Below, piece after piece: positions 1 through 64,000 of a stretch of 64,000 nt of DNA. Source of the stretch: Lentimicrobiaceae bacterium (lineage in GTDB: Bacteria; Bacteroidota; Bacteroidia; Bacteroidales; F082); contig SUWV01000009.1 in assembly GCA_015061315.1 (NCBI GenBank), positions 19,193-83,192 on the forward strand, given 5' to 3'. A program made the position numbers and the translations under genes. How positions within the stretch are numbered: the stretch's first letter is position 1; every line of letters begins with the position of its first letter. Below the pieces are notes generated by a model. The model did not search any database, was not told where the DNA came from, and saw only the letters and a list, made by a program, of their open reading frames with translations.

Positions 1-966
1 TAAGCTATCTTTATTAGGAGAGAAATACCATGTTATAGTATCGTAATTCATTGAATGAGTTGGGAAGACAGCGAAGGTATCAGGCAAAGTTTCAAGTATT
101 TCTATTTTAACGTCTTTAGCTGGATAACGAAATGCGAATCGCAGCACGCCCTCTTCAGGCACCTCTTTCTTCAACAATCTCTGAATCGAATCTTCTTCAA
201 GAAACGAATATAAAGTGTATGATACAATCGAATCATTGTCAATTGTTAATTGTAAATTGTCAATTGGACAAACGAGACTATCTATGAAAGCGATGTCTTC
301 ATTCGGCAAGTCGAATTTCAGGTTTGAGTTACCGTCTTTCAAGGCGAAGATCAGATATTCGTCATTTTTAAGTCCAGAGAATTTGAAGTTACCGTCTTTG
401 TCGGTTTTAGTGATATAATAAGGTTTTGAGAGATACGGTAGCGAGTCGATTTTCACGCTGTCGTTGTCGTTAGTATAAAGCATCACGAAGAAATCGGCAG
501 AAGGATTATGGTCGAAAGCCTGAAGCACTTTGCCTTGTAATGTCAAGGTGTCGATGTTTTCGCCTGTAGATAAGACAAAAGAATAATCTTTGAAGACATT
601 ACCTTCGTGAAGGTCTTTTATTGCCTCGCCGAAGTTAATAGAATAAGTGACATCAGGTTTTAATGATTCTTTAAATTTAATTATCAACGACTTGCCACTC
701 AGTTTATATTCAGGATTATTATCGAGAGGAGGAGAAATCAAGATATTCTTATTCGGATTATTAAGAGTGACATATTCATCGAAGGTGATATGGATCTCTT
801 TATCAGAGAAATTAGTCGCTTGATTTTGAGGAGTTGAATGTAACACTATAGGAGGCACTGTATCTTTAGGACCGCCAGTCGGCGACACCACATTAGCGCA
901 GCGCACAAGGCTCAGCATCAAAAGCAATGCGAGACAGTGAAATAAATATGATGACGATTTCTTCAT
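1..966 (-). CDS. Ig-like (SbsA_Ig-type) domain lipoprotein, N-terminal part; the C-terminus lies beyond the left edge
   Basis: An open minus-strand frame runs off the window edge, so it is absent from the ORF track. ATG is at 966-964. Hand translation: MKKSSSYLFHCLALLLMLSLVRCANVVSPTGGPKDTVPPIVLHSTPQNQATNFSDKEIHITFDEYV. This shows a lipoprotein-type signal followed by the pattern typical of Bacteroidota SbsA-type Ig-like domain proteins. Confidence 0.6.
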   Translation of the reverse strand, partial: MKKSSSYLFHCLALLLMLSLVRCANVVSPTGGPKDTVPPIVLHSTPQNQATNFSDKEIHITFDEYVTLNNPNKNILISPPLDNNPEYKLSGKSLIIKFKESLKPDVTYSINFGEAIKDLHEGNVFKDYSFVLSTGENIDTLTLQGKVLQAFDHNPSADFFVMLYTNDNDSVKIDSLPYLSKPYYITKTDKDGNFKFSGLKNDEYLIFALKDGNSNLKFDLPNEDIAFIDSLVCPIDNLQLTIDNDSIVSYTLYSFLEEDSIQRLLKKEVPEEGVLRFAFRYPAKDVKIEILETLPDTFAVFPTHSMNYDTITWYFSPNKDSL

Positions 967-983
967 AATGCAAAGATAAAAAA

Positions 984-1182
984 AGTCTAAAGTCTAAAGT
1001 CTAAGGTCTAAAGATTTTTTTAAGTCACCGAGTCGCTTAGACAATAAGTCAATAAGACAATAAGTCAATGAGTAGAGAATACGTGAGACATTACACCGAT
1101 AGAAATAAACAAGGTGTAATTGGTGCGTCTCTATATCTTTTCAGATTTTCAGATTCTCAGTTTCTCAGATTTTCAATTTCTC
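984..1182. repeat. composite intergenic repeat, copy A (AGTCTAA x4 / GACAATAAGTCAATAAG tract / TAGAGA hairpin / CAGATTYT x5)
   Basis: (AGTCTAA)n lies at 984-1013 and the GTCAATAAG-type tract at 1040-1073. The hairpin is TAGAGAATACGTGAGACATTACACC (1073-1097) ... GGTGTAATTGGTGCGTCTCTA (1113-1133), with a perfect 8-bp ATTACACC/GGTGTAAT core. The CAGATTYT tract lies at 1142-1182. Confidence 0.8.
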
Positions 1183-1779
1183 AAAAGCGAATCCTTTTTC
1201 TGAATAATATTCAAGTACTTTTGTCAAAGTCGGTATCATATTTTTTTCGGCTTTTTCGCTATCATGGAAGACAATGATACTACCGTCGTCAGCATTTTTA
1301 ATTATATTCTTGAAGCAATCTTCTGGGCTTAGGGTTTTATCCCAGTCGTAAGATATAACGCTCCAAGCTATGAGTTTGTAATGATTTTTCAGCTTTCTTA
1401 TCTGCGACGATTTTATCCTTCCGTGAGGCGGACGAAACAAGGCAGATTGTATCAGTTGTTGTGTTTTATCAACAGAAATTATATAATCATCAGTTTTCGT
1501 ATTCCAGCCTTTTTCATGATTATAAGTATGACCTCCCACCGAATGACCTTCACTGACAATCATATCGAAAGTCGTTTTATATTTTTCTATGTTATTACCG
1601 ACGCAGAAGAATGTCGCTTTAGCATTAAATTTTTTTAAGATTTCAAGTACCTTAGGCGTTATGCTTGGGTGTGGCCCATCGTCGAAGGTGATATATAGTT
1701 TTTTTTCGCCCTTTGGCATCTTCCAAATCAGCGAAGGATAGAACATTCTTAATATAAAAGGAGTCGTAATGAAGCGCAA
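1165..1779 (-). CDS. polysaccharide deacetylase (NodB homology domain)
   Basis: Motifs TFDDGP, ATFFCVG and GHSVGGHTYNH match the carbohydrate esterase 4 / NodB signatures. The start may be an internal Met. The stop codon lies inside a CAGATTYT repeat tract. Confidence 0.8.
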   Translation of the reverse strand: MRFITTPFILRMFYPSLIWKMPKGEKKLYITFDDGPHPSITPKVLEILKKFNAKATFFCVGNNIEKYKTTFDMIVSEGHSVGGHTYNHEKGWNTKTDDYIISVDKTQQLIQSALFRPPHGRIKSSQIRKLKNHYKLIAWSVISYDWDKTLSPEDCFKNIIKNADDGSIIVFHDSEKAEKNMIPTLTKVLEYYSEKGFAFEKLKI

Positions 1780-1793
1780 ATTCTAAAAATTTG

Positions 1794-1865
1794 TACCCCC
1801 ACCGGGAATCGAACCCAGATTTAAAGTTTAGGAAACTTTCGTTCTATCCGTTGAACTATAGGGGC
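1794..1865 (-). tRNA. tRNA-Arg (anticodon CCT)
   Basis: The reverse complement folds by hand as a cloverleaf: GCCCCTA TA GTTC AACGGATA GAAC G AAAGT TTCCTAA ACTTT AAAT CTGGG TTCGATT CCCGG TGGGGGT A. The D stem has 4 bp, the anticodon stem 5 bp, the T loop is TTCGATT and the anticodon is CCT. The acceptor stem has two G-T pairs. CCA is not encoded. Confidence 0.8.
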
Positions 1866-2047
1866 GTTTCAATGTACAATGAACAATTAACAATTAACAA
1901 TGTACAATTTATAATTTATTAATGAATATTAGCCTTTAGACCTTTGCCTTTAGCCTTTAATCCTCCGACTAAATTCCGTTTGCAAAAATAATATTTTTTT
2001 TCGATAATTTATTTTTCATTTTGCATTTATTATTTTGCCAAAATAAT

Positions 2048-2055
2048 TACCTTTG
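2048..2055 (+). promoter_or_regulatory. Bacteroidota -7 promoter box TACCTTTG upstream of panC
   Basis: Matches the TAnnTTTG consensus of the Bacteroidota primary sigma factor. It sits 38 nt upstream of the panC ATG. Confidence 0.55.
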
Positions 2056-2093
2056 TGCGATTTTTATAAAACAATATAAGAAATTATCATAAG

Positions 2094-2936
2094 ATGAAAG
2101 TCTTTAATTTTATCGTTGATGTTCAACGTTTTGTAGAAGAGAAACATAACTTAGGTCTTAAAATTGGTTTCGTCCCTACTATGGGAGCGCTTCACGAAGG
2201 TCATCTTTCTTTGATAAATCGTGCAAAAAAAGAAAACGACATCGTGGTTTGCAGCGTATTCGTAAACCCAATTCAATTCAATAACCCTGCGGATTTAGAG
2301 AAATATCCTCGCACTCCAGAGAAAGATATCGAGAAGTTGGAGCAGGCTGGCTGCGATGCTGTCTTCATGCCTACTGCAGAAGAGATGTATCCTAACAAAG
2401 TGGAAGATCATTACGACTTCGGCGATTTGGAACGCGTCATGGAAGGCGCCTGCCGTCCAGGTCATTTCAACGGCGTTGCGATAGTAGTCCGCAAGCTCTT
2501 TGAAATCGTCACTCCTAACAGGGCTTACTTCGGCGAAAAAGATTTCCAACAACTCGCCATCATCAATAAGATGGTCAGCAACCTCAACATGAATCTTGAG
2601 ATTGTCCCCTGCCCTATTATCAGAGAACACGACGGTCTCGCCATGAGCTCACGCAACGTCCGTCTCAACGAGGCAGAACGCGCCATAGCTCCTAAAATCT
2701 TCGCTACATTAAACGACAGCATCACAAAAAAAGATGTCATGTCGCCTGCCGAGATGAAAAATTACGCATTAAAGAAATATGCAGAAATCAAGGAGTTTGA
2801 TGTCGAATACGTTGAAATCACCGATGAAATAAATCTTAAATCTATTGAAAACTGGGACGAATGCGATCACGCTCGTATCTTCGTAGCTCTTCAACTTGGA
2901 CCAGTCCGCTTAATTGATAACGTTAGAATATTTTAA
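2094..2936 (+). CDS. panC: pantoate--beta-alanine ligase
   Basis: [14 protein letters not shown] (HIGH-like motif), FVNPIQF and a 280-aa length are typical of PanC. panD is adjacent. Confidence 0.95.
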
Positions 2937-2937
2937 T

Positions 2938-3282
2938 ATGAATATCGAAGTACTAAAATCTAAAATCCACCGCGCTACCGTGACTCAAGCCGACCTTAAT
3001 TATATCGGCAGCATTACTATTGACGAGGACTTATTAGACGCAGCTAACATTATTGAAAACGAACGCGTTGACATTTATAACATCACCAACGGCGAACGTC
3101 TCTGCACCTACGCCATCAAAGGTGAACGCGGCTCTGGCGTCATCGGAATAAACGGCGCTGCAGCTCATAAAGTAAATGTCGGCGACTTAGTCATAATCGT
3201 TTCTTACTGCTCAATGGATTTCGAAGAAGCTAAAAAACATAAACCTTCTATCGTATTCCCAGATAAAAACAATAAAATATAA
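2938..3282 (+). CDS. panD: aspartate 1-decarboxylase
   Basis: [29 protein letters not shown] contains the G-S self-processing site. The ATG at 2938 lies 1 nt after the panC stop, so the upstream ORF extension from 2914 is rejected. Confidence 0.95.
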
Positions 3283-3286
3283 AGCA

Positions 3287-4300
3287 TTGAATAAGAGAGC
3301 ATCCAACGTAATAACATATATTATTTTCCTCTTATTAGGGATTCTTCTTCTTTGGCTTTGCTTCAGAAAGATAGAGTTCTCACAGGTATTGGATTACGTC
3401 AAAACGGCAAAATATTCATGGATGCTCATCAGCCTCGCATGCTTAGCAATTTCGTTATTCTTCAGAGCCTTACGATGGAATATCTTGATAGAGTCGTTAG
3501 GATATAAGACAAGAGTCTCAACGACTTACGAATCGGTCTTAATAGCTTATTTCGCTAACACTGTCTTTCCTCGACTCGGTGAGGTGACGCGTTGCGGAAC
3601 TCTCACTAAAAAAGAAAACATACCCTTCGACAAGTCATTCGGGACTGTAGTCTCAGAACGCATCATCGACCTTGTCATACTTCTCGCAATGGCATTGTTA
3701 GTCATTCTGTTTCAATGGAATCTGTTAGGAAGCCTCATCACATCCTGGCTCAATCCTCTCATAGAAAAACTGACAAGTAATATTCTCATGGGAATTATCG
3801 TCATTACCTTGACAATAGTGTTTTGTCTCGCTATCGTGTTAATCTTCAGAAAGAACAGAGAGAAAATATCACAAAATAAATTGTATAGAAAAATAGCCTC
3901 TATATGGGACGGTTTTGTCGATGGCATGAAGTCGATTTTCACTATGGAAAAGAAAGGCTTGTTTATCATCTATACATTATTAATATGGGGATTTTATGTC
4001 GTGATGACATGGCTGCCATTCTATATGCTTCCTGAGACATCACATCTCGGGCTGACAGAAGCAGTGACTTTGTTAGGACTCGCCACCTTAGGCGTCGTAG
4101 CTCCAGTTCCAGGCGGAATGGGCGTATATCATTTCATAGGTATATTGTTGCTCAACGGTTTCTACGGAATATCAGAATCAGCGGCAGTGTCGTTCGTGAC
4201 GATAAATCACACAAGTCAGATGATATTTTATTTAGTGACAGGAGTTATTGCTTACGTCATTATGTTCTTTGTTGACAGACGTTTGCCTGTTAATGACTAA
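3287..4300 (+). CDS. flippase-like / lysylphosphatidylglycerol-synthase TM-region (UPF0104) family membrane protein
   Basis: A 337-aa polytopic membrane protein. FPRLGEVTRCG and the C-terminal PGGMGV motif resemble UPF0104. It appears to use a TTG start 4 nt after panD. Confidence 0.55.
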   Translation: MNKRASNVITYIIFLLLGILLLWLCFRKIEFSQVLDYVKTAKYSWMLISLACLAISLFFRALRWNILIESLGYKTRVSTTYESVLIAYFANTVFPRLGEVTRCGTLTKKENIPFDKSFGTVVSERIIDLVILLAMALLVILFQWNLLGSLITSWLNPLIEKLTSNILMGIIVITLTIVFCLAIVLIFRKNREKISQNKLYRKIASIWDGFVDGMKSIFTMEKKGLFIIYTLLIWGFYVVMTWLPFYMLPETSHLGLTEAVTLLGLATLGVVAPVPGGMGVYHFIGILLLNGFYGISESAAVSFVTINHTSQMIFYLVTGVIAYVIMFFVDRRLPVND

Positions 4301-4341
4301 AGACTAAAGGCTAAAGACTAAAGGGAATAGGAAATTATAAC

Positions 4342-4836
4342 ATGAAACATTTAGAAAAGATTTACGATAAGATATTAGACAACAAATCTCTTGAAGAAAG
4401 ATTAGATCTCTGGCGCAGAGAAGGAAGAACGATAGTTTTCTCAAACGGTTGCTTCGACATCTTACATCGCGGTCACGTTGAATATCTTTCAAAAGCTGCC
4501 GACCTTGGAGATAAACTCATAATCGGTTTAAATACAGATGATTCTGTAAAAAGACTAAAAGGTCCGTCGCGACCTGTCAATGATGAAAAAGCACGCGCTG
4601 TAGTTTTGGCAGGATTAGAGTTTGTTGATGCGGTAGTGTTTTTTGAAGAAGACACGCCATATAATTTAATCAAAAATGTTCAGCCCGACATTTTAGTAAA
4701 AGGCAATGATTATAAGGCAGAAGACATCGTCGGTTACGACATCGTAACTGCTAAAGGAGGAAAAGTGGAAACAATAGAACTCGTTAATGGTTTTTCAACG
4801 ACAAAAATTCTTGAAAAAACCAATTCACAATTGTAA
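4342..4836 (+). CDS. rfaE2: D-glycero-beta-D-manno-heptose 1-phosphate adenylyltransferase-like cytidylyltransferase (RfaE domain II)
   Basis: [15 protein letters not shown] (HxGH nucleotidyltransferase motif), a length of 164 aa and VKGNDY all match the RfaE domain II type. Confidence 0.8.
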
Positions 4837-4854
4837 AGTATTGATCGTCAATTT

Positions 4855-6063
4855 TCAATCAATTTTCAATACCAATCCTTTCAAATAGGCTCCTTCCGGA
4901 TGGAATATATTTACAGGATGATCTTCCGGCTGGTCGAGTTGGAATATTATCTGCGCCTTACGACCTGCTTCTATGGCAGCAGACAACACAACACTTTGAA
5001 ACTGAGCCTTATCAACTGCCTGAGAACAGCTGAAAGTGAATAAAAGACCTCCCTCTTTGATTTTCTTTATCGCTTCAGCGTTAATAAATTTATAACCTTG
5101 TAAGCCTCGATGCAACGACTTATGATTTTTGGCAAATGCCGGAGGGTCAAGAATTATCAAATCAAAGTCTCCTTTCTTCATATTCTGAAGGAAGAGTTTT
5201 GCATCTTCTGCAACACTCGGATTTTCAATAGTATCGAAACCGTTGAGAGCAATATTTTTTTCACAATCTGCAATAGCTTTCTTTGAACAATCGACGGAAA
5301 CGACTCTGTTTGCGCCACCACGAAGTGCCGTTACCGAAAAACCTCCTGTATAACAGAAAGTGTTAAGTACGTTCTTGCCTTTCGCTAATTTTCTAACCAA
5401 ATCACGATTATTACGCTGATCTAAAAAAAAACCAGTCTTCTGACCTTTTTCCCAATCAATCAAAAACTTAGAATCGTTTTCACATACGAAGTCATCAGTT
5501 TTTTCACCAATGAGATAGCCGTCATCGACAGCTTCTTTTCCCATTCTCTGCATCGCCTCAGAGCTTTTGTTATAAACGGAATTAATATCCAATCCATCGA
5601 TATTGAGAAGAGAGTCTGATATTGACTTAATATTCAATGCCATACCTTCTGTCTGAGCTTGAACAACAGCAGTTGTACCATAAATATCAATTATCAAACC
5701 AGGAAGATTATCTCCCTCGGAATGGACAAGACGATAGCAGTTGGTATGTTGATTATCAACGAGACCCATCATTTTACGAAGTTCAAAGGCTTTTTCAAGT
5801 CGTTCCTTCCAAAAAAAAGCATCGATTTTTCTGTTATCAAAACTTAATAATTTCACCGCAATATTTCCAGCTTCCGCGAAACCAGTTCCTAATATTTCAT
5901 TCTTAAAATCAACAACTGTAACTAAATCGCCAGCTTGAATATTAGGAGCCGCTGTTTCTATTGCGCCTGAAAAAATCCATGGGTGATAACGCCTTACGGC
6001 TTCATCCTTGCCTCTACGAAGTTTTATGATAGGGTAATTGTTCATAATCATAATTTTGTACAA
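4855..6063 (-). CDS. rlmI: class I SAM-dependent rRNA (cytosine-C5) methyltransferase, RlmI-like (PUA + MTase)
   Basis: The N-terminus has RYHPWIFSGAI (PUA-like). It also has the SAM motif NTFCYTGGFS and DPPAF. The true start may be the Met at 6045. Confidence 0.8.
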   Translation of the reverse strand: MYKIMIMNNYPIIKLRRGKDEAVRRYHPWIFSGAIETAAPNIQAGDLVTVVDFKNEILGTGFAEAGNIAVKLLSFDNRKIDAFFWKERLEKAFELRKMMGLVDNQHTNCYRLVHSEGDNLPGLIIDIYGTTAVVQAQTEGMALNIKSISDSLLNIDGLDINSVYNKSSEAMQRMGKEAVDDGYLIGEKTDDFVCENDSKFLIDWEKGQKTGFFLDQRNNRDLVRKLAKGKNVLNTFCYTGGFSVTALRGGANRVVSVDCSKKAIADCEKNIALNGFDTIENPSVAEDAKLFLQNMKKGDFDLIILDPPAFAKNHKSLHRGLQGYKFINAEAIKKIKEGGLLFTFSCSQAVDKAQFQSVVLSAAIEAGRKAQIIFQLDQPEDHPVNIFHPEGAYLKGLVLKID

Positions 6064-6117
6064 AGATAGGAAAAAGGGGAAAGACGAAAGTCTAAAGTCT
6101 AAAGATTTTTTAACTTT

Positions 6118-6741
6118 TTAATCCTCTATTAACGGTAAAATCTCCTCTTCAAAGATTTTCTTCTCAATAATTCTATAATGCGGTTGATATTCAGAATTAT
6201 AAATCTCGCTATGATGAACCGCATATTTCCCCTGCTCCAAAACAGAATGTATCATCTCCAAATCTTCTTCAAAATTTTCCAAATCAAGATTCATAGAAAT
6301 TATAACAGATTCTATTTCAGACCATTCCTCTTTCCATTCCGAAATTGCGTCTAAATCTATTTTCTCCACACTTCTTAGAAAAGCATCGAAGTATTTCTGA
6401 TATGAAATCTTATTTTCTTTTAAGACGGAAAGATTTACCCGGTAGTAGTTATTCTCATATCCTGTTGGTTCATAATATCTTTCATGGAAACTTTCCGAAT
6501 TATTAAGTTCATAACGTAGATAATTTCCAGCAGTACTTGTATCATTCACCAAATGTCCTGGACCGAATCTGTCTTGAAAGAAACTTTTGTATAAATCCTG
6601 CAAAGTCGATTTCGGATAATCGCTCAATTGTCGCTCCACTGATTTTTTTATACGCTCAACCGACGACGACCCACAACCTGGAAAACTCACACAAAACAGA
6701 AATAATAAATTAAAAATCAAATATTTAAACACTCTATTCAT
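6118..6741 (-). CDS. hypothetical lipoprotein
   Basis: The signal peptide has a lipobox-like FPGCGSS. I recognise no family. Confidence 0.5.
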   Translation of the reverse strand: MNRVFKYLIFNLLFLFCVSFPGCGSSSVERIKKSVERQLSDYPKSTLQDLYKSFFQDRFGPGHLVNDTSTAGNYLRYELNNSESFHERYYEPTGYENNYYRVNLSVLKENKISYQKYFDAFLRSVEKIDLDAISEWKEEWSEIESVIISMNLDLENFEEDLEMIHSVLEQGKYAVHHSEIYNSEYQPHYRIIEKKIFEEEILPLIED

Positions 6742-6791
6742 GCAATTTTCAGATGTGTCAATTTCGTATTGTTAAAATCATTGGTGTAATC

Positions 6792-6966
6792 GACGCGTCT
6801 CTACAAATTGTCAATTGTACATTTTCAACTGTTAATTGTAAATTGTAAATTAATTTGGGCGTTCCGGCTACGCCGTCGGGCTTTCCGCTATATCTTTTTC
6901 CGCTTCGCTCCAAAAGGATGTCGCTCCAATCCCTAACGCAAAGCGGCTACTATGTACAGACGCGTC
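6792..6966. repeat. 14-bp inverted repeats (GACGCGTCTCTACA / TGTACAGACGCGTC) enclosing 147 bp of word repeats plus a GC-rich island
   Basis: The arms at 6792-6805 and 6953-6966 match 13/14 as reverse complements. The arm sequence belongs to the TAGAGACG hairpin family seen elsewhere in the window. Confidence 0.6.
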
Positions 6967-7007
6967 AATAATACATTACTTCAAATCCTTTTGTCTTTCG
7001 ACTTTTA

Positions 7008-7979
7008 TCATTCATCTATTCTTACGAGTTCATATTCTCTTGAACCAAGACCGATGGCAGCAGCATGTTCGATGATATGAACTCCGTGACGCGAGTTAAT
7101 TCTCTCAATCAATGCTTTAGCGTCATCGCCTTCTTGTGAAGGATAATTGAAAATCAAGTCAACACAAGCCTGGTCGAGAGCAACGGGATCTGTTGAAGCT
7201 AAGATTCCGACATCGTTCATCTCAGGAGCAGCCGGATGATTGTCACAGTCGCAATCAACGGAGAGATTATTCATAACATTGATATATAAAATCTTACCAT
7301 CAAAATAATCGTGAACCGACTGAGCCGATGCAGCCATTGCCTCGATGAAATGATCTTGAGGCACATCTCTGTTCATCTTCCAGATGAGATTCTTATCAGC
7401 GCATTTACCTGCGGTATGAATGTAAGCTTTGCCATTAGCTGAAGCAACTCCAATAGATTGATTTTTAAGAACTCCGCCAAAGCCTCCCATCGCGTGACCT
7501 TTGAAGTGAGCGAGGTTAATCATGAAATCATAATTGTCGATATGGTCACCAACAAGATTATATTTAATATGTGTTGTGTCTTTGACAGGAATCTTCTTTT
7601 CACCGAACTCATCCATAAGGTCGCAAGGAGCAATTGCCATAAAGCCATGATCTTTAAATGTTTGCCAATGAGCTTCGTTAGTATTACGTTTGCCAGCATA
7701 CGCTGTATTACATTCTACTATAGTTCCATTGACTTCTTGTACCAAATCTTTGATAAGTTCTGGCTTTAAGAAATTCTTACCACCAGGTTCGCCAGTAGAA
7801 ATCTTAACAGCGACCTTGCCTTCTGGTTTAATTCCAAGAGCCTCATATACTTTAACAAGACCTTCAGGAGAAATATCAGTCGTCATGTAAACGACAGGCT
7901 TCTCGTTTTGCGAAGTTGAACAATTTACTAACATAGTCATCATAAAAACTGCTATTGAAATTTGTCTTAAAGTTTTCAT
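7008..7979 (-). CDS. DUF362 domain-containing protein with a signal/lipoprotein leader
   Basis: The probable start is MKTLRQISIAVFMMTMLVNCS at 7979. The overall pattern (VAVKISTGEPGG, CDCDNHP cysteine cluster) resembles DUF362 proteins. Confidence 0.55.
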   Translation of the reverse strand: MKTLRQISIAVFMMTMLVNCSTSQNEKPVVYMTTDISPEGLVKVYEALGIKPEGKVAVKISTGEPGGKNFLKPELIKDLVQEVNGTIVECNTAYAGKRNTNEAHWQTFKDHGFMAIAPCDLMDEFGEKKIPVKDTTHIKYNLVGDHIDNYDFMINLAHFKGHAMGGFGGVLKNQSIGVASANGKAYIHTAGKCADKNLIWKMNRDVPQDHFIEAMAASAQSVHDYFDGKILYINVMNNLSVDCDCDNHPAAPEMNDVGILASTDPVALDQACVDLIFNYPSQEGDDAKALIERINSRHGVHIIEHAAAIGLGSREYELVRIDE

Positions 7980-8038
7980 AATTATATTTCTTTTTACATC
8001 AAATTTTCTCAATTTTTCAGATTTTCAGATTCTCAATT

Positions 8039-8240
8039 TTAAGGGGGCTTCTATAAATTGCTTTGCAAATGATTTATGAATTTTTATTGAGAAGATTTTT
8101 GTATTTCTTGAAAGAACATAGCGAGCTATGTGATTGAAAGAAAGACGAAAAGATTCCAATAAAAAGCATAAAGCGTGCAAAAGTTTTTACTGTCATTGTT
8201 AAAAGTTATTAAAACGGGGAATTTATAGAAGTCCCCTTAA
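8039..8240. mobile_element. MITE-like element or long imperfect palindrome bounded by 21-bp terminal inverted repeats
   Basis: TTAAGGGGGCTTCTATAAATT (8039-8059) matches the reverse complement of AATTTATAGAAGTCCCCTTAA (8220-8240) at 20/21 positions. Inner symmetric segments lie at 8060-8078 and 8167-8183. There is a central 7-bp hairpin ACATAGC-GA-GCTATGT at 8116-8131. No ORF is present. Confidence 0.45.
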
Positions 8241-8241
8241 G

Positions 8242-9513
8242 TTAAAGTCTTCCATCTATAATATCTCTATCTAAAAATCCTTTAACATCATAAATGACAC
8301 TGTTCTCTTTCATCAATGATTTAAGATTTAATTTTGAAAATTCATTATGAGAGACAGCCAAGATTGCGGCGTCAAACGACTCATTCTCAGGAAGAACATT
8401 AGTAATTTCAATATCATATTCTTTTCTGACCAAATCAGCATCAGCCCATGGATCGTAGATAATGATATTATCGGTAAATTCATTCAAAGTATGATAAATA
8501 TCAACGACTTTGGTATTACGGATGTCGGGACAATTCTCTTTGAAAGTGATTCCGAGGATAAGAATTTTAGCATCTTTTACAAGCACGCCTTTCTTATTCA
8601 TAAGTTTAATTGTCTGATTGGCAACATATTCACCCATGCCATCATTGAGATGACGAGCCGCCGACATGATTCGAGGCAGCACTCCATAAACCTGAGCTTT
8701 CTGAATAAGATAATAAGGATCGACACCGATACAATGACCTCCAACTAATCCCGGATTGAGTTTTATGAAGTTCCACTTCGAGGAAGCTGCTTCTATAACA
8801 TCGTGAGTATCAATATTCATAGCATTAAAAATCTTAGCCAATTCATTCATGAAAGCGATATTGACATCACGTTGCGAGTTCTCGATAATCTTGGAAGCTT
8901 CAGCGACCTTTATCGAAGGAGCCTTATGAGTTCCATTGATTAACACAGAATTATAAACATCATCAATTAAATCTGCAATCTCTGGCGTAGATCCTGAAGT
9001 TACCTTCTTGATTTTCTCTACAGTATGCAATTTATCTCCTGGATTTATTCTTTCTGGAGAATAACCTGCAAAGAAATCTACATTGAATTTCAATCCGGAA
9101 ACTTTTTCTACTACAGGAATACATTCCTCTTCCGTGACGCCAGGATAAACCGTTGATTCATAAACTACAATATCGTTCTTAGAGATTACTTTTCCGACAG
9201 TCTCGCTGGCTTTTATCAATGGAGTAAGATTTGGTCTGTTGTTCTCATCGACAGGCGTTGGTACCGCCACGATATAAAAGTTAAAATCTTTTAAGTCTTC
9301 TATGTTAGTTGTACATCTAAAGCCATGATTATTGATAGTATAATTCAATAATTCATCTTCAACTTCAAGAGTTGAATCATGACCTGAATTTATCTCATCG
9401 ACTCTGAATTTATTTAAGTCAAAACCTATTGTCTCAAACTTTGTAGAAAAAAGTCGAGCGAGAGGAAGTCCCACATAACCAAGACCTATAACAGCGATTT
9501 TGATGTTTTTCAT
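8242..9513 (-). CDS. nucleotide-sugar 6-dehydrogenase (UDP-GlcNAc/GalNAc dehydrogenase, TviB/WbpO/CapL type)
   Basis: The N-terminal Rossmann motif is IAVIGLGYVGLPLA. The catalytic-Cys region is GLVGGHCIGVDPYY. The length is 423 aa. Confidence 0.85.
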   Translation of the reverse strand: MKNIKIAVIGLGYVGLPLARLFSTKFETIGFDLNKFRVDEINSGHDSTLEVEDELLNYTINNHGFRCTTNIEDLKDFNFYIVAVPTPVDENNRPNLTPLIKASETVGKVISKNDIVVYESTVYPGVTEEECIPVVEKVSGLKFNVDFFAGYSPERINPGDKLHTVEKIKKVTSGSTPEIADLIDDVYNSVLINGTHKAPSIKVAEASKIIENSQRDVNIAFMNELAKIFNAMNIDTHDVIEAASSKWNFIKLNPGLVGGHCIGVDPYYLIQKAQVYGVLPRIMSAARHLNDGMGEYVANQTIKLMNKKGVLVKDAKILILGITFKENCPDIRNTKVVDIYHTLNEFTDNIIIYDPWADADLVRKEYDIEITNVLPENESFDAAILAVSHNEFSKLNLKSLMKENSVIYDVKGFLDRDIIDGRL

Positions 9514-9525
9514 TGGATTATATTA

Positions 9526-10596
9526 TTATATAAATCTAATTTGCAGATTCAACTTTAGAAAATACTCTCCGTTTTCTTCGTATATTTTCCCGAAGTTATG
9601 ACGGCTTGTACTTGGTGTATCGAAAAAGGTATTATGATAAAGATATTCTTCCAAATCATTTCTGTCGAAAAAGTGATAACATATTATATTTCCGTCTTCT
9701 TTTACGATAATATAACCACCATTTGCATGAAACTGTCCGTACCAAGGTTTAGCAGATGTCATGCCGAGAGCAAATGCCAAAAGAAATTGTTTGACCTTGT
9801 ATTCATACATCGGTTGATCGGTACTATCCATAATATTCAGAGGATCTGTTTCTGTTATCAGTTTTATGGTGTCGGATAATGATTTTGATTTCCCTGAATA
9901 ATATAGCAACAAGGCTTCTGCAATAATTTTTTCTATACCTAAATCCAATAAGGTAAGATTATTATGAAAAACATTATTAGCAGTTGAGATATAAGAAAGT
10001 ATTGTGTCGTGAGATTGCAGATAATGGAATTTCTCTTTAAAATTGTCACACGAATTAAATTCATTCATTTGTTCTGCAGAGATACCATTCACTCGATATA
10101 TGAAATTTGTAGCGTCTTTATTAGAATTGATTAGTGACGATTTAGCTCCTAACTTAGATTTGATACTGTAACCGAGTTCTGGTTTAGAACCTCTTTTCAG
10201 GTCGTGAATAACAATTCTAATATCTGCCTTATCCGATGACTTTGCTTTAACCGTGTGAATATCTATCATCTCCATGAAAGATTCAATATATGAAAAGTCG
10301 GTGTTATCATTCTTAGATTTAATAAGAGCTAACAATGCAGCAGCCTCATTCGTAAACCTATCTTGTGGAACTTCAATATCGATGTTATTACCTTTTATTA
10401 TTATGCTTCTTCTTTCAGATTGTATCTTGTATGAATTCCTATCAGGTTTGTCATCTCTAAATAATTCTAAAACAGGATAGAATTTGTCATCATATCTATT
10501 TAGGTAAGCATCTCCACAATAAATACATCCATCTGAAAGCAATTTAAAGAAAGCATACAGTTCGCTCCATTCTCCTTTATTTCCTTTTAGTGCCAT
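9526..10596 (-). CDS. type II restriction endonuclease, HpaII family (probable CCGG specificity)
   Basis: With the start at ATG 10596 the product begins MALKGNKGEWSELYAFFKLL. As I recall it, this matches the conserved N-terminus of HpaII-family enzymes. The 356-aa length also fits. It overlaps the methyltransferase stop by 20 nt. Confidence 0.7.
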   Translation of the reverse strand: MALKGNKGEWSELYAFFKLLSDGCIYCGDAYLNRYDDKFYPVLELFRDDKPDRNSYKIQSERRSIIIKGNNIDIEVPQDRFTNEAAALLALIKSKNDNTDFSYIESFMEMIDIHTVKAKSSDKADIRIVIHDLKRGSKPELGYSIKSKLGAKSSLINSNKDATNFIYRVNGISAEQMNEFNSCDNFKEKFHYLQSHDTILSYISTANNVFHNNLTLLDLGIEKIIAEALLLYYSGKSKSLSDTIKLITETDPLNIMDSTDQPMYEYKVKQFLLAFALGMTSAKPWYGQFHANGGYIIVKEDGNIICYHFFDRNDLEEYLYHNTFFDTPSTSRHNFGKIYEENGEYFLKLNLQIRFI

Positions 10597-11827
10597 AATC
10601 TTTGTTTTTTGACAGATTAATTCTTTTAATAATTTCAGCAGCTGTCGCTTGAATTGCAGGGACCGCCACGGAATTTCCGAATTGCTTATAAGCCGAAGCA
10701 TCTGCAACTCCAATTATAAAATTATCTGGAAATCCTTGCAATCTTGCCCATTCTCGTGGTGTCATTCTACGAAGTCCGTCTCTGTTAACCTCACCTTTTA
10801 TACGTGTTACTGGCGTAAAGTCTTCCAAACGATTGTCAATTACTAAGTTTCTTTCTCTCCCCATGCCGCCAACTACAATGGCGTTTGCGACCTCATCATC
10901 ATTGATTATTTCATAACCAAAACCATTGCCCTTTGAAGCATGGCGTTCCTTATGCGCAATAAGAGTCTTAATATACTGCGTGGATAAATAATATTTTGCA
11001 GAAACAGTTTCTTTTTCTTTTACATCAGAGAAAGTTTTGGTGGTGTCTGTTGGTTTAGGATATGTAAATTCATTAACATTTTGGTCTTTCCTAAAACCAA
11101 CGATATATAATCTTTCACGATGTTGAGGGACACCGAAATTCATTGCATTTACTATCTGAGGTTCTGGAACATAATAATCTAAATCTTCTCTAAGAACTTT
11201 TAAGATTGTCTGAAGAGTTTTTCCTTTATCATGAATCAGCAGACCTTTTACATTTTCTAAGAAAAATGCTTTAGGTCTTTTACGGCGTAAAATCTCAGCT
11301 ACATCAAAAAACAACGTACCTCTTGTTTCCTCAAATCCCAATCGCTTTCCTGCCAATGAAAATGCCTGGCAAGGAAAACCCGCACATAACACATCAAAAT
11401 TATCAGGTATATATGATTTCGTACTTTCTTTAGTTATATCACCAAAAGGGACCTCTCCATAATTTAAAAGATATGTTTTTTGTGCTTGAGTATCCCACTC
11501 AGATGAGAATACACATTTACCACCAAGATTCTGCATCGCCAACCTAAATCCTCCAATGCCAGCGAATAAATCTATAAAAGTAAATTTATGATTTTCAATG
11601 GGTAAAAACGGGACTGAAAAAAAATCATCGAATAATGTATAGTATGAGGTATTTTCTGAAGGATGAGTTGTTACCTCATCATCAATATTATAATCATAGA
11701 TTTCTCTAATTAGAGTCTTTGCTCTCTCCTCATAATTATTTGCGAACCCATATCCTTTGTTATGTATATAGTGAGATATAACGGCAATCTGTTCTTCCTT
11801 TCCTTCGGTTTTTGTCTCTTTCTTCAT
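10577..11827 (-). CDS. DNA (cytosine-5)-methyltransferase
   Basis: All canonical m5C motifs are present: I FIDLFAGIGGF, IV GFPCQAFS, VI ENVKGL, VIII QHRERLYIVG and X GNSVAVP. Confidence 0.95.
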   Translation of the reverse strand: MKKETKTEGKEEQIAVISHYIHNKGYGFANNYEERAKTLIREIYDYNIDDEVTTHPSENTSYYTLFDDFFSVPFLPIENHKFTFIDLFAGIGGFRLAMQNLGGKCVFSSEWDTQAQKTYLLNYGEVPFGDITKESTKSYIPDNFDVLCAGFPCQAFSLAGKRLGFEETRGTLFFDVAEILRRKRPKAFFLENVKGLLIHDKGKTLQTILKVLREDLDYYVPEPQIVNAMNFGVPQHRERLYIVGFRKDQNVNEFTYPKPTDTTKTFSDVKEKETVSAKYYLSTQYIKTLIAHKERHASKGNGFGYEIINDDEVANAIVVGGMGRERNLVIDNRLEDFTPVTRIKGEVNRDGLRRMTPREWARLQGFPDNFIIGVADASAYKQFGNSVAVPAIQATAAEIIKRINLSKNKDYGTKRK

Positions 11828-11899
11828 TTAGCCCTATTTTTAAAAAATCACAATCTTATGTCCATCATCTATAGATGGAGAATTGTACACAATACTCTG

Positions 11900-11907
11900 C
11901 AAATATA
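11900..11907 (-). promoter_or_regulatory. -7 box TATATTTG (minus strand) for the methyltransferase/endonuclease pair
   Basis: The reverse complement of CAAATATA matches TAnnTTTG. It lies 73 nt upstream of the methyltransferase ATG. Confidence 0.45.
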
Positions 11908-12023
11908 AACATTTTATAAATGAAAATAATTAGTTTTTTACATGTTTAAAAAACTCTCATATTTTTCAGAATCAAGATCTCTCAATTCCAAAAAATCTTT
12001 TGACTTTACTCTTCTAATTTTCT

Positions 12024-12031
12024 TATCTTTG
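12024..12031 (+). promoter_or_regulatory. -7 box TATCTTTG with a TTTG -33 element at 11999-12002, upstream of wecC
   Basis: A perfect TAnnTTTG. TTTG lies 21 nt upstream. The ATG at 12052 follows. Confidence 0.6.
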
Positions 12032-12051
12032 CAAATCAATAAATTTTAAGT

Positions 12052-13260
12052 ATGAGAGCTTGTTTCATGGGATTAGGTTACATCGGTCTGCCAACGGCAA
12101 TTATCGCTGCAAAACATGGTATCGATGTGATTGGAGTGGATATTAATAAGGAAGTCGTAGAAACTACCAACGAAGGTCGACTTCATATCATAGAACCTGG
12201 ATTGGAATCATTGCTAAAAGATGTCGTAACCAACGGTAAATTAAAAGCTTATACAGAGCCTCAGATCTGTGACGCTTATTTTATCGTCGTCCCGACTCCT
12301 TTCAAAGGCGACCACGAACCCGACATCTCTTACGTGGAAGCTGCCACTCGCATGGTAATTCCGCTCCTTAAACCTAACGACCTCTTCGTCATCGAATCTA
12401 CATCACCAGTAGGAACTACAGAAAAGATGATGAATCTTATTTATGAAACAAGACCAGAACTTAAAGGCTTGATTTACATAGCTTATTGTCCTGAACGCGT
12501 GCTTCCTGGAAACGTGATCTATGAACTCGAGAACAACGATCGCGTCATAGGCGGAATCAACGAGGCTTCGACGGAAAAAGCTAAAGAGTTTTATAGGATT
12601 TTCGTTAAAGGAAATTTACATTCCACTAACAGCCGCACCGCCGAGATGTGCAAACTCACCGAAAATTCATCACGCGACGTGCAAATAGCTTTCGCCAACG
12701 AACTTTCAATAATATGTGATAAAGCTGGAATCAATGTGTGGGAACTCATAGATTTAGCCAATAAACATCCGCGAGTCAATATCTTACGTCCTGGTTGCGG
12801 AGTTGGCGGACATTGCATCGCAGTAGATCCTTATTTCATTACAGCCGATTATCCAAAAGAATCAAAGATTATCGCAACAGCAAGAGAAATAAATAATTAC
12901 AAGGCTTTATGGTGCGTGGAGAAAATAAAAAACTGTATGCTTGAGTTTGAACTCAAAAATCATCGCAGTCCTAAAGTCGCAATGATGGGTCTCGCTTTTA
13001 AACCTAATATCGACGACCTTAGAGAATCTCCCGCGAAGTCTATAACAACCAAAGTAATACAGTCGTGCAACAATCCCGACATTATGGTTGTGGAACCTAA
13101 CGTGAAAGAAAATAATCTCTTCAAACTCACTGATTATAAAGCAGCTTACGATTCAGCTGATATTGTCGTTTTCCTCGTAAATCATAAAGAATTTGCAGAA
13201 TTGAATTATAGAAACGACATAATAGTCTTGGATTTTTGCGGTAATAATGTGATAAAATAA
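12052..13260 (+). CDS. wecC: UDP-N-acetyl-D-mannosamine dehydrogenase
   Basis: GLGYIGLP Rossmann motif, GCGVGGHCIAVDPYF, 402 aa, and located directly upstream of wecB. Confidence 0.85.
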   Translation: MRACFMGLGYIGLPTAIIAAKHGIDVIGVDINKEVVETTNEGRLHIIEPGLESLLKDVVTNGKLKAYTEPQICDAYFIVVPTPFKGDHEPDISYVEAATRMVIPLLKPNDLFVIESTSPVGTTEKMMNLIYETRPELKGLIYIAYCPERVLPGNVIYELENNDRVIGGINEASTEKAKEFYRIFVKGNLHSTNSRTAEMCKLTENSSRDVQIAFANELSIICDKAGINVWELIDLANKHPRVNILRPGCGVGGHCIAVDPYFITADYPKESKIIATAREINNYKALWCVEKIKNCMLEFELKNHRSPKVAMMGLAFKPNIDDLRESPAKSITTKVIQSCNNPDIMVVEPNVKENNLFKLTDYKAAYDSADIVVFLVNHKEFAELNYRNDIIVLDFCGNNVIK

Positions 13261-13289
13261 ATTAAGAACTTGCTCAAATTTTAATAAAG

Positions 13290-14468
13290 ATGAAGAAAGT
13301 ATTGTTGGTATTTGGAACACGTCCTGAAGCTATCAAGATGGCTCCATTAGTAAAGAAATTTCAAGAAGACTCTGAATTTCAAACTATTGTATGTGTGACA
13401 GCCCAACATCGCGAAATGCTTGATCAAGTTCTCGACATCTTTGACATAAAACCTGACTATGATTTGAATATCATGAAACAAGGTCAGGATTTATACGATA
13501 TAACATCAAGAGTCTTGCTCGGACTTCGTGACGTTCTTAACGAAACAAATCCAGATGTCGTTCTTGTTCATGGCGACACAACTACTTCAACAGCAGCGGC
13601 ATTGGCAGCTTTCTACAAGCAAATTCCCGTCGCTCATGTCGAAGCTGGACTTAGAACCAATAATATTTACAGTCCTTGGCCAGAAGAAATGAACCGCAGA
13701 ATAACAGGACGCATCGCAACCTATCATCTTGCGCCAACGGAACTAAGTCGTCAGAATCTTTTGAAAGAAAATGTTGATAATCAAAATATAATTATTACAG
13801 GTAACACTGTTATCGACGCTTTGTTATGGGTTGTCAATAAAATTAAAAGTGACGCCAATCTCGCCGAAACATTGCAAATAAATATTAAGAATAACGGTTA
13901 CGATATAAATCGTATTTCATGTGAAGACACACGTCCGTGTGCCTCTACAAGAAAACTCGTTCTTATCACAGGACATCGTCGCGAGAACTTTGGAGAAGGT
14001 TTTAGAAATATCTGTAATGCAATCAAGACATTATCTATAAAATATCCTGATGTCGATTTTGTTTATCCGATGCATTTAAATCCTAATGTACGTAAGCCTA
14101 TAGCAGAAATTTTCGGTAACGACAAAGATAAATCAGGGAACACTTTTTTCATAGAACCTCTTGATTATCTTAACTTTGTCTTTTTGATGGAAAAAGCAGA
14201 CATCATCTTGACCGACAGCGGTGGCATACAAGAAGAAGCACCGAGTCTCGGAAAACCAGTCTTGGTAATGCGCGACAATACCGAACGTCCGGAAGCTTTA
14301 GAAGCCGGGACAGTGAAACTCGTTGGAACTGATTACGATAAGATTATCAATGAAGTTTCGGAATTATTGGATAACGAAGAATCTTACAACAAGATGAGCA
14401 AGGCTGTCAACCCATACGGCGACGGATCAGCCTGCAAAAGAATCGTCGATTTCATGAAAAAGAACTGA
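13290..14468 (+). CDS. wecB: UDP-N-acetylglucosamine 2-epimerase (non-hydrolysing)
   Basis: [51 protein letters not shown] and NPYGDG are the full WecB signature set. Confidence 0.95.
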
Positions 14469-15727
14469 GTTCTTAACGAAACCTGATTCCTTATCGAATT
14501 GTTTCTCTTTGCCTTGACAAACTAATTCTAAAAATCTCGCTATCGTGCTTCCTAACTTGCCTTCTAAATGAGTGTTAGAAGAAGCATTATAATATTGTAA
14601 AATTTCTTTTGTCGGCATCACTTCTATTGGATTCTTAATGAATTTTAACAATTCATCTTCAGTATTTGCTAATTTAACCAAATTATTTTTAACAAAATTA
14701 TAATCATCAAGAATGATGTTGTTAGATATATTAAAAAGTACAGTGGGACAATACATTATAGAAGCATCAAGGTGAATTGCCGATTCATTGGAAATCATGA
14801 AATCGATTTTAGATATAAAATCAAATGAGCTTTCTTCTTTAGGATTGGAAATCGCAATGTTATTTTTTATTAACCATTCTGTATTAAGATGCTGATAACG
14901 AGGATGCGGACGGAGAATCAAATCATGATAGTTATTATTTTTTAAGAAAAGACAAAGTTTTTTAACTTTATCAAAATCATCTAACATATTGATTGCTACG
15001 CCAATTTTCTTTACGTCATAATTTCTTTTAACAATTTTATCATAAAGAAAATCGAAACGGACTCCGCCAGAGAGATAAACCTCGCCTTTAGGTAAGCCTG
15101 CATAAAAATATTTCTCCAACGACTCTTTTCCATCTAAGAAGGAATATGTAAAGTCAAGTCTTGGAAATCCTTTCTTCACAGAAGCGTGCTGCACATAAAC
15201 TGTCTTAATTCCTCTTTCTAAAGCATTAAAAATCAAGCATCTGTTAATGTCGTTATGATCATTTGCAAGAACTAAAACCTTTACCTCATATTTATCCAAC
15301 ATCTCACCTGCAATCTCATAAAGTCCGTATGTCGTCAAAAGACGTGTGAAATATTTAAGAATCAGAGCTTTATCTTCTTTATTAGATTTTTTGTAAAGTT
15401 TTATTAAGGTAGAAAGATAAGGAATGCTATGCCACCAGGCGCGCCTTTTATGAACGTCTGTAATATGATTATTGAGATATAGATATGTGTCTTTTTCAAT
15501 ATTGTTGATTATCGGTTCCAAAGAGCGTCTGTTGTTGAGCGAGACTCCAAAGAAAAGCAATCCTTTATAATTGACAGGCAACGACTTATATTTAAAATGT
15601 ACGATAAAAGTGTAATAAAAAAGCTGTCCGATGAAAATACATATCTGCTTGAATAATGAAGGTTGCTTTTCCTTCACAATTCGTGATATTTCATTGATTT
15701 CTAAAACGTTAAGATTACTATATTTCA

Positions 15728-15728
<1 letters not shown>
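14427..15728 (-). CDS. unassigned GT-B-like transferase; candidate nonulosonic-acid/Kdo-type or TagF-like transferase
   Basis: 433 aa. It has VYVQHA and LRPHPRY (an H-P motif as in bacterial sialyltransferases and TagF-type enzymes) and [10 protein letters not shown]. It is the last gene of the NeuB operon. The family is not recognised with confidence. Confidence 0.35.
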
Positions 15729-16695
<967 letters not shown>

Positions 16696-17739
16696 CTATT
16701 CTAAATTTTGAGGATATATAATTTCGTTTCTTGGTATTTCAATCTTAACTTTTTTGCCTATAACAGATTGTCTTTCTGACCATTTAAAACCATCGCCAGG
16801 ACTTAAAAGATGAATGTCGTTTTCAGAAATCACCTCACCGACTTTTAGATTTCTGTTTGTGGCAATAGAGCGTTCGAGTTTAATTTTGCTATTTTTAACC
16901 TCAGGCTCGATGAAGATTTCTTCTTTTCCCATCGACATCTCAGTGATTCTGATGTCGCGAATCATTCGGTTCACGCCGTCAGGACCTAAAGAACCAGCTT
17001 GATCTGTACCTTTCATTCTTCTGTCGATAGTGACGTGTTTCTCAATGATTTCCGCTCCCATAGCAATAGCAGCGACTGGCGCAGAAATTCCTATCGTATG
17101 ATCGGAGAAACCGATTTTATATTGAGGATAATTCTTTTTTAAATATGTTATTGTATTAAGGTTCAAATTGTTAGGATGAGTTGGATATTGAGACACGCAA
17201 TGAAGAATTGAAATATTGCTGTGATATTTTGTAATTACTTCAAGAGCTTCATCTAATTCTTTTTTCCCCGCCATTCCTGTCGAAAGAATCATCGGGATTT
17301 TTGTCTCGGCAAGTACTTCAAGTAATGGAATATTTGTCAGGTCACGACTCGCAACTTTCAGATAATCAGGAGTAAAATATTTCATTATACTAAGGCAGGA
17401 AGGAGCGCACAATGTCTCAACAAAATCTAAACCTCTTTCCTTTGCATATTTATAAACCTCATAATGTTGCTCATCAGAAAGTTCTAAGTAAGCTCGATGT
17501 TCACCGTAAGTTCTTCCAAATGAATTAGGTGAGTCATAAATTCTCGACATCTGAGAATCAGACAGTTCGTGAGCCAAATCGCGTTTCGTCATCTTAACAG
17601 CATTCATTGGTTGAAGCTCGATGCCGAAATATTCTTCTCTCACAGGACGTGAGACAAGTTCAACTATTAGTTTCGCAATATCAACAGAACCATTATGATT
17701 CTGTCCGATCTCACCTATTATATATGTTCCTTTATTCAT
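16696..17739 (-). CDS. neuB: NeuB-family nonulosonic acid (N-acetylneuraminate/KDN or its 9-phosphate) synthase
   Basis: YIIGEIGQNHNGS at the N-terminus, HCVSQYPT, FSDHT and a C-terminal SAF-like domain (GEVISENDIHLLSPGDG). Confidence 0.85.
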   Translation of the reverse strand: MNKGTYIIGEIGQNHNGSVDIAKLIVELVSRPVREEYFGIELQPMNAVKMTKRDLAHELSDSQMSRIYDSPNSFGRTYGEHRAYLELSDEQHYEVYKYAKERGLDFVETLCAPSCLSIMKYFTPDYLKVASRDLTNIPLLEVLAETKIPMILSTGMAGKKELDEALEVITKYHSNISILHCVSQYPTHPNNLNLNTITYLKKNYPQYKIGFSDHTIGISAPVAAIAMGAEIIEKHVTIDRRMKGTDQAGSLGPDGVNRMIRDIRITEMSMGKEEIFIEPEVKNSKIKLERSIATNRNLKVGEVISENDIHLLSPGDGFKWSERQSVIGKKVKIEIPRNEIIYPQNLE

Positions 17740-17740
17740 A

Positions 17741-18499
17741 TTATTTCTGGTTTTTTAAAATCTCATTTTTCATAATTGCATGATATTCTTTATTTTCATT
17801 AAGAAATGTGAGAACATCAAAAGCATTGAAATCTGGTTTTATCTTATATATCTTATTGAATATTTCTTTTTGAATATCGAAATCAATTTGAGTATCTATT
17901 GTCAATCTTATGTCGTCGTGTTCGTCAATTACTTCAGGAATGTTAAAAAATCTTATGTTAAAATCATTAGGATTTGCATAGATGAAGTTTGTGACATGCT
18001 CGTGATAAAGATTTTCGTCTGTCATTGATTTTACTTTTTTCAAAGCATTGAGAGTCACAGCCTCAGCCCAGAAACCGTAATGTGTTTTAATTGTAGGAGT
18101 TCCATTTGAAGTCATGAACGACATATAATCATAATCTGACTTTTCAAAATTATCTAAAAGGAAATTAAGAAATTCCAAATCCAAGAAAGGATTATCGGCG
18201 CAAACTCTTATGATCTTCTTCGCATTAAATTCATTTGCTGCATCAATGAAACGCTGAAGCACATCATTTTCAGAACCACGAAAATAATTTACGCCATATT
18301 CTTTTGCAATATCTGTTAAAACGTCGTTATTTTCATTTGTCGATGTTGCGAGAATAATATTATTTTTATCAATAATTGATGTTAATCTTTTAAGAATCAA
18401 CGAGAAGATACCTTCATTCTCATAGAAAGGAAGTATCATCTTTTGAGGAAGTCGAGTCGAGCCGGTTCGGGCTTGTATGATAATTTTTGCTTCGTTCAT
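17741..18499 (-). CDS. acylneuraminate cytidylyltransferase family protein (CMP-nonulosonate synthetase / SpsF-like)
   Basis: The N-terminus IIIQARTGSTRLPQKM matches the CTP_transf_3 signature. It is adjacent to neuB. Confidence 0.75.
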   Translation of the reverse strand: MNEAKIIIQARTGSTRLPQKMILPFYENEGIFSLILKRLTSIIDKNNIILATSTNENNDVLTDIAKEYGVNYFRGSENDVLQRFIDAANEFNAKKIIRVCADNPFLDLEFLNFLLDNFEKSDYDYMSFMTSNGTPTIKTHYGFWAEAVTLNALKKVKSMTDENLYHEHVTNFIYANPNDFNIRFFNIPEVIDEHDDIRLTIDTQIDFDIQKEIFNKIYKIKPDFNAFDVLTFLNENKEYHAIMKNEILKNQK

Positions 18500-19860
18500 T
18501 TCTTAATTTTTTTATAGCTATAAAACGTGTCAATTATTGTTTCGATTAGATTAACATAATCTTTTGCCAAAGCACGTCGTGAATAATTTTCAACGACTTC
18601 GTTTTTCTTTGTAATAAGTTGATTTTCTTTATATTTATTAAACAAATCAATAATTGCGTTTTTCATTCCCTCTTTATCATCAAAGTCGACGATAAAACCA
18701 GATTTCGTTTTGTCGAGGATAATTGCTGTGTCACCGTCAGTTGGACCAATAGCGAAAATCGGTCGTCCTGATGCCATATATTCAAAGATTTTTCCAGTCA
18801 TGATGCCTTTAGCGTTAGGCGAATTGTTAATAAATAATAACAAAATCTGAGATGAACTCTGTTCCGCAATCACCTTTTCATGAGGAATATAAGGAATTAT
18901 CTCGACATTATTCTCCAAATTATTTTTCTTAATAGATTCAATGACAGAATTATCGACTTGACCTATCAATCTAATTTTTAGCAGTTTAGAAAAATCTTTG
19001 ATATTATCTTCCTTTATTATTTCACCAAGAGTTTCCCAAAAACGAACTGCATTTCTCGCCGCGCCTACTATTCCTACATGCGACATCGTGAAATCTGAAG
19101 ATAATTTAACATTTGTTAATTTTTCTTCAATATTAAAATCGTATCCGTTAGTAATAACTTCTACATTTTTTGCGCCGTGACCTTCGAGACCTTTAGCCCA
19201 ATCCCAACCTACTGTCACGACTTTATCAGCTTCAGTAAGAACTTGATATTGAAGATTATGATGTTTCTTTAAACTTCTTTTTGTCAATTTCAATTCACTA
19301 AAGAAATCGATGTCGGTCCAAGGATCGCGGAAGTCGGCAATCCAAGGAATGTTAAATTTTTTATGTAATTCTTTAGCGATAAGATGCATTGAATGAGGAG
19401 GTCCCGTTGAGATAATCGCATCGACAGGATTCTTTTCTAAATATTTTTTAAGAAAATTAATTGAAGGTTTAATCCACCAACAACGAGCGTCAGGAATAAA
19501 TAAATTTCCTCTTAACCAAACACTTAGATTTTCTTTCCATGAAGATTTCTTCTTACCTTCATTGATAAATCCAGCCTTTATCTTCTCATCCTTCTTGATT
19601 CCTAAAAACTTCTTATATAAAGAATAAGGCTCAACTATTTTACGTCTTAATATCTCAGCGTCAGGAGCTACATCTTTTTCCAACGACAGATCCTCAACAG
19701 GATATTCAGCATCTTCGGCAGTGTAAATAACAGGTTGCCAGCCATTTTCAGGAAAATACTTCGACATCTTCAACCAACGTTGAACGCCAGATCCGCCCGA
19801 TGGAGGCCAGTAGTATGTTATGATTAGCACACGTTTCATTTCTATAAAGTCAACAGACAA
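18496..19860 (-). CDS. glycosyltransferase, GT-B fold (GT4-like)
   Basis: VLIITYYWPPSGGSG at the N-terminus and a C-terminal E-x7-E-like region (KIFEYMASGRPIFA). The likely start is the Met at 19839. Confidence 0.7.
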   Translation of the reverse strand: MSVDFIEMKRVLIITYYWPPSGGSGVQRWLKMSKYFPENGWQPVIYTAEDAEYPVEDLSLEKDVAPDAEILRRKIVEPYSLYKKFLGIKKDEKIKAGFINEGKKKSSWKENLSVWLRGNLFIPDARCWWIKPSINFLKKYLEKNPVDAIISTGPPHSMHLIAKELHKKFNIPWIADFRDPWTDIDFFSELKLTKRSLKKHHNLQYQVLTEADKVVTVGWDWAKGLEGHGAKNVEVITNGYDFNIEEKLTNVKLSSDFTMSHVGIVGAARNAVRFWETLGEIIKEDNIKDFSKLLKIRLIGQVDNSVIESIKKNNLENNVEIIPYIPHEKVIAEQSSSQILLLFINNSPNAKGIMTGKIFEYMASGRPIFAIGPTDGDTAIILDKTKSGFIVDFDDKEGMKNAIIDLFNKYKENQLITKKNEVVENYSRRALAKDYVNLIETIIDTFYSYKKIKK

Positions 19861-19863
19861 CGG

Positions 19864-22329
19864 TCAACAGTCAACAGACTTTGTACAATTTGATTTTCTA
19901 TATGTTACGACAATCGCTGCTATTAAACCTAAGATTAATATCAAAGATGAAATAAGTTGGATTGTGTTGCCTACTTTCCAAATCTTAGGTTCGTAGCGCA
20001 TCATAATCTCATGATTGCCAGCTGGAATGACAGCAGCTCTCAAGATATAATCAGCTCTAATCAAAGGAGATTCTTTTCCGTCTATCCATAATGTCCAGCC
20101 TTTATTTGTCCAGATTTCTGAGAAGACAACTAACTCATCTTTTGAAGAATTAAAACTGTAAACCAATTCGTTAGGTTTGTATGATTCTAATTTTATTGTT
20201 CCAGATACTGATGAAGGATTAAAATCGCCGATAACAGTTCTAAATTCGTCATTGACAATCGCAGTTGTTTTAACATCTGTATTTTCTATAGCTGCTATCT
20301 CTTCATTTGGTGTTGTAACCCATTTAATATCAGACACAATCCAAGCGTTTCCGAAAGCATCAGGATTTATGTTGGCGACAGCTTTATTATTATTCTGAGG
20401 ATAAATCAGATATTTAGTATTCATCATATTAAGTACATTCCAGAAACCGTTGCTTCCCATTTTATTCCCTCCAAGATAACGATTTATAACATCTTGATAA
20501 CGACGAAGTTTTGCACCATGATAACCGCCTATAGATTTATGGAAATATGATGTACTTGCATCGTTGAATGTATTTTTCGTCAAGTCCATAACTCTGTAAT
20601 TCAAGCTGTTATCTTGAAGTATCTGTTTATCTATTTCCGACATCACGAAAGGTTTATCAAAACGACGGCTATCGATGAAATTGTCATTATTAAGATAACG
20701 TTTATTTATCGGGAACATATCAAGGACAACGAGAGCAGCGAGCATTACAAACATTGCATTATTTTTTAACTTACCGTTAATATTTATTAACAAAATGATA
20801 GCGGCTACTGTAATAAACAAGAAACTTCTTATTGCATCTTTCTGGAAAATCGCCATACGAACCTTTTCCAATTCAGCCGCGAATGTCTGATAGATAGCAC
20901 CATCTTTACCTGCTCCCAACTGTGCGAACTGTGAGGCTTCGCCTTGACTTAAGAAGTTAAAGAAAACATTAGGAATGATGTAGAATAAAAGGCATAAACC
21001 TGCTGTTAATCCGAAAGATATGTAGAAGTAATACATATTTTTCTTTAATATTTCTGGATTTTTCATCACTTCCGCGAGAGCGAGGAACGCCAATATCGGC
21101 ATACATACTTCAGCGATTACTAGCGTCATTGAGACTGCCCTGAATTTATTATACATCGGGAAATAGTCGAGGAAGAAGTCGGTGAATCCCATGAAGTTCT
21201 TACCCCAACTCAATAATATTGAGAGGATTGTAGCGATGAGCAACACCCATTTTATTTTTCCTTTAACAACGAAAAGACCGAGTACGAAGAAGAAGCAGAC
21301 TATCGCACCCACGTAAACCGGTCCGCTTGTTCCAGGCTGATCGCCCCAGTAAGCGTTATTTTGAGCTATCATTGAGCGGAAACGAGGACTTGCTTTTTCT
21401 AAGGCTGGATTGTCGTTGCCGATATAAGCCGAAGCGCCGCCTTTCACATTAGGAATCATCAAACTCCAAGTCTCACCGATGCCATAACTCCATTGAGTCA
21501 CATAGTCTCTATCCAATCCACGAGTTTGATTGCCAGTATTTTCTGTAAGAACAGGTTTTCCACGCATCGTTTCTTTACCAAATTCGTAATTAGCGTAAAG
21601 CGTTGTAGTGCTTGTAAGAATTGCTAAAATCGCTGCGCATACAAGGATTCCGCTTGCCTTGAAAAATTCGGGATATTTTTTGTTTTTGATAGTCTCGATA
21701 AACTCAGCTATGACAAAAATCAACACTATAATGAAGAGATAATATGTGATTTGAATGTGACCAGCTCTTATCTCCAAGGCGAGAGCTATTGCTGTAAGAA
21801 CCGCTCCCCATAGATATTTTCCTTTGTAAGTCAATATGATACCTGCAATTACCGGAGCCATATAAGCCATTGCGACAGCTTTTGAATTATGACCAGCACC
21901 CATCACTATGAAGAGATAGGAAGTGAAACCGTATGCCAATGCGCCAATGAAGCTAATCCAGATTTTACAATCGAGGACGAGAAGCAGAATGAAAAATCCG
22001 AGCATACTGATAAAGACGGACATTATCGGGCTTGGAAATCCTAAACCAATGATTTTCTGAACGTAAGTCATTAGATTAGAATTTTGTTGAACGCCGATAT
22101 TCCATGCAGGCATACCACCAAACATTGAATTCGTCCATAACGACTGTTCGCCAGTCTCTTCTCTAAACTGATTGATTTCCTGAGACATTCCTTTATACAT
22201 CTCAATATCATGTTGCTTAATTCTTTTGCCTTCAAGAATTGGCGTGAAATAAACTAAAGTTATCGCTGCAAAAGCAATAATCGCGAATATAACTCCAAGA
22301 AATTGTTTGTTTTTAAAAATATCTTTCAT
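19864..22329 (-). CDS. YfhO-family polytopic membrane protein (GT-C-like)
   Basis: 821 aa, with more than 12 predicted TM segments in the first 550 aa, then a soluble C-terminal domain and a terminal TM. The size and topology are typical of YfhO proteins. Confidence 0.65.
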   Translation of the reverse strand: MKDIFKNKQFLGVIFAIIAFAAITLVYFTPILEGKRIKQHDIEMYKGMSQEINQFREETGEQSLWTNSMFGGMPAWNIGVQQNSNLMTYVQKIIGLGFPSPIMSVFISMLGFFILLLVLDCKIWISFIGALAYGFTSYLFIVMGAGHNSKAVAMAYMAPVIAGIILTYKGKYLWGAVLTAIALALEIRAGHIQITYYLFIIVLIFVIAEFIETIKNKKYPEFFKASGILVCAAILAILTSTTTLYANYEFGKETMRGKPVLTENTGNQTRGLDRDYVTQWSYGIGETWSLMIPNVKGGASAYIGNDNPALEKASPRFRSMIAQNNAYWGDQPGTSGPVYVGAIVCFFFVLGLFVVKGKIKWVLLIATILSILLSWGKNFMGFTDFFLDYFPMYNKFRAVSMTLVIAEVCMPILAFLALAEVMKNPEILKKNMYYFYISFGLTAGLCLLFYIIPNVFFNFLSQGEASQFAQLGAGKDGAIYQTFAAELEKVRMAIFQKDAIRSFLFITVAAIILLININGKLKNNAMFVMLAALVVLDMFPINKRYLNNDNFIDSRRFDKPFVMSEIDKQILQDNSLNYRVMDLTKNTFNDASTSYFHKSIGGYHGAKLRRYQDVINRYLGGNKMGSNGFWNVLNMMNTKYLIYPQNNNKAVANINPDAFGNAWIVSDIKWVTTPNEEIAAIENTDVKTTAIVNDEFRTVIGDFNPSSVSGTIKLESYKPNELVYSFNSSKDELVVFSEIWTNKGWTLWIDGKESPLIRADYILRAAVIPAGNHEIMMRYEPKIWKVGNTIQLISSLILILGLIAAIVVTYRKSNCTKSVDC

Positions 22330-22353
22330 ATAATTTACAGTTAATTAACAATT

Positions 22354-23946
22354 TTAATAGACAAATTTAGCGTTTAATGTTTCGTGTTGAGTTTCTATGC
22401 TCAAGAAGTAGATGTTAAAATTATTTAAGATTTTTTTTGTAAAGTCTTCAAGAGAAATGATATTTGTTCCATGAGACATTATTCCGTAATTCTTAACAAA
22501 AATCAATTTTCCGTTCATATCATATATCTTAACATTGACATCTGATTTGTCTGTTAAAATAAATTCACATATAGAGTTTGAATTTAAAGGATTAGGATAT
22601 ATCTTAATATTTTTTATATCAGTGTTAATTTCTTTTAAGTAAGTAGCGTCAAATTCATAGCAGCCCATATCAATTCTATTACCAATAATTCTTCGATTTC
22701 CCGCTAAATCTGTGATAGGGATTAATAATCCTGTTGTATCTCCACTGTTGATTGCCGGACTTCCGTCAGATAGTTGGAAGTTACGATTTTGAGTATCGAG
22801 AAATAATGGGTCGCTGTCGAGCATTGAAGCGGTATCGTAAACTGCAATATTCTCATAACCATGTACTTCTTTAAAACCACCTTGTAATATTGAGTTATAA
22901 AATTGTGGTTTGCAATCATATCCCCAGATAAAAATCTGTGAGCCGTCGGAGATGGAATTATGTTCATCGTACCAATCATTATCCCATATGATACAATTTT
23001 TGAAGACAGGATTAGCTTCGCTATAGAACTGCATCGCGCCGCCACCTGCGGACACCGTAAAATTATTCGTCATGGTAACGTTATTGACAATCGGTGAAGA
23101 AGCAGCTATCGCCATAGCACCCCCATAATGATATGCGATGTTATTATCAAACAACGAGTTAGAGACTCTCACCTCATAATCGTTACAACGTTGTATTCCC
23201 ATTCCAGCGGCATTGACAGCATAATTATCCTCAAAAACAGCATTATTGACATAAACATTACAGCTATCGAAATTAGCACCGCCACCGTAACAATTCTCGC
23301 AATAATTATCATGGAAATACATATTTTCCATTCTCACATTACAATTATTAAATTGAAAACCAGCGCCGTGCATATAGACGCCCTCTTCATTGAAACCGAA
23401 GTTAGAATCCACTTCGCAGTTAAAAATGTTCAGCTTAGAATTTTCAGCGTATAAAGCTCCGCCTTTTGAAGTAGTTAGGTTATGATAAAAAATAGAATTA
23501 CTGATAATGACATTATTAGAATTATAAAATCTCAATGCACCACCGCAAGCCGATTGTTGACTATTGACAGCTTTTCCAAAAGAAAAATGACAATAATCTA
23601 AAATTATAGTATCACTAACATCTTGAAATACAATACCATTCCAAGCACCAACTTCTTTTTTCCACTTAAAGAAACCAGTAGTATCAATTGGAATAAAATA
23701 AATAGAATCGTTTTTTTGACCGAGAGCTTTCAACGAGCCCTTTATCGTGATGCTGTAATAATCTTGAAAAATCACACGTGTTCCTTTGGCTATCGTCAGA
23801 GATTTGTCTTCAGGAACGACGACATCATCAACAAGCAATATTGTATCATAATTCCATACGCCTTCTTGAATGCCAGATACTTCCAAAATCTGAGCATTTA
23901 TTATAAAGGGTAAAATAAGAATTATAAACAACGATATTTTTCTCAT
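22354..23946 (-). CDS. T9SS-sorted right-handed parallel beta-helix repeat protein
   Basis: The signal peptide MRKISLFIILILPFIINAQ starts at 23946. It has repeated N-x-F/GGA beta-helix rungs (GGALRFYNSNN, GGALYAENS, GGANFDSCN, GGAMAIAASS, GGGAMQFYS). The C-terminal IYPNP...VKIYDMNGK...YFLSI matches the T9SS type A sorting domain. Confidence 0.7.
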   Translation of the reverse strand: MRKISLFIILILPFIINAQILEVSGIQEGVWNYDTILLVDDVVVPEDKSLTIAKGTRVIFQDYYSITIKGSLKALGQKNDSIYFIPIDTTGFFKWKKEVGAWNGIVFQDVSDTIILDYCHFSFGKAVNSQQSACGGALRFYNSNNVIISNSIFYHNLTTSKGGALYAENSKLNIFNCEVDSNFGFNEEGVYMHGAGFQFNNCNVRMENMYFHDNYCENCYGGGANFDSCNVYVNNAVFEDNYAVNAAGMGIQRCNDYEVRVSNSLFDNNIAYHYGGAMAIAASSPIVNNVTMTNNFTVSAGGGAMQFYSEANPVFKNCIIWDNDWYDEHNSISDGSQIFIWGYDCKPQFYNSILQGGFKEVHGYENIAVYDTASMLDSDPLFLDTQNRNFQLSDGSPAINSGDTTGLLIPITDLAGNRRIIGNRIDMGCYEFDATYLKEINTDIKNIKIYPNPLNSNSICEFILTDKSDVNVKIYDMNGKLIFVKNYGIMSHGTNIISLEDFTKKILNNFNIYFLSIETQHETLNAKFVY

Positions 23947-24047
23947 ATAGGAATAAAAATTTGCCTTACAAAAATAATCATTTTTCGGCAATAAATAAGC
24001 CCTTTATTATTTATTAGGTATTTTGTTCAAGATATTGTTTTTTAACT

Positions 24048-24055
24048 TATTTTTG
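24048..24055 (+). promoter_or_regulatory. -7 box TATTTTTG upstream of mutA
   Basis: Matches TAnnTTTG, 48 nt upstream of the ATG at 24104. Confidence 0.5.
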
Positions 24056-24103
24056 TGGTGTAATACAAACTGAGAATAATCAATAATTTTTAACAATAAA
24101 GAT

Positions 24104-25954
24104 ATGAGTAACAACAAAAAACTTTTTGAGGAATTTCCTGCGGTGACAACCGAACAATGGGAAGCCGTCATTCAAAAAGATCTCAAAGGCGCTGACTACA
24201 ACAAGAAACTTGTTTGGAAGACAGCAGAAGGTTTCTCGGTAAGACCTTACTATCGCGCCGAAGACCTCAATTCAATTACATGGAACAACGTGGAACCTAA
24301 CCAGTTCCCATACGTCCGCGGCAACAAAACCAAAGGCAACGAATGGCTTATCTGCCAAGACATCAACGTCAAAGATTGCAAAGCCGCTAACGAAAAAGCA
24401 TTAGACGCTATCAAGAGAGGCGCTAACGCTATCACTTTCCGCTTGGAATACGACAAACTCTACACCGACTTAGAACTATCAGCATTGCTCAACGGCATCA
24501 ACGCTAAGGAAGTCGAATTGAGTTTCTACAATAACAAATATCATCTCCCACTTTTGGAGCAGCTTTCAAGAATCCCTGATTTACGCGGTTCTTTGAACTA
24601 CGACCCATTGACACGCTATATCCGTCGCGGAACATGGTTCATCTCCGAAAGCACAGACATGGAATTAGCTTACATCTTGACAAAAGCAGAGATGCCAGGT
24701 TTCCAGACCATCGGTATCAACAGCCACGTCTTCACTAACGCCGGAGCTACCATCGTTCAAGAGATGGCTTTCGCTTTGTCAATCGGAGCAGAATATTTGG
24801 ATAAACTCACAGATACAGATTTAACCATCGACGAGATTCTTCCTAAGATGCGTTTCAACGTGGCAGTAGGTCAGAACTACTTCATGGAGATGGCTAAGAT
24901 GCGTGCTTACAGAGTTTTATGGGCAAACATCGCTAAGGCTTACGGCGCAAAAGAAGAAAACGCCAAGATGCTCATCCACGCTTTCAACGCACAAATCAAC
25001 ATGAGCTTGTATGACTCATACGTCAATATGTTACGTACAACAACAGGTTCGATGTCGGCTATCCTCGGTGGTGTCCACTCATTCAGCGTGACTCCATTCG
25101 ACATGGTTTATGAACCATCGACAGAATTTGCAGAACGTATCGCTCGTAACCAACAGCTCATTTTGAAAGAAGAATCACACTTCGACAAAGTAGCTGACCC
25201 GGCAGCAGGTTCATATTATATCGAAAACCTCACAGACTCATTGGTGAAAGCAGCTTGGGATTTGTTCTTACAAATTCAAGAAGAAGGCGGTTACTTAGCA
25301 GCATTGCGTAAGGGAACTATCCAAAAGATGGTTAAAGAAAACGCAGCAAAACGCCTCAACAACGTAGCAACACGCCGCGAGATAATTCTCGGTACAAACC
25401 AATTCCCTAACTTCACAGAGACAATGAAGTCAAATCCAGAAGCTTGGGTATTTGAAGCTAACAGCCGTCGTGATGAAAACGCAGAAATTGACACTATCGA
25501 CACTTACCGCGTGGCTCAACAATTTGAGCAGTTACGTTATGCGACAGATGTTTACAGCCAAAACAACAAACGCCCTGTAGCATGGATGTTGACTTACGGT
25601 AACTTAGCAATGTTAAAGGCAAGAGCGAACTTCGCTTCTAACTTCTTCGCTTGCGCTGGATTTGAAGTAGTTGACAACGCTGGCTTCAAGACTGTTGAAG
25701 ACGGTATCGCTGCCGCTAAAGAAGTGAAACCTGAGATAGTAGTCATCTGCTCATCAGACGAAGAATATGGTGAAGGCAATGCTCTCAAGATTTACGAAGC
25801 TCTTAAAGATCAGGCTATCGTGGTCTTGGCTGGTAATCCAGAAGGCACAGCCGACGTACTCAAAGCTGCTGGCATGGAATATTTCATCCACGTGAAGAGC
25901 AACGTCTTAGAGACATTACAAGATTTTCAAAAGAAATTAGGTATAACAAAATAA
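24104..25954 (+). CDS. mutA: methylmalonyl-CoA mutase, small (beta) subunit
   Basis: 616 aa with mutase-fold similarity. The C-terminal B12-binding-like domain lacks the DxHxxG His ligand. It lies directly upstream of mutB. Confidence 0.9.
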   Translation: MSNNKKLFEEFPAVTTEQWEAVIQKDLKGADYNKKLVWKTAEGFSVRPYYRAEDLNSITWNNVEPNQFPYVRGNKTKGNEWLICQDINVKDCKAANEKALDAIKRGANAITFRLEYDKLYTDLELSALLNGINAKEVELSFYNNKYHLPLLEQLSRIPDLRGSLNYDPLTRYIRRGTWFISESTDMELAYILTKAEMPGFQTIGINSHVFTNAGATIVQEMAFALSIGAEYLDKLTDTDLTIDEILPKMRFNVAVGQNYFMEMAKMRAYRVLWANIAKAYGAKEENAKMLIHAFNAQINMSLYDSYVNMLRTTTGSMSAILGGVHSFSVTPFDMVYEPSTEFAERIARNQQLILKEESHFDKVADPAAGSYYIENLTDSLVKAAWDLFLQIQEEGGYLAALRKGTIQKMVKENAAKRLNNVATRREIILGTNQFPNFTETMKSNPEAWVFEANSRRDENAEIDTIDTYRVAQQFEQLRYATDVYSQNNKRPVAWMLTYGNLAMLKARANFASNFFACAGFEVVDNAGFKTVEDGIAAAKEVKPEIVVICSSDEEYGEGNALKIYEALKDQAIVVLAGNPEGTADVLKAAGMEYFIHVKSNVLETLQDFQKKLGITK

Positions 25955-25969
25955 AGAAAGGAGAAAACG

Positions 25970-28117
25970 ATGAAACCCAATTTTAAAGATATAAACATCA
26001 ACGTTATACCTCAGACAGAAGACCCAAAAGAATGGGAAAACAAGAACGGTATAAAACCAGAATGGGAAACCGTTGAACATATCAACGTCCGTCCAGCTTA
26101 CACCTCAGCACAGCTTGAAGGCATGGAGCATCTCAACTACGCAGCTGGTATCGCTCCTTATCTCCGCGGACCTTATTCAACAATGTATGTGATGCGTCCT
26201 TGGACAATCCGTCAATATGCAGGTTTCTCAACAGCTGAAGAATCAAATGCTTTCTATCGTCGTAACATCGCTGCCGGACAAAAAGGTCTGTCAGTAGCTT
26301 TCGACCTTGCAACACACCGCGGCTACGATGCCGACCACGAACGCGTTATGGGCGACGTTGGTAAAGCTGGTGTAAGTATCTGTTCAGTAGAAGACATGAA
26401 GGTCTTATTCGACCAGATACCTCTCAACAAGATGTCAGTATCTATGACAATGAACGGCGCAGTGTTGCCAGTATTGGCATTCTACATCGTCGCTGCTTTG
26501 GAACAAGGCGCTACCTACGAAGAACTTCAAGGTACAATCCAGAACGACATCTTGAAAGAGTTCATGGTTCGTAACACATATATCTATCCACCTGAGTTCT
26601 CGATGCGTATCATCGCCGACATCTTCGAGTTCACATCTAAGAAGATGCCTAAGTTCAACTCAATCTCTATCTCCGGTTACCACATGCAAGAAGCTGGTGC
26701 CACCTGCGACATCGAGTTGGCTTACACTCTCGCCGACGGCTGGGATTACTTACGCACAGGTGTTAAGTCAGGCTTAGACATCGACGCTTTCGCACCACGT
26801 CTTTCATTCTTCTGGTGCTCTGGCATGAACCACTTCATGGAGATAGCTAAGATGAGAGCAGCTCGTATGTTATGGGCTAAGATCGTCAAGACTTTCAATC
26901 CTAAGAGCGAAAAATCTTTGGCATTACGTACTCACACCCAGACATCAGGTTGGTCATTGACAGAACAAGACCCATTCAACAACGTAGCACGTACTTGCAT
27001 CGAAGCTATGGGCGCAGCACTCGGTCACACACAATCGTTGCACACCAACGCATTGGACGAAGCTATCGCTCTTCCTACCGACTTCTCGGCACGTATCGCA
27101 CGTAACACACAGATCTATATCCAAGAAGAAACCAACGTTTGCAAAGTCGTTGACCCATGGGCAGGTTCATACTACATTGAATCATTGACAAAAGAAATCG
27201 CCGACAGAGCATGGGAGCACATCATGGAAATCGAAGCTATGGGCGGTATGGCAAAAGCTATCGAGACAGGACTTCCAAAGATGCGTATCGAAGAAGCAGC
27301 AGCACGCAAGCAAGCACGTATCGACGCTGGCAGCGAAATCATTGTTGGTATCAACAAATTCCGTCTCGACCATGAAGACGCTATCGAGACACTCGAAGTC
27401 GACAACACAGCAGTTCGCGAATCACAAATCAAACGTCTCAACGACTTACGCGCTAAACGTAACCAAGCCGACGTCGATCGTTGTTTGGCAGCTATCACCA
27501 AGGCAGCTGAGACAGGTGAAGGCAACTTGTTAGAGTTGGCAGTCGAGGCAGCAAAATGCCGCGCTACATTAGGCGAGATCTCAATGGCTTGCGAAAAAGT
27601 AGCAGGACGTTATAAAGCAGTTATTCGTACAATATCAGGAGTTTATTCTATGGAAACAAAAGGTGATGCCAAATTTGCAGAAGCTGTCGCTAAGGCTGAC
27701 GAATTTGCAAAAGTCGAAGGACGTCGTCCTCGTATCATGATTGCTAAGATGGGACAAGACGGTCACGACCGTGGAGCTAAAGTTGTTGCTACAGGTTATG
27801 CCGACATAGGCTTCGACGTCGATATGGGTCCATTGTTCCAGACACCGGCAGAGGCAGCACGTCAGGCAGTAGAAAACGACGTTCATATCCTCGGCGTCTC
27901 GAGTTTGGCAGCTGGTCATAAGACACTCGTACCACAAGTCATCGAAGAACTTGAGAAGTTAGGTCGCCCAGATATTATGGTCGTTGTTGGTGGTGTTATC
28001 CCTCCACAAGACTATCAATTCTTGTACGATGCTGGCGCAGCCGCTATCTTTGGACCAGGCTCAGTCATCAGCGACTCAGCTATCAAGATGTTAGATTTGC
28101 TTTTGGCAACGAGATAA
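25970..28117 (+). CDS. mutB: methylmalonyl-CoA mutase, large (alpha) subunit
   Basis: [30 protein letters not shown] and the C-terminal cobalamin motif [11 protein letters not shown] (DxHxxG). Confidence 0.95.
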
Positions 28118-28147
28118 AATTTATTAACAAAAAAAACATTTAATAAA

Positions 28148-29014
28148 ATGAAAAAGACATTAATGACCTTAGTATTGGTTATCACAACTTTAATGATGAC
28201 AAGTTGTGATGAGACATTCTTCACAGGCGGAGAAAACAAGAAGCCAGACAAAAATTTCTATTGCATTGATAGCACATATCAAAGCATCAAATCATGCGTA
28301 AGTTACGCAAGTGAAGAAGAAACGATATTGGTGTTCACATGCGATGACTTGAGTGTTGTTCAATTCACACTTAACAATCACAGCGAAATTCCTGTCGGTA
28401 CTTTTGAATTAACAAATGATGATGAATGCAATTACGAAGGCGGCTTCGAATCAATTGATTTGTCAGGAGATTTAGAAGGCGTTTTATCTGTTAGTTTAAG
28501 CGAAGCTATCTACACTTTCACTTTTGAAGGTAACATCGTTGATGACACTGTACGCACCGCTTTCAGTTTAAGTTATCAAGATGAAGTTGTTGATGCTAAC
28601 GCTGACACTGGTAATGGCACATTGACTATCAACAACAGTGAGTATTCACTTAAAAAAGGTGTTTGTACAAATCAAAGCTATGAAGGTTTGAATCTTTATG
28701 CTATGGTTTTGACAAGCAGCGAAAAAGAAACAGAGAACTATTGTGTTGTCACATTAGGTTTCTTAGGTAAGAAAGACATTCCTACAGGCACCTACCCTAT
28801 CGCTGAGATTCCTATGATGGGACCACTCTTCGTGGTTGAAGCTAATGGCGATGAATTAATCGGTGCAACAGGTGAAATCACTATCACTAAAAATGAAGAG
28901 TCATACAGCATCAATGCTAACGGCACTTTCAAACAAGTTTCAGAAGAAGGCATCGAAGCAGAACAAACAAGCTTCACTCTCTCATATGAAGGTAAATTCA
29001 TTGAGATGAAATAA
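28148..29014 (+). CDS. hypothetical lipoprotein
   Basis: The lipobox is LMMTSCDE. No family is recognised. It starts 30 nt after mutB with no terminator between them. Confidence 0.5.
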   Translation: MKKTLMTLVLVITTLMMTSCDETFFTGGENKKPDKNFYCIDSTYQSIKSCVSYASEEETILVFTCDDLSVVQFTLNNHSEIPVGTFELTNDDECNYEGGFESIDLSGDLEGVLSVSLSEAIYTFTFEGNIVDDTVRTAFSLSYQDEVVDANADTGNGTLTINNSEYSLKKGVCTNQSYEGLNLYAMVLTSSEKETENYCVVTLGFLGKKDIPTGTYPIAEIPMMGPLFVVEANGDELIGATGEITITKNEESYSINANGTFKQVSEEGIEAEQTSFTLSYEGKFIEMK

Positions 29015-29033
29015 CAAGATGCAAATTGCCAAC

Positions 29034-29073
29034 AAAAAAATCCGCAGGAGAAATTCTCTTGCGGATTTTTTTT
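29034..29073. terminator. bidirectional intrinsic terminator between convergent genes
   Basis: A7-TCCGCAGGAG-aaatt-CTCTTGCGGA-T8. The 10-bp stem has one non-Watson-Crick position and is flanked by A and T runs. Confidence 0.8.
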
Positions 29074-29092
29074 ATGAACTTATTTATTAAAA

Positions 29093-29860
29093 TCATTCAA
29101 CAACCAGCTTCTCAATCTTTCCATTGACATCGATAAAATAAATTCCTGTCTTGATATCGCTGATGTTTATCGTTGCATCGTTAATATTTGAAATATGAAC
29201 TTCTTTCACACAGCGACCTGTCATGTCGTATATCTTGACATCGGCTTCGCTATTATGTTTAGAAGTGATTTTGATTTCCGTTGAAGCCGGATTAGGATAA
29301 ATCCCGATTTCATTATCATTCAATTCAGCAATAGCCGTAGGTTTATAATCTTCATCCATTGCAGTTTTTATCTCGTCAATAAGTTGTTGTGTTGAAGTGA
29401 TAGGCCAAATGTCTTCAATAACGATTTTACGATTTGGAGCTATAAGCATCACTCTTGGCATTATTATTACATTATAAAGATTTTCACAGATGTCGTGAAC
29501 TGAAGTTCCATCAGTGAACGGGTGAATTACCGGGAAATCAACCTGATATTTTTGCTTCCAAGTATCAATCTTCAACGAATCGGCTGTAGGGTCAATACCG
29601 ATAAAAAAGACCTCATCTTGATTAGCGCCGAAATAATAATAAGTTTCTGCAATACATGGGTCAATAATTTCAGAGTTATTACCATCGTTCCAGAAGAAAT
29701 ATAGCAAAGCGTATTGTCCGTCATCTAAGATATCGAACAAATGCACATTAGTTCCATATTCATCAGTACAATTAAAATCTACAGCATCCTTAAATCCTGT
29801 CTGTGCGTTGATGCTCAAAGTAAATATTATAGCACAAATTAATGATATAATTTTTTTCAT
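29093..29860 (-). CDS. T9SS-sorted thioredoxin-fold protein, CxxC lost (paralog 1)
   Basis: Has a signal peptide. The TlpA-like fold aligns with paralogs 3 and 4, but the active-site position reads YFFWNDGNNSE. The C-terminus IYPNPASTEIKITS...VKIYDMTGRCVKEV...GIYFIDV is a T9SS sorting domain. Confidence 0.7.
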   Translation of the reverse strand: MKKIISLICAIIFTLSINAQTGFKDAVDFNCTDEYGTNVHLFDILDDGQYALLYFFWNDGNNSEIIDPCIAETYYYFGANQDEVFFIGIDPTADSLKIDTWKQKYQVDFPVIHPFTDGTSVHDICENLYNVIIMPRVMLIAPNRKIVIEDIWPITSTQQLIDEIKTAMDEDYKPTAIAELNDNEIGIYPNPASTEIKITSKHNSEADVKIYDMTGRCVKEVHISNINDATINISDIKTGIYFIDVNGKIEKLVVE

Positions 29861-29908
29861 CTCTATAATTTTATTAGTGTTAAGTTTTATTTATTTTATG
29901 GAAGCAAT

Positions 29909-29932
29909 AAGGACGCAATTCAATGCGTCCTT
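29909..29932 (-). terminator. hairpin terminator downstream of paralog 2
   Basis: AAGGACGCA-attcaa-TGCGTCCTT is a perfect 9-bp stem located 13 nt after the stop of 29945..31825. Confidence 0.6.
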
Positions 29933-29944
29933 ACATTTTGTATT

Positions 29945-31825
29945 TTATTCTATTATGAGTTTTTCAAAAGAACCATTAATATTAATGAGGTATAATCCTT
30001 TATCAATATCGCTGATGTTTATCGTAGCTTTGCTGATGTCAGAAACGTGAACTTCTTTCATGCAGCGGCCTGTCATATCGTATATCTTGACATCGGCATC
30101 GCCATTGAGTTGAGAAGTGATTTTGATTTCTGTTGAAGCCGGATTAGGATAAATATTGAATGATGACGACAACTCTTCAATACCATCAGGTTTTGTTGTA
30201 ACAAATTCCACTTTTGTTATCTCGCCCCATTCGCCTTTGATGTTTTTACCTTGAGCTACAGCGTAATATTCGGTATTTGCCTCAAGACCTTCCCATGTCC
30301 AATCGTCGATTTCATACAAAGCGTAAGGATCTTCGTACAAGAATTTCATTGTAGAGTCGATACCGATAGAATCAGAGAATGATTTTTCAATCAAGATGTA
30401 ATGATATTCTGCAGTCTCTTCGTTAGGTGTTGCTACGACACGAACTGATGTCGTTGTAAGTATTTCCACCTTAACATCTATAACAGAAACACCTTCGCCA
30501 CCCATTGCCACTGTATTGACAGAAAGTTGCTGAAGTTCGCCCGACTTACCTTCTGCGTCTTTAGGAAGCACATAGATGATATATTCTGTATCAGGGACTA
30601 AATCCTTCCATAAGTGTGTTGAAGGCTCTGTTCTTGCGATGCTCCATTGTTCAATAAGTTGTTCCAATGTCACGCCGAATACGGTAGTCCATTGTTCCAT
30701 ACTGCCTACGCTATCGCATAAGATGAAGTAAGAAGCGCACTCATCGTTAGGAGTGAAAGAAGCCTCGATAGTAGTCTCGGTAATATCAATAACACCTATT
30801 TCTACAGCAGGACCGTCGGCAGGTTCCGGATTTGGATTTTCATTTTCAACAGCCTCAAGAGTCCATGTAGCTGCGAGAGTTACGGCAGCATCACAGAAAA
30901 CATAATTGACACCTTCCACATACTCAACTTTAAAATAGTTGTTAGCTTTGCCTGCCACGAAATAAGGATCTGTAAGATAGAAAGTCTCATTTCCATTATC
31001 AATCATTTTCAAGGCCGACTTGTTAGAACTATTTGCATCGACATTCCATTGTTGGCACACAATATAATAGCCATCAGCGGAACGAAGATAAACATTGTCA
31101 TTTCCTGCATCTTCGATGGTAAATATTTGAGAATCGCTTTCAGCGTAATCTGCTACACCTACACCACCGATAGGACCGCTCTCATGAGCATCATGATTGA
31201 AAATGTGAAGATATTGATTTGTTGCTAAATCTTTTATACGATATTGCTCTACTGTCGGTTCTGGATCTGGTTCCGGATCTGGATTTGGTTCTTCACCACA
31301 TTCATATTCCTGTATGCCAAACTCAGCAAGAGCTGATACTACATCATCTGAGGTTTTTATCTCGCCTATATCTTGAAGCACGATGCTTTTATTTGGAGCG
31401 ATGAGCATCGTTGTTGGCTGGTTACAGTTGTGAGCGCGCCAAATATCCATAGCAGGTCCTTCCATACCATTAGATTCATCGGTATTGTGAATCATTGGAA
31501 ATTCTATACCATATTCATCTACATATTTTTTTGTGTTATTTGTTGTGCCATTTGGTACAACTCCAATAAAAAATACATCATGCTGGTTACAGCCTAATCT
31601 CTTATAAGCCTCAACCAATGGAGGTGTCACTGTAGGCGTTGCCTCATTTGTTCTGGTATTAATATGCAACAATACATATTGATCATTTTCTAGTATTTCA
31701 TACAAATGGATTTCGTCTCCAAAATAATCTGTTGCGATAAAGTCTGGAGCTTCTGTCAATGTAGTTTGTGCCTTCAAGCCGAGTGCAAAAACCACAGCAA
31801 TGATAAGGGATAGAAATTTCTTCAT
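29945..31825 (-). CDS. T9SS-sorted thioredoxin-fold multidomain protein, CxxC lost (paralog 2)
   Basis: The N-terminal fold is homologous to the other paralogs, but the active site reads HINTRTNEATP. It has EPNPDPEPDPEP and ENENPNPEP linkers, a possible lectin-like middle domain, two copies of a roughly 95-aa TPN...EWGE module, and a T9SS sorting domain. Confidence 0.7.
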   Translation of the reverse strand: MKKFLSLIIAVVFALGLKAQTTLTEAPDFIATDYFGDEIHLYEILENDQYVLLHINTRTNEATPTVTPPLVEAYKRLGCNQHDVFFIGVVPNGTTNNTKKYVDEYGIEFPMIHNTDESNGMEGPAMDIWRAHNCNQPTTMLIAPNKSIVLQDIGEIKTSDDVVSALAEFGIQEYECGEEPNPDPEPDPEPTVEQYRIKDLATNQYLHIFNHDAHESGPIGGVGVADYAESDSQIFTIEDAGNDNVYLRSADGYYIVCQQWNVDANSSNKSALKMIDNGNETFYLTDPYFVAGKANNYFKVEYVEGVNYVFCDAAVTLAATWTLEAVENENPNPEPADGPAVEIGVIDITETTIEASFTPNDECASYFILCDSVGSMEQWTTVFGVTLEQLIEQWSIARTEPSTHLWKDLVPDTEYIIYVLPKDAEGKSGELQQLSVNTVAMGGEGVSVIDVKVEILTTTSVRVVATPNEETAEYHYILIEKSFSDSIGIDSTMKFLYEDPYALYEIDDWTWEGLEANTEYYAVAQGKNIKGEWGEITKVEFVTTKPDGIEELSSSFNIYPNPASTEIKITSQLNGDADVKIYDMTGRCMKEVHVSDISKATINISDIDKGLYLININGSFEKLIIE

Positions 31826-31892
31826 AATTTATAATTTTAATGTTATGATATATTTGTTTACGAGTCTACAAATATAAGAAATAATATTCAAT

Positions 31893-31930
31893 AAAAAAAG
31901 CAGCAACCGAGATTTGATTGCTGCTTTTTT
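31893..31930. terminator. intrinsic terminator downstream of paralog 3
   Basis: A7-GCAGCAA...TTGCTGC-T6 is a hairpin flanked by A and T runs. Confidence 0.7.
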
Positions 31931-31949
31931 ATGTTAAAATCTGTTAAGA

Positions 31950-33701
31950 TTATTCAATAACTAATTTTTGGATGTTATAGCTGTTATCTTGTTGAATTGA
32001 GATGAAGTAAACACCTTTATTCAAGTCTTCAACATTGACAGAGACCTTGCTCATATCGTTGGCAGAAATTTCTTTCACGCAGCGACCTGTCATATCGAAG
32101 ATATTGATTTGAGCTTTTCCATTCAATGATGATTCGATGTTAATCATTGATTGAGCTGGATTTGGATAGATATTGAAGTTAGCTTCTATCTCTGTCAAAG
32201 CGTCTAATGAAGGTGTTGTAAAATGAACTATTGAAGTTTCACCCCATTCGTTGTTAAGGTTTTTAGCTGTTCCCAATGCAACGTATGCTGTTTCTGGAGT
32301 AAGCTCTGTCCATGTTGCTGATGTTTGTTCTGATGCTGGATAACCGTCATTACGGATTTGTTGTATTAATGACTCAACACCTGTTCCGTCGAAGACAGCT
32401 TTTGTAACCAAACCGAAATGGAATTCCACTGCGTGTATGTTAGGAGTTGCTGTAATTGTAACTTCTGTTGGCATAGCTTTGACGTCTAATGCAACTTCTG
32501 CTGGACCAGCTTCTTTTTCAACTACAAATTCTTCCACTGTTGGAGCGCCCCATTCACCTTCGCCGTTTCTACCGATAGCGACTACATAGTAAGGAACATT
32601 ACCTGGAATATTTTCTGTTTCAACAACATATGTGTCTCTGTCGCATAATGGATAATCGTCGTTAATCAAACTGATGAGGAATTTATAACTATTTTCTTCG
32701 CTTTCATCATAGAACTCTTTTTTCACAAAACCAAAGTGGTAATCTGCTGTCGATTCGTTAGGTTTTGCTGTAGCGTTGACGTGTGTGTCTGTTACCATTA
32801 CTTCGAGTTGTATTTCAGCTTCGCCATTATCACCTGGACATATTGTCTTAGTTTCTATAACTGATTTGTTACCGTTTGCATCGTCATAACCAATAGCTTG
32901 TGCATAAACGAAGTATGTTGTTAATTCTTTCAAACCTTCGAAAGTGTGTGAAAACTCAGTTCCTTCTGCTTTTGTTCCGTTTGCAATAATATCTTCAGAA
33001 GTCAAGTTTGCTGACTCAGAGATTGTATAATAAAAATCTTTTACAGCTGCATTCGCACGGAAATCGACGAAAACTTTTGTCGATGCTTCATAAATAACAC
33101 CAACGCCGTCTGGTATATAGAAATTATCTTTCTTAACCTTTGCGACAGATACTATTGGTTCTTGGTCGCCACAAAAATTCTCAGAGATATTGCCGTCTGA
33201 CACTTCTATAAGTTTGTTTACCAAATCATTTGCTGATGTAGGTTTATAATCTTGGAAAAGAATGCTACGGTCTGGAGCGATGAGAATCAAAGTAGGACAA
33301 GCAGCGATGTTATATGTTTCATAAATCACATCACCAGTAGTACCACCAGTCTTAGTATGTATTGTTGGATAAGGAATATTGTAAGTGTTAATCCATTGGT
33401 CTGTAGAATATGAAGCGTATGTGTCGGTTGGAGAAATTTCCATGAAATACACGTCGCCTTCGTTACAACCTAATTTATAGTATGCATCTACGATTCTTGG
33501 TGCATATTCTTTACATGGTCCACATGTAGAGAAAAAGAAATCAATTAAAACATATTGACCACCATCTAAGATTTCAAAGAGGTCAATTTCTTCACCATTG
33601 TGAGCTGTAGATGTGAAGTTTACAGCTTCTGTTAATGTGGTTTGTGCGCTAACGCTGATGCTTAATAACAAAGCGAAAGCAAATGATAAAAACTTTTTCA
33701 T
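31950..33701 (-). CDS. T9SS-sorted thioredoxin-fold multidomain protein with an intact CGPC motif (paralog 3)
   Basis: LIDFFFSTCGPCKEYAP is a thioredoxin/TlpA active site. It has three copies of the TPN...EWGE module and a C-terminal IYPNPAQS...INIFDMTGRCVKEI sorting domain. Confidence 0.75.
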   Translation of the reverse strand: MKKFLSFAFALLLSISVSAQTTLTEAVNFTSTAHNGEEIDLFEILDGGQYVLIDFFFSTCGPCKEYAPRIVDAYYKLGCNEGDVYFMEISPTDTYASYSTDQWINTYNIPYPTIHTKTGGTTGDVIYETYNIAACPTLILIAPDRSILFQDYKPTSANDLVNKLIEVSDGNISENFCGDQEPIVSVAKVKKDNFYIPDGVGVIYEASTKVFVDFRANAAVKDFYYTISESANLTSEDIIANGTKAEGTEFSHTFEGLKELTTYFVYAQAIGYDDANGNKSVIETKTICPGDNGEAEIQLEVMVTDTHVNATAKPNESTADYHFGFVKKEFYDESEENSYKFLISLINDDYPLCDRDTYVVETENIPGNVPYYVVAIGRNGEGEWGAPTVEEFVVEKEAGPAEVALDVKAMPTEVTITATPNIHAVEFHFGLVTKAVFDGTGVESLIQQIRNDGYPASEQTSATWTELTPETAYVALGTAKNLNNEWGETSIVHFTTPSLDALTEIEANFNIYPNPAQSMINIESSLNGKAQINIFDMTGRCVKEISANDMSKVSVNVEDLNKGVYFISIQQDNSYNIQKLVIE

Positions 33702-33824
33702 TTTTAAGAATTTAATGATTAATTATGGATTAAAATTAAGGCGCAAATGTAATACTTTTTTTTGAACTGATATGCTGAAAATCAGACTTTTTTAAGTTAA
33801 AAATTATCAACTATCAATTATTAA

Positions 33825-34865
33825 CTATTCATTATTAATTATCAACTTCTCAATATTACCATTAATATTAATAAGGTATAATCCCTTTTCAATATCGCTG
33901 ATATTTATCCTTGTATTATCATCGCAGATACGAACATCTTTCACGCAGCGCCCTGTCATGTCGTAAATCTTGACGTCGGCTTCTTTCATTTCAGATATTA
34001 TATTTATTTCTGATGAAGCTGGATTAGGATATATCTTAAAATTATTTAACAATAACTCTTCCACATTTTCTCCCGAGAAAGTCTTGTCGCATGCTTCATC
34101 AGATTTTTCTGACTCTGCTGTAGTACTTACGGCTGTCACACTAAAACAATATTCTGTATCCGCTGTCAAGCCTGTTACTGTATATTGAATATCGTCGATG
34201 CTATCCGCCACTAACTCTGTTCCTTGGTAAAGGTTATAAGTAACAGCGTTTTCCACTGCGTTCCATACCACGAGCATAGAAGTGTCGCTTGTTGCAATCA
34301 CCGTCGCTTCAGGTTTCTCAGGAGTTACTACAGGGACTTCTGGCTCTTCATCGCAGCTGTGTTCTTCAATGCCAAATGGAGCGAGAGCGTCTACTATGTC
34401 TTGAGCTGTTTCTACAGGATAAATGTCTTGAAGTACAATGCTACGATCTGGAGCTATCAGCACCAATGTCGGATATTGTTTTATACCATAAGTGTCGTCA
34501 ATTTTATCGCCTCCTGCTTCTCTGCTGATAGTCGGATATTCAACACCAAATTTCTCTACCCACCATTGACATATTTCATCGCTGTCGGAAGGAGATATTT
34601 CCATGAAAAACACGTCATGCTTATTGCAACCGAGAGCCTCGTATGCCTCAACAACATGCGGACATGCATCAAAACAAGGAGAACAACTATAAAAGTAAAA
34701 ATCTATTAACACATATTGTCCTCTGTCTAAGATTTCAAAAAGATGTATAGTATCTTGACCGTAGCAATCTACTGCTGTGAAGTCGACAGCTTCTGTTAAT
34801 GTAGCTTGTGCTTTTACGTTAAGACTCAATACTATTGCAAATAAAAGTGATATAATTTTCTTCAT
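33825..34865 (-). CDS. T9SS-sorted thioredoxin-fold protein with a CSPC motif plus an FN3-like domain (paralog 4)
   Basis: LIDFYFYSCSPCFDACP. The FN3-like segment is VVWNAVENAVTYNLYQG...EYCFSVTAV. A T9SS sorting domain is present. Confidence 0.75.
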   Translation of the reverse strand: MKKIISLLFAIVLSLNVKAQATLTEAVDFTAVDCYGQDTIHLFEILDRGQYVLIDFYFYSCSPCFDACPHVVEAYEALGCNKHDVFFMEISPSDSDEICQWWVEKFGVEYPTISREAGGDKIDDTYGIKQYPTLVLIAPDRSIVLQDIYPVETAQDIVDALAPFGIEEHSCDEEPEVPVVTPEKPEATVIATSDTSMLVVWNAVENAVTYNLYQGTELVADSIDDIQYTVTGLTADTEYCFSVTAVSTTAESEKSDEACDKTFSGENVEELLLNNFKIYPNPASSEINIISEMKEADVKIYDMTGRCVKDVRICDDNTRINISDIEKGLYLININGNIEKLIINNE

Positions 34866-34889
34866 GATGTAAATAATTTGTTTCTGTGC

Positions 34890-34897
34890 AAAAATAG
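34890..34897 (-). promoter_or_regulatory. -7 box TATTTTTG (minus strand) for paralog 4
   Basis: The reverse complement of CAAAAATA lies 25 nt upstream of the ATG at 34865. Analogous boxes precede paralog 3 (33744-33751, TACATTTG) and paralog 2 (31869-31876, TATATTTG). Confidence 0.55.
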
Positions 34898-34938
34898 CAA
34901 ATTATCATTTTGTGAATGGCTTGCTTCTAAAAAAAAAT

Positions 34939-34946
34939 TATCTTTG
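34939..34946 (+). promoter_or_regulatory. -7 box TATCTTTG upstream of HMG-CoA reductase
   Basis: A perfect TAnnTTTG 38 nt upstream of the ATG at 34984. It lies inside the longer GTG-initiated ORF, which supports the shorter start. Confidence 0.6.
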
Positions 34947-34983
34947 CAGAAACAGTAGTAAAGGCTTAAAATATATACAGATA

Positions 34984-36312
34984 ATGAGAAAAATAACACA
35001 TATTAGAAAAGGCTTTTCCAAGCTTCTCAAGGAAGATAAATTGAAAGCTGTTGCGGAATGTGTGAAGAACCCGTCTGAGTTTATTTCCTTATTGAAGAGT
35101 TTCTGGCATTCCGACGAGGAGAAACAGAAACAATTTGATGAGTTCAGCGAGAACACTATTTCTAATTTTCATGTCCCTTACGGCGTATCTCCCAATGTGA
35201 TTATCAATGATGAAACGTATATCGTTCCTATGGTTATTGAAGAAAGCTCTGTCGTGGCAGCAGCATCGGCAGCGGCGAAGTTCTGGGGCGACAGAGGTGG
35301 CTTCCATGCAGAAATAGTTGATGTGAAAAAAGTAGGTCAGGTGCATTTCTGCTGGAAAGGAGAGAAAGACACTTTGACAAAACTGATGCCCGACATCAAG
35401 GCTGAGCTTCTGAAAAACACTGCTTCCATCACAGAGAAAATGGAGAAACGCGGCGGCGGAATATTGGATATTGAACTCATCGATTTCACCGATAAGATAG
35501 ATAACTATTATCAGCTTCGCGTCACCTTCAACACCTGCGACTCCATGGGCGCTAACTTCATCAATTCTATCTTGGAAAACTTCGGTCATAGCTTGCAAGA
35601 CTTCTTCTTACGTCAGGATAATTTGAAAGAAGACGAGAGAGAAGTCGAGATTGTGATGTGTATCTTGTCGAATTATACTCCCGAATGTTTAGTGAAGGTT
35701 TGGGTTGAATGTGACGTGAAACAGTTAGATGGCGTCGATGAAAAACTCGATGGCAAGGCTTTCGCCGAGAAATTCAAGAAAGCTGTCGATATTGCACACG
35801 TCGACGTATATCGCGCTACCACTCATAACAAAGGAATTTATAACGGCATCGACGCCGTCGTCATCGCGACAGGCAACGACTTCCGTGCGGTAGAAGCAGC
35901 AGGACATTCCTACGCCGCAAGAAACGGTCGCTACGAAAGTCTTTCATACGTCGAAATTAAAGATGATATTTTCAGATTTACCTTGGAAGTACCACTCGCT
36001 CTCGGCACCGTCGGCGGATTGACATCCTTACATCCTCTTGCAAAACAATCGCTCGAGCTCATGGGTAATCCTTCGGCAAGACAGCTTATGATGATAGCTG
36101 CGACAATGGGACTCGCCAATAATTATGCTGCCGTTAAGTCACTAACAACAAAAGGAATACAACAAGGACACATGAAGATGCACCTCGCCAATATCCTCAA
36201 TCAGCTTGGAGCGACAGAAAATGAAAAGACATTGGCGATAGAATATTTTAAAGATAAAATCGTTTCTTATTCTGAAGTAGAGAAATTTTTACAATTAATA
36301 ATAACCAAATAG
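34984..36312 (+). CDS. mvaA: hydroxymethylglutaryl-CoA reductase, class II
   Basis: EESSVVAAAS, CDSMGANFIN and LGTVGG are class II HMGR signatures. It is followed by other mevalonate-pathway genes. Confidence 0.9.
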   Translation: MRKITHIRKGFSKLLKEDKLKAVAECVKNPSEFISLLKSFWHSDEEKQKQFDEFSENTISNFHVPYGVSPNVIINDETYIVPMVIEESSVVAAASAAAKFWGDRGGFHAEIVDVKKVGQVHFCWKGEKDTLTKLMPDIKAELLKNTASITEKMEKRGGGILDIELIDFTDKIDNYYQLRVTFNTCDSMGANFINSILENFGHSLQDFFLRQDNLKEDEREVEIVMCILSNYTPECLVKVWVECDVKQLDGVDEKLDGKAFAEKFKKAVDIAHVDVYRATTHNKGIYNGIDAVVIATGNDFRAVEAAGHSYAARNGRYESLSYVEIKDDIFRFTLEVPLALGTVGGLTSLHPLAKQSLELMGNPSARQLMMIAATMGLANNYAAVKSLTTKGIQQGHMKMHLANILNQLGATENEKTLAIEYFKDKIVSYSEVEKFLQLIITK

Positions 36313-36407
36313 CCTGAAGGGCTTATATAGATATAACGTATGGCATGGCCGTACGGAATTGCCTGAAGGGCTTATATAGATACAACGTATGGCATGGCCG
36401 TACGAAT
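36312..36407. repeat. tandem direct repeat, 2 x 49 bp, each unit carrying a CGTATGGC-atg-GCCGTACG hairpin
   Basis: Units at 36312-36360 and 36361-36407 differ at one position within the first 44 nt. They start at the last base of the HMGR stop codon. Confidence 0.85.
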
Positions 36408-36420
36408 ATAATGAGGAATT

Positions 36421-37419
36421 ATGAATTGTTTTAAATCGAACGGTAAATTTTTATTGACGGGAGAGTATCTCGTTTTGAAGGGCGCTACTGCTTTGGCTCT
36501 TCCCTTGGCATTAGGACAGAGCATGGAGGTAGAAATTTTAGGCTCCAACGATGGCAGGATTTATTGGGAAGCGCTTTTGAAGCCTGCGGTCAATGGTTTA
36601 TGGTCTACAGACATCGTTCATAGTGAAATACCTTGGTTTAAGGTTGTTTTAGACAAAAGAGATTTTAGTGTTGTTGCGACTGACGACAAGGAAAGAGCTG
36701 AGCGTTTGTCGGATATATTATCGAAGGCTAAGAGACTGAACGAAACTCTTTTTGATGAGCCGAGCGACTATAAATTCTGCACATATTTGGATTTCGACCC
36801 GCACTGGGGTCTGGGCAGCAGCTCCACCTTAATTAATAATATAGCCGAATGGGCTAATATAAATCCTTATCTTTTGTTGGACGAGACTTTCAAAGGCTCT
36901 GGCTACGACATAGCATGCGCTAAGGCGGAAGCACCAATCTTTTATCAAATCAACGAATCGACAGGACAAAGAGTCAATGAGTCGAGAGCGGCAAACTTCA
37001 ATCCTTCTTTTAAAGATAATATTTACTTTATATATCAAGGTCATAAGCAAAATTCTGCCAATGAAGTAAAGGCTTTCTTGGATAAGAAGAAAAATTATGA
37101 TAGAGAAATTAAATCGATCAGCGAGATCAGCAGAATTATTCCTGACATACAGACACTCAGTGATTTCAATTATTTCATCAAAGTTCATGAAGAGATAATG
37201 TCGAGCTGCTTAGAACGTAAACGCATAAAAAAACATTTCAACGATTTTGAAGGTGAGATGAAATCGCTCGGAGCATGGGGCGGCGATTTCTTCATGGCAG
37301 CCACAGAATGGGACGATGATAAAGTAATTGAATATTTTAGAAATAAAGGACTTGATGTTATTTTCAAATATAACGACATAATATTAAATCGTGAAATTGA
37401 AAAAACTCTAACCCTTTAA
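36421..37419 (+). CDS. GHMP-family kinase, probable phosphomevalonate kinase (ERG8-like)
   Basis: GKFLLTGEYLVLKGATALALP at the N-terminus, the GHMP motif HWGLGSSSTL, and the operon context. Confidence 0.6.
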   Translation: MNCFKSNGKFLLTGEYLVLKGATALALPLALGQSMEVEILGSNDGRIYWEALLKPAVNGLWSTDIVHSEIPWFKVVLDKRDFSVVATDDKERAERLSDILSKAKRLNETLFDEPSDYKFCTYLDFDPHWGLGSSSTLINNIAEWANINPYLLLDETFKGSGYDIACAKAEAPIFYQINESTGQRVNESRAANFNPSFKDNIYFIYQGHKQNSANEVKAFLDKKKNYDREIKSISEISRIIPDIQTLSDFNYFIKVHEEIMSSCLERKRIKKHFNDFEGEMKSLGAWGGDFFMAATEWDDDKVIEYFRNKGLDVIFKYNDIILNREIEKTLTL

Positions 37420-37452
37420 CACCTCTAATCCTTTAACCCTCTAACACCCACA

Positions 37453-38472
37453 ATGAATAATCAGATAATAAAACATAGTCCATCTAATATCGCAATAGTA
37501 AAATATTGGGGCAAACACGGAAATCAACTTCCTAATAATCCGTCTATCAGTTTTACCTTAAGTAATTGCTTTACAGAAACGAAAATAACTTACAGCAATA
37601 TAGATTCTCAGTTTTTCAAATCCTCAGATTCTCAGATTTCTTTAGATTTCTTTTTTGAAGGAAAGGAAAATCAAGCTTTTAAAGATAAGATAGAGAAGTT
37701 TATTCTGAAGAACGAACAATATTTTTCTTTCTTAAAAGGGCTTCATCTGAATATTGAAAGTCGCAATTCTTTTCCACATTCTTCTGGCATCGCTTCGAGT
37801 GCATCATCTATGAGTGCATTGGTAATGTGCTTATTAGGAATTAAATATAAAGACAGAGAGATTGATTTACAGGAGGCTTCATTTCTTTCAAGATTAGCAT
37901 CGGGCAGTGCAGCTCGTTCTGTATATCCGACAATGACCTTGTGGGGGAAAACTCCAACATTGTCGAATAGTTCCGATGAGTACGCCATTCCTATAGGCGA
38001 TATGATAGCACCAGTCTTCAAGTCATATCACGACACAATATTGATTGTCAGCTCAAAGGAAAAAAGTGTTTCAAGCCGCGCTGGTCATTCCTTGATGGAA
38101 AATCACCCTATGGCAGAAAGTCGTTACGCCACAGCAAGAAAAAATACTGAAGATTTATTGACGATTTTAAAACAAGGCGACATAGAAGGTTTTATAAAAA
38201 TAGCCGAAGCTGAAGCTAATCAGCTGCACGATTTAATGGCAACATCAAAGCCTTCATATACTCTCAAAGAACCTAATACTATTAATATCATTAATAAAAT
38301 TTTAGAATTTAGAAAAGACACTTCTCTTCCAATATGTTATACATTAGACGCTGGTCCTAACGTACATCTTCTCTATCCTGATTTCTGCGCCGATAAGGTT
38401 CAGCTCTTCATTGAAGACGTGTTGAAAGACTATTGTTTTGATAATAAATATATCGAGGATAAGGTTGGATGA
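37453..38472 (+). CDS. mvaD: diphosphomevalonate decarboxylase
   Basis: SPSNIAIVKYWGK, FPHSSGIASSASS and YTLDAGPNVH are MVD signatures. Confidence 0.9.
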   Translation: MNNQIIKHSPSNIAIVKYWGKHGNQLPNNPSISFTLSNCFTETKITYSNIDSQFFKSSDSQISLDFFFEGKENQAFKDKIEKFILKNEQYFSFLKGLHLNIESRNSFPHSSGIASSASSMSALVMCLLGIKYKDREIDLQEASFLSRLASGSAARSVYPTMTLWGKTPTLSNSSDEYAIPIGDMIAPVFKSYHDTILIVSSKEKSVSSRAGHSLMENHPMAESRYATARKNTEDLLTILKQGDIEGFIKIAEAEANQLHDLMATSKPSYTLKEPNTINIINKILEFRKDTSLPICYTLDAGPNVHLLYPDFCADKVQLFIEDVLKDYCFDNKYIEDKVG

Positions 38473-38536
38473 GGAATGAAGAATGTAGAATGTAGAATGA
38501 AGAATGTAGAATGGTTAATGCTTATTGACTTATATC

Positions 38537-39475
38537 ATGAACAAACAATATCACGGCAAATTAATATTATTCGGCGAATATTCTATGATATTCGGTTCTG
38601 AGGCTTTGCTGATGCCGTATTACTCTGTTGGCGGAGAATGGACATCTGTCATAAATCGTCCATCGGAAAGAGCCTTTGAATCTAACGCTAATATTCGTAA
38701 GTATTACGATTATCTTTGTGATGACGACGACTTTAGGATTCTTGATCTGAGACGTTTCGGTATGGAGCTTGACGCCGGCTTATATTTCGATTCTAATATT
38801 CCTTTCGGTTATGGCGTAGGCAGCTCTGGCGCATTGACAGCGGCTATCTATGATCGTTATAAGTTAATAGAAATTAAGGATATTTGTAGATTGAAGAAAT
38901 TTCTTGCTAAGATGGAGAATTTCTTTCATGGCAGCAGCTCTGGCATCGACCCATTGCAATGTTATCTCGGGAAGCCGTTTGTGTTAAGACAACAGGACAA
39001 CGAGTCAACAAGTCAACGAGTTATAGAGAGTCAGTCTCCAATGGTAGAAATCTTGAATGATGACTTTATGTCAGACGATATTCACATTTTCTTGATTGAT
39101 ACCGAAATAAAAAGTCCGACAGCTCCTTTAGTGCAGCATTTCAAGGAGTTGAGAAAAGATGAAGCATATCTAAATAAATTCGATAATGATTATATTCCTT
39201 TGATAAGCAACTGCATCGCGACACTAATCGATAAGAAAGATGAAGATTTCTTCAATTATCTCTCACAGCTTTCTCAGATGCAAATTGAGTTGTTGTCGCA
39301 TACTATTCCAGAAGCTACAAGACCTTATTTCTTAAAAAATATTAAGGATGATGGTTTTCAGGTGAAATTATGTGGTGCTGGTGGCGGTGGCTATCTCTTA
39401 GGATTTTGTAAAGATATTGATAAAATCAATAATTTTTGGAATGATTTTGGTAATAAAATCGTCTGGGTAAAATAA
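38537..39475 (+). CDS. mvk: mevalonate kinase (GHMP family)
   Basis: GKLILFGEYSMIFGSEAL, the GHMP motif PFGYGVGSSGALTAA and C-terminal KLCGAGGGGY. The ATG at 38537 is preferred over the TTG at 38525. Confidence 0.75.
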   Translation: MNKQYHGKLILFGEYSMIFGSEALLMPYYSVGGEWTSVINRPSERAFESNANIRKYYDYLCDDDDFRILDLRRFGMELDAGLYFDSNIPFGYGVGSSGALTAAIYDRYKLIEIKDICRLKKFLAKMENFFHGSSSGIDPLQCYLGKPFVLRQQDNESTSQRVIESQSPMVEILNDDFMSDDIHIFLIDTEIKSPTAPLVQHFKELRKDEAYLNKFDNDYIPLISNCIATLIDKKDEDFFNYLSQLSQMQIELLSHTIPEATRPYFLKNIKDDGFQVKLCGAGGGGYLLGFCKDIDKINNFWNDFGNKIVWVK

Positions 39476-39547
39476 GCCAAGCAACATTTTACACAATTAT
39501 ACGTTACTTATACAAAATAAAACTATTACTAATTAAACTTATTAAAA

Positions 39548-39982
39548 ATGAAAAAACACATCTTAACTTTAGCAGCTGTTCTATTACTCAGTTTCACTTC
39601 ATGCGCAAAAGATAATTTAACACAACTCGAACAACTTCCAACCAAAGCTCAAGAGTTTGTCAAGACTTATTTCGGTGATTACACAATTCAATATGTCTTC
39701 AGCGACAAGGAATTTGCCGATGTAGATTATAAAGTACGTTTTGAAGATGGTACAGAGATAGAGTTCAATGCCAAAGGCGAATGGACAGATGTCAGCGGAA
39801 ATAGAAATTGTATCCCTACAGGATTTATCTTGAAAGAAATCACCAATTTTGTCGAGAAAAATCACAAAGATTTATGTATCACCGACATCGAAAGAGACTT
39901 CAATCGTTTCACTGTAGAACTCAACGGACATTTAGAAATTGAGTTTAACAATAAAGGTAAATTCATCTCTTACGACGATTGA
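39548..39982 (+). CDS. PepSY-like (DUF2874-type) periplasmic lipoprotein
   Basis: The lipobox is SFTSCAK. The repeated LP..A..F....F......V.....DYKV.F.DGTEIEFN..GEW pattern is typical of the Bacteroidota PepSY-like family. Confidence 0.6.
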   Translation: MKKHILTLAAVLLLSFTSCAKDNLTQLEQLPTKAQEFVKTYFGDYTIQYVFSDKEFADVDYKVRFEDGTEIEFNAKGEWTDVSGNRNCIPTGFILKEITNFVEKNHKDLCITDIERDFNRFTVELNGHLEIEFNNKGKFISYDD

Positions 39983-40000
39983 TTTAGATTTCATAATCAC

Positions 40001-40039
40001 AAAAAAATAGTTGGTTAATTTACAGCCAACTATTTTTTT
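40001..40039. terminator. bidirectional intrinsic terminator between convergent genes
   Basis: A7-ATAGTTGG-loop-CCAACTAT-T7. Confidence 0.8.
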
Positions 40040-40046
40040 ATACCTA

Positions 40047-42692
40047 TTAATAATATATCACGTTTAAATCGGGTTTCTTGAACTTCAACAATTCGATATT
40101 CTTGTTCTTAATTTTGGTCTTATACGCCTTCAAATGTTTCAACGATGGCAAATTCTCCAATGGAACAACGCTCTTCACGTAAGTATTCACTATCGACAAA
40201 TCTTCTAAATGTTCAAAGCCTGCGAGCGGTTTGAGATTTCTCACGGATGTGCCGCCAATATTAAGCACCTTTATGTTTTTAAGATTTGTTATTGGTGTTA
40301 AATCGGATACTTGCGTATTCTCAACATTTAAATTCTTTAATAACAATAGATTAGATAATGGAGTGATGTCATCAACAGGATTACCGCTTACTGATAAGAC
40401 CTCCAATAAATCTTTATCACTTAAAGGTGTTAGGTCGTGAATCTGATTGTTATTGATAATTAATTTTCTCAAGAATGACATTTGTTGCAAAGATTCTAAG
40501 CTGTAAACCACATTATTAGGATCAACAACGATTTCTTCCAGATCGACAATCGACTGCAATTGTTCGGCAGTAGGATTAGAGTTACATGTCAGATGACTGT
40601 TAAATATCTCACGCCATGCCATGTCAAGATTTCCCCACCATAATCTCAAATCGTCGGTTTGATATATCACGGTAAGCTGTCTTTGTTTTCTTTTTAAGGC
40701 AACGACTTCGTCCTGAGTGAGTTTACTTCCATCGGCGTATATCTTAGATATGTTAGAAAGTTCGTGTAATGCCTGTAGCGACTTAACATTAGTGTTTTCT
40801 ATGTTAAGCTCTTTTAAGTTTTTAAGATTTGATAAAGGTGTAAGATCTGACACCTCTGTGTTTCTGACGTTCAACGATTTAAGGTTGTGTAAGCCGTAGA
40901 GTGGCGATAAGTCGTCGATTTTAGAATCAGAAAGGTCGAGGAACTCTATGTTTGTCAAACGGCTGACAGGCTCCGCGTCTTGAATGAAATGACCGACTTT
41001 AAGATTCTTGATATTAATGATAGAATGCAGCTCTTCTTTAGTAGGTCTTTTACTTGTCATAGCCTGAGTTATGAGCAGATCTTTCCAAAACGAAGGAAGC
41101 TCGTTCCACCATGCTTCAAGAGCTAATGTCTCATAAATGACGAGTACGTTAGGGTTAGAACGCATGAACTTATCTGCCATAGCCTTGTCTACCAATGCGT
41201 TGTCGCAATATATCTTAGTCAATCTCGACATATTGTCAAGAGGCATCAAGTCGGCGACTTCAGTATTTGAGAAGTTAATCTCGTTAAGACGCTCTAAACT
41301 TTTCAGTGGCGACAAATCCGTAATTCTCGTACCTTCTACGTTAAGAAAATGAAGATTAACGAGATTTTGCAGAGAACTTATATCTGACACAGGAGTGTTG
41401 CTGAGGTCTAAGTCATATAGTTTCAATAAGTTATTTAATGGCGAGAGATTAGTAATCTGAGTTCCCGACAAATTAAGACTTGTCATATTCACACAGTTTG
41501 ACACAGGAGTAATATCGCTCACCTTGGTATTTGCCAAAGAAAGATTGTTAAGGTCTTTAAAGAAAGAGACGACAGTAATATCATCTATGTCAATATTATC
41601 GGCTTTAAAATCTTGCACTACATTGGCATATTTCAAATTAGAAATATCCTTGACATCTGTATTGCTGATATTTAAGTCTTTTATTTTATTCAAATTACGA
41701 ATTGGGTTAATGTCATTCACTTTAGTATCTGAGCAATTCAGTGAGCGTAGTTCCGAGAGCTCTGTCAAAGGTTCAAGAGTGGTGATGTCTTCATTGCCAG
41801 CAACATTAACTTCTGTTATCTTAGTGATTTGGTTAAGGATTTCATAGATTGGCGACAATGAAGTTTTTATTGTATCATCGACCCAACGGCTGACAGTGTC
41901 GTTTATAAAAATCACAGTATCAGGCTGATGACCGAACAATTCATCGATACGATCCATCGACATCGTATCGTTACCGACTATCATAAACGAGTCTTTCAGA
42001 GCGAACTCACGCTTTGTAAGTAAGGTATAACCATCTGCCAAAATATTGTTGACATCCGACATCTCAACCTCATCAACAATGAAATAGCCTTTTCCAAGAT
42101 ATTGTTTCCATGCCAAACTCATTGAATTCCACCAATTATATAATTCTTCCTCGGCATTAGGCTTTGTAGTATAGAAACTTACGATCTTCAGTTCTTTCTT
42201 ATAGCTATCCAAATTAATTTCAAGAAAACGAGGCTTTGAGTTATTTACAGCATCGCCTGTGATAGTGTTACCCGCTATGGTCCTGACCATTGCCACTTTA
42301 AAAAAGGTCTCGCCAGCTTCATTAATTTGTGGCGTAACACTTTGAATTTCAAAAGTAAATTTTACATTGTCAAAAAAGAAATCAATATCTTTAAGATAAG
42401 ATTGTACGTCTTTATTTATCGAAGTTCCTCTATTTTCGTCGAGGTCGTCTTCCACCTGAACATTCTCATCTCTAAAGATTTTGCTATAACTCTCCTTGAA
42501 GATGATGTCTTTCTCGTGAACAAAATTATTGGGGTCACCGATGAAATTAAGAGTCTCCTGCAGATACTCTACCATCTGATGTATTTGAGACTCATACTCT
42601 TTTATGTCTTTATCCGACAAAGACGCCTGAGCTTTTAGGAAGAAGGAAGAAAATAAAAGTATTGAAAATATTAAATGTCTTTTCATTTTCAT
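40047..42692 (-). CDS. secreted leucine-rich repeat protein (internalin-type 22-residue LRRs)
   Basis: Has a signal peptide. There are more than 25 repeats of L-x-x-L-x-L-S-N-T-x-V-x-D-I-S-P-L arranged in three blocks. Each block is preceded by a W-W-x-x-L-x3-W-K/R ... P-T-x-E-E/Q-L module. Confidence 0.8.
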   Translation of the reverse strand: MKMKRHLIFSILLFSSFFLKAQASLSDKDIKEYESQIHQMVEYLQETLNFIGDPNNFVHEKDIIFKESYSKIFRDENVQVEDDLDENRGTSINKDVQSYLKDIDFFFDNVKFTFEIQSVTPQINEAGETFFKVAMVRTIAGNTITGDAVNNSKPRFLEINLDSYKKELKIVSFYTTKPNAEEELYNWWNSMSLAWKQYLGKGYFIVDEVEMSDVNNILADGYTLLTKREFALKDSFMIVGNDTMSMDRIDELFGHQPDTVIFINDTVSRWVDDTIKTSLSPIYEILNQITKITEVNVAGNEDITTLEPLTELSELRSLNCSDTKVNDINPIRNLNKIKDLNISNTDVKDISNLKYANVVQDFKADNIDIDDITVVSFFKDLNNLSLANTKVSDITPVSNCVNMTSLNLSGTQITNLSPLNNLLKLYDLDLSNTPVSDISSLQNLVNLHFLNVEGTRITDLSPLKSLERLNEINFSNTEVADLMPLDNMSRLTKIYCDNALVDKAMADKFMRSNPNVLVIYETLALEAWWNELPSFWKDLLITQAMTSKRPTKEELHSIINIKNLKVGHFIQDAEPVSRLTNIEFLDLSDSKIDDLSPLYGLHNLKSLNVRNTEVSDLTPLSNLKNLKELNIENTNVKSLQALHELSNISKIYADGSKLTQDEVVALKRKQRQLTVIYQTDDLRLWWGNLDMAWREIFNSHLTCNSNPTAEQLQSIVDLEEIVVDPNNVVYSLESLQQMSFLRKLIINNNQIHDLTPLSDKDLLEVLSVSGNPVDDITPLSNLLLLKNLNVENTQVSDLTPITNLKNIKVLNIGGTSVRNLKPLAGFEHLEDLSIVNTYVKSVVPLENLPSLKHLKAYKTKIKNKNIELLKFKKPDLNVIYY

Positions 42693-43543
42693 TTATTGAT
42701 ATTTGGTTGATAAAATTTCAGCAGTTCTTCTTTTTCATCATCTTTCAAGAAAACGAGATTAGAGATGAGCCATCCGGTGTTGAGCCCTTCTCTGTTGAAC
42801 CAAGACACTTCAAAATACCAGTTATCTATTTGAAACACATGGAATTTCTCGCTATTAACTTTTTCAAACACCAAGTTGCCGCATTTCACTTCATAGAAAA
42901 ATATAGACAGATAATCAGGCGAGTACGTATTTGATGCGTAATATTCTATTGATTCAGGAGTTTTGAAAATCTTGTAGATATTCATAAAGTCGAGTTCGTG
43001 GCTCATCGGGTGTAGAAAATGTTTCTGTTGTTCAGCTATATCGCCCTTAGGGAACAACTTGCTGAAATCGGAGAAATAAACATTTGTGAGTACCCATTTA
43101 GAGCCGAGGTTTTCTTGTTCTATGGTGAATATCATGCTGATATCGACTTTCTCGCCATTCATTTTGAATGTAGCAGACACCTCTGAATACCATTTACCAC
43201 CGAGAAATTCAAAGTAGTTAGCATCTTTTTCGGTGAGGTCTGCGATGAAGAAATCGCGTAATGAGCCGTTAGTACGAGGGTTATCCATGTCGAACAGAAG
43301 AGGCAAGACGGTCTTGCGTTTCATTCTGTCACGATAGTCGGGTGACTCGGGACTTATTTTTGTACCATATTGATCCTCTTCATAATTGAAGCGGCTCATG
43401 AACTGGCTCATTTGTTTTGTCATTGTATAGAAAGCTCTCTCATCGGTTTGTACGTCGCCGAGATTAGTATATGACTGTGCTTCAGATGTCTTGATGAAAA
43501 ACATCGACAATAGCAAGACGTTAGTCAAGAAAAATTTTTTCAT
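42689..43543 (-). CDS. hypothetical secreted protein
   Basis: The signal peptide is MKKFFLTNVLLLSMFFIKTSEA. It overlaps the LRR gene start by 4 nt (ATGA). Confidence 0.5.
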   Translation of the reverse strand: MKKFFLTNVLLLSMFFIKTSEAQSYTNLGDVQTDERAFYTMTKQMSQFMSRFNYEEDQYGTKISPESPDYRDRMKRKTVLPLLFDMDNPRTNGSLRDFFIADLTEKDANYFEFLGGKWYSEVSATFKMNGEKVDISMIFTIEQENLGSKWVLTNVYFSDFSKLFPKGDIAEQQKHFLHPMSHELDFMNIYKIFKTPESIEYYASNTYSPDYLSIFFYEVKCGNLVFEKVNSEKFHVFQIDNWYFEVSWFNREGLNTGWLISNLVFLKDDEKEELLKFYQPNINK

Positions 43544-43555
43544 TATGGATATTGC

Positions 43556-43589
43556 GTAAAAAGCAGCTCCTAATAATTCAGAGCTGCTT
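43556..43589 (-). terminator. intrinsic terminator (minus strand) after 43596..44168
   Basis: The minus-strand reading AAGCAGCTC-loop-GAGCTGCTT followed by T6 is a perfect 9-bp stem. Confidence 0.75.
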
Positions 43590-43595
43590 GTTTAT

Positions 43596-44168
43596 TTATT
43601 TTATCGATGTCTCTTTAACTCTCATATCACCCAACATTACGTCCCAGAAACCGATGAGACGTCCACCAATCTGAGTCTCTTTACGTTTCACGTAAACCGT
43701 AATGTCTTTCTTGGTAGTATCTTGATAGACGAGGCGACCTTCTTTATCGAAGCCTTTAAATGTCTGGAACACGGTGATAACACCTACGTATGTGCCATCA
43801 GGCTGACGTTGTAAGTCGCTGACATATTCTATTTTATACCAATCTATTTCAACGCGGTCGTAATTAAGACGCATCAATCTTTCAAGATATTGACGCACTT
43901 TATAATATTGTACTTCGTTGGTTGTCAGTGATGATACGCCTATTTCCGCGTCTGGTGCGAAGAGTTCCTCTGCGCGGTCGATGACTCTGTTAGCTTCGCT
44001 CCATGGAGTTTCTTTAGAACCTATGATTTTGATATATTTGCTTAAGTCGCGAACTTTCTCAAGTGCGAGACTGTCGACAGCTTGCTTACGTTCATGCGAT
44101 AATTCTTGAGCTTGTGTGTTGCCTAATAAAAATACTCCAAATAATAATGTCAAAAATATCTTTTTCAT
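43596..44168 (-). CDS. hypothetical secreted protein
   Basis: Has a signal peptide ending in NTQAQ. It shares a LF-x-P-D-[AV] segment with 44175..44813. This is weak by-eye similarity. Confidence 0.5.
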   Translation of the reverse strand: MKKIFLTLLFGVFLLGNTQAQELSHERKQAVDSLALEKVRDLSKYIKIIGSKETPWSEANRVIDRAEELFAPDAEIGVSSLTTNEVQYYKVRQYLERLMRLNYDRVEIDWYKIEYVSDLQRQPDGTYVGVITVFQTFKGFDKEGRLVYQDTTKKDITVYVKRKETQIGGRLIGFWDVMLGDMRVKETSIK

Positions 44169-44174
44169 AATGCT

Positions 44175-44813
44175 TTACTTTTTAATTAATTCTAACTCTG
44201 TGATTTTATCGTTGTCGTCATATTTTACGTTATTAACACGTACGGTGACGCTCTTTTGGTCTTTGATATAGTTAAGATATTTCTCAGCTGTCGTAGGTGC
44301 GTCAAAATCAATGATGTCACCCATCTGATAAACGATGATAAGCACTGGCACATCTGGCGATGCGAACAAATTCAAAGCCTCGTTTATTTTTTCGTTGGCA
44401 GTCTCTGCATCTGGAGCTGCTGCTATGATGGCAAAATAATCTGAAATAGAAGTCTTCGATTCTGCTTTGGCTCTGTTCTCTTCTTCTATCTTTCGTAATC
44501 GTTCTTCTTCCGCAGCACGTTCAGCCTCAGCCAACTCTCGAGCTAAGACCTCTTTTGCTTTCACTATCAATGCGTCAATTTCTTGATTCTGAAGGTCTGA
44601 TTTCTCTATCTCTTCAACTCTGGCTTTCTGTTCTTCTAATGTCCATTCCGTAGTCCCCTCAATTATAGCGTTCAAATCAGCTTTGGCTTGCGCAACCTTT
44701 GCTTCATATTCTTTCTTGGCTAATTTCTTTTTACTACCACAACTCGTTGTTCCTCCAATAGTTACGAAAGCTAATATCGTAACGAGAATAAAATTTTTAA
44801 TTCGTAATTTCAT
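44175..44813 (-). CDS. hypothetical lipoprotein with a charged coiled-coil segment
   Basis: The lipobox is GGTTSCGS, followed by AEAERAAEEERLRKIEEENRAKAE. Confidence 0.5.
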   Translation of the reverse strand: MKLRIKNFILVTILAFVTIGGTTSCGSKKKLAKKEYEAKVAQAKADLNAIIEGTTEWTLEEQKARVEEIEKSDLQNQEIDALIVKAKEVLARELAEAERAAEEERLRKIEEENRAKAESKTSISDYFAIIAAAPDAETANEKINEALNLFASPDVPVLIIVYQMGDIIDFDAPTTAEKYLNYIKDQKSVTVRVNNVKYDDNDKITELELIKK

Positions 44814-44841
44814 AGTTTTATTAAGTTAAAAATGATTTCTG

Positions 44842-44849
44842 CAAATATA
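44842..44849 (-). promoter_or_regulatory. -7 box TATATTTG (minus strand) for 44175..44813
   Basis: The reverse complement of CAAATATA lies 29 nt upstream of the ATG at 44813. Confidence 0.55.
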
Positions 44850-45008
44850 ATAATTTTGAGATATGATTGCAACTCAATTTTTCATAAAAATAATTAAGAA
44901 ATAATACTTATGATGTTCTTTTCATTGACAAGAAACGACGAAATTATAATTATCGTATAATTTAAAAAAGAAATGTTTTTGAAATGAAATTTTTATGATT
45001 TTTGCAAA

Positions 45009-46778
45009 ATGATGAAACATTACAACATACCGATTTTTTTACCCGAACTCGCTTGCCCTTATCGCTGCGTTTATTGTAATCAATTTAGCATTACGGGAAA
45101 TGACGATATTGTAAAACCTGAAGATGTTAAGAATATAATCGACAGCCACTTAGCTTCTTTTAAAGAAGAAAATCGTTTCGTGGAAGTGGCTTTCTTCGGT
45201 GGTAATTTCACCGGACTTCCTGTCAAAATGCAAAACGATTATCTTGAAGTGGTGCAGCCTTATCTTGATAAAAATCTCATTCACGGTATTCGTTGTAGCA
45301 CTCGCCCCGATTATATCTCGCTTCAGCGTGTTAAAGAAATTAAACATCTCGGTATGCGTAACATCGAACTCGGAGCACAAAGCACTAACGACGAAGTTCT
45401 GAAACATTGTAAACGTGGTCATACTTACAACGACATCGTTGAGGCATCGCAGATAATTCTTTCCGAAGGAATTACGTTGGGACTACAAATGATGATAGGT
45501 CTTCCTTACGATTCTGAAGAGAAGGATTTTCAGACAGCAAAAGATATAGTAAATCTCGGAGCTAAAGAGACTCGCATCTATCCTTGTATCGTAGTGAAGG
45601 ACACTGAGTTAGAGGCTTTATATCGTAATGGAGATTATAAAGCTCTTTCTATCAATGAAGCTGTAAGTCGTTCTTCAAAATTATATTCTTATTTTATTGA
45701 AAATCAAGTTAAAGTTTTAAGAATAGGTCTGCATCAATCTGATGAGTTGGATAAAGAAGGTTACGTTGCCGGTCCATATCACAAGAATTTTGCTGAGATG
45801 GTTTTCTCTCATATCTGGAAAGAGAAGTTTGAGAATCTGAAAATCTCAGAATCTGAAAACCTGAAAAAAGACATAATAATCAATGTGCCTGCATCGCAGA
45901 TAAATCACGCTATAGGATGGAATGGCGAGAATAAGAGAATGTTGTTAGATCGATTTGATAAAGTAGAGTTTAAGGCTAATGACAAAAGACAAAAGACAAA
46001 AGATGAAGATGATGATTTTACGTTTACCATCACTACAAAAGACGAGCTTCCGACAATTATCGCTGATTCGAGAATGCCAGAGGATGCGAAGAAAAATCTG
46101 AAGAAATTAGGAAACGTCCTTTTCATCAATCCTACTTCTGTGACTTATAATTCAATATCTTCACATCCAGATATTTTCTTCTTTCAAAAAGACGATGCTT
46201 TGATTTATGCGCCCAATGCTCCGAAAAGAATAGTCAAGGAATTGAAGAAGCGAAAGATAAAACTCATCGAAGGCAAGAAAGAAGTCGGGAAGAAATATCC
46301 GGAGACGGTTCCTTATAACGCAGTCGGAATTGGAAATCTGTTGATACATAATTTAAAACATACCGACGAGACGATTTTGTCATCTTACGAAAATCACATA
46401 AATGTTAATCAAGGATATACGCGATGTAATCTTTTGGCTTTGAATGAAAATGCGTTTATCACGTCAGATGTTGGCATTTTCAATGTAGTCAACAGTCAAC
46501 AGACAACAGACAACAGTCTTTATCCACACGAATCTCTTGTAGGTACGTCCATATTGTACATCGACCCAAAACAAATTAAATTGGAAGGTCAGAAAAACGG
46601 ATTTTTCCCAGGCTGTTGCGGCGTTTGGAAAAACAATCTTATCGTTTGTGGCAGCACAAAAAATCTAAAAGAGAAAGCCGAATTAGATAAATTCTTGAAA
46701 GATAATAATTTCAATCTCATTGAATTATACGACGGAGATTTGATTGATGTGGGAAGCGTTTTTTCAATTGACAATTAA
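45009..46778 (+). CDS. radical SAM (ELP3-like) protein fused to a C-terminal domain of unknown function, possibly DUF6873/GME-fold-like
   Basis: The N-terminus has CPYRCVYCNQ (CxxxCxxC) and a radical SAM core of about 300 aa. The C-terminal 240 aa or so contains SSHPDIFFF and other features that I only tentatively associate with the DUF6873 family. Confidence 0.6.
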   Translation: MMKHYNIPIFLPELACPYRCVYCNQFSITGNDDIVKPEDVKNIIDSHLASFKEENRFVEVAFFGGNFTGLPVKMQNDYLEVVQPYLDKNLIHGIRCSTRPDYISLQRVKEIKHLGMRNIELGAQSTNDEVLKHCKRGHTYNDIVEASQIILSEGITLGLQMMIGLPYDSEEKDFQTAKDIVNLGAKETRIYPCIVVKDTELEALYRNGDYKALSINEAVSRSSKLYSYFIENQVKVLRIGLHQSDELDKEGYVAGPYHKNFAEMVFSHIWKEKFENLKISESENLKKDIIINVPASQINHAIGWNGENKRMLLDRFDKVEFKANDKRQKTKDEDDDFTFTITTKDELPTIIADSRMPEDAKKNLKKLGNVLFINPTSVTYNSISSHPDIFFFQKDDALIYAPNAPKRIVKELKKRKIKLIEGKKEVGKKYPETVPYNAVGIGNLLIHNLKHTDETILSSYENHINVNQGYTRCNLLALNENAFITSDVGIFNVVNSQQTTDNSLYPHESLVGTSILYIDPKQIKLEGQKNGFFPGCCGVWKNNLIVCGSTKNLKEKAELDKFLKDNNFNLIELYDGDLIDVGSVFSIDN

Positions 46779-46943
46779 CAGTTTACAATTAACAATTGAA
46801 AGAAATGTCACTTGATATGCAGCAACGACATCTCGTTTATTATTTTCTGTGTCGTTGATATGTCTCTATAGTTGTTGCTCAAAGCTCAAAGCTCATTGCC
46901 AAAAAATCTTTAGTCATTAGACTTTTGACTTTAGCCTTTTTTC

Positions 46944-46951
46944 TATCTTTG
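46944..46951 (+). promoter_or_regulatory. -7 box TATCTTTG upstream of the U32 peptidase gene
   Basis: A perfect TAnnTTTG 18 nt upstream of the ATG at 46969. Confidence 0.55.
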
Positions 46952-46968
46952 CAACAAACATTTCCTTT

Positions 46969-48927
46969 ATGAAAAAAATTGAGCTTTTATCGCCGGCGAA
47001 GAATCTTGAAGTAGGCATCGCGGCTATCAATCATGGCGCTGATGCTGTGTATATTGGCGGACCGAGTTTTGGTGCGAGAGAGAAAGTTGGTAACAGCATT
47101 GAAGATATTGAGACTCTGTGCAGACACGCGGCTCTCTTCGATGCTAAAGTATATGTCACGATGAATACTCTCTTGTTCGACAATGAGTTAGAAGATGCTC
47201 GCAAGCTCGCTTACGACTGCTGGAATGCTGGTGTCGATGCACTCATAGTCCAGGATATGGCGCTGCTGAATATGGATATGCCTCCTATCGCACTTCACGC
47301 TTCGACTCAATGTCATAATATTGACGCAGAGAAGGTTAAGTTCTTGGAAGACGTAGGATTTTCTCAAGTCGTTTTGGCGAGAGAATTAAGCATCGAACAG
47401 ATAAAAGACATTCGTTCTAAGACGACAGTTCCGTTAGAATATTTCGTTCACGGTGCCTTGTGCGTCTCGTATAGCGGACAATGTTATTTGAGTCACGTCA
47501 TCGGTGGACGTTCCGCTAACAGAGGTGCCTGCGCTCAGCCTTGCCGTCTCAGCTGGAATCTCGAAAATGCGGAAGGCAAACGCTTGGCTACCAACAGACA
47601 TCTTCTTTCTTTAAGAGATCTGAATAACTCTAAAAACATAGAAGAACTCATCGACGCCGGAATCTCTTCTTTTAAGATTGAAGGCAGGTTGAAAGATATT
47701 GACTACGTGAAAAATGTCACTGCCTTTTACAGAAAGAAAATCGACGAAATCATTGAACGTCGCGACGATATTTGCAGAAGCTCACGCGGCGAAAGCAATC
47801 CCTCTTTCTATCCAAATCCAGAGAAATCGTTTTCAAGAGGCTTCACCGACTATTTCATCCACGGAAGACAAAAATATATCGACGCTCCATATTCGCCTAA
47901 GTCGATGGGAGAATATCTCGGAACGATAGAAAAAGTCAAGAATAAGTCAGTGACTATCAGAACAGGAAAAACGCTTCATAACGGCGACGGACTTTGTTTC
48001 TTAGACAGAGAAAACAATCTTTTAGGATTTAATGTTAACGCCGTGGCGGAAAACAAAACACGTTCTTTGACTCAGACTGTTACGAGCAACTCTGACATTT
48101 CGATGGCAACGCGATTTAAGATTGAAGGCAGCAAGATTTTCAGAAACAGCGACCTTGTCTGGCAGAAGGAAGTCGAGAAATCGCAAGGTAACAGAAAGAT
48201 GAAAATAGACTTGATATTTACTGATACAGAAGACGGATTTGCCTTGTCAGCGAAATTACATGATACAGATTCAGAATATATCACGACATATTTATCTACC
48301 GAGAAAGAAATCGCCAACAATGCGGATAAGGCGTTGGAAAATATCAAGAATAAACTATCGCAATGGGGCGATACGGAATTTGTGGTGGAGGAGTTTTGTT
48401 TTGGTCAACAAGACAACGAGACAACAAGTCACCGAGATGTGGAGTTGCAGAAATTTCCCGTAGAGACATACGGACGTATGTCTTATTTTATTAGGGCATC
48501 AGTTCTCGGTGAGATGAAAAAAGATTTGGTCGAGAAGCTACGTTCATATCTCATTGAGAAACATCGTGATGAAAGAGAACGTAGAGATGTCACTCCTGTA
48601 GAGACGTACGGACGTACGTCTTCACAACAAAATGTAATTTATCCTAAAGAACATCTTTCATATCTCGGCAATGTCATCAACAAGAAAGCGAGAGAGTTTT
48701 ACGAGCTTCATGGTGTGAAAGATATTGAAGACGGTTTGGAGAAAATCAAATCTAATGACGAGCTTGTTGTGATGACGACGAAACATTGTATTCGTTACGC
48801 TAATAATATATGTAGCAAGGAGATAGGGAAGCCAGCGACATCCTTATATTTGGTCAACGACAAAGGACGCTTCCGTCTCGATTTCGATTGCAGAAATTGT
48901 TGCATGAAAGTGATAAAAGAAAAATAA
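46969..48927 (+). CDS. peptidase U32 family protein (long form with a C-terminal extension)
   Basis: ELLSPA, GADAVYIGG, FVHGALCVSYSGQCYLS and SANRGACAQPCR are U32 signatures. The 652-aa product contains repeat-derived segments (see findings). Confidence 0.85.
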   Translation: MKKIELLSPAKNLEVGIAAINHGADAVYIGGPSFGAREKVGNSIEDIETLCRHAALFDAKVYVTMNTLLFDNELEDARKLAYDCWNAGVDALIVQDMALLNMDMPPIALHASTQCHNIDAEKVKFLEDVGFSQVVLARELSIEQIKDIRSKTTVPLEYFVHGALCVSYSGQCYLSHVIGGRSANRGACAQPCRLSWNLENAEGKRLATNRHLLSLRDLNNSKNIEELIDAGISSFKIEGRLKDIDYVKNVTAFYRKKIDEIIERRDDICRSSRGESNPSFYPNPEKSFSRGFTDYFIHGRQKYIDAPYSPKSMGEYLGTIEKVKNKSVTIRTGKTLHNGDGLCFLDRENNLLGFNVNAVAENKTRSLTQTVTSNSDISMATRFKIEGSKIFRNSDLVWQKEVEKSQGNRKMKIDLIFTDTEDGFALSAKLHDTDSEYITTYLSTEKEIANNADKALENIKNKLSQWGDTEFVVEEFCFGQQDNETTSHRDVELQKFPVETYGRMSYFIRASVLGEMKKDLVEKLRSYLIEKHRDERERRDVTPVETYGRTSSQQNVIYPKEHLSYLGNVINKKAREFYELHGVKDIEDGLEKIKSNDELVVMTTKHCIRYANNICSKEIGKPATSLYLVNDKGRFRLDFDCRNCCMKVIKEK

Positions 48928-48934
48928 AAATCAT

Positions 48935-48942
48935 TATTTTTG
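48935..48942 (+). promoter_or_regulatory. -7 box TATTTTTG upstream of aspS
   Basis: Matches TAnnTTTG 37 nt upstream of the ATG at 48979. Confidence 0.5.
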
Positions 48943-48978
48943 TAAGTCAAATTTTGAAATAACAAAAACAGATATAAT

Positions 48979-50739
48979 ATGTATAGAACACATACTTGCG
49001 GTGAACTTCGTCTTGCCGATGCAGGTAAGGAAGTCGTTTTGAGCGGTTGGGTGCAACGCGTACGTGACAAAGGCACTCTCATTTGGATTGACATTCGCGA
49101 CAGATACGGATTGACACAGCTATTCTTACAAGAAGGCGTCACTTCGGCAGAAGTCATAGAGAAAGCTCGTACCTTAGGACGTGAGTTCGTTATCCAAGCT
49201 AAAGGTAAAGTCATTGAAAGAGAATCGAAAAACCCTAATATCCCAACAGGAGAAATCGAGTTACAGCTTACAGAACTCAATATCTTGAATGCAAGTAAGA
49301 CTCCTCCTTTCACTATTGAAGACAAATCAGATGGCGGCGACGACCTTCGTATGAAATATCGTTACTTAGACTTACGTCGTAATCCTTTGAAGAACAATCT
49401 TATCTTACGTCATAACGTGGCTATCGAGACAAGAAGCTATCTCTCAGAACAAGGATTTATCGAAATTGAAACTCCATGTTTGATTAAATCGACACCTGAA
49501 GGAGCTCGCGACTTCGTCGTTCCATCACGTATGAATCCAGGTGAATTCTACGCTCTTCCTCAGTCACCTCAACAATTTAAGCAATTATTGATGGTCGCTG
49601 GTTTCGACAAATATTTCCAGATAGTTCGTTGTTTCCGCGATGAAGACCTTCGTGCCGACCGTCAACCAGAATTTACACAGATTGACTGCGAGATGTCGTT
49701 CGTAGAACAAGAAGACGTCTTGAACACTTTTGAAGGTCTGACAAAACATCTCTTCAAGAAAGTCAAAGGATTAGAGTTCGATAAGTTCCCACGTATGACA
49801 TGGCACGACGCTATGAAATATTACGGCAGCGACAAGCCAGACATCCGTTTCGATATGAAATTCGTCGAGCTTACCGACTTAGCACAAGGTAAGGGATTCC
49901 CAGTATTCGACGACGCTGAGTTAGTGGTCGCTATCAACGCAAAAGGCTGCGCATCATACACACGCAAGCAAATCGACGCCTTGACAGATTTCGTCAAGAG
50001 ACCACAAGTAGGAGCTAAAGGTTTGGTTTACGTAAAATATAACGAAGACGGCAGCATAAAATCATCGGTCGATAAATTCTATTCACCAGAAGATTTGAAG
50101 ACATGGATAGACCGTTGCGGTGCAGTAGCAGGCGATATGTTGTTAATTCTCTGTGGCAAGACAATGGAAACAAGAGTTCAGATGAACTCCTTACGTCTCG
50201 AGATGGGTAACCAATTAGGACTTCGCAATCCAGACGATTACAAGCCATTATGGGTTATCGACTTCCCGCTTTTGGAATGGGACGAAGAGACACAAAGATA
50301 TTACGCAAAACACCATCCATTCACTGCGCCTAAGCCAGAAGACGAATATCTCTTAGACGAAGAGCCAAGCAGATGGGCAGAGATCAGAGCTAACGCTTAC
50401 GACATCGTCCTCAACGGCGTTGAAATCGGAGGCGGCTCGGTACGTATCTTCAACCGCGACTTACAAAACAAGATGTTCCGCACATTAGGCTTCACCGACG
50501 AAAGCGCACAATCGCAGTTCGGCTTCTTGATGAACGCCTTTGAATACGGAGCACCACCACACGCAGGATTGGCATTCGGCTTCGACAGACTTTGCTCATT
50601 GTTCGGCGGACAAGAAAGCATCCGCGACTTCATCGCCTTCCCTAAGAACAATATGGGTCGCGACGTGATGACAGAATCGCCTTCTACAATAGCCGATGCT
50701 CAATTAGAAGAGTTACAGATAAAATTAGATTTGAAATAA
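48979..50739 (+). CDS. aspS: aspartate--tRNA ligase
   Basis: [11 protein letters not shown], the class II motifs [16 protein letters not shown], and GGGSVRI...GLAFGFDR. Confidence 0.95.
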
Positions 50740-50749
50740 TATGTATCTT

Positions 50750-50777
50750 GTAGAGACGCACAGCCGTGCGTCTTTAC
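50750..50777. repeat. TAGAGACG-family hairpin between aspS and pfkA
   Basis: GTAGAGACGCAC-agcc-GTGCGTCTTTAC is a 12-bp stem with one mismatch. Confidence 0.75.
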
Positions 50778-50803
50778 GTGAGATACGATAAATAACGACC
50801 AAA

Positions 50804-51898
50804 ATGAAACGAGTATTAGTATTAACAGGCGGCGGCGATTGTCCAGGTTTGAATGCCGTGATAAGAGCCATCGTGAAGAGAGCCTCGCAGGAAAAAGACT
50901 GGGAAGTCCTCGGCAGCATACAAGCCTTCAACGGAGTGCTATGGGAGCCATCAGAGATAGTGCGACTCACTCCTGAGACTGTGAGAGGAATACACTTCAG
51001 AGGCGGAACCATTTTAGAGACAACTAACAAAGGAGGCCCGTTCTCGTGGCCGGTGAAAAACAACGACGGCACTTGGACAACGGTAGATCGCTCCGATGAG
51101 ATGATCAAGAAACTGCAGTATATGGGCATCGACTGCGTCATCAATATCGGCGGTGACGGCTCGCAAAGAATATCAAAGAAGTTATTCGACAAAGGACTTA
51201 ATATAATAGGTGTTCCAAAGACTATCGATAACGACTTATCTATGACCGACAGCACTTTTGGTTATCAGACTGCCGTCGAGATAGCCACCGAGGCAGTAGA
51301 TAAGTTAGTCACAACGGCAGCAAGTCACAACCGCGTTTTTGTATTAGAGGTGATGGGTCGCGACGCCGGATGGATTGCTTTAAACGCAGCCGTTGCTGGC
51401 GGAGCGGAGGTGTGTCTCCTTCCAGAATTTCCTTACGACATAGAGAAAGTAAAAGAGAAGTTAGAGAGCCGCTTCGTCAATGACAGAGGTTTCGCTGTTG
51501 TTGTCATCTCTGAAGGCGCTAAGCCTAAAGACGGACAGCAGGTGTTTGAAGTCAGCAAGGAAGTAGGTTATGAAAACGTGAAACTTGGTGGCATCGGACA
51601 GAAGTTCATCGAGCAGATGAAAGCCGCAGGATTCAAACACGATATGCGCGAGACCACATTAGGTCACTTGCAAAGAGGCGGTGTGCCAATAGCATACGAC
51701 AGAGTGTTGGCATCGCAATTTGGCGTCAAAGCATTCGAGATGGTGTTGAATCAGGAATACGGAAATATGGTAGCTTATCGTCATCCGAATATTATCTCAG
51801 TACCTTTGAAAGACGCCGTCGCTAAGATGAATCTCGTCACCGAAGAACACGACTTAGTCAGAACCGCGAAAGGACTTGGAATCTCGTTGGGAATATAA
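50804..51898 (+). CDS. pfkA: 6-phosphofructokinase
   Basis: LTGGGDCPGLNAVIR, IGGDGS, PKTIDNDL and MGRDAG. Confidence 0.9.
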   Translation: MKRVLVLTGGGDCPGLNAVIRAIVKRASQEKDWEVLGSIQAFNGVLWEPSEIVRLTPETVRGIHFRGGTILETTNKGGPFSWPVKNNDGTWTTVDRSDEMIKKLQYMGIDCVINIGGDGSQRISKKLFDKGLNIIGVPKTIDNDLSMTDSTFGYQTAVEIATEAVDKLVTTAASHNRVFVLEVMGRDAGWIALNAAVAGGAEVCLLPEFPYDIEKVKEKLESRFVNDRGFAVVVISEGAKPKDGQQVFEVSKEVGYENVKLGGIGQKFIEQMKAAGFKHDMRETTLGHLQRGGVPIAYDRVLASQFGVKAFEMVLNQEYGNMVAYRHPNIISVPLKDAVAKMNLVTEEHDLVRTAKGLGISLGI

Positions 51899-51918
51899 GA
51901 AATTGAGAATCTGAGAAA

Positions 51919-51979
51919 CTGAGAATCTGAGAAATTGAGAAATTTTCAGATTTTCAAGTTTTCAGATTTTCAGTTTTTT
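51919..51979 (+). terminator. intrinsic terminator of pfkA built from word repeats
   Basis: The left arm at 51919-51941 (CTGAGAATCTGAGAAATTGAGAA) pairs with the right arm at 51951-51973 (TTTTCAAGTTTTCAGATTTTCAG). The stem is 23 positions with three G-U pairs and one mismatch. The loop is 9 nt and is followed by T6. Confidence 0.7.
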
Positions 51980-53237
51980 ATAATATATTCATCCTATTAG
52001 CGTCTTGTTTTAGGAAGACGAAGAACATAAGACTGAACATCAATAGGCTTGATCCGCCGTAGCTGAGGAATGGCAATGGTATTCCGATGACAGGCATCAA
52101 GCCTATTGTCATTCCTATGTTGACGAAGAGATGGAAGAATATTATCGAGGCAATGGCATAGCCGTAAATTCTGCTAAAAGAGGAGCGCTGTCGTTCCGCG
52201 AGCCATATTATCCTCATCAGTAAGGCAAGATAAAGCGAAAGCAAAACAAAAGAACCAATAAAACCAAACTCCTCCCCTATCGTACAGAAAATAAAGTCGG
52301 TATGTTGTTCAGGGACGAAGTTGTATTTCGTCATCGTGCCTTGCATATAACCTTTGCCAGAGAAACCTCCTGAGCCAATGGCGATCTTCGACTGATGCAG
52401 GTTATATCCCACGCCATAAATATCTTTTTCGACACCTAATATGATATTGATACGAGTTCTTTGATGTTGTTTCAAGACCTTATAAAAGAAGAAATCAACG
52501 GAGAAAACCATCACGGCTGCCACAGAAAATATCGCTATTAACTTCCAAATATTCTTCTTATTTCTTTCAATGAAGAACATCGTGACGGCAAATAGAACTG
52601 CCAAGCCTATCAGCACATACCACTTAGAAAAATATAAGGTCAGGAGAAACAAAATCACTGCAGCTAATCCTATCAGCAGTATATTACCCGACATCCCCTC
52701 GCGATAGAAGACGAGGATAAAAACGAGGAACACGAGTGCTGAACCAGCATCGCCTTGTAGCAAGACGAGCATCATAGGAAACAGCACCAAAGCGTAGGCT
52801 ATCATCTGTGTCTTGAATTTAGAGAAGTCTGTGTTGATGTCACCGAGATAGTGTGCCACTGCCAATGCTGTCCCGAATTTGGCAAACTCTGAAGGCTGGA
52901 ATGAGAAGCCGCCGAACTGTATCCATGAACGCGAGCCCGCTATGGTGGAGCCCGCCACAAGGACATAAATCAATAATAATATTGAAATGCCATAGATTAT
53001 GTAAGCAAAAGTATTGAAGAACTTAGCATCGATGAGCATTATGATGAGACCCATAAAAAGACTCAACATAAGGAAAAGCGCCTGCTTGCCATAATGCTGC
53101 GACATGTCGAAGATACTAGGATTGTTCTCGTTGAAAGCCGCCGCGTAAATCGTTGAAATGCCGATAGCAGCCAAAATGAGATATATCGCAAGTATCCACC
53201 AGTCAATCTTTCCTACTATGTTGTTTCGTGTTGTCAT
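51978..53237 (-). CDS. rodA: rod shape-determining protein RodA (SEDS family)
   Basis: A 419-aa polytopic protein with QPSEFAK and PFLSYGGSS motifs. It lies downstream of mrdA. Confidence 0.9.
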   Translation of the reverse strand: MTTRNNIVGKIDWWILAIYLILAAIGISTIYAAAFNENNPSIFDMSQHYGKQALFLMLSLFMGLIIMLIDAKFFNTFAYIIYGISILLLIYVLVAGSTIAGSRSWIQFGGFSFQPSEFAKFGTALAVAHYLGDINTDFSKFKTQMIAYALVLFPMMLVLLQGDAGSALVFLVFILVFYREGMSGNILLIGLAAVILFLLTLYFSKWYVLIGLAVLFAVTMFFIERNKKNIWKLIAIFSVAAVMVFSVDFFFYKVLKQHQRTRINIILGVEKDIYGVGYNLHQSKIAIGSGGFSGKGYMQGTMTKYNFVPEQHTDFIFCTIGEEFGFIGSFVLLSLYLALLMRIIWLAERQRSSFSRIYGYAIASIIFFHLFVNIGMTIGLMPVIGIPLPFLSYGGSSLLMFSLMFFVFLKQDANRMNIL

Positions 53238-53240
53238 GAT

Positions 53241-53372
53241 CAGTCTAAAGTCTACGGATTATTTAAGTCAATAAGTAGAGACGTGACACATTACACCTGT
53301 AAAAATGAAAGAGATGTAATTGGTGCGTCTCTCATTGTTTCTCAGATTCTCAGATTTTCAATTTCTCAGATT
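53241..53372. repeat. composite intergenic repeat, copy B (AGTCTAA tract / TTAAGTCAATAAG / TAGAGACG hairpin / CAGATTYT tract)
   Basis: Colinear with 984-1182. The hairpin is TAGAGACGTGACACATTACACC (53276-53297) ... GATGTAATTGGTGCGTCTCT (53313-53332). Confidence 0.8.
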
Positions 53373-55174
53373 CATTCTATAAACCGTTTCTCTTTATTTG
53401 TATTTTTAATATAACCTCTTAAATATTTCTCTATCATCAGGCTTGCCATCGGTGCTGCCCATTGGGAGCCGAAGCCAGCGTTTTCCACTACGACGGCAAT
53501 AGCTATTTTCGGGTTGTCGGCTGGAGCGAATCCCATGAAGAGTGAGTGGTCGTCGCCATGAGGGTTCTCTGCCGTACCAGTCTTACCAGCCACTTGAATG
53601 TCGTCAATCTTGGAGAAACGCGCTGTGCCGCTTTCGCCTTCAAAGACACGGCACATACCTACTTTCACATCCTTAAAATGCTGAACCTTAATATCTATGA
53701 TTTTCTTTGTCGTCATGATAGAATCTATAGGGCTGCCATCGCTGAACGACTTGATGAGATGAGGAGGATAATAAAAACCTTCGTTGCCAATAGCGGCAGC
53801 CATATTAGCGAGTTGCAATGGTGTCGCTAAAATCTCACCTTGACCTATGCTCAGCGATCTCACCGTCATAGAATTCCAAACGCCTCTGTACATCTTGTTG
53901 TAAAAGGAACTCTTAGGTATATTACCTGCAACTTCCGATGGCAGGTCGGTCTTGAAGGTAGAGCCGAGACCGAAGCTCGTCACCAAGTCGTACCAATAAG
54001 CGTAAGCTTCTTTAGATGAAGCAAATTTCGGTGATGCGAACATCTCACGGAATGTCTCCCAAAAATAAGGATTACACGAATTTTCTATAGCCTCATAGAG
54101 AGCCACGGGACTGTTATGATAATGCGTGCATCTTATAGGCTGACTCTCGGGACCGTTGCAAGGGAAAACGGAATTTTTGTTGACGACGCCGCTTTGTAAT
54201 ACAACCAAGCCATTGACCATTTTGAAAGTAGAGCCTGGAGGATAGATGCCACTGGTGGCACGGTTGACGAGAGGCTTCAAGGTGTCGTTGAGAAGCTTCA
54301 TATAATTCTCGCCGCGCACTCTTCCCACGAGCTCATTAGGATCGTAGGAAGGACTTGTCACCATTGCAAGTATCTGTCCTGTAGAAGGTTCTATAGCGAC
54401 GATAGAACCTATTTTGTTTTTCAAGAGAGCCTCGCCATATTGCTGTAACTCGGCATCGAGACCAAGATATATGTCCTTACCTGGAACAGGAAGAGTATCG
54501 AACTGACCGTCCATAAAGCTTTCCTTCTCGCGATTATGGACATCGACGACGATAATCTTCAGACCCTTCTCTCCGCGCAGTTCTTTTTCATAATAATATT
54601 CCAAACCCGACTTGCCAATATAGTCGCCAGATTTATAGTAAGAGTCTCTCTCCAAATCTTTTTTATCGACTTCGCCGATATTACCTAAGGTGTGAGCTGC
54701 GATGGGATAAGGATAGCTTCTGACGGAACGTGTCTGAAAATAAAACCCTTGAAAATTATGAAGGTTCTCAGCTATCTTACCATATTCCTCTTTCGTTATC
54801 TGCGCCATGAAGACAGACGGACTGAATGACGAATAACGTCTTGCCTTCGACATCCTCTCTTTGAAAAAATCGGCAGTGATATTTAGACTCGAGCAAAAAG
54901 CAAGAGTATCGATCTTTTTCACCTGACGCGGTATCACCATCAAATCGTAGATGGCTTCATTATAAACCAAGAGATTACCGTTCCTATCATAAATCTTACC
55001 TCGAGCTGGATATTTGGTGATATAGCGTAAGGTGTTGTTATCGGAAGAACGTTTATACGACTGATCCACAATCTGTATCATAAAAAGCTTAACCAAAAGA
55101 ACTATGACGACGATGGCAAAAATAGCCATTATCACATATTTCCTCGACGAATAATTAACTCTTTTTATGATCAT
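53372..55174 (-). CDS. mrdA: penicillin-binding protein 2 (elongasome transpeptidase)
   Basis: PGSTFK (SxxK), SCN (SxN) and KTGTA (KTG). The N-terminal TM begins at MIIKRVNYSSRKYVIMAIFAIVVIVLL, with the ATG at 55174. The TTG-initiated extension is rejected. Confidence 0.9.
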   Translation of the reverse strand: MIIKRVNYSSRKYVIMAIFAIVVIVLLVKLFMIQIVDQSYKRSSDNNTLRYITKYPARGKIYDRNGNLLVYNEAIYDLMVIPRQVKKIDTLAFCSSLNITADFFKERMSKARRYSSFSPSVFMAQITKEEYGKIAENLHNFQGFYFQTRSVRSYPYPIAAHTLGNIGEVDKKDLERDSYYKSGDYIGKSGLEYYYEKELRGEKGLKIIVVDVHNREKESFMDGQFDTLPVPGKDIYLGLDAELQQYGEALLKNKIGSIVAIEPSTGQILAMVTSPSYDPNELVGRVRGENYMKLLNDTLKPLVNRATSGIYPPGSTFKMVNGLVVLQSGVVNKNSVFPCNGPESQPIRCTHYHNSPVALYEAIENSCNPYFWETFREMFASPKFASSKEAYAYWYDLVTSFGLGSTFKTDLPSEVAGNIPKSSFYNKMYRGVWNSMTVRSLSIGQGEILATPLQLANMAAAIGNEGFYYPPHLIKSFSDGSPIDSIMTTKKIIDIKVQHFKDVKVGMCRVFEGESGTARFSKIDDIQVAGKTGTAENPHGDDHSLFMGFAPADNPKIAIAVVVENAGFGSQWAAPMASLMIEKYLRGYIKNTNKEKRFIE

Positions 55175-55210
55175 GAAATAAGTCTTAAAATTTACCGAAA
55201 ATTGAGATAA

Positions 55211-55218
55211 CAAAATTA
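55211..55218 (-). promoter_or_regulatory. -7 box TAATTTTG (minus strand) for mrdA-rodA
   Basis: The reverse complement of CAAAATTA lies 37 nt upstream of the ATG at 55174. Confidence 0.5.
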
Positions 55219-55291
55219 TAAAAAAACATTCATTTACTTGCAAAAGGAAACGAAAAAAGTTTTATATTCGCAGATTATTAAGATAATTATC

Positions 55292-55786
55292 ATGCGTAAG
55301 ATTTCGAGTATTTTATTTCTGATGTTATTCGCTTTTATATCATGTACAGAAACACATGATAACGTCGTGATTTCAAAGAACTTTACCAATCATGAATGGG
55401 GTCGTTTTGAGTATCTTAAAGGAATTTTAGACATTAAAAAAGCGCCTCAGGAATATGATATAATAATGGAAATTGTCGTTGATGATATTTATCCGAATCC
55501 ATACGAGGCACATCAGACGGAATGTTTTTTACCTTTCAACCTGACTATCAAGAATCCTGATGATAACGGGAAACGTTCCAAAGACTATAGATTTATGCTC
55601 AAAGATAAGGACGGCAATTGGAAAGCAGAAGAGAAAAACGGACTTTATACATTTAAATTGCCAGTAATAGAAGAAATGACATTCAGTGAAAAGGGAACAT
55701 ATAATTTCGTGATAGAGAATAAATATTCAAAAGATCCATTATATGGAATAAAGTCGATGACTTTGAAATGTATCAAATCAAAATAA
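55292..55786 (+). CDS. small lipoprotein, possibly GldH-like
   Basis: The ATG at 55292 gives MRKISSILFLMLFAFISCTE (lipobox). The size and spacing of W / Y-D-I / Y-P-N / N-L-T-I / D-G features loosely resemble gliding-motility lipoprotein GldH. This rests on memory-based similarity only. Confidence 0.35.
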   Translation: MRKISSILFLMLFAFISCTETHDNVVISKNFTNHEWGRFEYLKGILDIKKAPQEYDIIMEIVVDDIYPNPYEAHQTECFLPFNLTIKNPDDNGKRSKDYRFMLKDKDGNWKAEEKNGLYTFKLPVIEEMTFSEKGTYNFVIENKYSKDPLYGIKSMTLKCIKSK

Positions 55787-55800
55787 GAAAATTTTAAATT

Positions 55801-56622
55801 ATGAAAAAGATAGTATTTGTATTATTAGCCATGTCAGTGATGGCAATCTCGATGTTCACTTCATGTGTATCGCAGAAAAAGATTTTGTATTTGCAAAATG
55901 AACAAATGTTAAACGACAGCGTATTCATGTCTATAGAATATCCCAATGAACGTACGTTCAACTATAAGGTACAACCTGGCGATAACCTCTACATCAGAAT
56001 AGCTAGTCTTGACGAAAAGTTCGCTGCTTATTTTAATTTCATGAATCAAGGTGGAAGCCTTATGAGTTCTAGCACTCAATACAGTAGTGGCAACGCATCA
56101 ATCTATCTCAATGGATATACTGTCGGAGCCGACGGCAACATCGACCTTCCTTTTGTCGGCGATGTATTTGTCAAAAATTTGACCGTAGATGAGATACAAG
56201 TCAAGGTTCAGGAAATCATGAACGAGTATCTTAAAGAGACTGTGGTATATGTCAAGTTAGGAGTCTTCAACCTCACCATATTAGGAGAAGTGTTAAGACC
56301 TGGTCAATATCAAATTTATCAGTCAGACATCAATTTATTCCAAGCATTAGCATTGGCAGGTAACGCCACAGATTTCGCAAACAAGTCTAACATAAAGATT
56401 ATACACCAAACATCTAAAGGCTCACAGATAGTGAGAGTTAATCTCAACGAAGCCGATGTCTTATCATCACCAGATTTCTATCTGAAGCCAAACGACATCA
56501 TCTACGTAGAACCACTTAAAACCAAACAGTTCGGATTTACTAGCGTACCTTACGGAACCATTATCTCCGCAATTTCATTGTTAGTAACTTGCTTCACTTT
56601 CGTCATTGTTTATCTCAAGTAA
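55801..56622 (+). CDS. wza: polysaccharide export outer-membrane protein (Wza-like; Poly_export + SLBB)
   Basis: The lipobox is MFTSCVS. It has the YKVQPGDNLYIRI (PES motif region) and SLBB-like GEVLRPGQY. Confidence 0.8.
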   Translation: MKKIVFVLLAMSVMAISMFTSCVSQKKILYLQNEQMLNDSVFMSIEYPNERTFNYKVQPGDNLYIRIASLDEKFAAYFNFMNQGGSLMSSSTQYSSGNASIYLNGYTVGADGNIDLPFVGDVFVKNLTVDEIQVKVQEIMNEYLKETVVYVKLGVFNLTILGEVLRPGQYQIYQSDINLFQALALAGNATDFANKSNIKIIHQTSKGSQIVRVNLNEADVLSSPDFYLKPNDIIYVEPLKTKQFGFTSVPYGTIISAISLLVTCFTFVIVYLK

Positions 56623-56640
56623 AAAATAATAGCATTAGAT

Positions 56641-59115
56641 ATGGATAATACCGAATTACAAAACAGACCTCAATATCAAGAGGAAGAAACGTTAGATCTC
56701 AAAGTCATTATCATTAAGATATTAAGTTATTGGTATCTTTTTGCTATAGGCATTGTTGTAGCCTTAATACTTGGCTTTATCTACAACAGATATACTCCAA
56801 GCGTATATCAAACATCTGCATCTGTCTTCATCAAAGAAGATAAAATGGGTATAGACCCTACGTCAATGATGACAGGCCTTACGTTCAAGAGCAATATCAA
56901 CATCGATAACGAGATTGGCATATTGCAATCGTTCAGCTTGAAAGAAAGAACAATAAAAGAATTGGAGTTCTTCAATGTCTCTTATTATGTCAAAGGTCGT
57001 GTGGCAACAAGAGAACTCTACAAAGAAACACCTTTCAACGTGGAATTAGATTACGATACAGCACAGGTTGTCGGCGTCAACTATCAGATAGAATTTATCG
57101 ACAACGGTCAATATCGTCTGAAATCTAAGGAAGGTCGTAAAAGTGTATACGACTATAACAAAGACCAAAATATTGGCGTAAAGGAAGTTCAAGATTTTGA
57201 AGGCGTATATAAACTCGGCGAATGGGTAAACAATGGTTACAACAAATTCAGAATCATATTAAACAGCAATTACAATCCTGATCCTGAAGATGACTTTGTC
57301 CCTAAATACAGCTTCACAATAAGAAGCAGATTAAGCCTCATCTCTGAGATGAGTTCTGTCTCAATCTCCCAAAGCACCAAAAATTCATCAATATTGAATT
57401 TGTCGATACAAGGTAACAACATAAACAAAATCACCGATTACCTCAATCAATTGTTACATGAATATATGGAAAGAAACTTGGAACAGAAGAACCTTGTTTC
57501 TGAAAATACTGTGATATTCATCGATGAACAGTTAATAGGTATCCAAGACTCTTTGCAAAAAGCTGAAACCGACCTTCAGATTTTCCAGGAAGGTAATGAC
57601 TTCATGGACTTGAGAGCTCAGTCGCAAGAGATGTTTAACCGTTTGAAAGATATTGAAAGACGTAAGGCTGAATTAGAATTGAGCATAAAATATTATCAAA
57701 ATCTTCAAGACTATATTAACAAAAACATCGATGATTTGAACAAACTCGTGGTACCAAGTGCTATGGGTATTCAAGATCAGATGCTTAACAAACTCGTTCT
57801 TGAATTGGTCGCATTGTCATCGAAGAAAGCAGAACAGTTGGCGACATCAACAGAGAAGAACCCTATCGTTCAAACTATTGACGAACAGATAATCCAGACA
57901 AAGAAACAGCTGTTGGAAAATATCACCAACATGATCAACAATACCAATGTTACCATTGAAGAGTTGACAAATCAAATCATGGCATACGAGGAACAAATAA
58001 AACAGCTTCCAACAACACAACGTGCCTACTTAGGATATGAACGTAAGTTCGCATTGAATGATGAGCTTTATAAGTTCTTGATGCAGAAACGCGCTGAAGC
58101 TCAAATTGTCATGGCAAGTAATAGCCCAGATAACAGTATCATCGATGAAGCTCGCGTATCAAGAGCAAGAAAAGTAGCACCAAGAAGCATGATGATATAT
58201 CTCGTATGTATAGTGTTAGGTTGCGGCATTCCAGCAGCATTCATCTTCCTCAAAGAAATACTTAACACCAAAATCATAGAGAGAAGTGATGTCGAGAAAA
58301 TCACTAAACTGCCTATCATAGGACAGATACCATACACAAGTCCTAAGGCATCGAATTCAAGTTCTACTTTCGTCATCGACTCGCCAAAATCGCCAGTATC
58401 GGAAGCTTTCCGTTCTATCAGAACCAATATAGAATATATCGTCAAAGGCAAAGACAAATGTATATTCTCTGTCGTAGCTGACTCTCCAGGTATTGGTAAG
58501 ACATATATCTCTATCAACATGGCATCTATCTACGCTATGTATGGTAAAAAGACAGCCTTAATTGGTATGGACTTACGTAAGCCTCGTCTCTATCAGGAAT
58601 TTGGCATCTCTAACAAAATAGGTATAAGCTCCTATCTTGCAGGTAAAGCCTCTATCGATGAAATCATACAGCCATCAGGCAAACTTCCTACACTCGACAT
58701 CGTAACAGCAGGTCCTATACCACCAAATCCTGCCGAGTTGATAGCATCAGACCGCTGCTCTGAATTGTTCAAAGAGTTAAAAGAAAGATACGACTATATC
58801 ATCGTCGATACTCCTCCTCTCTTGTGGGTTACCGATGCCTTGTTGCTGATGAAACATGTAGACACTTCTATATTTGTAGTACGCCAAGATGTAACAAACA
58901 AAAAAGCTTTTGAAGTAGTTATCAAAGATTTAGAACAACGTAACTACAGTACCAGCATCGTTGTCAACGGCATCAACTATCAAGGCATCTATGGCTATCG
59001 CTACAGCTACGGATATGGTGGCTACGGATATGGTTATGGCTACGGTCGTAACTATGGATATAGCTACGGATATTATGATGAAGAACATGAAAACGGCAGA
59101 AAACGTAGAAAATAA
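56641..59115 (+). CDS. wzc: polysaccharide co-polymerase / tyrosine autokinase (Wzc/GumC-like)
   Basis: Has a Wzz-type N-terminal domain with two TM segments and a coiled periplasmic region. Walker A is SPGIGKTY and Walker B is YIIVDTPP. The C-terminal tyrosine cluster is YGYRYSYGYGGYGYGYGYGRNYGYSYGYY. Confidence 0.85.
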   Translation: MDNTELQNRPQYQEEETLDLKVIIIKILSYWYLFAIGIVVALILGFIYNRYTPSVYQTSASVFIKEDKMGIDPTSMMTGLTFKSNINIDNEIGILQSFSLKERTIKELEFFNVSYYVKGRVATRELYKETPFNVELDYDTAQVVGVNYQIEFIDNGQYRLKSKEGRKSVYDYNKDQNIGVKEVQDFEGVYKLGEWVNNGYNKFRIILNSNYNPDPEDDFVPKYSFTIRSRLSLISEMSSVSISQSTKNSSILNLSIQGNNINKITDYLNQLLHEYMERNLEQKNLVSENTVIFIDEQLIGIQDSLQKAETDLQIFQEGNDFMDLRAQSQEMFNRLKDIERRKAELELSIKYYQNLQDYINKNIDDLNKLVVPSAMGIQDQMLNKLVLELVALSSKKAEQLATSTEKNPIVQTIDEQIIQTKKQLLENITNMINNTNVTIEELTNQIMAYEEQIKQLPTTQRAYLGYERKFALNDELYKFLMQKRAEAQIVMASNSPDNSIIDEARVSRARKVAPRSMMIYLVCIVLGCGIPAAFIFLKEILNTKIIERSDVEKITKLPIIGQIPYTSPKASNSSSTFVIDSPKSPVSEAFRSIRTNIEYIVKGKDKCIFSVVADSPGIGKTYISINMASIYAMYGKKTALIGMDLRKPRLYQEFGISNKIGISSYLAGKASIDEIIQPSGKLPTLDIVTAGPIPPNPAELIASDRCSELFKELKERYDYIIVDTPPLLWVTDALLLMKHVDTSIFVVRQDVTNKKAFEVVIKDLEQRNYSTSIVVNGINYQGIYGYRYSYGYGGYGYGYGYGRNYGYSYGYYDEEHENGRKRRK

Positions 59116-59132
59116 TTAACAGAATAGTCGTA

Positions 59133-59669
59133 ATGACAAATAATAAGGAAGATAAAAAATGGTTCGCTGTTTACGTAAAATCAAGAAATGAGAAAAAAGT
59201 TTTCAAATTACTTGATGATATAAACATTGAGTCTTTTCTTCCGTTAATAACAAGAGTGAAACTATGGAGCGACCGCAGAAAAAAAGTGGAAGAGCCATTG
59301 TTTCGCTCTTATATTTTTGTTAAAATATCACTCAAAGATTACTACACAGTGTTAAATATTCCTGGAGTAGTTAAATTTGTCTGTTTTGAAAAAAATCCAG
59401 TTCCTGTACCAGAGAATCAAATTGTTGCCATAAAACAATATATCAATGAAGATGATCTTCATGATGACATCAATTATAATGATTTTAAAGAAGGTGAGAT
59501 GGTGATGATTAAATTCGGACAAATGAAAGGTCTTGTCGGACGTTTCGTAAAGATAAAAGGGAAACATCGCATCATCATTGAAATAGAAGCTGTAGGTCAA
59601 TCCTTACCTGTCAGTATTTCAAGATCTAATGTTGAAGCAATAAAAAACGAAAGAGAGATGCACCAATAA
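59133..59669 (+). CDS. upxY: UpxY-family (NusG-like) transcription antiterminator
   Basis: The NGN domain reads KKWFAVYVKSRNEKKV...PLFRSYIFVK. The KOW motif reads EGEMVMIKFGQMKGLVGRFV. Confidence 0.8.
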   Translation: MTNNKEDKKWFAVYVKSRNEKKVFKLLDDINIESFLPLITRVKLWSDRRKKVEEPLFRSYIFVKISLKDYYTVLNIPGVVKFVCFEKNPVPVPENQIVAIKQYINEDDLHDDINYNDFKEGEMVMIKFGQMKGLVGRFVKIKGKHRIIIEIEAVGQSLPVSISRSNVEAIKNEREMHQ

Positions 59670-59685
59670 AACATCTCTCTTTTTT
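59652..59685 (+). terminator. intrinsic terminator after upxY
   Basis: AGAGAGATG-loop-CATCTCTCT followed by T5. The 5' arm overlaps the last codons of upxY. Confidence 0.75.
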
Positions 59686-59703
59686 CGTTATCAAACTAAA
59701 GAA

Positions 59704-60846
59704 TTAATATTTCTCTCCCGTTTCTAACTCTTCTTTCGTCAATGATTTCTTATCCATTTGACGCCAGAAATAAGCGATGTAGGCTAACACGAAAGGAATT
59801 ATCAAGGAGACTATTGCCATCGTCTTTAAGGTAAATTCGCTTGATGAACTATTACTTAAAGTAAGCGATGCTTGTAAGTCGGCAGTCGATGGATAATATG
59901 ACGTGCCGTTATATCCTGCTATCATAAATATTGCCATCACAGCTAAGACCGTTCCTGGAGCGGCGAACCATATTCCTCTTCTGAATTCCTTTTTCAGTAA
60001 TGTCATTATGACACCTGTGACTAACAGAACAGCTCCTAATAAGAACATTATCAGCACTGCAGGCATCTGAATCAAGTTATGGAAATATTTACCTTTCTCC
60101 ATGAAGACCTTACCTTCAGCATCGACGGCGAAACCTTCCATAGTGATGAAGTTGATAAGAACGAGAACCAACATAATCAAAAATCCAACGAAACAAATCA
60201 AAAGGCTCTTACGTAACTGTGTCGCTAATTTATCATCGTCGATATTGTTAATCATATATAAGGCTCCGAGACATATAGCGAGGAACAACACCATCAGTCC
60301 AAACTCCACGTTGAATGGATTAGCGACAGCTTCAAGTCCGTGCCAATTGTTAGCCCAACGGCTTATAACAGGCGCTCCTAAGTCGGCAACGGCGTTTTTA
60401 TTCACCATAAATTCTGAACCTGTGAAGAATGTTCCTACGGCAGTACCTATTAATAAAGGTGCGAGGCAACCGTTGATGGTAAGGAAAGCACGGAAGGCAT
60501 TTTTACCGAGAAGGTTGCCTGCCTTGTTTTGAAATTCGTAAGAGACAGCTTGGAAGACAAATGTTATCAAGATTAGAATCCAGACCCAATAAGCTCCACC
60601 GAAGCTGGTGCTGTAAAATAATGGAAACGATGCGAAGAACGCTCCGCCGAATGTTACTAATGTGGTGAAGGTAAGTTCCCACTTACGACCTGTGGAGTTG
60701 ACGATTAATTGTCGTTCGTCTTCTGTCTTTCCAGCAAGGAAAATCAAGGCGTTGCCACCTTGTACGAAGAGTAGAAACACTAAGAGTCCGCCGAGTAATG
60801 CGATTAAAAACCACCAGTAATGCTGTAAAAATTCGTATGTTATCAT
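59704..60846 (-). CDS. cydB: cytochrome bd ubiquinol oxidase subunit II
   Basis: A 380-aa polytopic protein starting 3 nt downstream of the cydA stop, with a typical CydB N-terminus (LQHYWWFLIALL). Confidence 0.9.
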   Translation of the reverse strand: MITYEFLQHYWWFLIALLGGLLVFLLFVQGGNALIFLAGKTEDERQLIVNSTGRKWELTFTTLVTFGGAFFASFPLFYSTSFGGAYWVWILILITFVFQAVSYEFQNKAGNLLGKNAFRAFLTINGCLAPLLIGTAVGTFFTGSEFMVNKNAVADLGAPVISRWANNWHGLEAVANPFNVEFGLMVLFLAICLGALYMINNIDDDKLATQLRKSLLICFVGFLIMLVLVLINFITMEGFAVDAEGKVFMEKGKYFHNLIQMPAVLIMFLLGAVLLVTGVIMTLLKKEFRRGIWFAAPGTVLAVMAIFMIAGYNGTSYYPSTADLQASLTLSNSSSSEFTLKTMAIVSLIIPFVLAYIAYFWRQMDKKSLTKEELETGEKY

Positions 60847-60849
60847 GAC

Positions 60850-62346
60850 TTATTCTCCTTTCTGTTCTTCGATTTTAGGTCCTTGTTTTATAGCTTTGAT
60901 TATTATTCTCGTCTCTATCACGAGGAAGAGAGTGAAGATGGCGACGAAAAGGAAGAAGGTTGTTTGTACCGCACCGACGCTAACACTTGAGACAGCGGCT
61001 TTGACAGGAAGCAAGCCTTCTATCGTCCATGGCTGGCGACCAGCTTCCGCCACGATCCAGCCTGCTTGTCCGCAGAAATAAACCAATGGAATAGACAATA
61101 ACGACACCCATTGCAGCCATCTCATATTGACGAGTTTCTTTTTATATTCCATCCACAAGACAACAATCATGAGAAGCAGTAAGAATGTTCCGAAGCCCAC
61201 CATGACACGGAACGCCCAATATACTAATGTCACATTAGGCACGAGTTCTTCGCGACTGTCGATATAGCCGTAGCCGAAGTAATTGACGTTTTCATCGAGT
61301 ATTTGACGAGCTTCTTCAGCGGCTTGAGGGTCGCTGTCTTTCAATGTTCTATATTTAGCGAAAGCATCGATGGCGGTCTTGCCACGTTGCATCTTTTCTT
61401 CTGCCGAGAGATGACGTACGCCGTCGGGAGTGGTGTAGCCGTCGAGCATCTGATTGATACCGGGCACGTAGCCGTCGATGTCGTGAGTGGCTAAGATAGA
61501 TAACATTCCAGGTATTTCTACTCCAGGTACTATTGAGAAAGGAGCGCGAGTGCCTCCGTCTTCTAAGCCTTCGGCAGCGGCGAGTTTCATAGGCTGATAT
61601 TTAGCGACGTGTATTCCCGAGCTGTCGCCGCTGAGCATCACAGCGAATGTTCCTACAATGCCTACTATGGCAGCCACCTTGATACTTGCGAGCGCAAACT
61701 TAGTCTCGCGTTTTCTTAGTAAGTACCAACAGCTGACGCCGATGACGAAGATGGCTCCTGTCATCCAGCCGCTGAAGACAGAATGGAAGAACTTGGATAC
61801 AGCGACAGGGTTAAGCACCAAAGCCCAGAAGTCTGTCATCTCGTGACGTACAGTATCGGGGTTGAACTCCATGCCGACAGGATGCTGCATCCATGCGTTG
61901 GCGATGAGGATCCATAAAGCGGAGATGGCAGAGCCGAGGGCAACGAACCATGTGGAGGCGAGGTGAACTTTCTTGTTGATTTTCTCCCAGCCGAAGAACA
62001 TCACGGCGAAGAAGGTAGCTTCCATGAAGAAAGCGAAGATGCCTTCGATGGCGAGCGGCGCGCCGAAGATGTCGCCTACAAACCATGAATAATTACTCCA
62101 GTTGGTGCCAAATTGAAATTCTAAGATAATGCCTGTAGCGATGCCTACAGCAAAGTTAATGGCAAAGAGTTTCATCCAAAACTTGGCGGTGTTTTTCCAA
62201 AACCCGTCTTTCTTGACGACATAAATAGTTTCCATAACAGCCATTATCACGGCGAGACCCAAAGTGAGCGGGACAAAGATCCAGTGATAGGCAGCAGTGA
62301 GAGCAAACTGAGCCCTCGACCAATTAACTAATGCACTTTCAATCAT
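60850..62346 (-). CDS. cydA: cytochrome bd ubiquinol oxidase subunit I
   Basis: LSRAQFALTAAYHWIFVPLTLG and GWMTGA/EAGRQPW motifs. The length is 498 aa. Confidence 0.95.
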   Translation of the reverse strand: MIESALVNWSRAQFALTAAYHWIFVPLTLGLAVIMAVMETIYVVKKDGFWKNTAKFWMKLFAINFAVGIATGIILEFQFGTNWSNYSWFVGDIFGAPLAIEGIFAFFMEATFFAVMFFGWEKINKKVHLASTWFVALGSAISALWILIANAWMQHPVGMEFNPDTVRHEMTDFWALVLNPVAVSKFFHSVFSGWMTGAIFVIGVSCWYLLRKRETKFALASIKVAAIVGIVGTFAVMLSGDSSGIHVAKYQPMKLAAAEGLEDGGTRAPFSIVPGVEIPGMLSILATHDIDGYVPGINQMLDGYTTPDGVRHLSAEEKMQRGKTAIDAFAKYRTLKDSDPQAAEEARQILDENVNYFGYGYIDSREELVPNVTLVYWAFRVMVGFGTFLLLLMIVVLWMEYKKKLVNMRWLQWVSLLSIPLVYFCGQAGWIVAEAGRQPWTIEGLLPVKAAVSSVSVGAVQTTFFLFVAIFTLFLVIETRIIIKAIKQGPKIEEQKGE

Positions 62347-62403
62347 ATCTTTTAAGTTTAAAAGGATTAAAGGTTTAAAGTTGGTAATATTAGCTTTTAA
62401 CTT

Positions 62404-62613
62404 TCAATTATTATCAATGAGATGCGTTCCAACGTATTCGCTTTTTTGTTCATCGGTTTTTCCTGCCATCGCTGGCTTAAAGAAAAACAGTCGTAAGACT
62501 AGGAATAATATTATGACTTTGAGAAATATCAAGAGCCATAACTGCCTGCCCCATGTCATATTCTTGAAGCCTTCGTAATAAAAGTTCCAGATAGAGATGA
62601 TAGTTTTTTTCAT
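62404..62613 (-). CDS. DUF4492 small membrane protein (upstream partner of cydAB in Bacteroidota)
   Basis: 69 aa with one TM. Its position immediately upstream of cydA is as commonly seen in Bacteroidota. Confidence 0.65.
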   Translation of the reverse strand: MKKTIISIWNFYYEGFKNMTWGRQLWLLIFLKVIILFLVLRLFFFKPAMAGKTDEQKSEYVGTHLIDNN

Positions 62614-62636
62614 GTTAAATAGAAATTAATTCATGT

Positions 62637-62644
62637 CAAAAATA
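62637..62644 (-). promoter_or_regulatory. -7 box TATTTTTG (minus strand) for the DUF4492-cydAB operon
   Basis: The reverse complement of CAAAAATA lies 24 nt upstream of the ATG at 62613. Confidence 0.55.
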
Positions 62645-62686
62645 TAAAAAAAGCGAGTAATCATTTAAAATTACACGCTTTTTTTA
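62645..62686. terminator. bidirectional hairpin terminator after 62715..63086
   Basis: A7-GCGAGTAAT-loop-ATTACACGC-T7. The 9-bp stem has one mismatch. Confidence 0.7.
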
Positions 62687-62714
62687 CGCCTAAAAAATCA
62701 ATGGTTAATATACA

Positions 62715-63086
62715 TTATTCAGGGTTTATGTTATAATACTCATTCCATTGTTTCAACACTTCCTGCCAATCTTCCACTTCGCCATTGGCGATAGCTTCAG
62801 CTTGATTCAAAGCCTCATCATGCTGTTTCTTCTCTGCATAACGCAGTTTCATAGCTTCTATCGTCGCCTCGTCAAGAATATGAATTCTGTTACGACGCAC
62901 GCATTCGTCCAATTCTTTCGGACCGAAAGGCTGACCTTGAACGTTGAAGTCAGAGATATTGAAGTTAAACACCGTTCTCAAAGTGTGACGCACCATCTTC
63001 TGACCGCCACGATTACTTGCTACCTTGCGGTTCAAGAGTTTACGTATAATATCAATCTCACGCTGTGAAAATTTATTTCTGCCCAT
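62715..63086 (-). CDS. hypothetical protein (123 aa)
   Basis: An intact ORF with its own terminator. No family is recognised. It is divergent from vsr. Confidence 0.45.
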   Translation of the reverse strand: MGRNKFSQREIDIIRKLLNRKVASNRGGQKMVRHTLRTVFNFNISDFNVQGQPFGPKELDECVRRNRIHILDEATIEAMKLRYAEKKQHDEALNQAEAIANGEVEDWQEVLKQWNEYYNINPE

Positions 63087-63165
63087 TTAGTTCAGTTTAT
63101 AATTAACAGTTTACAATTTATAATTTTCAATTTATAGTTAGATGCAAAGATAGGGAAAAATGACG

Positions 63166-63173
63166 TATTTTTG
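63166..63173 (+). promoter_or_regulatory. -7 box TATTTTTG upstream of vsr
   Basis: A perfect TAnnTTTG lying inside the longer ORF. This supports the vsr start at 63196. Confidence 0.55.
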
Positions 63174-63195
63174 TACAGATGTTTTTTTAACCAAA

Positions 63196-63699
63196 ATGGA
63201 CAAACTAACTCCAGAACAGCGACACCGTTGCATGGCGGCGATAAAAGGTAAGAACACCAAGCCTGAGTTGCTGGTGAGGAAGTTCTTGTTCAGGCACGGA
63301 TTTCGTTATAGGTTGAACTCCCCTCGCCTTCCAGGTCATCCCGATATAGTTCTGAAAAAATACAGAACGGTGATTTTTGTAAACGGATGTTTCTGGCACG
63401 GACATGAAGGATGTAAACATTACGTTCTGCCGAAAAGCAATACCGAATATTGGAAGACTAAAATAGAACGCAACAGAACAAGAGATGTTGAAGTCCAGAC
63501 AAAATTAGCGTCTATGGGATGGCATTTTATAAACATCTGGGAATGTCAGTTGAAACCTAAAGTACGTCAGGAAACATTAGAGTCGTTAGTTAATACTTTG
63601 AAATATATTCATTTCACTGAGCAGAAACCAAAACAGTACGAGCTGTCGGAAAAGAGTTACTTTATAGCAGCGGAAGAAATGGAAGAGTATGGGGAATAA
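63196..63699 (+). CDS. vsr: very short patch repair (Vsr) endonuclease
   Basis: MDKLTPEQRHRCMAAIKGKNTKPE...GHPDIVLKKYRTVIFVNGCFWHGH is the Vsr catalytic signature. Confidence 0.9.
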   Translation: MDKLTPEQRHRCMAAIKGKNTKPELLVRKFLFRHGFRYRLNSPRLPGHPDIVLKKYRTVIFVNGCFWHGHEGCKHYVLPKSNTEYWKTKIERNRTRDVEVQTKLASMGWHFINIWECQLKPKVRQETLESLVNTLKYIHFTEQKPKQYELSEKSYFIAAEEMEEYGE

Positions 63700-63799
63700 A
63701 GACAAAAGGCTAAAGAATCAAAAATAAAATCAAACAAATACATTGACTCTATTTCAAATATTAATTAGTTTTGCAATATAATTAAAACCGCAAAATTAT

Positions 63800-64000
63800 A
63801 TGAAGAAATATAATAGAGTAATGTTAGGTCAAGGCAGTAAATATGCCAAGATGTGCAGAGAAAACGGATATATCGGAGCTAACTTTGATATTAATGAAGA
63901 CCTTTCTGATTCACTTTATGATAACTGGAGAGATTTTAATTATAAGTATGTTCCAATATGGATAAAAAAAATGCCAGGGAAATCCAAGACTGCAGCCGGA
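63800..64000 (+). CDS. hypothetical protein, N-terminal fragment (runs off the right edge)
   Basis: The ATG at 63800 is followed by an open frame to the window end: MKKYNRVMLGQGSKYAKMCRENGYIGANFDINEDLSDSLYDNWRDFNYKYVPIWIKKMPGKSKTAAG. It is absent from the ORF track because there is no stop in the window. Confidence 0.4.
   Translation, partial: MKKYNRVMLGQGSKYAKMCRENGYIGANFDINEDLSDSLYDNWRDFNYKYVPIWIKKMPGKSKTAAG

Follow-up and report, generated by a model that had tools for sequence, protein, structure and literature searches.

How a U32-family enzyme gene comes to hold, within its reading frame, the same short repeats that lie between genes is the question raised by an ORF at positions 46969-48927 (+ strand) of the window, the whole 64,000-nt stretch of DNA analysed here. 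A sequence-only reading of this DNA had claimed that the gene contains in-frame copies of intergenic repeat modules, and the strings it named are indeed present, with translations that match the 652-amino acid ORF. The U32 segments are very probably non-coding genomic repeats, namely REP hairpins and tracts of 7-8-nt words, that lie in frame in permissive loops of the protein.

The host gene

The ORF translation, which has an identical counterpart in a Lentimicrobiaceae bacterium MAG, carries two Pfam domains above their cut-offs, Peptidase_U32 (residues 75-302) and DUF3656 (residues 390-478), followed by a Cys-rich C-terminal domain in an RlhA-like architecture; some orthologs bear the JGI name 23S rRNA 5-hydroxycytidine C2501 synthase (RlhA). 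Among the NCBIfam equivalogs the best match was TrhP (179 bits, cut-off 534), and no cut-off was reached. A sequence search of the protein against the PDB gave no match, and in a Foldseek search of its model against the PDB the N-terminal domain alone was matched, by generic TIM barrels, so that nothing is learned about the insertion sites.

Repeat modules within the coding sequence

The gene has four indel hot spots, A to D. Hot spot A is a hypervariable stretch of 102 nt (48382-48483, +) delimited by the conserved anchors GDTEF and YFIR, and about 21 of its residues are extra relative to distant orthologs. It includes an octamer word tract, TCAACAAG ACAACGAG ACAACAAG TCACCGAG (48405-48436, +; TRF period 8), read in frame as QQDNETTSHR; the string first quoted for it, CAACAAGACAACGAGACAACAAGTCACCGAG, spans 48406-48436, and the preceding T completes the four octamers. 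Since the period of 8 is no multiple of 3, what is repeated is DNA rather than amino acids. It belongs to repeat family D6, in common with intergenic positions 1026-1086, and the 11-mer AAGTCACCGAG, said earlier to be shared between the coding tract and an intergenic copy, was located as two exact occurrences, the only ones in the window, at 1022-1032 and 48426-48436. Three successive words of the pattern WCAAYRAG gave nine overlapping matches at four loci in the window, against none expected. A 23-nt spacer, ATGTGGAGTTGCAGAAATTTCCC (48437-48459, +), leads from the tract to hairpin 1 (48460-48487, +), which consists of a GTAG foot, the stem AGACATAC/GTATGTCT, the loop GGAC and a degenerate 3' foot, and is read in frame as VETYGRMS. 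In the related locus L001, an unrelated cassette of equal length replaces the 78 nt at 48382-48459. An origin of hot spot A as an old two-gene junction (gene fusion) was considered, but distant orthologs run through this point without a break, and the idea was rejected.

Site B holds hairpin 2 (48598-48625, +), GTAG AGACGTAC GGAC GTACGTCT TCAC, with an 8-bp stem and a 4-nt loop, read in frame as VETYGRTSS. It has replaced the 3' arm of an older REP whose 5' part (GTAGAGATGTCAC-TCCT-GT; 48581-48599, +) is still in place, and which alleles of the L009 type keep intact as GTAGAGACGTCACTCCTGTGGCGTCT. Predicted folding energies are -11.1 kcal/mol (z -2.8) for hairpin 1 and -14.9 kcal/mol (z -3.6) for hairpin 2. 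A degenerate pattern of the hairpin matched three times in the window and not at all in 100 shuffles; two of the matches are the coding hairpins (48460-48484 and 48598-48622), and the third lies on the minus strand at 13924-13948, within the wecB ORF.

The same modules elsewhere in the window

In wecB, encoding a UDP-GlcNAc 2-epimerase (13290-14468, +), a REP with its flank lies antisense and in frame (13901-13952, -). It is 79% complementary to an intergenic copy at 50746-50797 (pair I2) and corresponds to about 19 extra residues that face a gap in E. coli WecB (PDB 1F6D). A mevalonate-kinase-like ORF (38525-39475) contains an octamer tract (38989-39028, +), found by TRF and by the octamer pattern, that is read in frame as QQDNESTSQR within an insertion of about 15 amino acids, again a gap against the compared structure (PDB 2X7I). 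Finally, a radical-SAM/DUF6873 ORF (45009-46778) carries in frame a heptamer tract (GTCAACA/GACAACA), the spacer CTTTATCCACACGAATCTC and a degraded REP (together 46488-46550, +). At U32 hot spot A, the allele of L001 consists of this same composite. Its REP, which lacks 12 nt in the window, is intact in L007 and L080, with the loop inverted between these two (GGAC vs GTCC).

Between genes, the closest relative of the coding hairpins is the reference copy of the short REP directly downstream of aspS, GTAGAGACGCACAGCCGTGCGTCTTTAC (50746-50797, +), with a predicted fold of -21.1 kcal/mol (z -6.0); at least 11 related species also have a REP at the corresponding, orthologous position. The hairpins had originally been likened to intergenic positions of about 1071-1135. 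The likeness extends to the TAGAGAC...GTCTCTA foot, but the intergenic element is of a long bulged subtype, whereas the coding hairpins have short 8-bp stems. That element is part of a composite (1033-1135, +) in which an octamer tract (1033-1072) is directly followed by the long bulged hairpin (1071-1135) with its TAGAGA...GTCTCTA foot; a second hairpin of the long bulged type lies at 53277-53332. The window contains four short and at least four long REP copies in 64 kb, and the 7-mer TAGAGAC is weakly enriched in it (13 vs 6.5). A generic scan for GTAG hairpins (at least nine pairs, one mismatch, loops up to 24) was too permissive, giving 6 matches in the window against 5-14 in shuffles, which is no enrichment; it is the family-specific pattern that stands out from chance. 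Rfam at the gathering threshold identified only tRNA and Flavo-1 in the window, and a search of 48380-48660 at a permissive E-value gave no match.

Identity of the hairpin

Judged by its sequence and predicted fold, the hairpin is a GTAG-footed "double-foot" REP of the kind that accompanies RAYT Y1 transposases (TnpA_REP subclass 2.4-like) in Bacteroidota. REPs were defined by a 5' GT[AG]G within 0-2 nt of the hairpin base and by either a short stem, fully paired over at least 7 basal nt and closed by a 2-5-nt loop, or a longer one with bulges, and the hairpins described here agree with this definition in both respects. The GTAG stands immediately before the stem at 48460, 48598, 13925 (-) and 50750 as well as in 45 copies in related loci, and the short REPs have stems of 8-9 bp, a 4-nt loop and folding energies of -11 to -21 kcal/mol (z -2.8 to -6.0). 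The 3' foot is TTAC at 50750, TCAC at 48598 and 13925, and TATT at 48460, the coding copies being degenerate, and it is CTAC in many intergenic and metagenome copies. Differences between copies in the inner stem are complementary, and G-T pairs are tolerated in the stem on the GTAG strand. In alignment A3, most rows of which were preselected for pairing, four of the 12 pairs change on both sides, and none of 500 shuffles reached the covariation score.

More than 120 metagenome contigs carry the exact REP motif, and there it is read in frame in genes for XseA, HsdS, an MFS transporter and a molybdoenzyme, and one reading frame (VETHGRAS/VETYGR) is strongly preferred in independent host genes. 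The same hairpin flanks or neighbours RAYT-like genes in other Bacteroidales contigs (L125, L102, L207-L209), and is arranged as REP-RAYT-REP in L211; REP insertions are also found within RAYT genes. The RAYT-like proteins of the Bacteroidales contigs are about 190-230 amino acids long, have NHxH, WQ and YIxNNP motifs, score above the Pfam cut-off for Y1_Tnp and are matched by NCBIfam REP_Tyr_transpos (E 2e-18). A tblastn search with a RAYT sequence found no RAYT gene in the window or in about 0.29 Mb of related loci (L001-L080; about 0.35 Mb in all), which is a weak test. The contigs with RAYT homologs have other WGS prefixes, and no link between them and the lineage of the window was established; in a GC comparison that covered all but L210 and L212-L214, they mostly have values of 0.44-0.48 (0.37 in L203), against 0.38 in the window. 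In the literature, the hairpin sequence strings matched unrelated primer sequences only, and nothing specific was found on in-frame palindromes in Bacteroidetes or on Limimorpha.

Variation among orthologs and relatives

The comparison of orthologs bears out the suggestion that these residues form a lineage-specific insertion. Distant U32 orthologs (40-57% identity, 603-648 amino acids) have no residues at the site of the tract and hairpin 1, and just a short, unrelated linker at the site of hairpin 2. On these alignments, the insertions in the U32 gene are both lineage-specific and polymorphic. Among 148 close relatives each of the four hot spots has 27-75 alleles, with 75 at site A, where length ranges from 12 to 55 amino acids, and 49 at site B, and every combination of site A and site B allele classes is seen. 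Outside the hot spots identity is 90-99% (median 98.1%, measured in 119 of the 148).

Tandem tracts at the hot spots have a period of 7 or 8. The length of site D changes stepwise by 7 amino acids per step, and 24-nt half-REP units, GCAAAATATTGCGTC, follow the REP head in different numbers in L015 and L022 (2 against 4). In L031 the REP GTAGAGACGTCACCCCTGTGGCGTCT lies in the sense orientation at site B (read RRDVTPVAS) and antisense at site D (read DATGVTSL). The presence of the same DNA in both orientations in this one gene, together with the intergenic modules, indicates that the repeats act at the DNA level. At site B, the 24-nt segment CCTGTAGAGACGTACGGACGTACG (48595-48618, +) is missing in L080 and L001 (alignment A2); L080, a 98%-identical strain, thereby lacks exactly 24 nt of hairpin 2. 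The L080 junction, the one near-isogenic case of presence and absence, shows three directly adjacent substitutions and no target-site duplication, so it does not represent a clean insertion, and transposition can only be proposed as the route of entry.

A window from a metagenome-assembled genome may hold an assembly artefact, such as a chimeric or collapsed repeat, or a gene decaying into a pseudogene. Four related contigs (L008, L024, L028, L029) end within the U32 gene near the hot spots, so assemblers do have difficulty with these repeats. Such an explanation is nevertheless hardly credible, as NCBI and JGI sources together record the exact protein on 16 contigs, and the ORF is unbroken in all 148 independently assembled relatives despite the allele numbers at sites A and B, the alleles being in frame and the flanks conserved at 90-99%. 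Moreover, the cysteine columns of the catalytic and C-terminal domains are invariant in an alignment of 147 sequences.

The hairpins might instead be retained for a role in cis on the mRNA or DNA, acting as an attenuator or terminator, an mRNA stabiliser or a translational pause after DUF3656. Hairpin 1 lies precisely where the DUF3656 match ends and, together with the following ATTTTATT, resembles an intrinsic terminator and was picked up by a scan for terminator-like sites. However, the scan found 5 such sites where 4.0 were expected, which is no enrichment, and the T-run is an ancestral piece of the coding sequence (Y-F-I), which orthologs lacking the hairpin also conserve. A VETYG-type hairpin directly before YFIR is kept in 74 of the 148 relatives, but the other 74 do without it at site A (55 of them have tract-only alleles or another repeat), and strains that are 98% identical differ in whether they have hairpin 2. 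REPs are thought to work as RNA elements (PMC3733652) and the G-T-tolerant GTAG strand is the sense strand in the U32 gene, yet the REP in wecB is antisense, which turns the G-T pairs into A-C mismatches on the mRNA. A cis-acting role is therefore unlikely, and common descent or some benefit could account for the persistence of the VETYG-type hairpin before YFIR in about half of the relatives.

Predicted structure and the inserted peptides

In the AlphaFold model, pLDDT falls below 50 in the insertions (residues 482-503 and 546-553) and nowhere else; their flanks are confidently predicted (a strand at 471-480 and a helix at 510-538); sites C and D are beta-hairpin turns. The model places both segments in loops, although low pLDDT is expected of any lineage-specific insertion with few aligned homologs and is thus weak evidence for true disorder. 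The inserted peptides are rich in Gln, Thr and Ser (35% vs 12% in the rest of the protein) and hydrophilic (mean GRAVY -1.04 vs -0.40).

This composition is typical of linkers, and with the very high allele diversity at four defined loops and the preferred VETHGRAS/VETYGR frame in independent host genes it would fit selection at the protein level, on a diversifying surface loop or a codon-repeat linker, the likeness to intergenic DNA being incidental. Such a reading has little to recommend it once the DNA is considered: amino acid repeats cannot produce periods of 7 and 8 nt, the same REP occurs in both orientations within one gene, and unrelated genes as well as intergenic DNA contain identical modules. 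For the host, a cytoplasmic U32-family enzyme, diversifying selection has no obvious reason, and the frame preference would follow equally from purifying selection against the Cys-rich or hydrophobic readings and the frame with TAG. Protein-level selection is slightly less probable than the cis-acting role, and in-frame genomic repeats are the preferred reading.

Comparison with known systems

RPE-1 of Rickettsia measures about 100-150 bp, and RPEs are inserted in frame in Rickettsia protein genes, as reportedly described by Ogata et al. in 2000 and Claverie & Ogata in 2003. The description of the present modules as RPE-like was apt as to behaviour: both are palindromic selfish repeats found between genes and in frame in many unrelated genes, tolerated thanks to their position in surface loops and present or absent from one relative to the next, and in-frame loop insertions absent from orthologs were found here in the U32, wecB and mevalonate kinase genes. 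It does not extend to kinship, as the repeats are not members of an RPE family and stand closest, among known families, to REP/RAYT. With their GTAG foot and a length of 24-28 nt, the hairpins have no sequence relationship to RPEs, several repeat types are nested per site, and the host is a free-living gut anaerobe of another phylum rather than an obligate intracellular bacterium.

In cyanobacteria, intergenic 7-nt tandem words occur with hairpin repeats of 21-27 nt inserted in or beside them; the heptamer tracts (STRR) are reportedly the work of Mazel et al. in 1990, and the small dispersed repeats of Nostoc that of Elhai et al. in 2008. The present lineage, in which period-7 and period-8 tracts adjoin 24-nt hairpins, bears a possible resemblance to this; its words have other sequences, and its tracts repeat every 8 nt as well as every 7.

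Closest are the GTAG REP/RAYT systems, with which the hairpins share the 5' GTAG directly adjoining a stem of 7-9 bp that ends in a 4-nt loop, the 3' CTAC in well-preserved copies, dispersed copies with sub-families set apart by complementary stem changes and G-T pairs, and frame-preserving insertions beside short tandem repeats. An earlier survey listed GTAG REPs in Proteobacteria, Cyanobacteria, Chloroflexi and PVC, whereas all the repeats it found in Bacteroidetes were of the CGTC kind; it equated RPE-4 and RPE-6 with CGTC REPs and documented intragenic REPs in many housekeeping genes of other phyla (Di Nocera et al. 2013, PMC3733652). RAYT subclass 2.4 is common to Cyanobacteria and Bacteroidetes, its variable domain has frame-keeping insertions with short tandem repeats, and GT[AG]G...C[TC]AC double-foot REPs with RAYTs are known in Bacteroidetes, including in-frame insertion into the gene of the transposase itself (Quentin et al. 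2018, PMC6006769). The earlier supposition that the phenomenon was uncharacterised in Bacteroidota is therefore superseded. In-frame REP and RPE insertions being already documented (PMC3733652, PMC6006769), the U32 case adds to a known phenomenon, of which it is a clear new example. What differs here is that the hosts are housekeeping genes from a gut genus of Bacteroidales not yet in culture, that the coding copies are partly degraded and the RAYT link comes from contigs of other Bacteroidales, and that the hairpins are coupled to 7-8-nt word tracts with very fast turnover at fixed hot spots.

A proposed route into protein loops

The most likely explanation is selfish DNA tolerated in permissive loops, followed by rapid turnover. 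A REP or tract would enter a coding loop by single-strand transposition of the RAYT type or by ectopic copying from another copy. The survivors keep the frame, contain no stop codon and encode a hydrophilic, loop-compatible peptide, an outcome seen in the alleles and presumably brought about by selection. Once in place, the repeats would change as intergenic ones do, through slippage of units, template-switching at palindromes, nested replacement of REPs and patch-wise conversion; the comparison of strains, with four loops hypervariable in a protein otherwise 90-99% identical, shows this turnover. The inserted peptide would form a disordered surface loop with no required function.

It is possible, if on the doubtful side, that in Candidatus Limimorpha, and probably in many Bacteroidota, REPs and 7-8-nt tracts form a self-targeting system in which the first in-frame copy serves as a landing pad. 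Further copies would then arrive by nested REP-into-REP replacement, half-REP arrays and cassette exchange.

Implications

In-frame selfish palindromes, best known from Rickettsia, appear from these sequences to occur also in varied metagenomic genes and in Bacteroidales that are abundant, uncultured residents of gut and rumen. The repeats break assemblies within genes and inflate the diversity of protein clusters, and recurrent peptides such as VETHGRAS, RDARPCVST and QQTTDN could be taken for domains by mistake. The strains, which are nearly identical, number in the hundreds and differ in their alleles at four loops, constitute a natural experiment on how repeats enter, mutate and are filtered in coding sequence, and the same strain set could show the origin of new peptide segments. 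If the landing-pad system is real, defined loops of housekeeping proteins would be outpacing the remainder of the protein in evolution by orders of magnitude, and there would be an ongoing, observable route from selfish DNA to new protein segments, with a strong built-in frame bias towards VETHGRAS.

Repeat modules in the U32 gene

The U32 gene (46969-48927, +) encodes a protein of 652 aa with matches to Peptidase_U32 (residues 75-302) and DUF3656 (residues 390-478), the latter ending at profile position 81 of 109, at the start of an octamer word tract of tandem repeats (TCAACAAG ACAACGAG ACAACAAG TCACCGAG, 48405-48436, TRF period 8). The sequence-only reading held that this gene contains in-frame copies of intergenic repeat modules, and the strings it quoted are all found in the window. 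The tract is grouped in one repeat family (D6) with the intergenic tract ACAATAAG TCAATAAG ACAATAAG TCAATGAG (~1041-1072), and a pattern of three WCAAYRAG words matches four places in the window, while 100 shuffles give no match. Two GTAG-footed REP hairpins, hairpin 1 (48460-48483) and hairpin 2 (48598-48621), differ from each other by a complementary A-T to G-C stem exchange. A degenerate pattern fitting the pair has one more match, a third copy at 13924-13948 (-; 0 expected), which also carries complementary changes relative to them; the copies used in the covariation count for REP stems had been selected for pairing. With a fourth short copy in intergenic DNA (50750-50777), single-strand folding energies are -11.1, -14.9, -16.4 and -21.1 kcal/mol (z -2.8 to -6.0). 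These modules are repeats at the level of DNA and occur in coding and intergenic sequence alike.

Length variation among relatives

The U32 protein is identical to one in a 'Lentimicrobiaceae bacterium' MAG, and the best 120 homologs show an overall identity of 81-100% and lengths of 625-719 aa. N-terminal extensions in some homologs reflect differing start-codon calls, and length differences within the aligned proteins fall only in four hot spots: A (query residues 473-505, with the tract and hairpin 1), B (538-553, with hairpin 2), C (360-368) and D (~435). Among 148 close relatives, site A has 75 alleles with 12-55 aa between its conserved anchors, site B 49 alleles (10-43 aa), site C 37 (15-53 aa) and site D 27 (6-33 aa, mainly in 7-aa steps), and every combination of A and B allele classes is found. 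Outside the hot spots, the identity of the 119 other homologs to the window protein ranges from 90.2 to 99.3%, with a median of 98.1%.

A species scan using one genome each yielded ~30 close relatives, which are MAGs assigned to Candidatus Limimorpha, Bacteroidales or Lentimicrobiaceae and largely of ruminant-gut origin, as well as orthologs at 40-57% identity. At site A these distant orthologs (603-648 aa) lack any residues, bearing out the idea of a lineage-specific insertion, and at site B they have only a short, unrelated linker. Absent from distant orthologs, the modules are polymorphic between near-identical strains and always in frame. An assembly artefact or a pseudogene is contradicted as the source of the variation by 148 intact, independently assembled copies, the ORF being intact in every complete copy.

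Structure prediction had been proposed as a check on whether the segment is a loop. A 147-sequence alignment served to build an AlphaFold2 model (mean pLDDT 79.8, pTM 0.85); in it, pLDDT falls below 50 only at residues 482-503 and 546-553, with the caveat that columns present only in close relatives score low regardless. The model places the first of these segments between strand 471-480 and helix 510-538, the second in the coil that follows this helix, and shows sites C and D as turns between paired strands. The modules in these predicted loops are hydrophilic: Gln, Thr and Ser make up 35% of the inserted peptides versus 12% of the remaining protein, with GRAVY values of -1.04 and -0.40, respectively.

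Composition of the alleles

Hot-spot DNA consists of mosaics of four kinds of element: heptamer tracts (GACAACA, CCAATAG), octamer tracts (AGACTACA, TCAACAAG), GTAG-footed hairpins of several sub-types (e.g. GTAGAGACATACGGACGTATGTCT, GTAGGGACGCGGCTTGCCACGTCCGTAC, GTAGAGACGTCACCCCTGTGGCGTCT, GTAGAGACGCAAAATATTGCGTCT and, at site C, a long type, GTAGAGACGCGTCAATGT...ACATTGACACGTCT) and a ~50-nt hairpin (GCCTGAGCCTGTCGAAGG...CTTCGACAAGCTCAG). Extra tandem copies of its own 3' half, in 24-nt units, follow GTAGAGACGCAAAATATTGCGTCT in the related loci L015 (one) and L022 (three). In L031, one and the same REP gives RRDVTPVAS at site B, where it is in sense orientation, and DATGVTSL at site D, where it is antisense. 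Such reading of one DNA in both orientations, together with periods of 7 and 8 nt, contradicts an origin of the variable segments by repeat evolution at the protein level. The ~50-nt hairpin GCCTGAGCCTGTCGAAGGCAGACATCGGCACTTCGACAAGCTCAGTGACC, read CLSLSKADIGTSTSSVTEE, occurs in hot spot A of L012, L013, L017, L020, L027, L032 and L033, and appears to be a separate, longer palindromic repeat that is likewise tolerated in frame.

The segment 48595-48618 (CCTGTAGAGACGTACGGACGTACG) is exactly absent from L080 (98% aa identity) and L001, and three bases directly upstream differ as well (window GATGTCACT, L080 GACATTACT, L001 AACATTACT). Because no target-site duplication is present at this 24-nt presence/absence junction, the segment looks like a patch replacement and not a simple insertion; no clean insertion junction was seen. 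Relative to the L009-type allele, hairpin 2 takes the place of an older REP's 3' arm (GTAGAGAYGTCACTCCTGT-GGC-GTCT in the L009-type allele against ...CCTGT-AGAGACGTACGGACGTAC-GTCT in the window). In L001, an identical hairpin 1 is preceded by a different 78-nt cassette of equal length.

Other repeat-bearing loci in the window

Relative to E. coli WecB (PDB 1F6D), the product of wecB (13290-14468, +) has ~19 extra residues that coincide exactly with an antisense REP and its flank (13901-13952), a stretch whose complementarity to the intergenic copy (50746-50797) is 79% across 52 nt. The embedded hairpins might have a cis-regulatory role, as hairpin 1 followed by ATTTTATT is terminator-like, but the many hairpin-free alleles, the ancestral T-run after hairpin 1 and the antisense orientation of the wecB copy make this less likely. 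A mevalonate-kinase-like ORF (38525-39475) has a ~15-aa insertion relative to PDB 2X7I that holds an octamer tract; its reading, QQDNESTSQR, is almost identical to the U32 peptide. In the radical-SAM/DUF6873 ORF, a heptamer tract, spacer and REP (46488-46550) make up the same composite as the L001 allele at site A of U32; the REP of this ORF is intact in L007 and L080, between which the loop is inverted (GGAC against GTCC), and the window copy is without 12 nt. Further tracts lie in the same ORF (~45821-45876, 45974-46003) and in ORFs at 36958-36981 and 37602-37638, the last ORF showing no length change relative to PDB 3LTO.

Heptamer tracts GTCTAAAG/CTTTAGAC with A/T-run flanks (979-1020, 6054-6111, 46901-46958) stand directly 5' of TAnnTTTG, a Bacteroidota -7 box, and of the neighbour's start codon, forming a recurrent promoter-proximal module of 40-58 nt (pairs I1 and I5 are 83-90% complementary). 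Just 3' of aspS (window copy 50746-50797), a REP is present at the orthologous position in at least 11 related species (~6725-6876 in L006, L010, L011, L016, L017, L022, L023, L025, L026, L032 and L034); its inner stem and loop vary by species (GCAAAATGTTGC, GCACACTTGTGC, GTCACACTGTGGC and others), which points to rapid compensatory change or to recurrent replacement at one fixed position. A Flavo-1 RNA match (6870-6952, -; 44.6 bits, gathering score 42) adjoins a heptamer tract (6805-6851) and a long TAGAGACG-footed sequence (~6740-6803). In L080 (98% identity in the U32 protein), the radical-SAM/DUF6873 and U32 genes are separated by an additional gene for an AAA_14 ATPase (1495-2670), where the window has only a 190-nt repeat-filled spacer (46779-46968). 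Elsewhere, 2.1 copies of a 49-nt unit (AATAGCCTGAAGGGCTTATATAGATACAACGTATGGCATGGCCGTACGG; 92% matches) separate two ORFs (36308-36408), and four adjacent ORFs of 255-626 aa (29093-34865, -) have common 40-200-nt segments at 66-89% identity (families D3-D11, D16 and D18) and appear to be a local paralogous gene cluster.

The hairpin family in metagenomes and its RAYT-like companions

The exact motif GTAGAGACRYACGGACGTRYGTCT occurs in >120 metagenome contigs of 29-54% GC, frequently extended to ...GTCTCTAC and frequently trailed by arrays of its own 3' half. Full REPs followed by tandem arrays of the 3' half and a short spacer are common (L134, L100, L125, L161 and others), for example in XseA with VETHGRASQNGRASQNGRASQNG..., and the U32 genes of L015 and L022 are built alike. 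Among the matches listed, 27 of 135 lie inside ORFs of at least 150 aa; Pfam-confirmed hosts are a molybdopterin oxidoreductase subunit, an MFS transporter, XseA and HsdS. The REP is read VETHGRAS in nearly all metagenome host ORFs, and the GTAG+2 frame is closed by TAG. Five ORFs of ~1,200-2,600 aa (L113, L122, L129, L148, L182) open with REP arrays read (A)VETHGRAS..., which may be translated or may be leader elements with miscalled starts. Two of them also carry a REP copy just before a C-terminal YPNPTTG motif, which resembles a type IX secretion sorting domain.

The hairpin family is a companion of genes resembling those of RAYT (TnpA_REP) transposases in other contigs. A RAYT probe match adjoins the motif at 4 of the 120 loci listed. 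Full ORFs of L125 and L102 pass the Pfam Y1_Tnp cut-off and match NCBIfam REP_Tyr_transpos under its equivalog cut-off (E 2e-18 and 3e-16); their homologs belong to Bacteroidota MAGs and carry the JGI name 'REP element-mobilizing transposase RayT'. In L211 (1761-2705) a RAYT-like gene has GTAGAGACGCACGGCCGTGCGTCTCTAC on each side, and in L207-L209 GTAA-variant arrays bracket one. Such bracketing of RAYT-like genes by the hairpin or by GTAA-variant arrays in Bacteroidales contigs is a REPtron-like arrangement. In-frame REPs lie inside the RAYT genes of L102 (13175-13699, -) and L201/L202 (2501-3202), in the latter after a tandem tract (GGNVGGGNVG[DG]GNVG[DG]GNVETHGRASL; ..GNVGDGNVETHGRASL..). 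The proteins, of ~190-230 aa with NHxH, WQ and YIxNNP motifs, exactly match the description of TnpA_REP subclass 2.4, in which REPs lie inside the tnpA_REP gene with the frame undisturbed and short repeats explain a variable domain (PMC6006769). No RAYT gene of this lineage was found, either by tblastn with a weak probe in the window and ~0.29 Mb of related loci or among contigs carrying RAYT homologs.

Proposed origin and relation to known systems

The modules may have entered by RAYT-type single-strand transposition or by ectopic copying, after which selection would eliminate out-of-frame, stop-containing and hydrophobic readings. Slippage, template switching at palindromes and nested replacement would later keep the loops in flux, the inserted peptide itself probably being functionally neutral.

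Intragenic palindromes are known from Rickettsia RPEs and from GTAG and CGTC REPs in Opitutus, Thauera, Xanthomonas and others; they encode 20-82 aa, presumably in linkers or loops (PMC3733652). REPs within subclass 2.4 RAYT genes are also known (PMC6006769), and GTAG REPs were unreported in Bacteroidetes as of 2013 (PMC3733652). Since in-frame palindromes are known in several forms, the U32 case is classed with that phenomenon. The word tracts with hairpins may be compared with STRR/SDR, and the in-frame palindromes with the Rickettsia RPEs. A literature search for REP insertions in housekeeping genes of Bacteroidota, for repeats of Limimorpha and for the hairpin sequence found no description of any of them. 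Distinctive here are the coupling of in-frame palindromes to word tracts of 7-8 nt, the dozens of alleles at four hot spots and the nested replacement of one REP by another.
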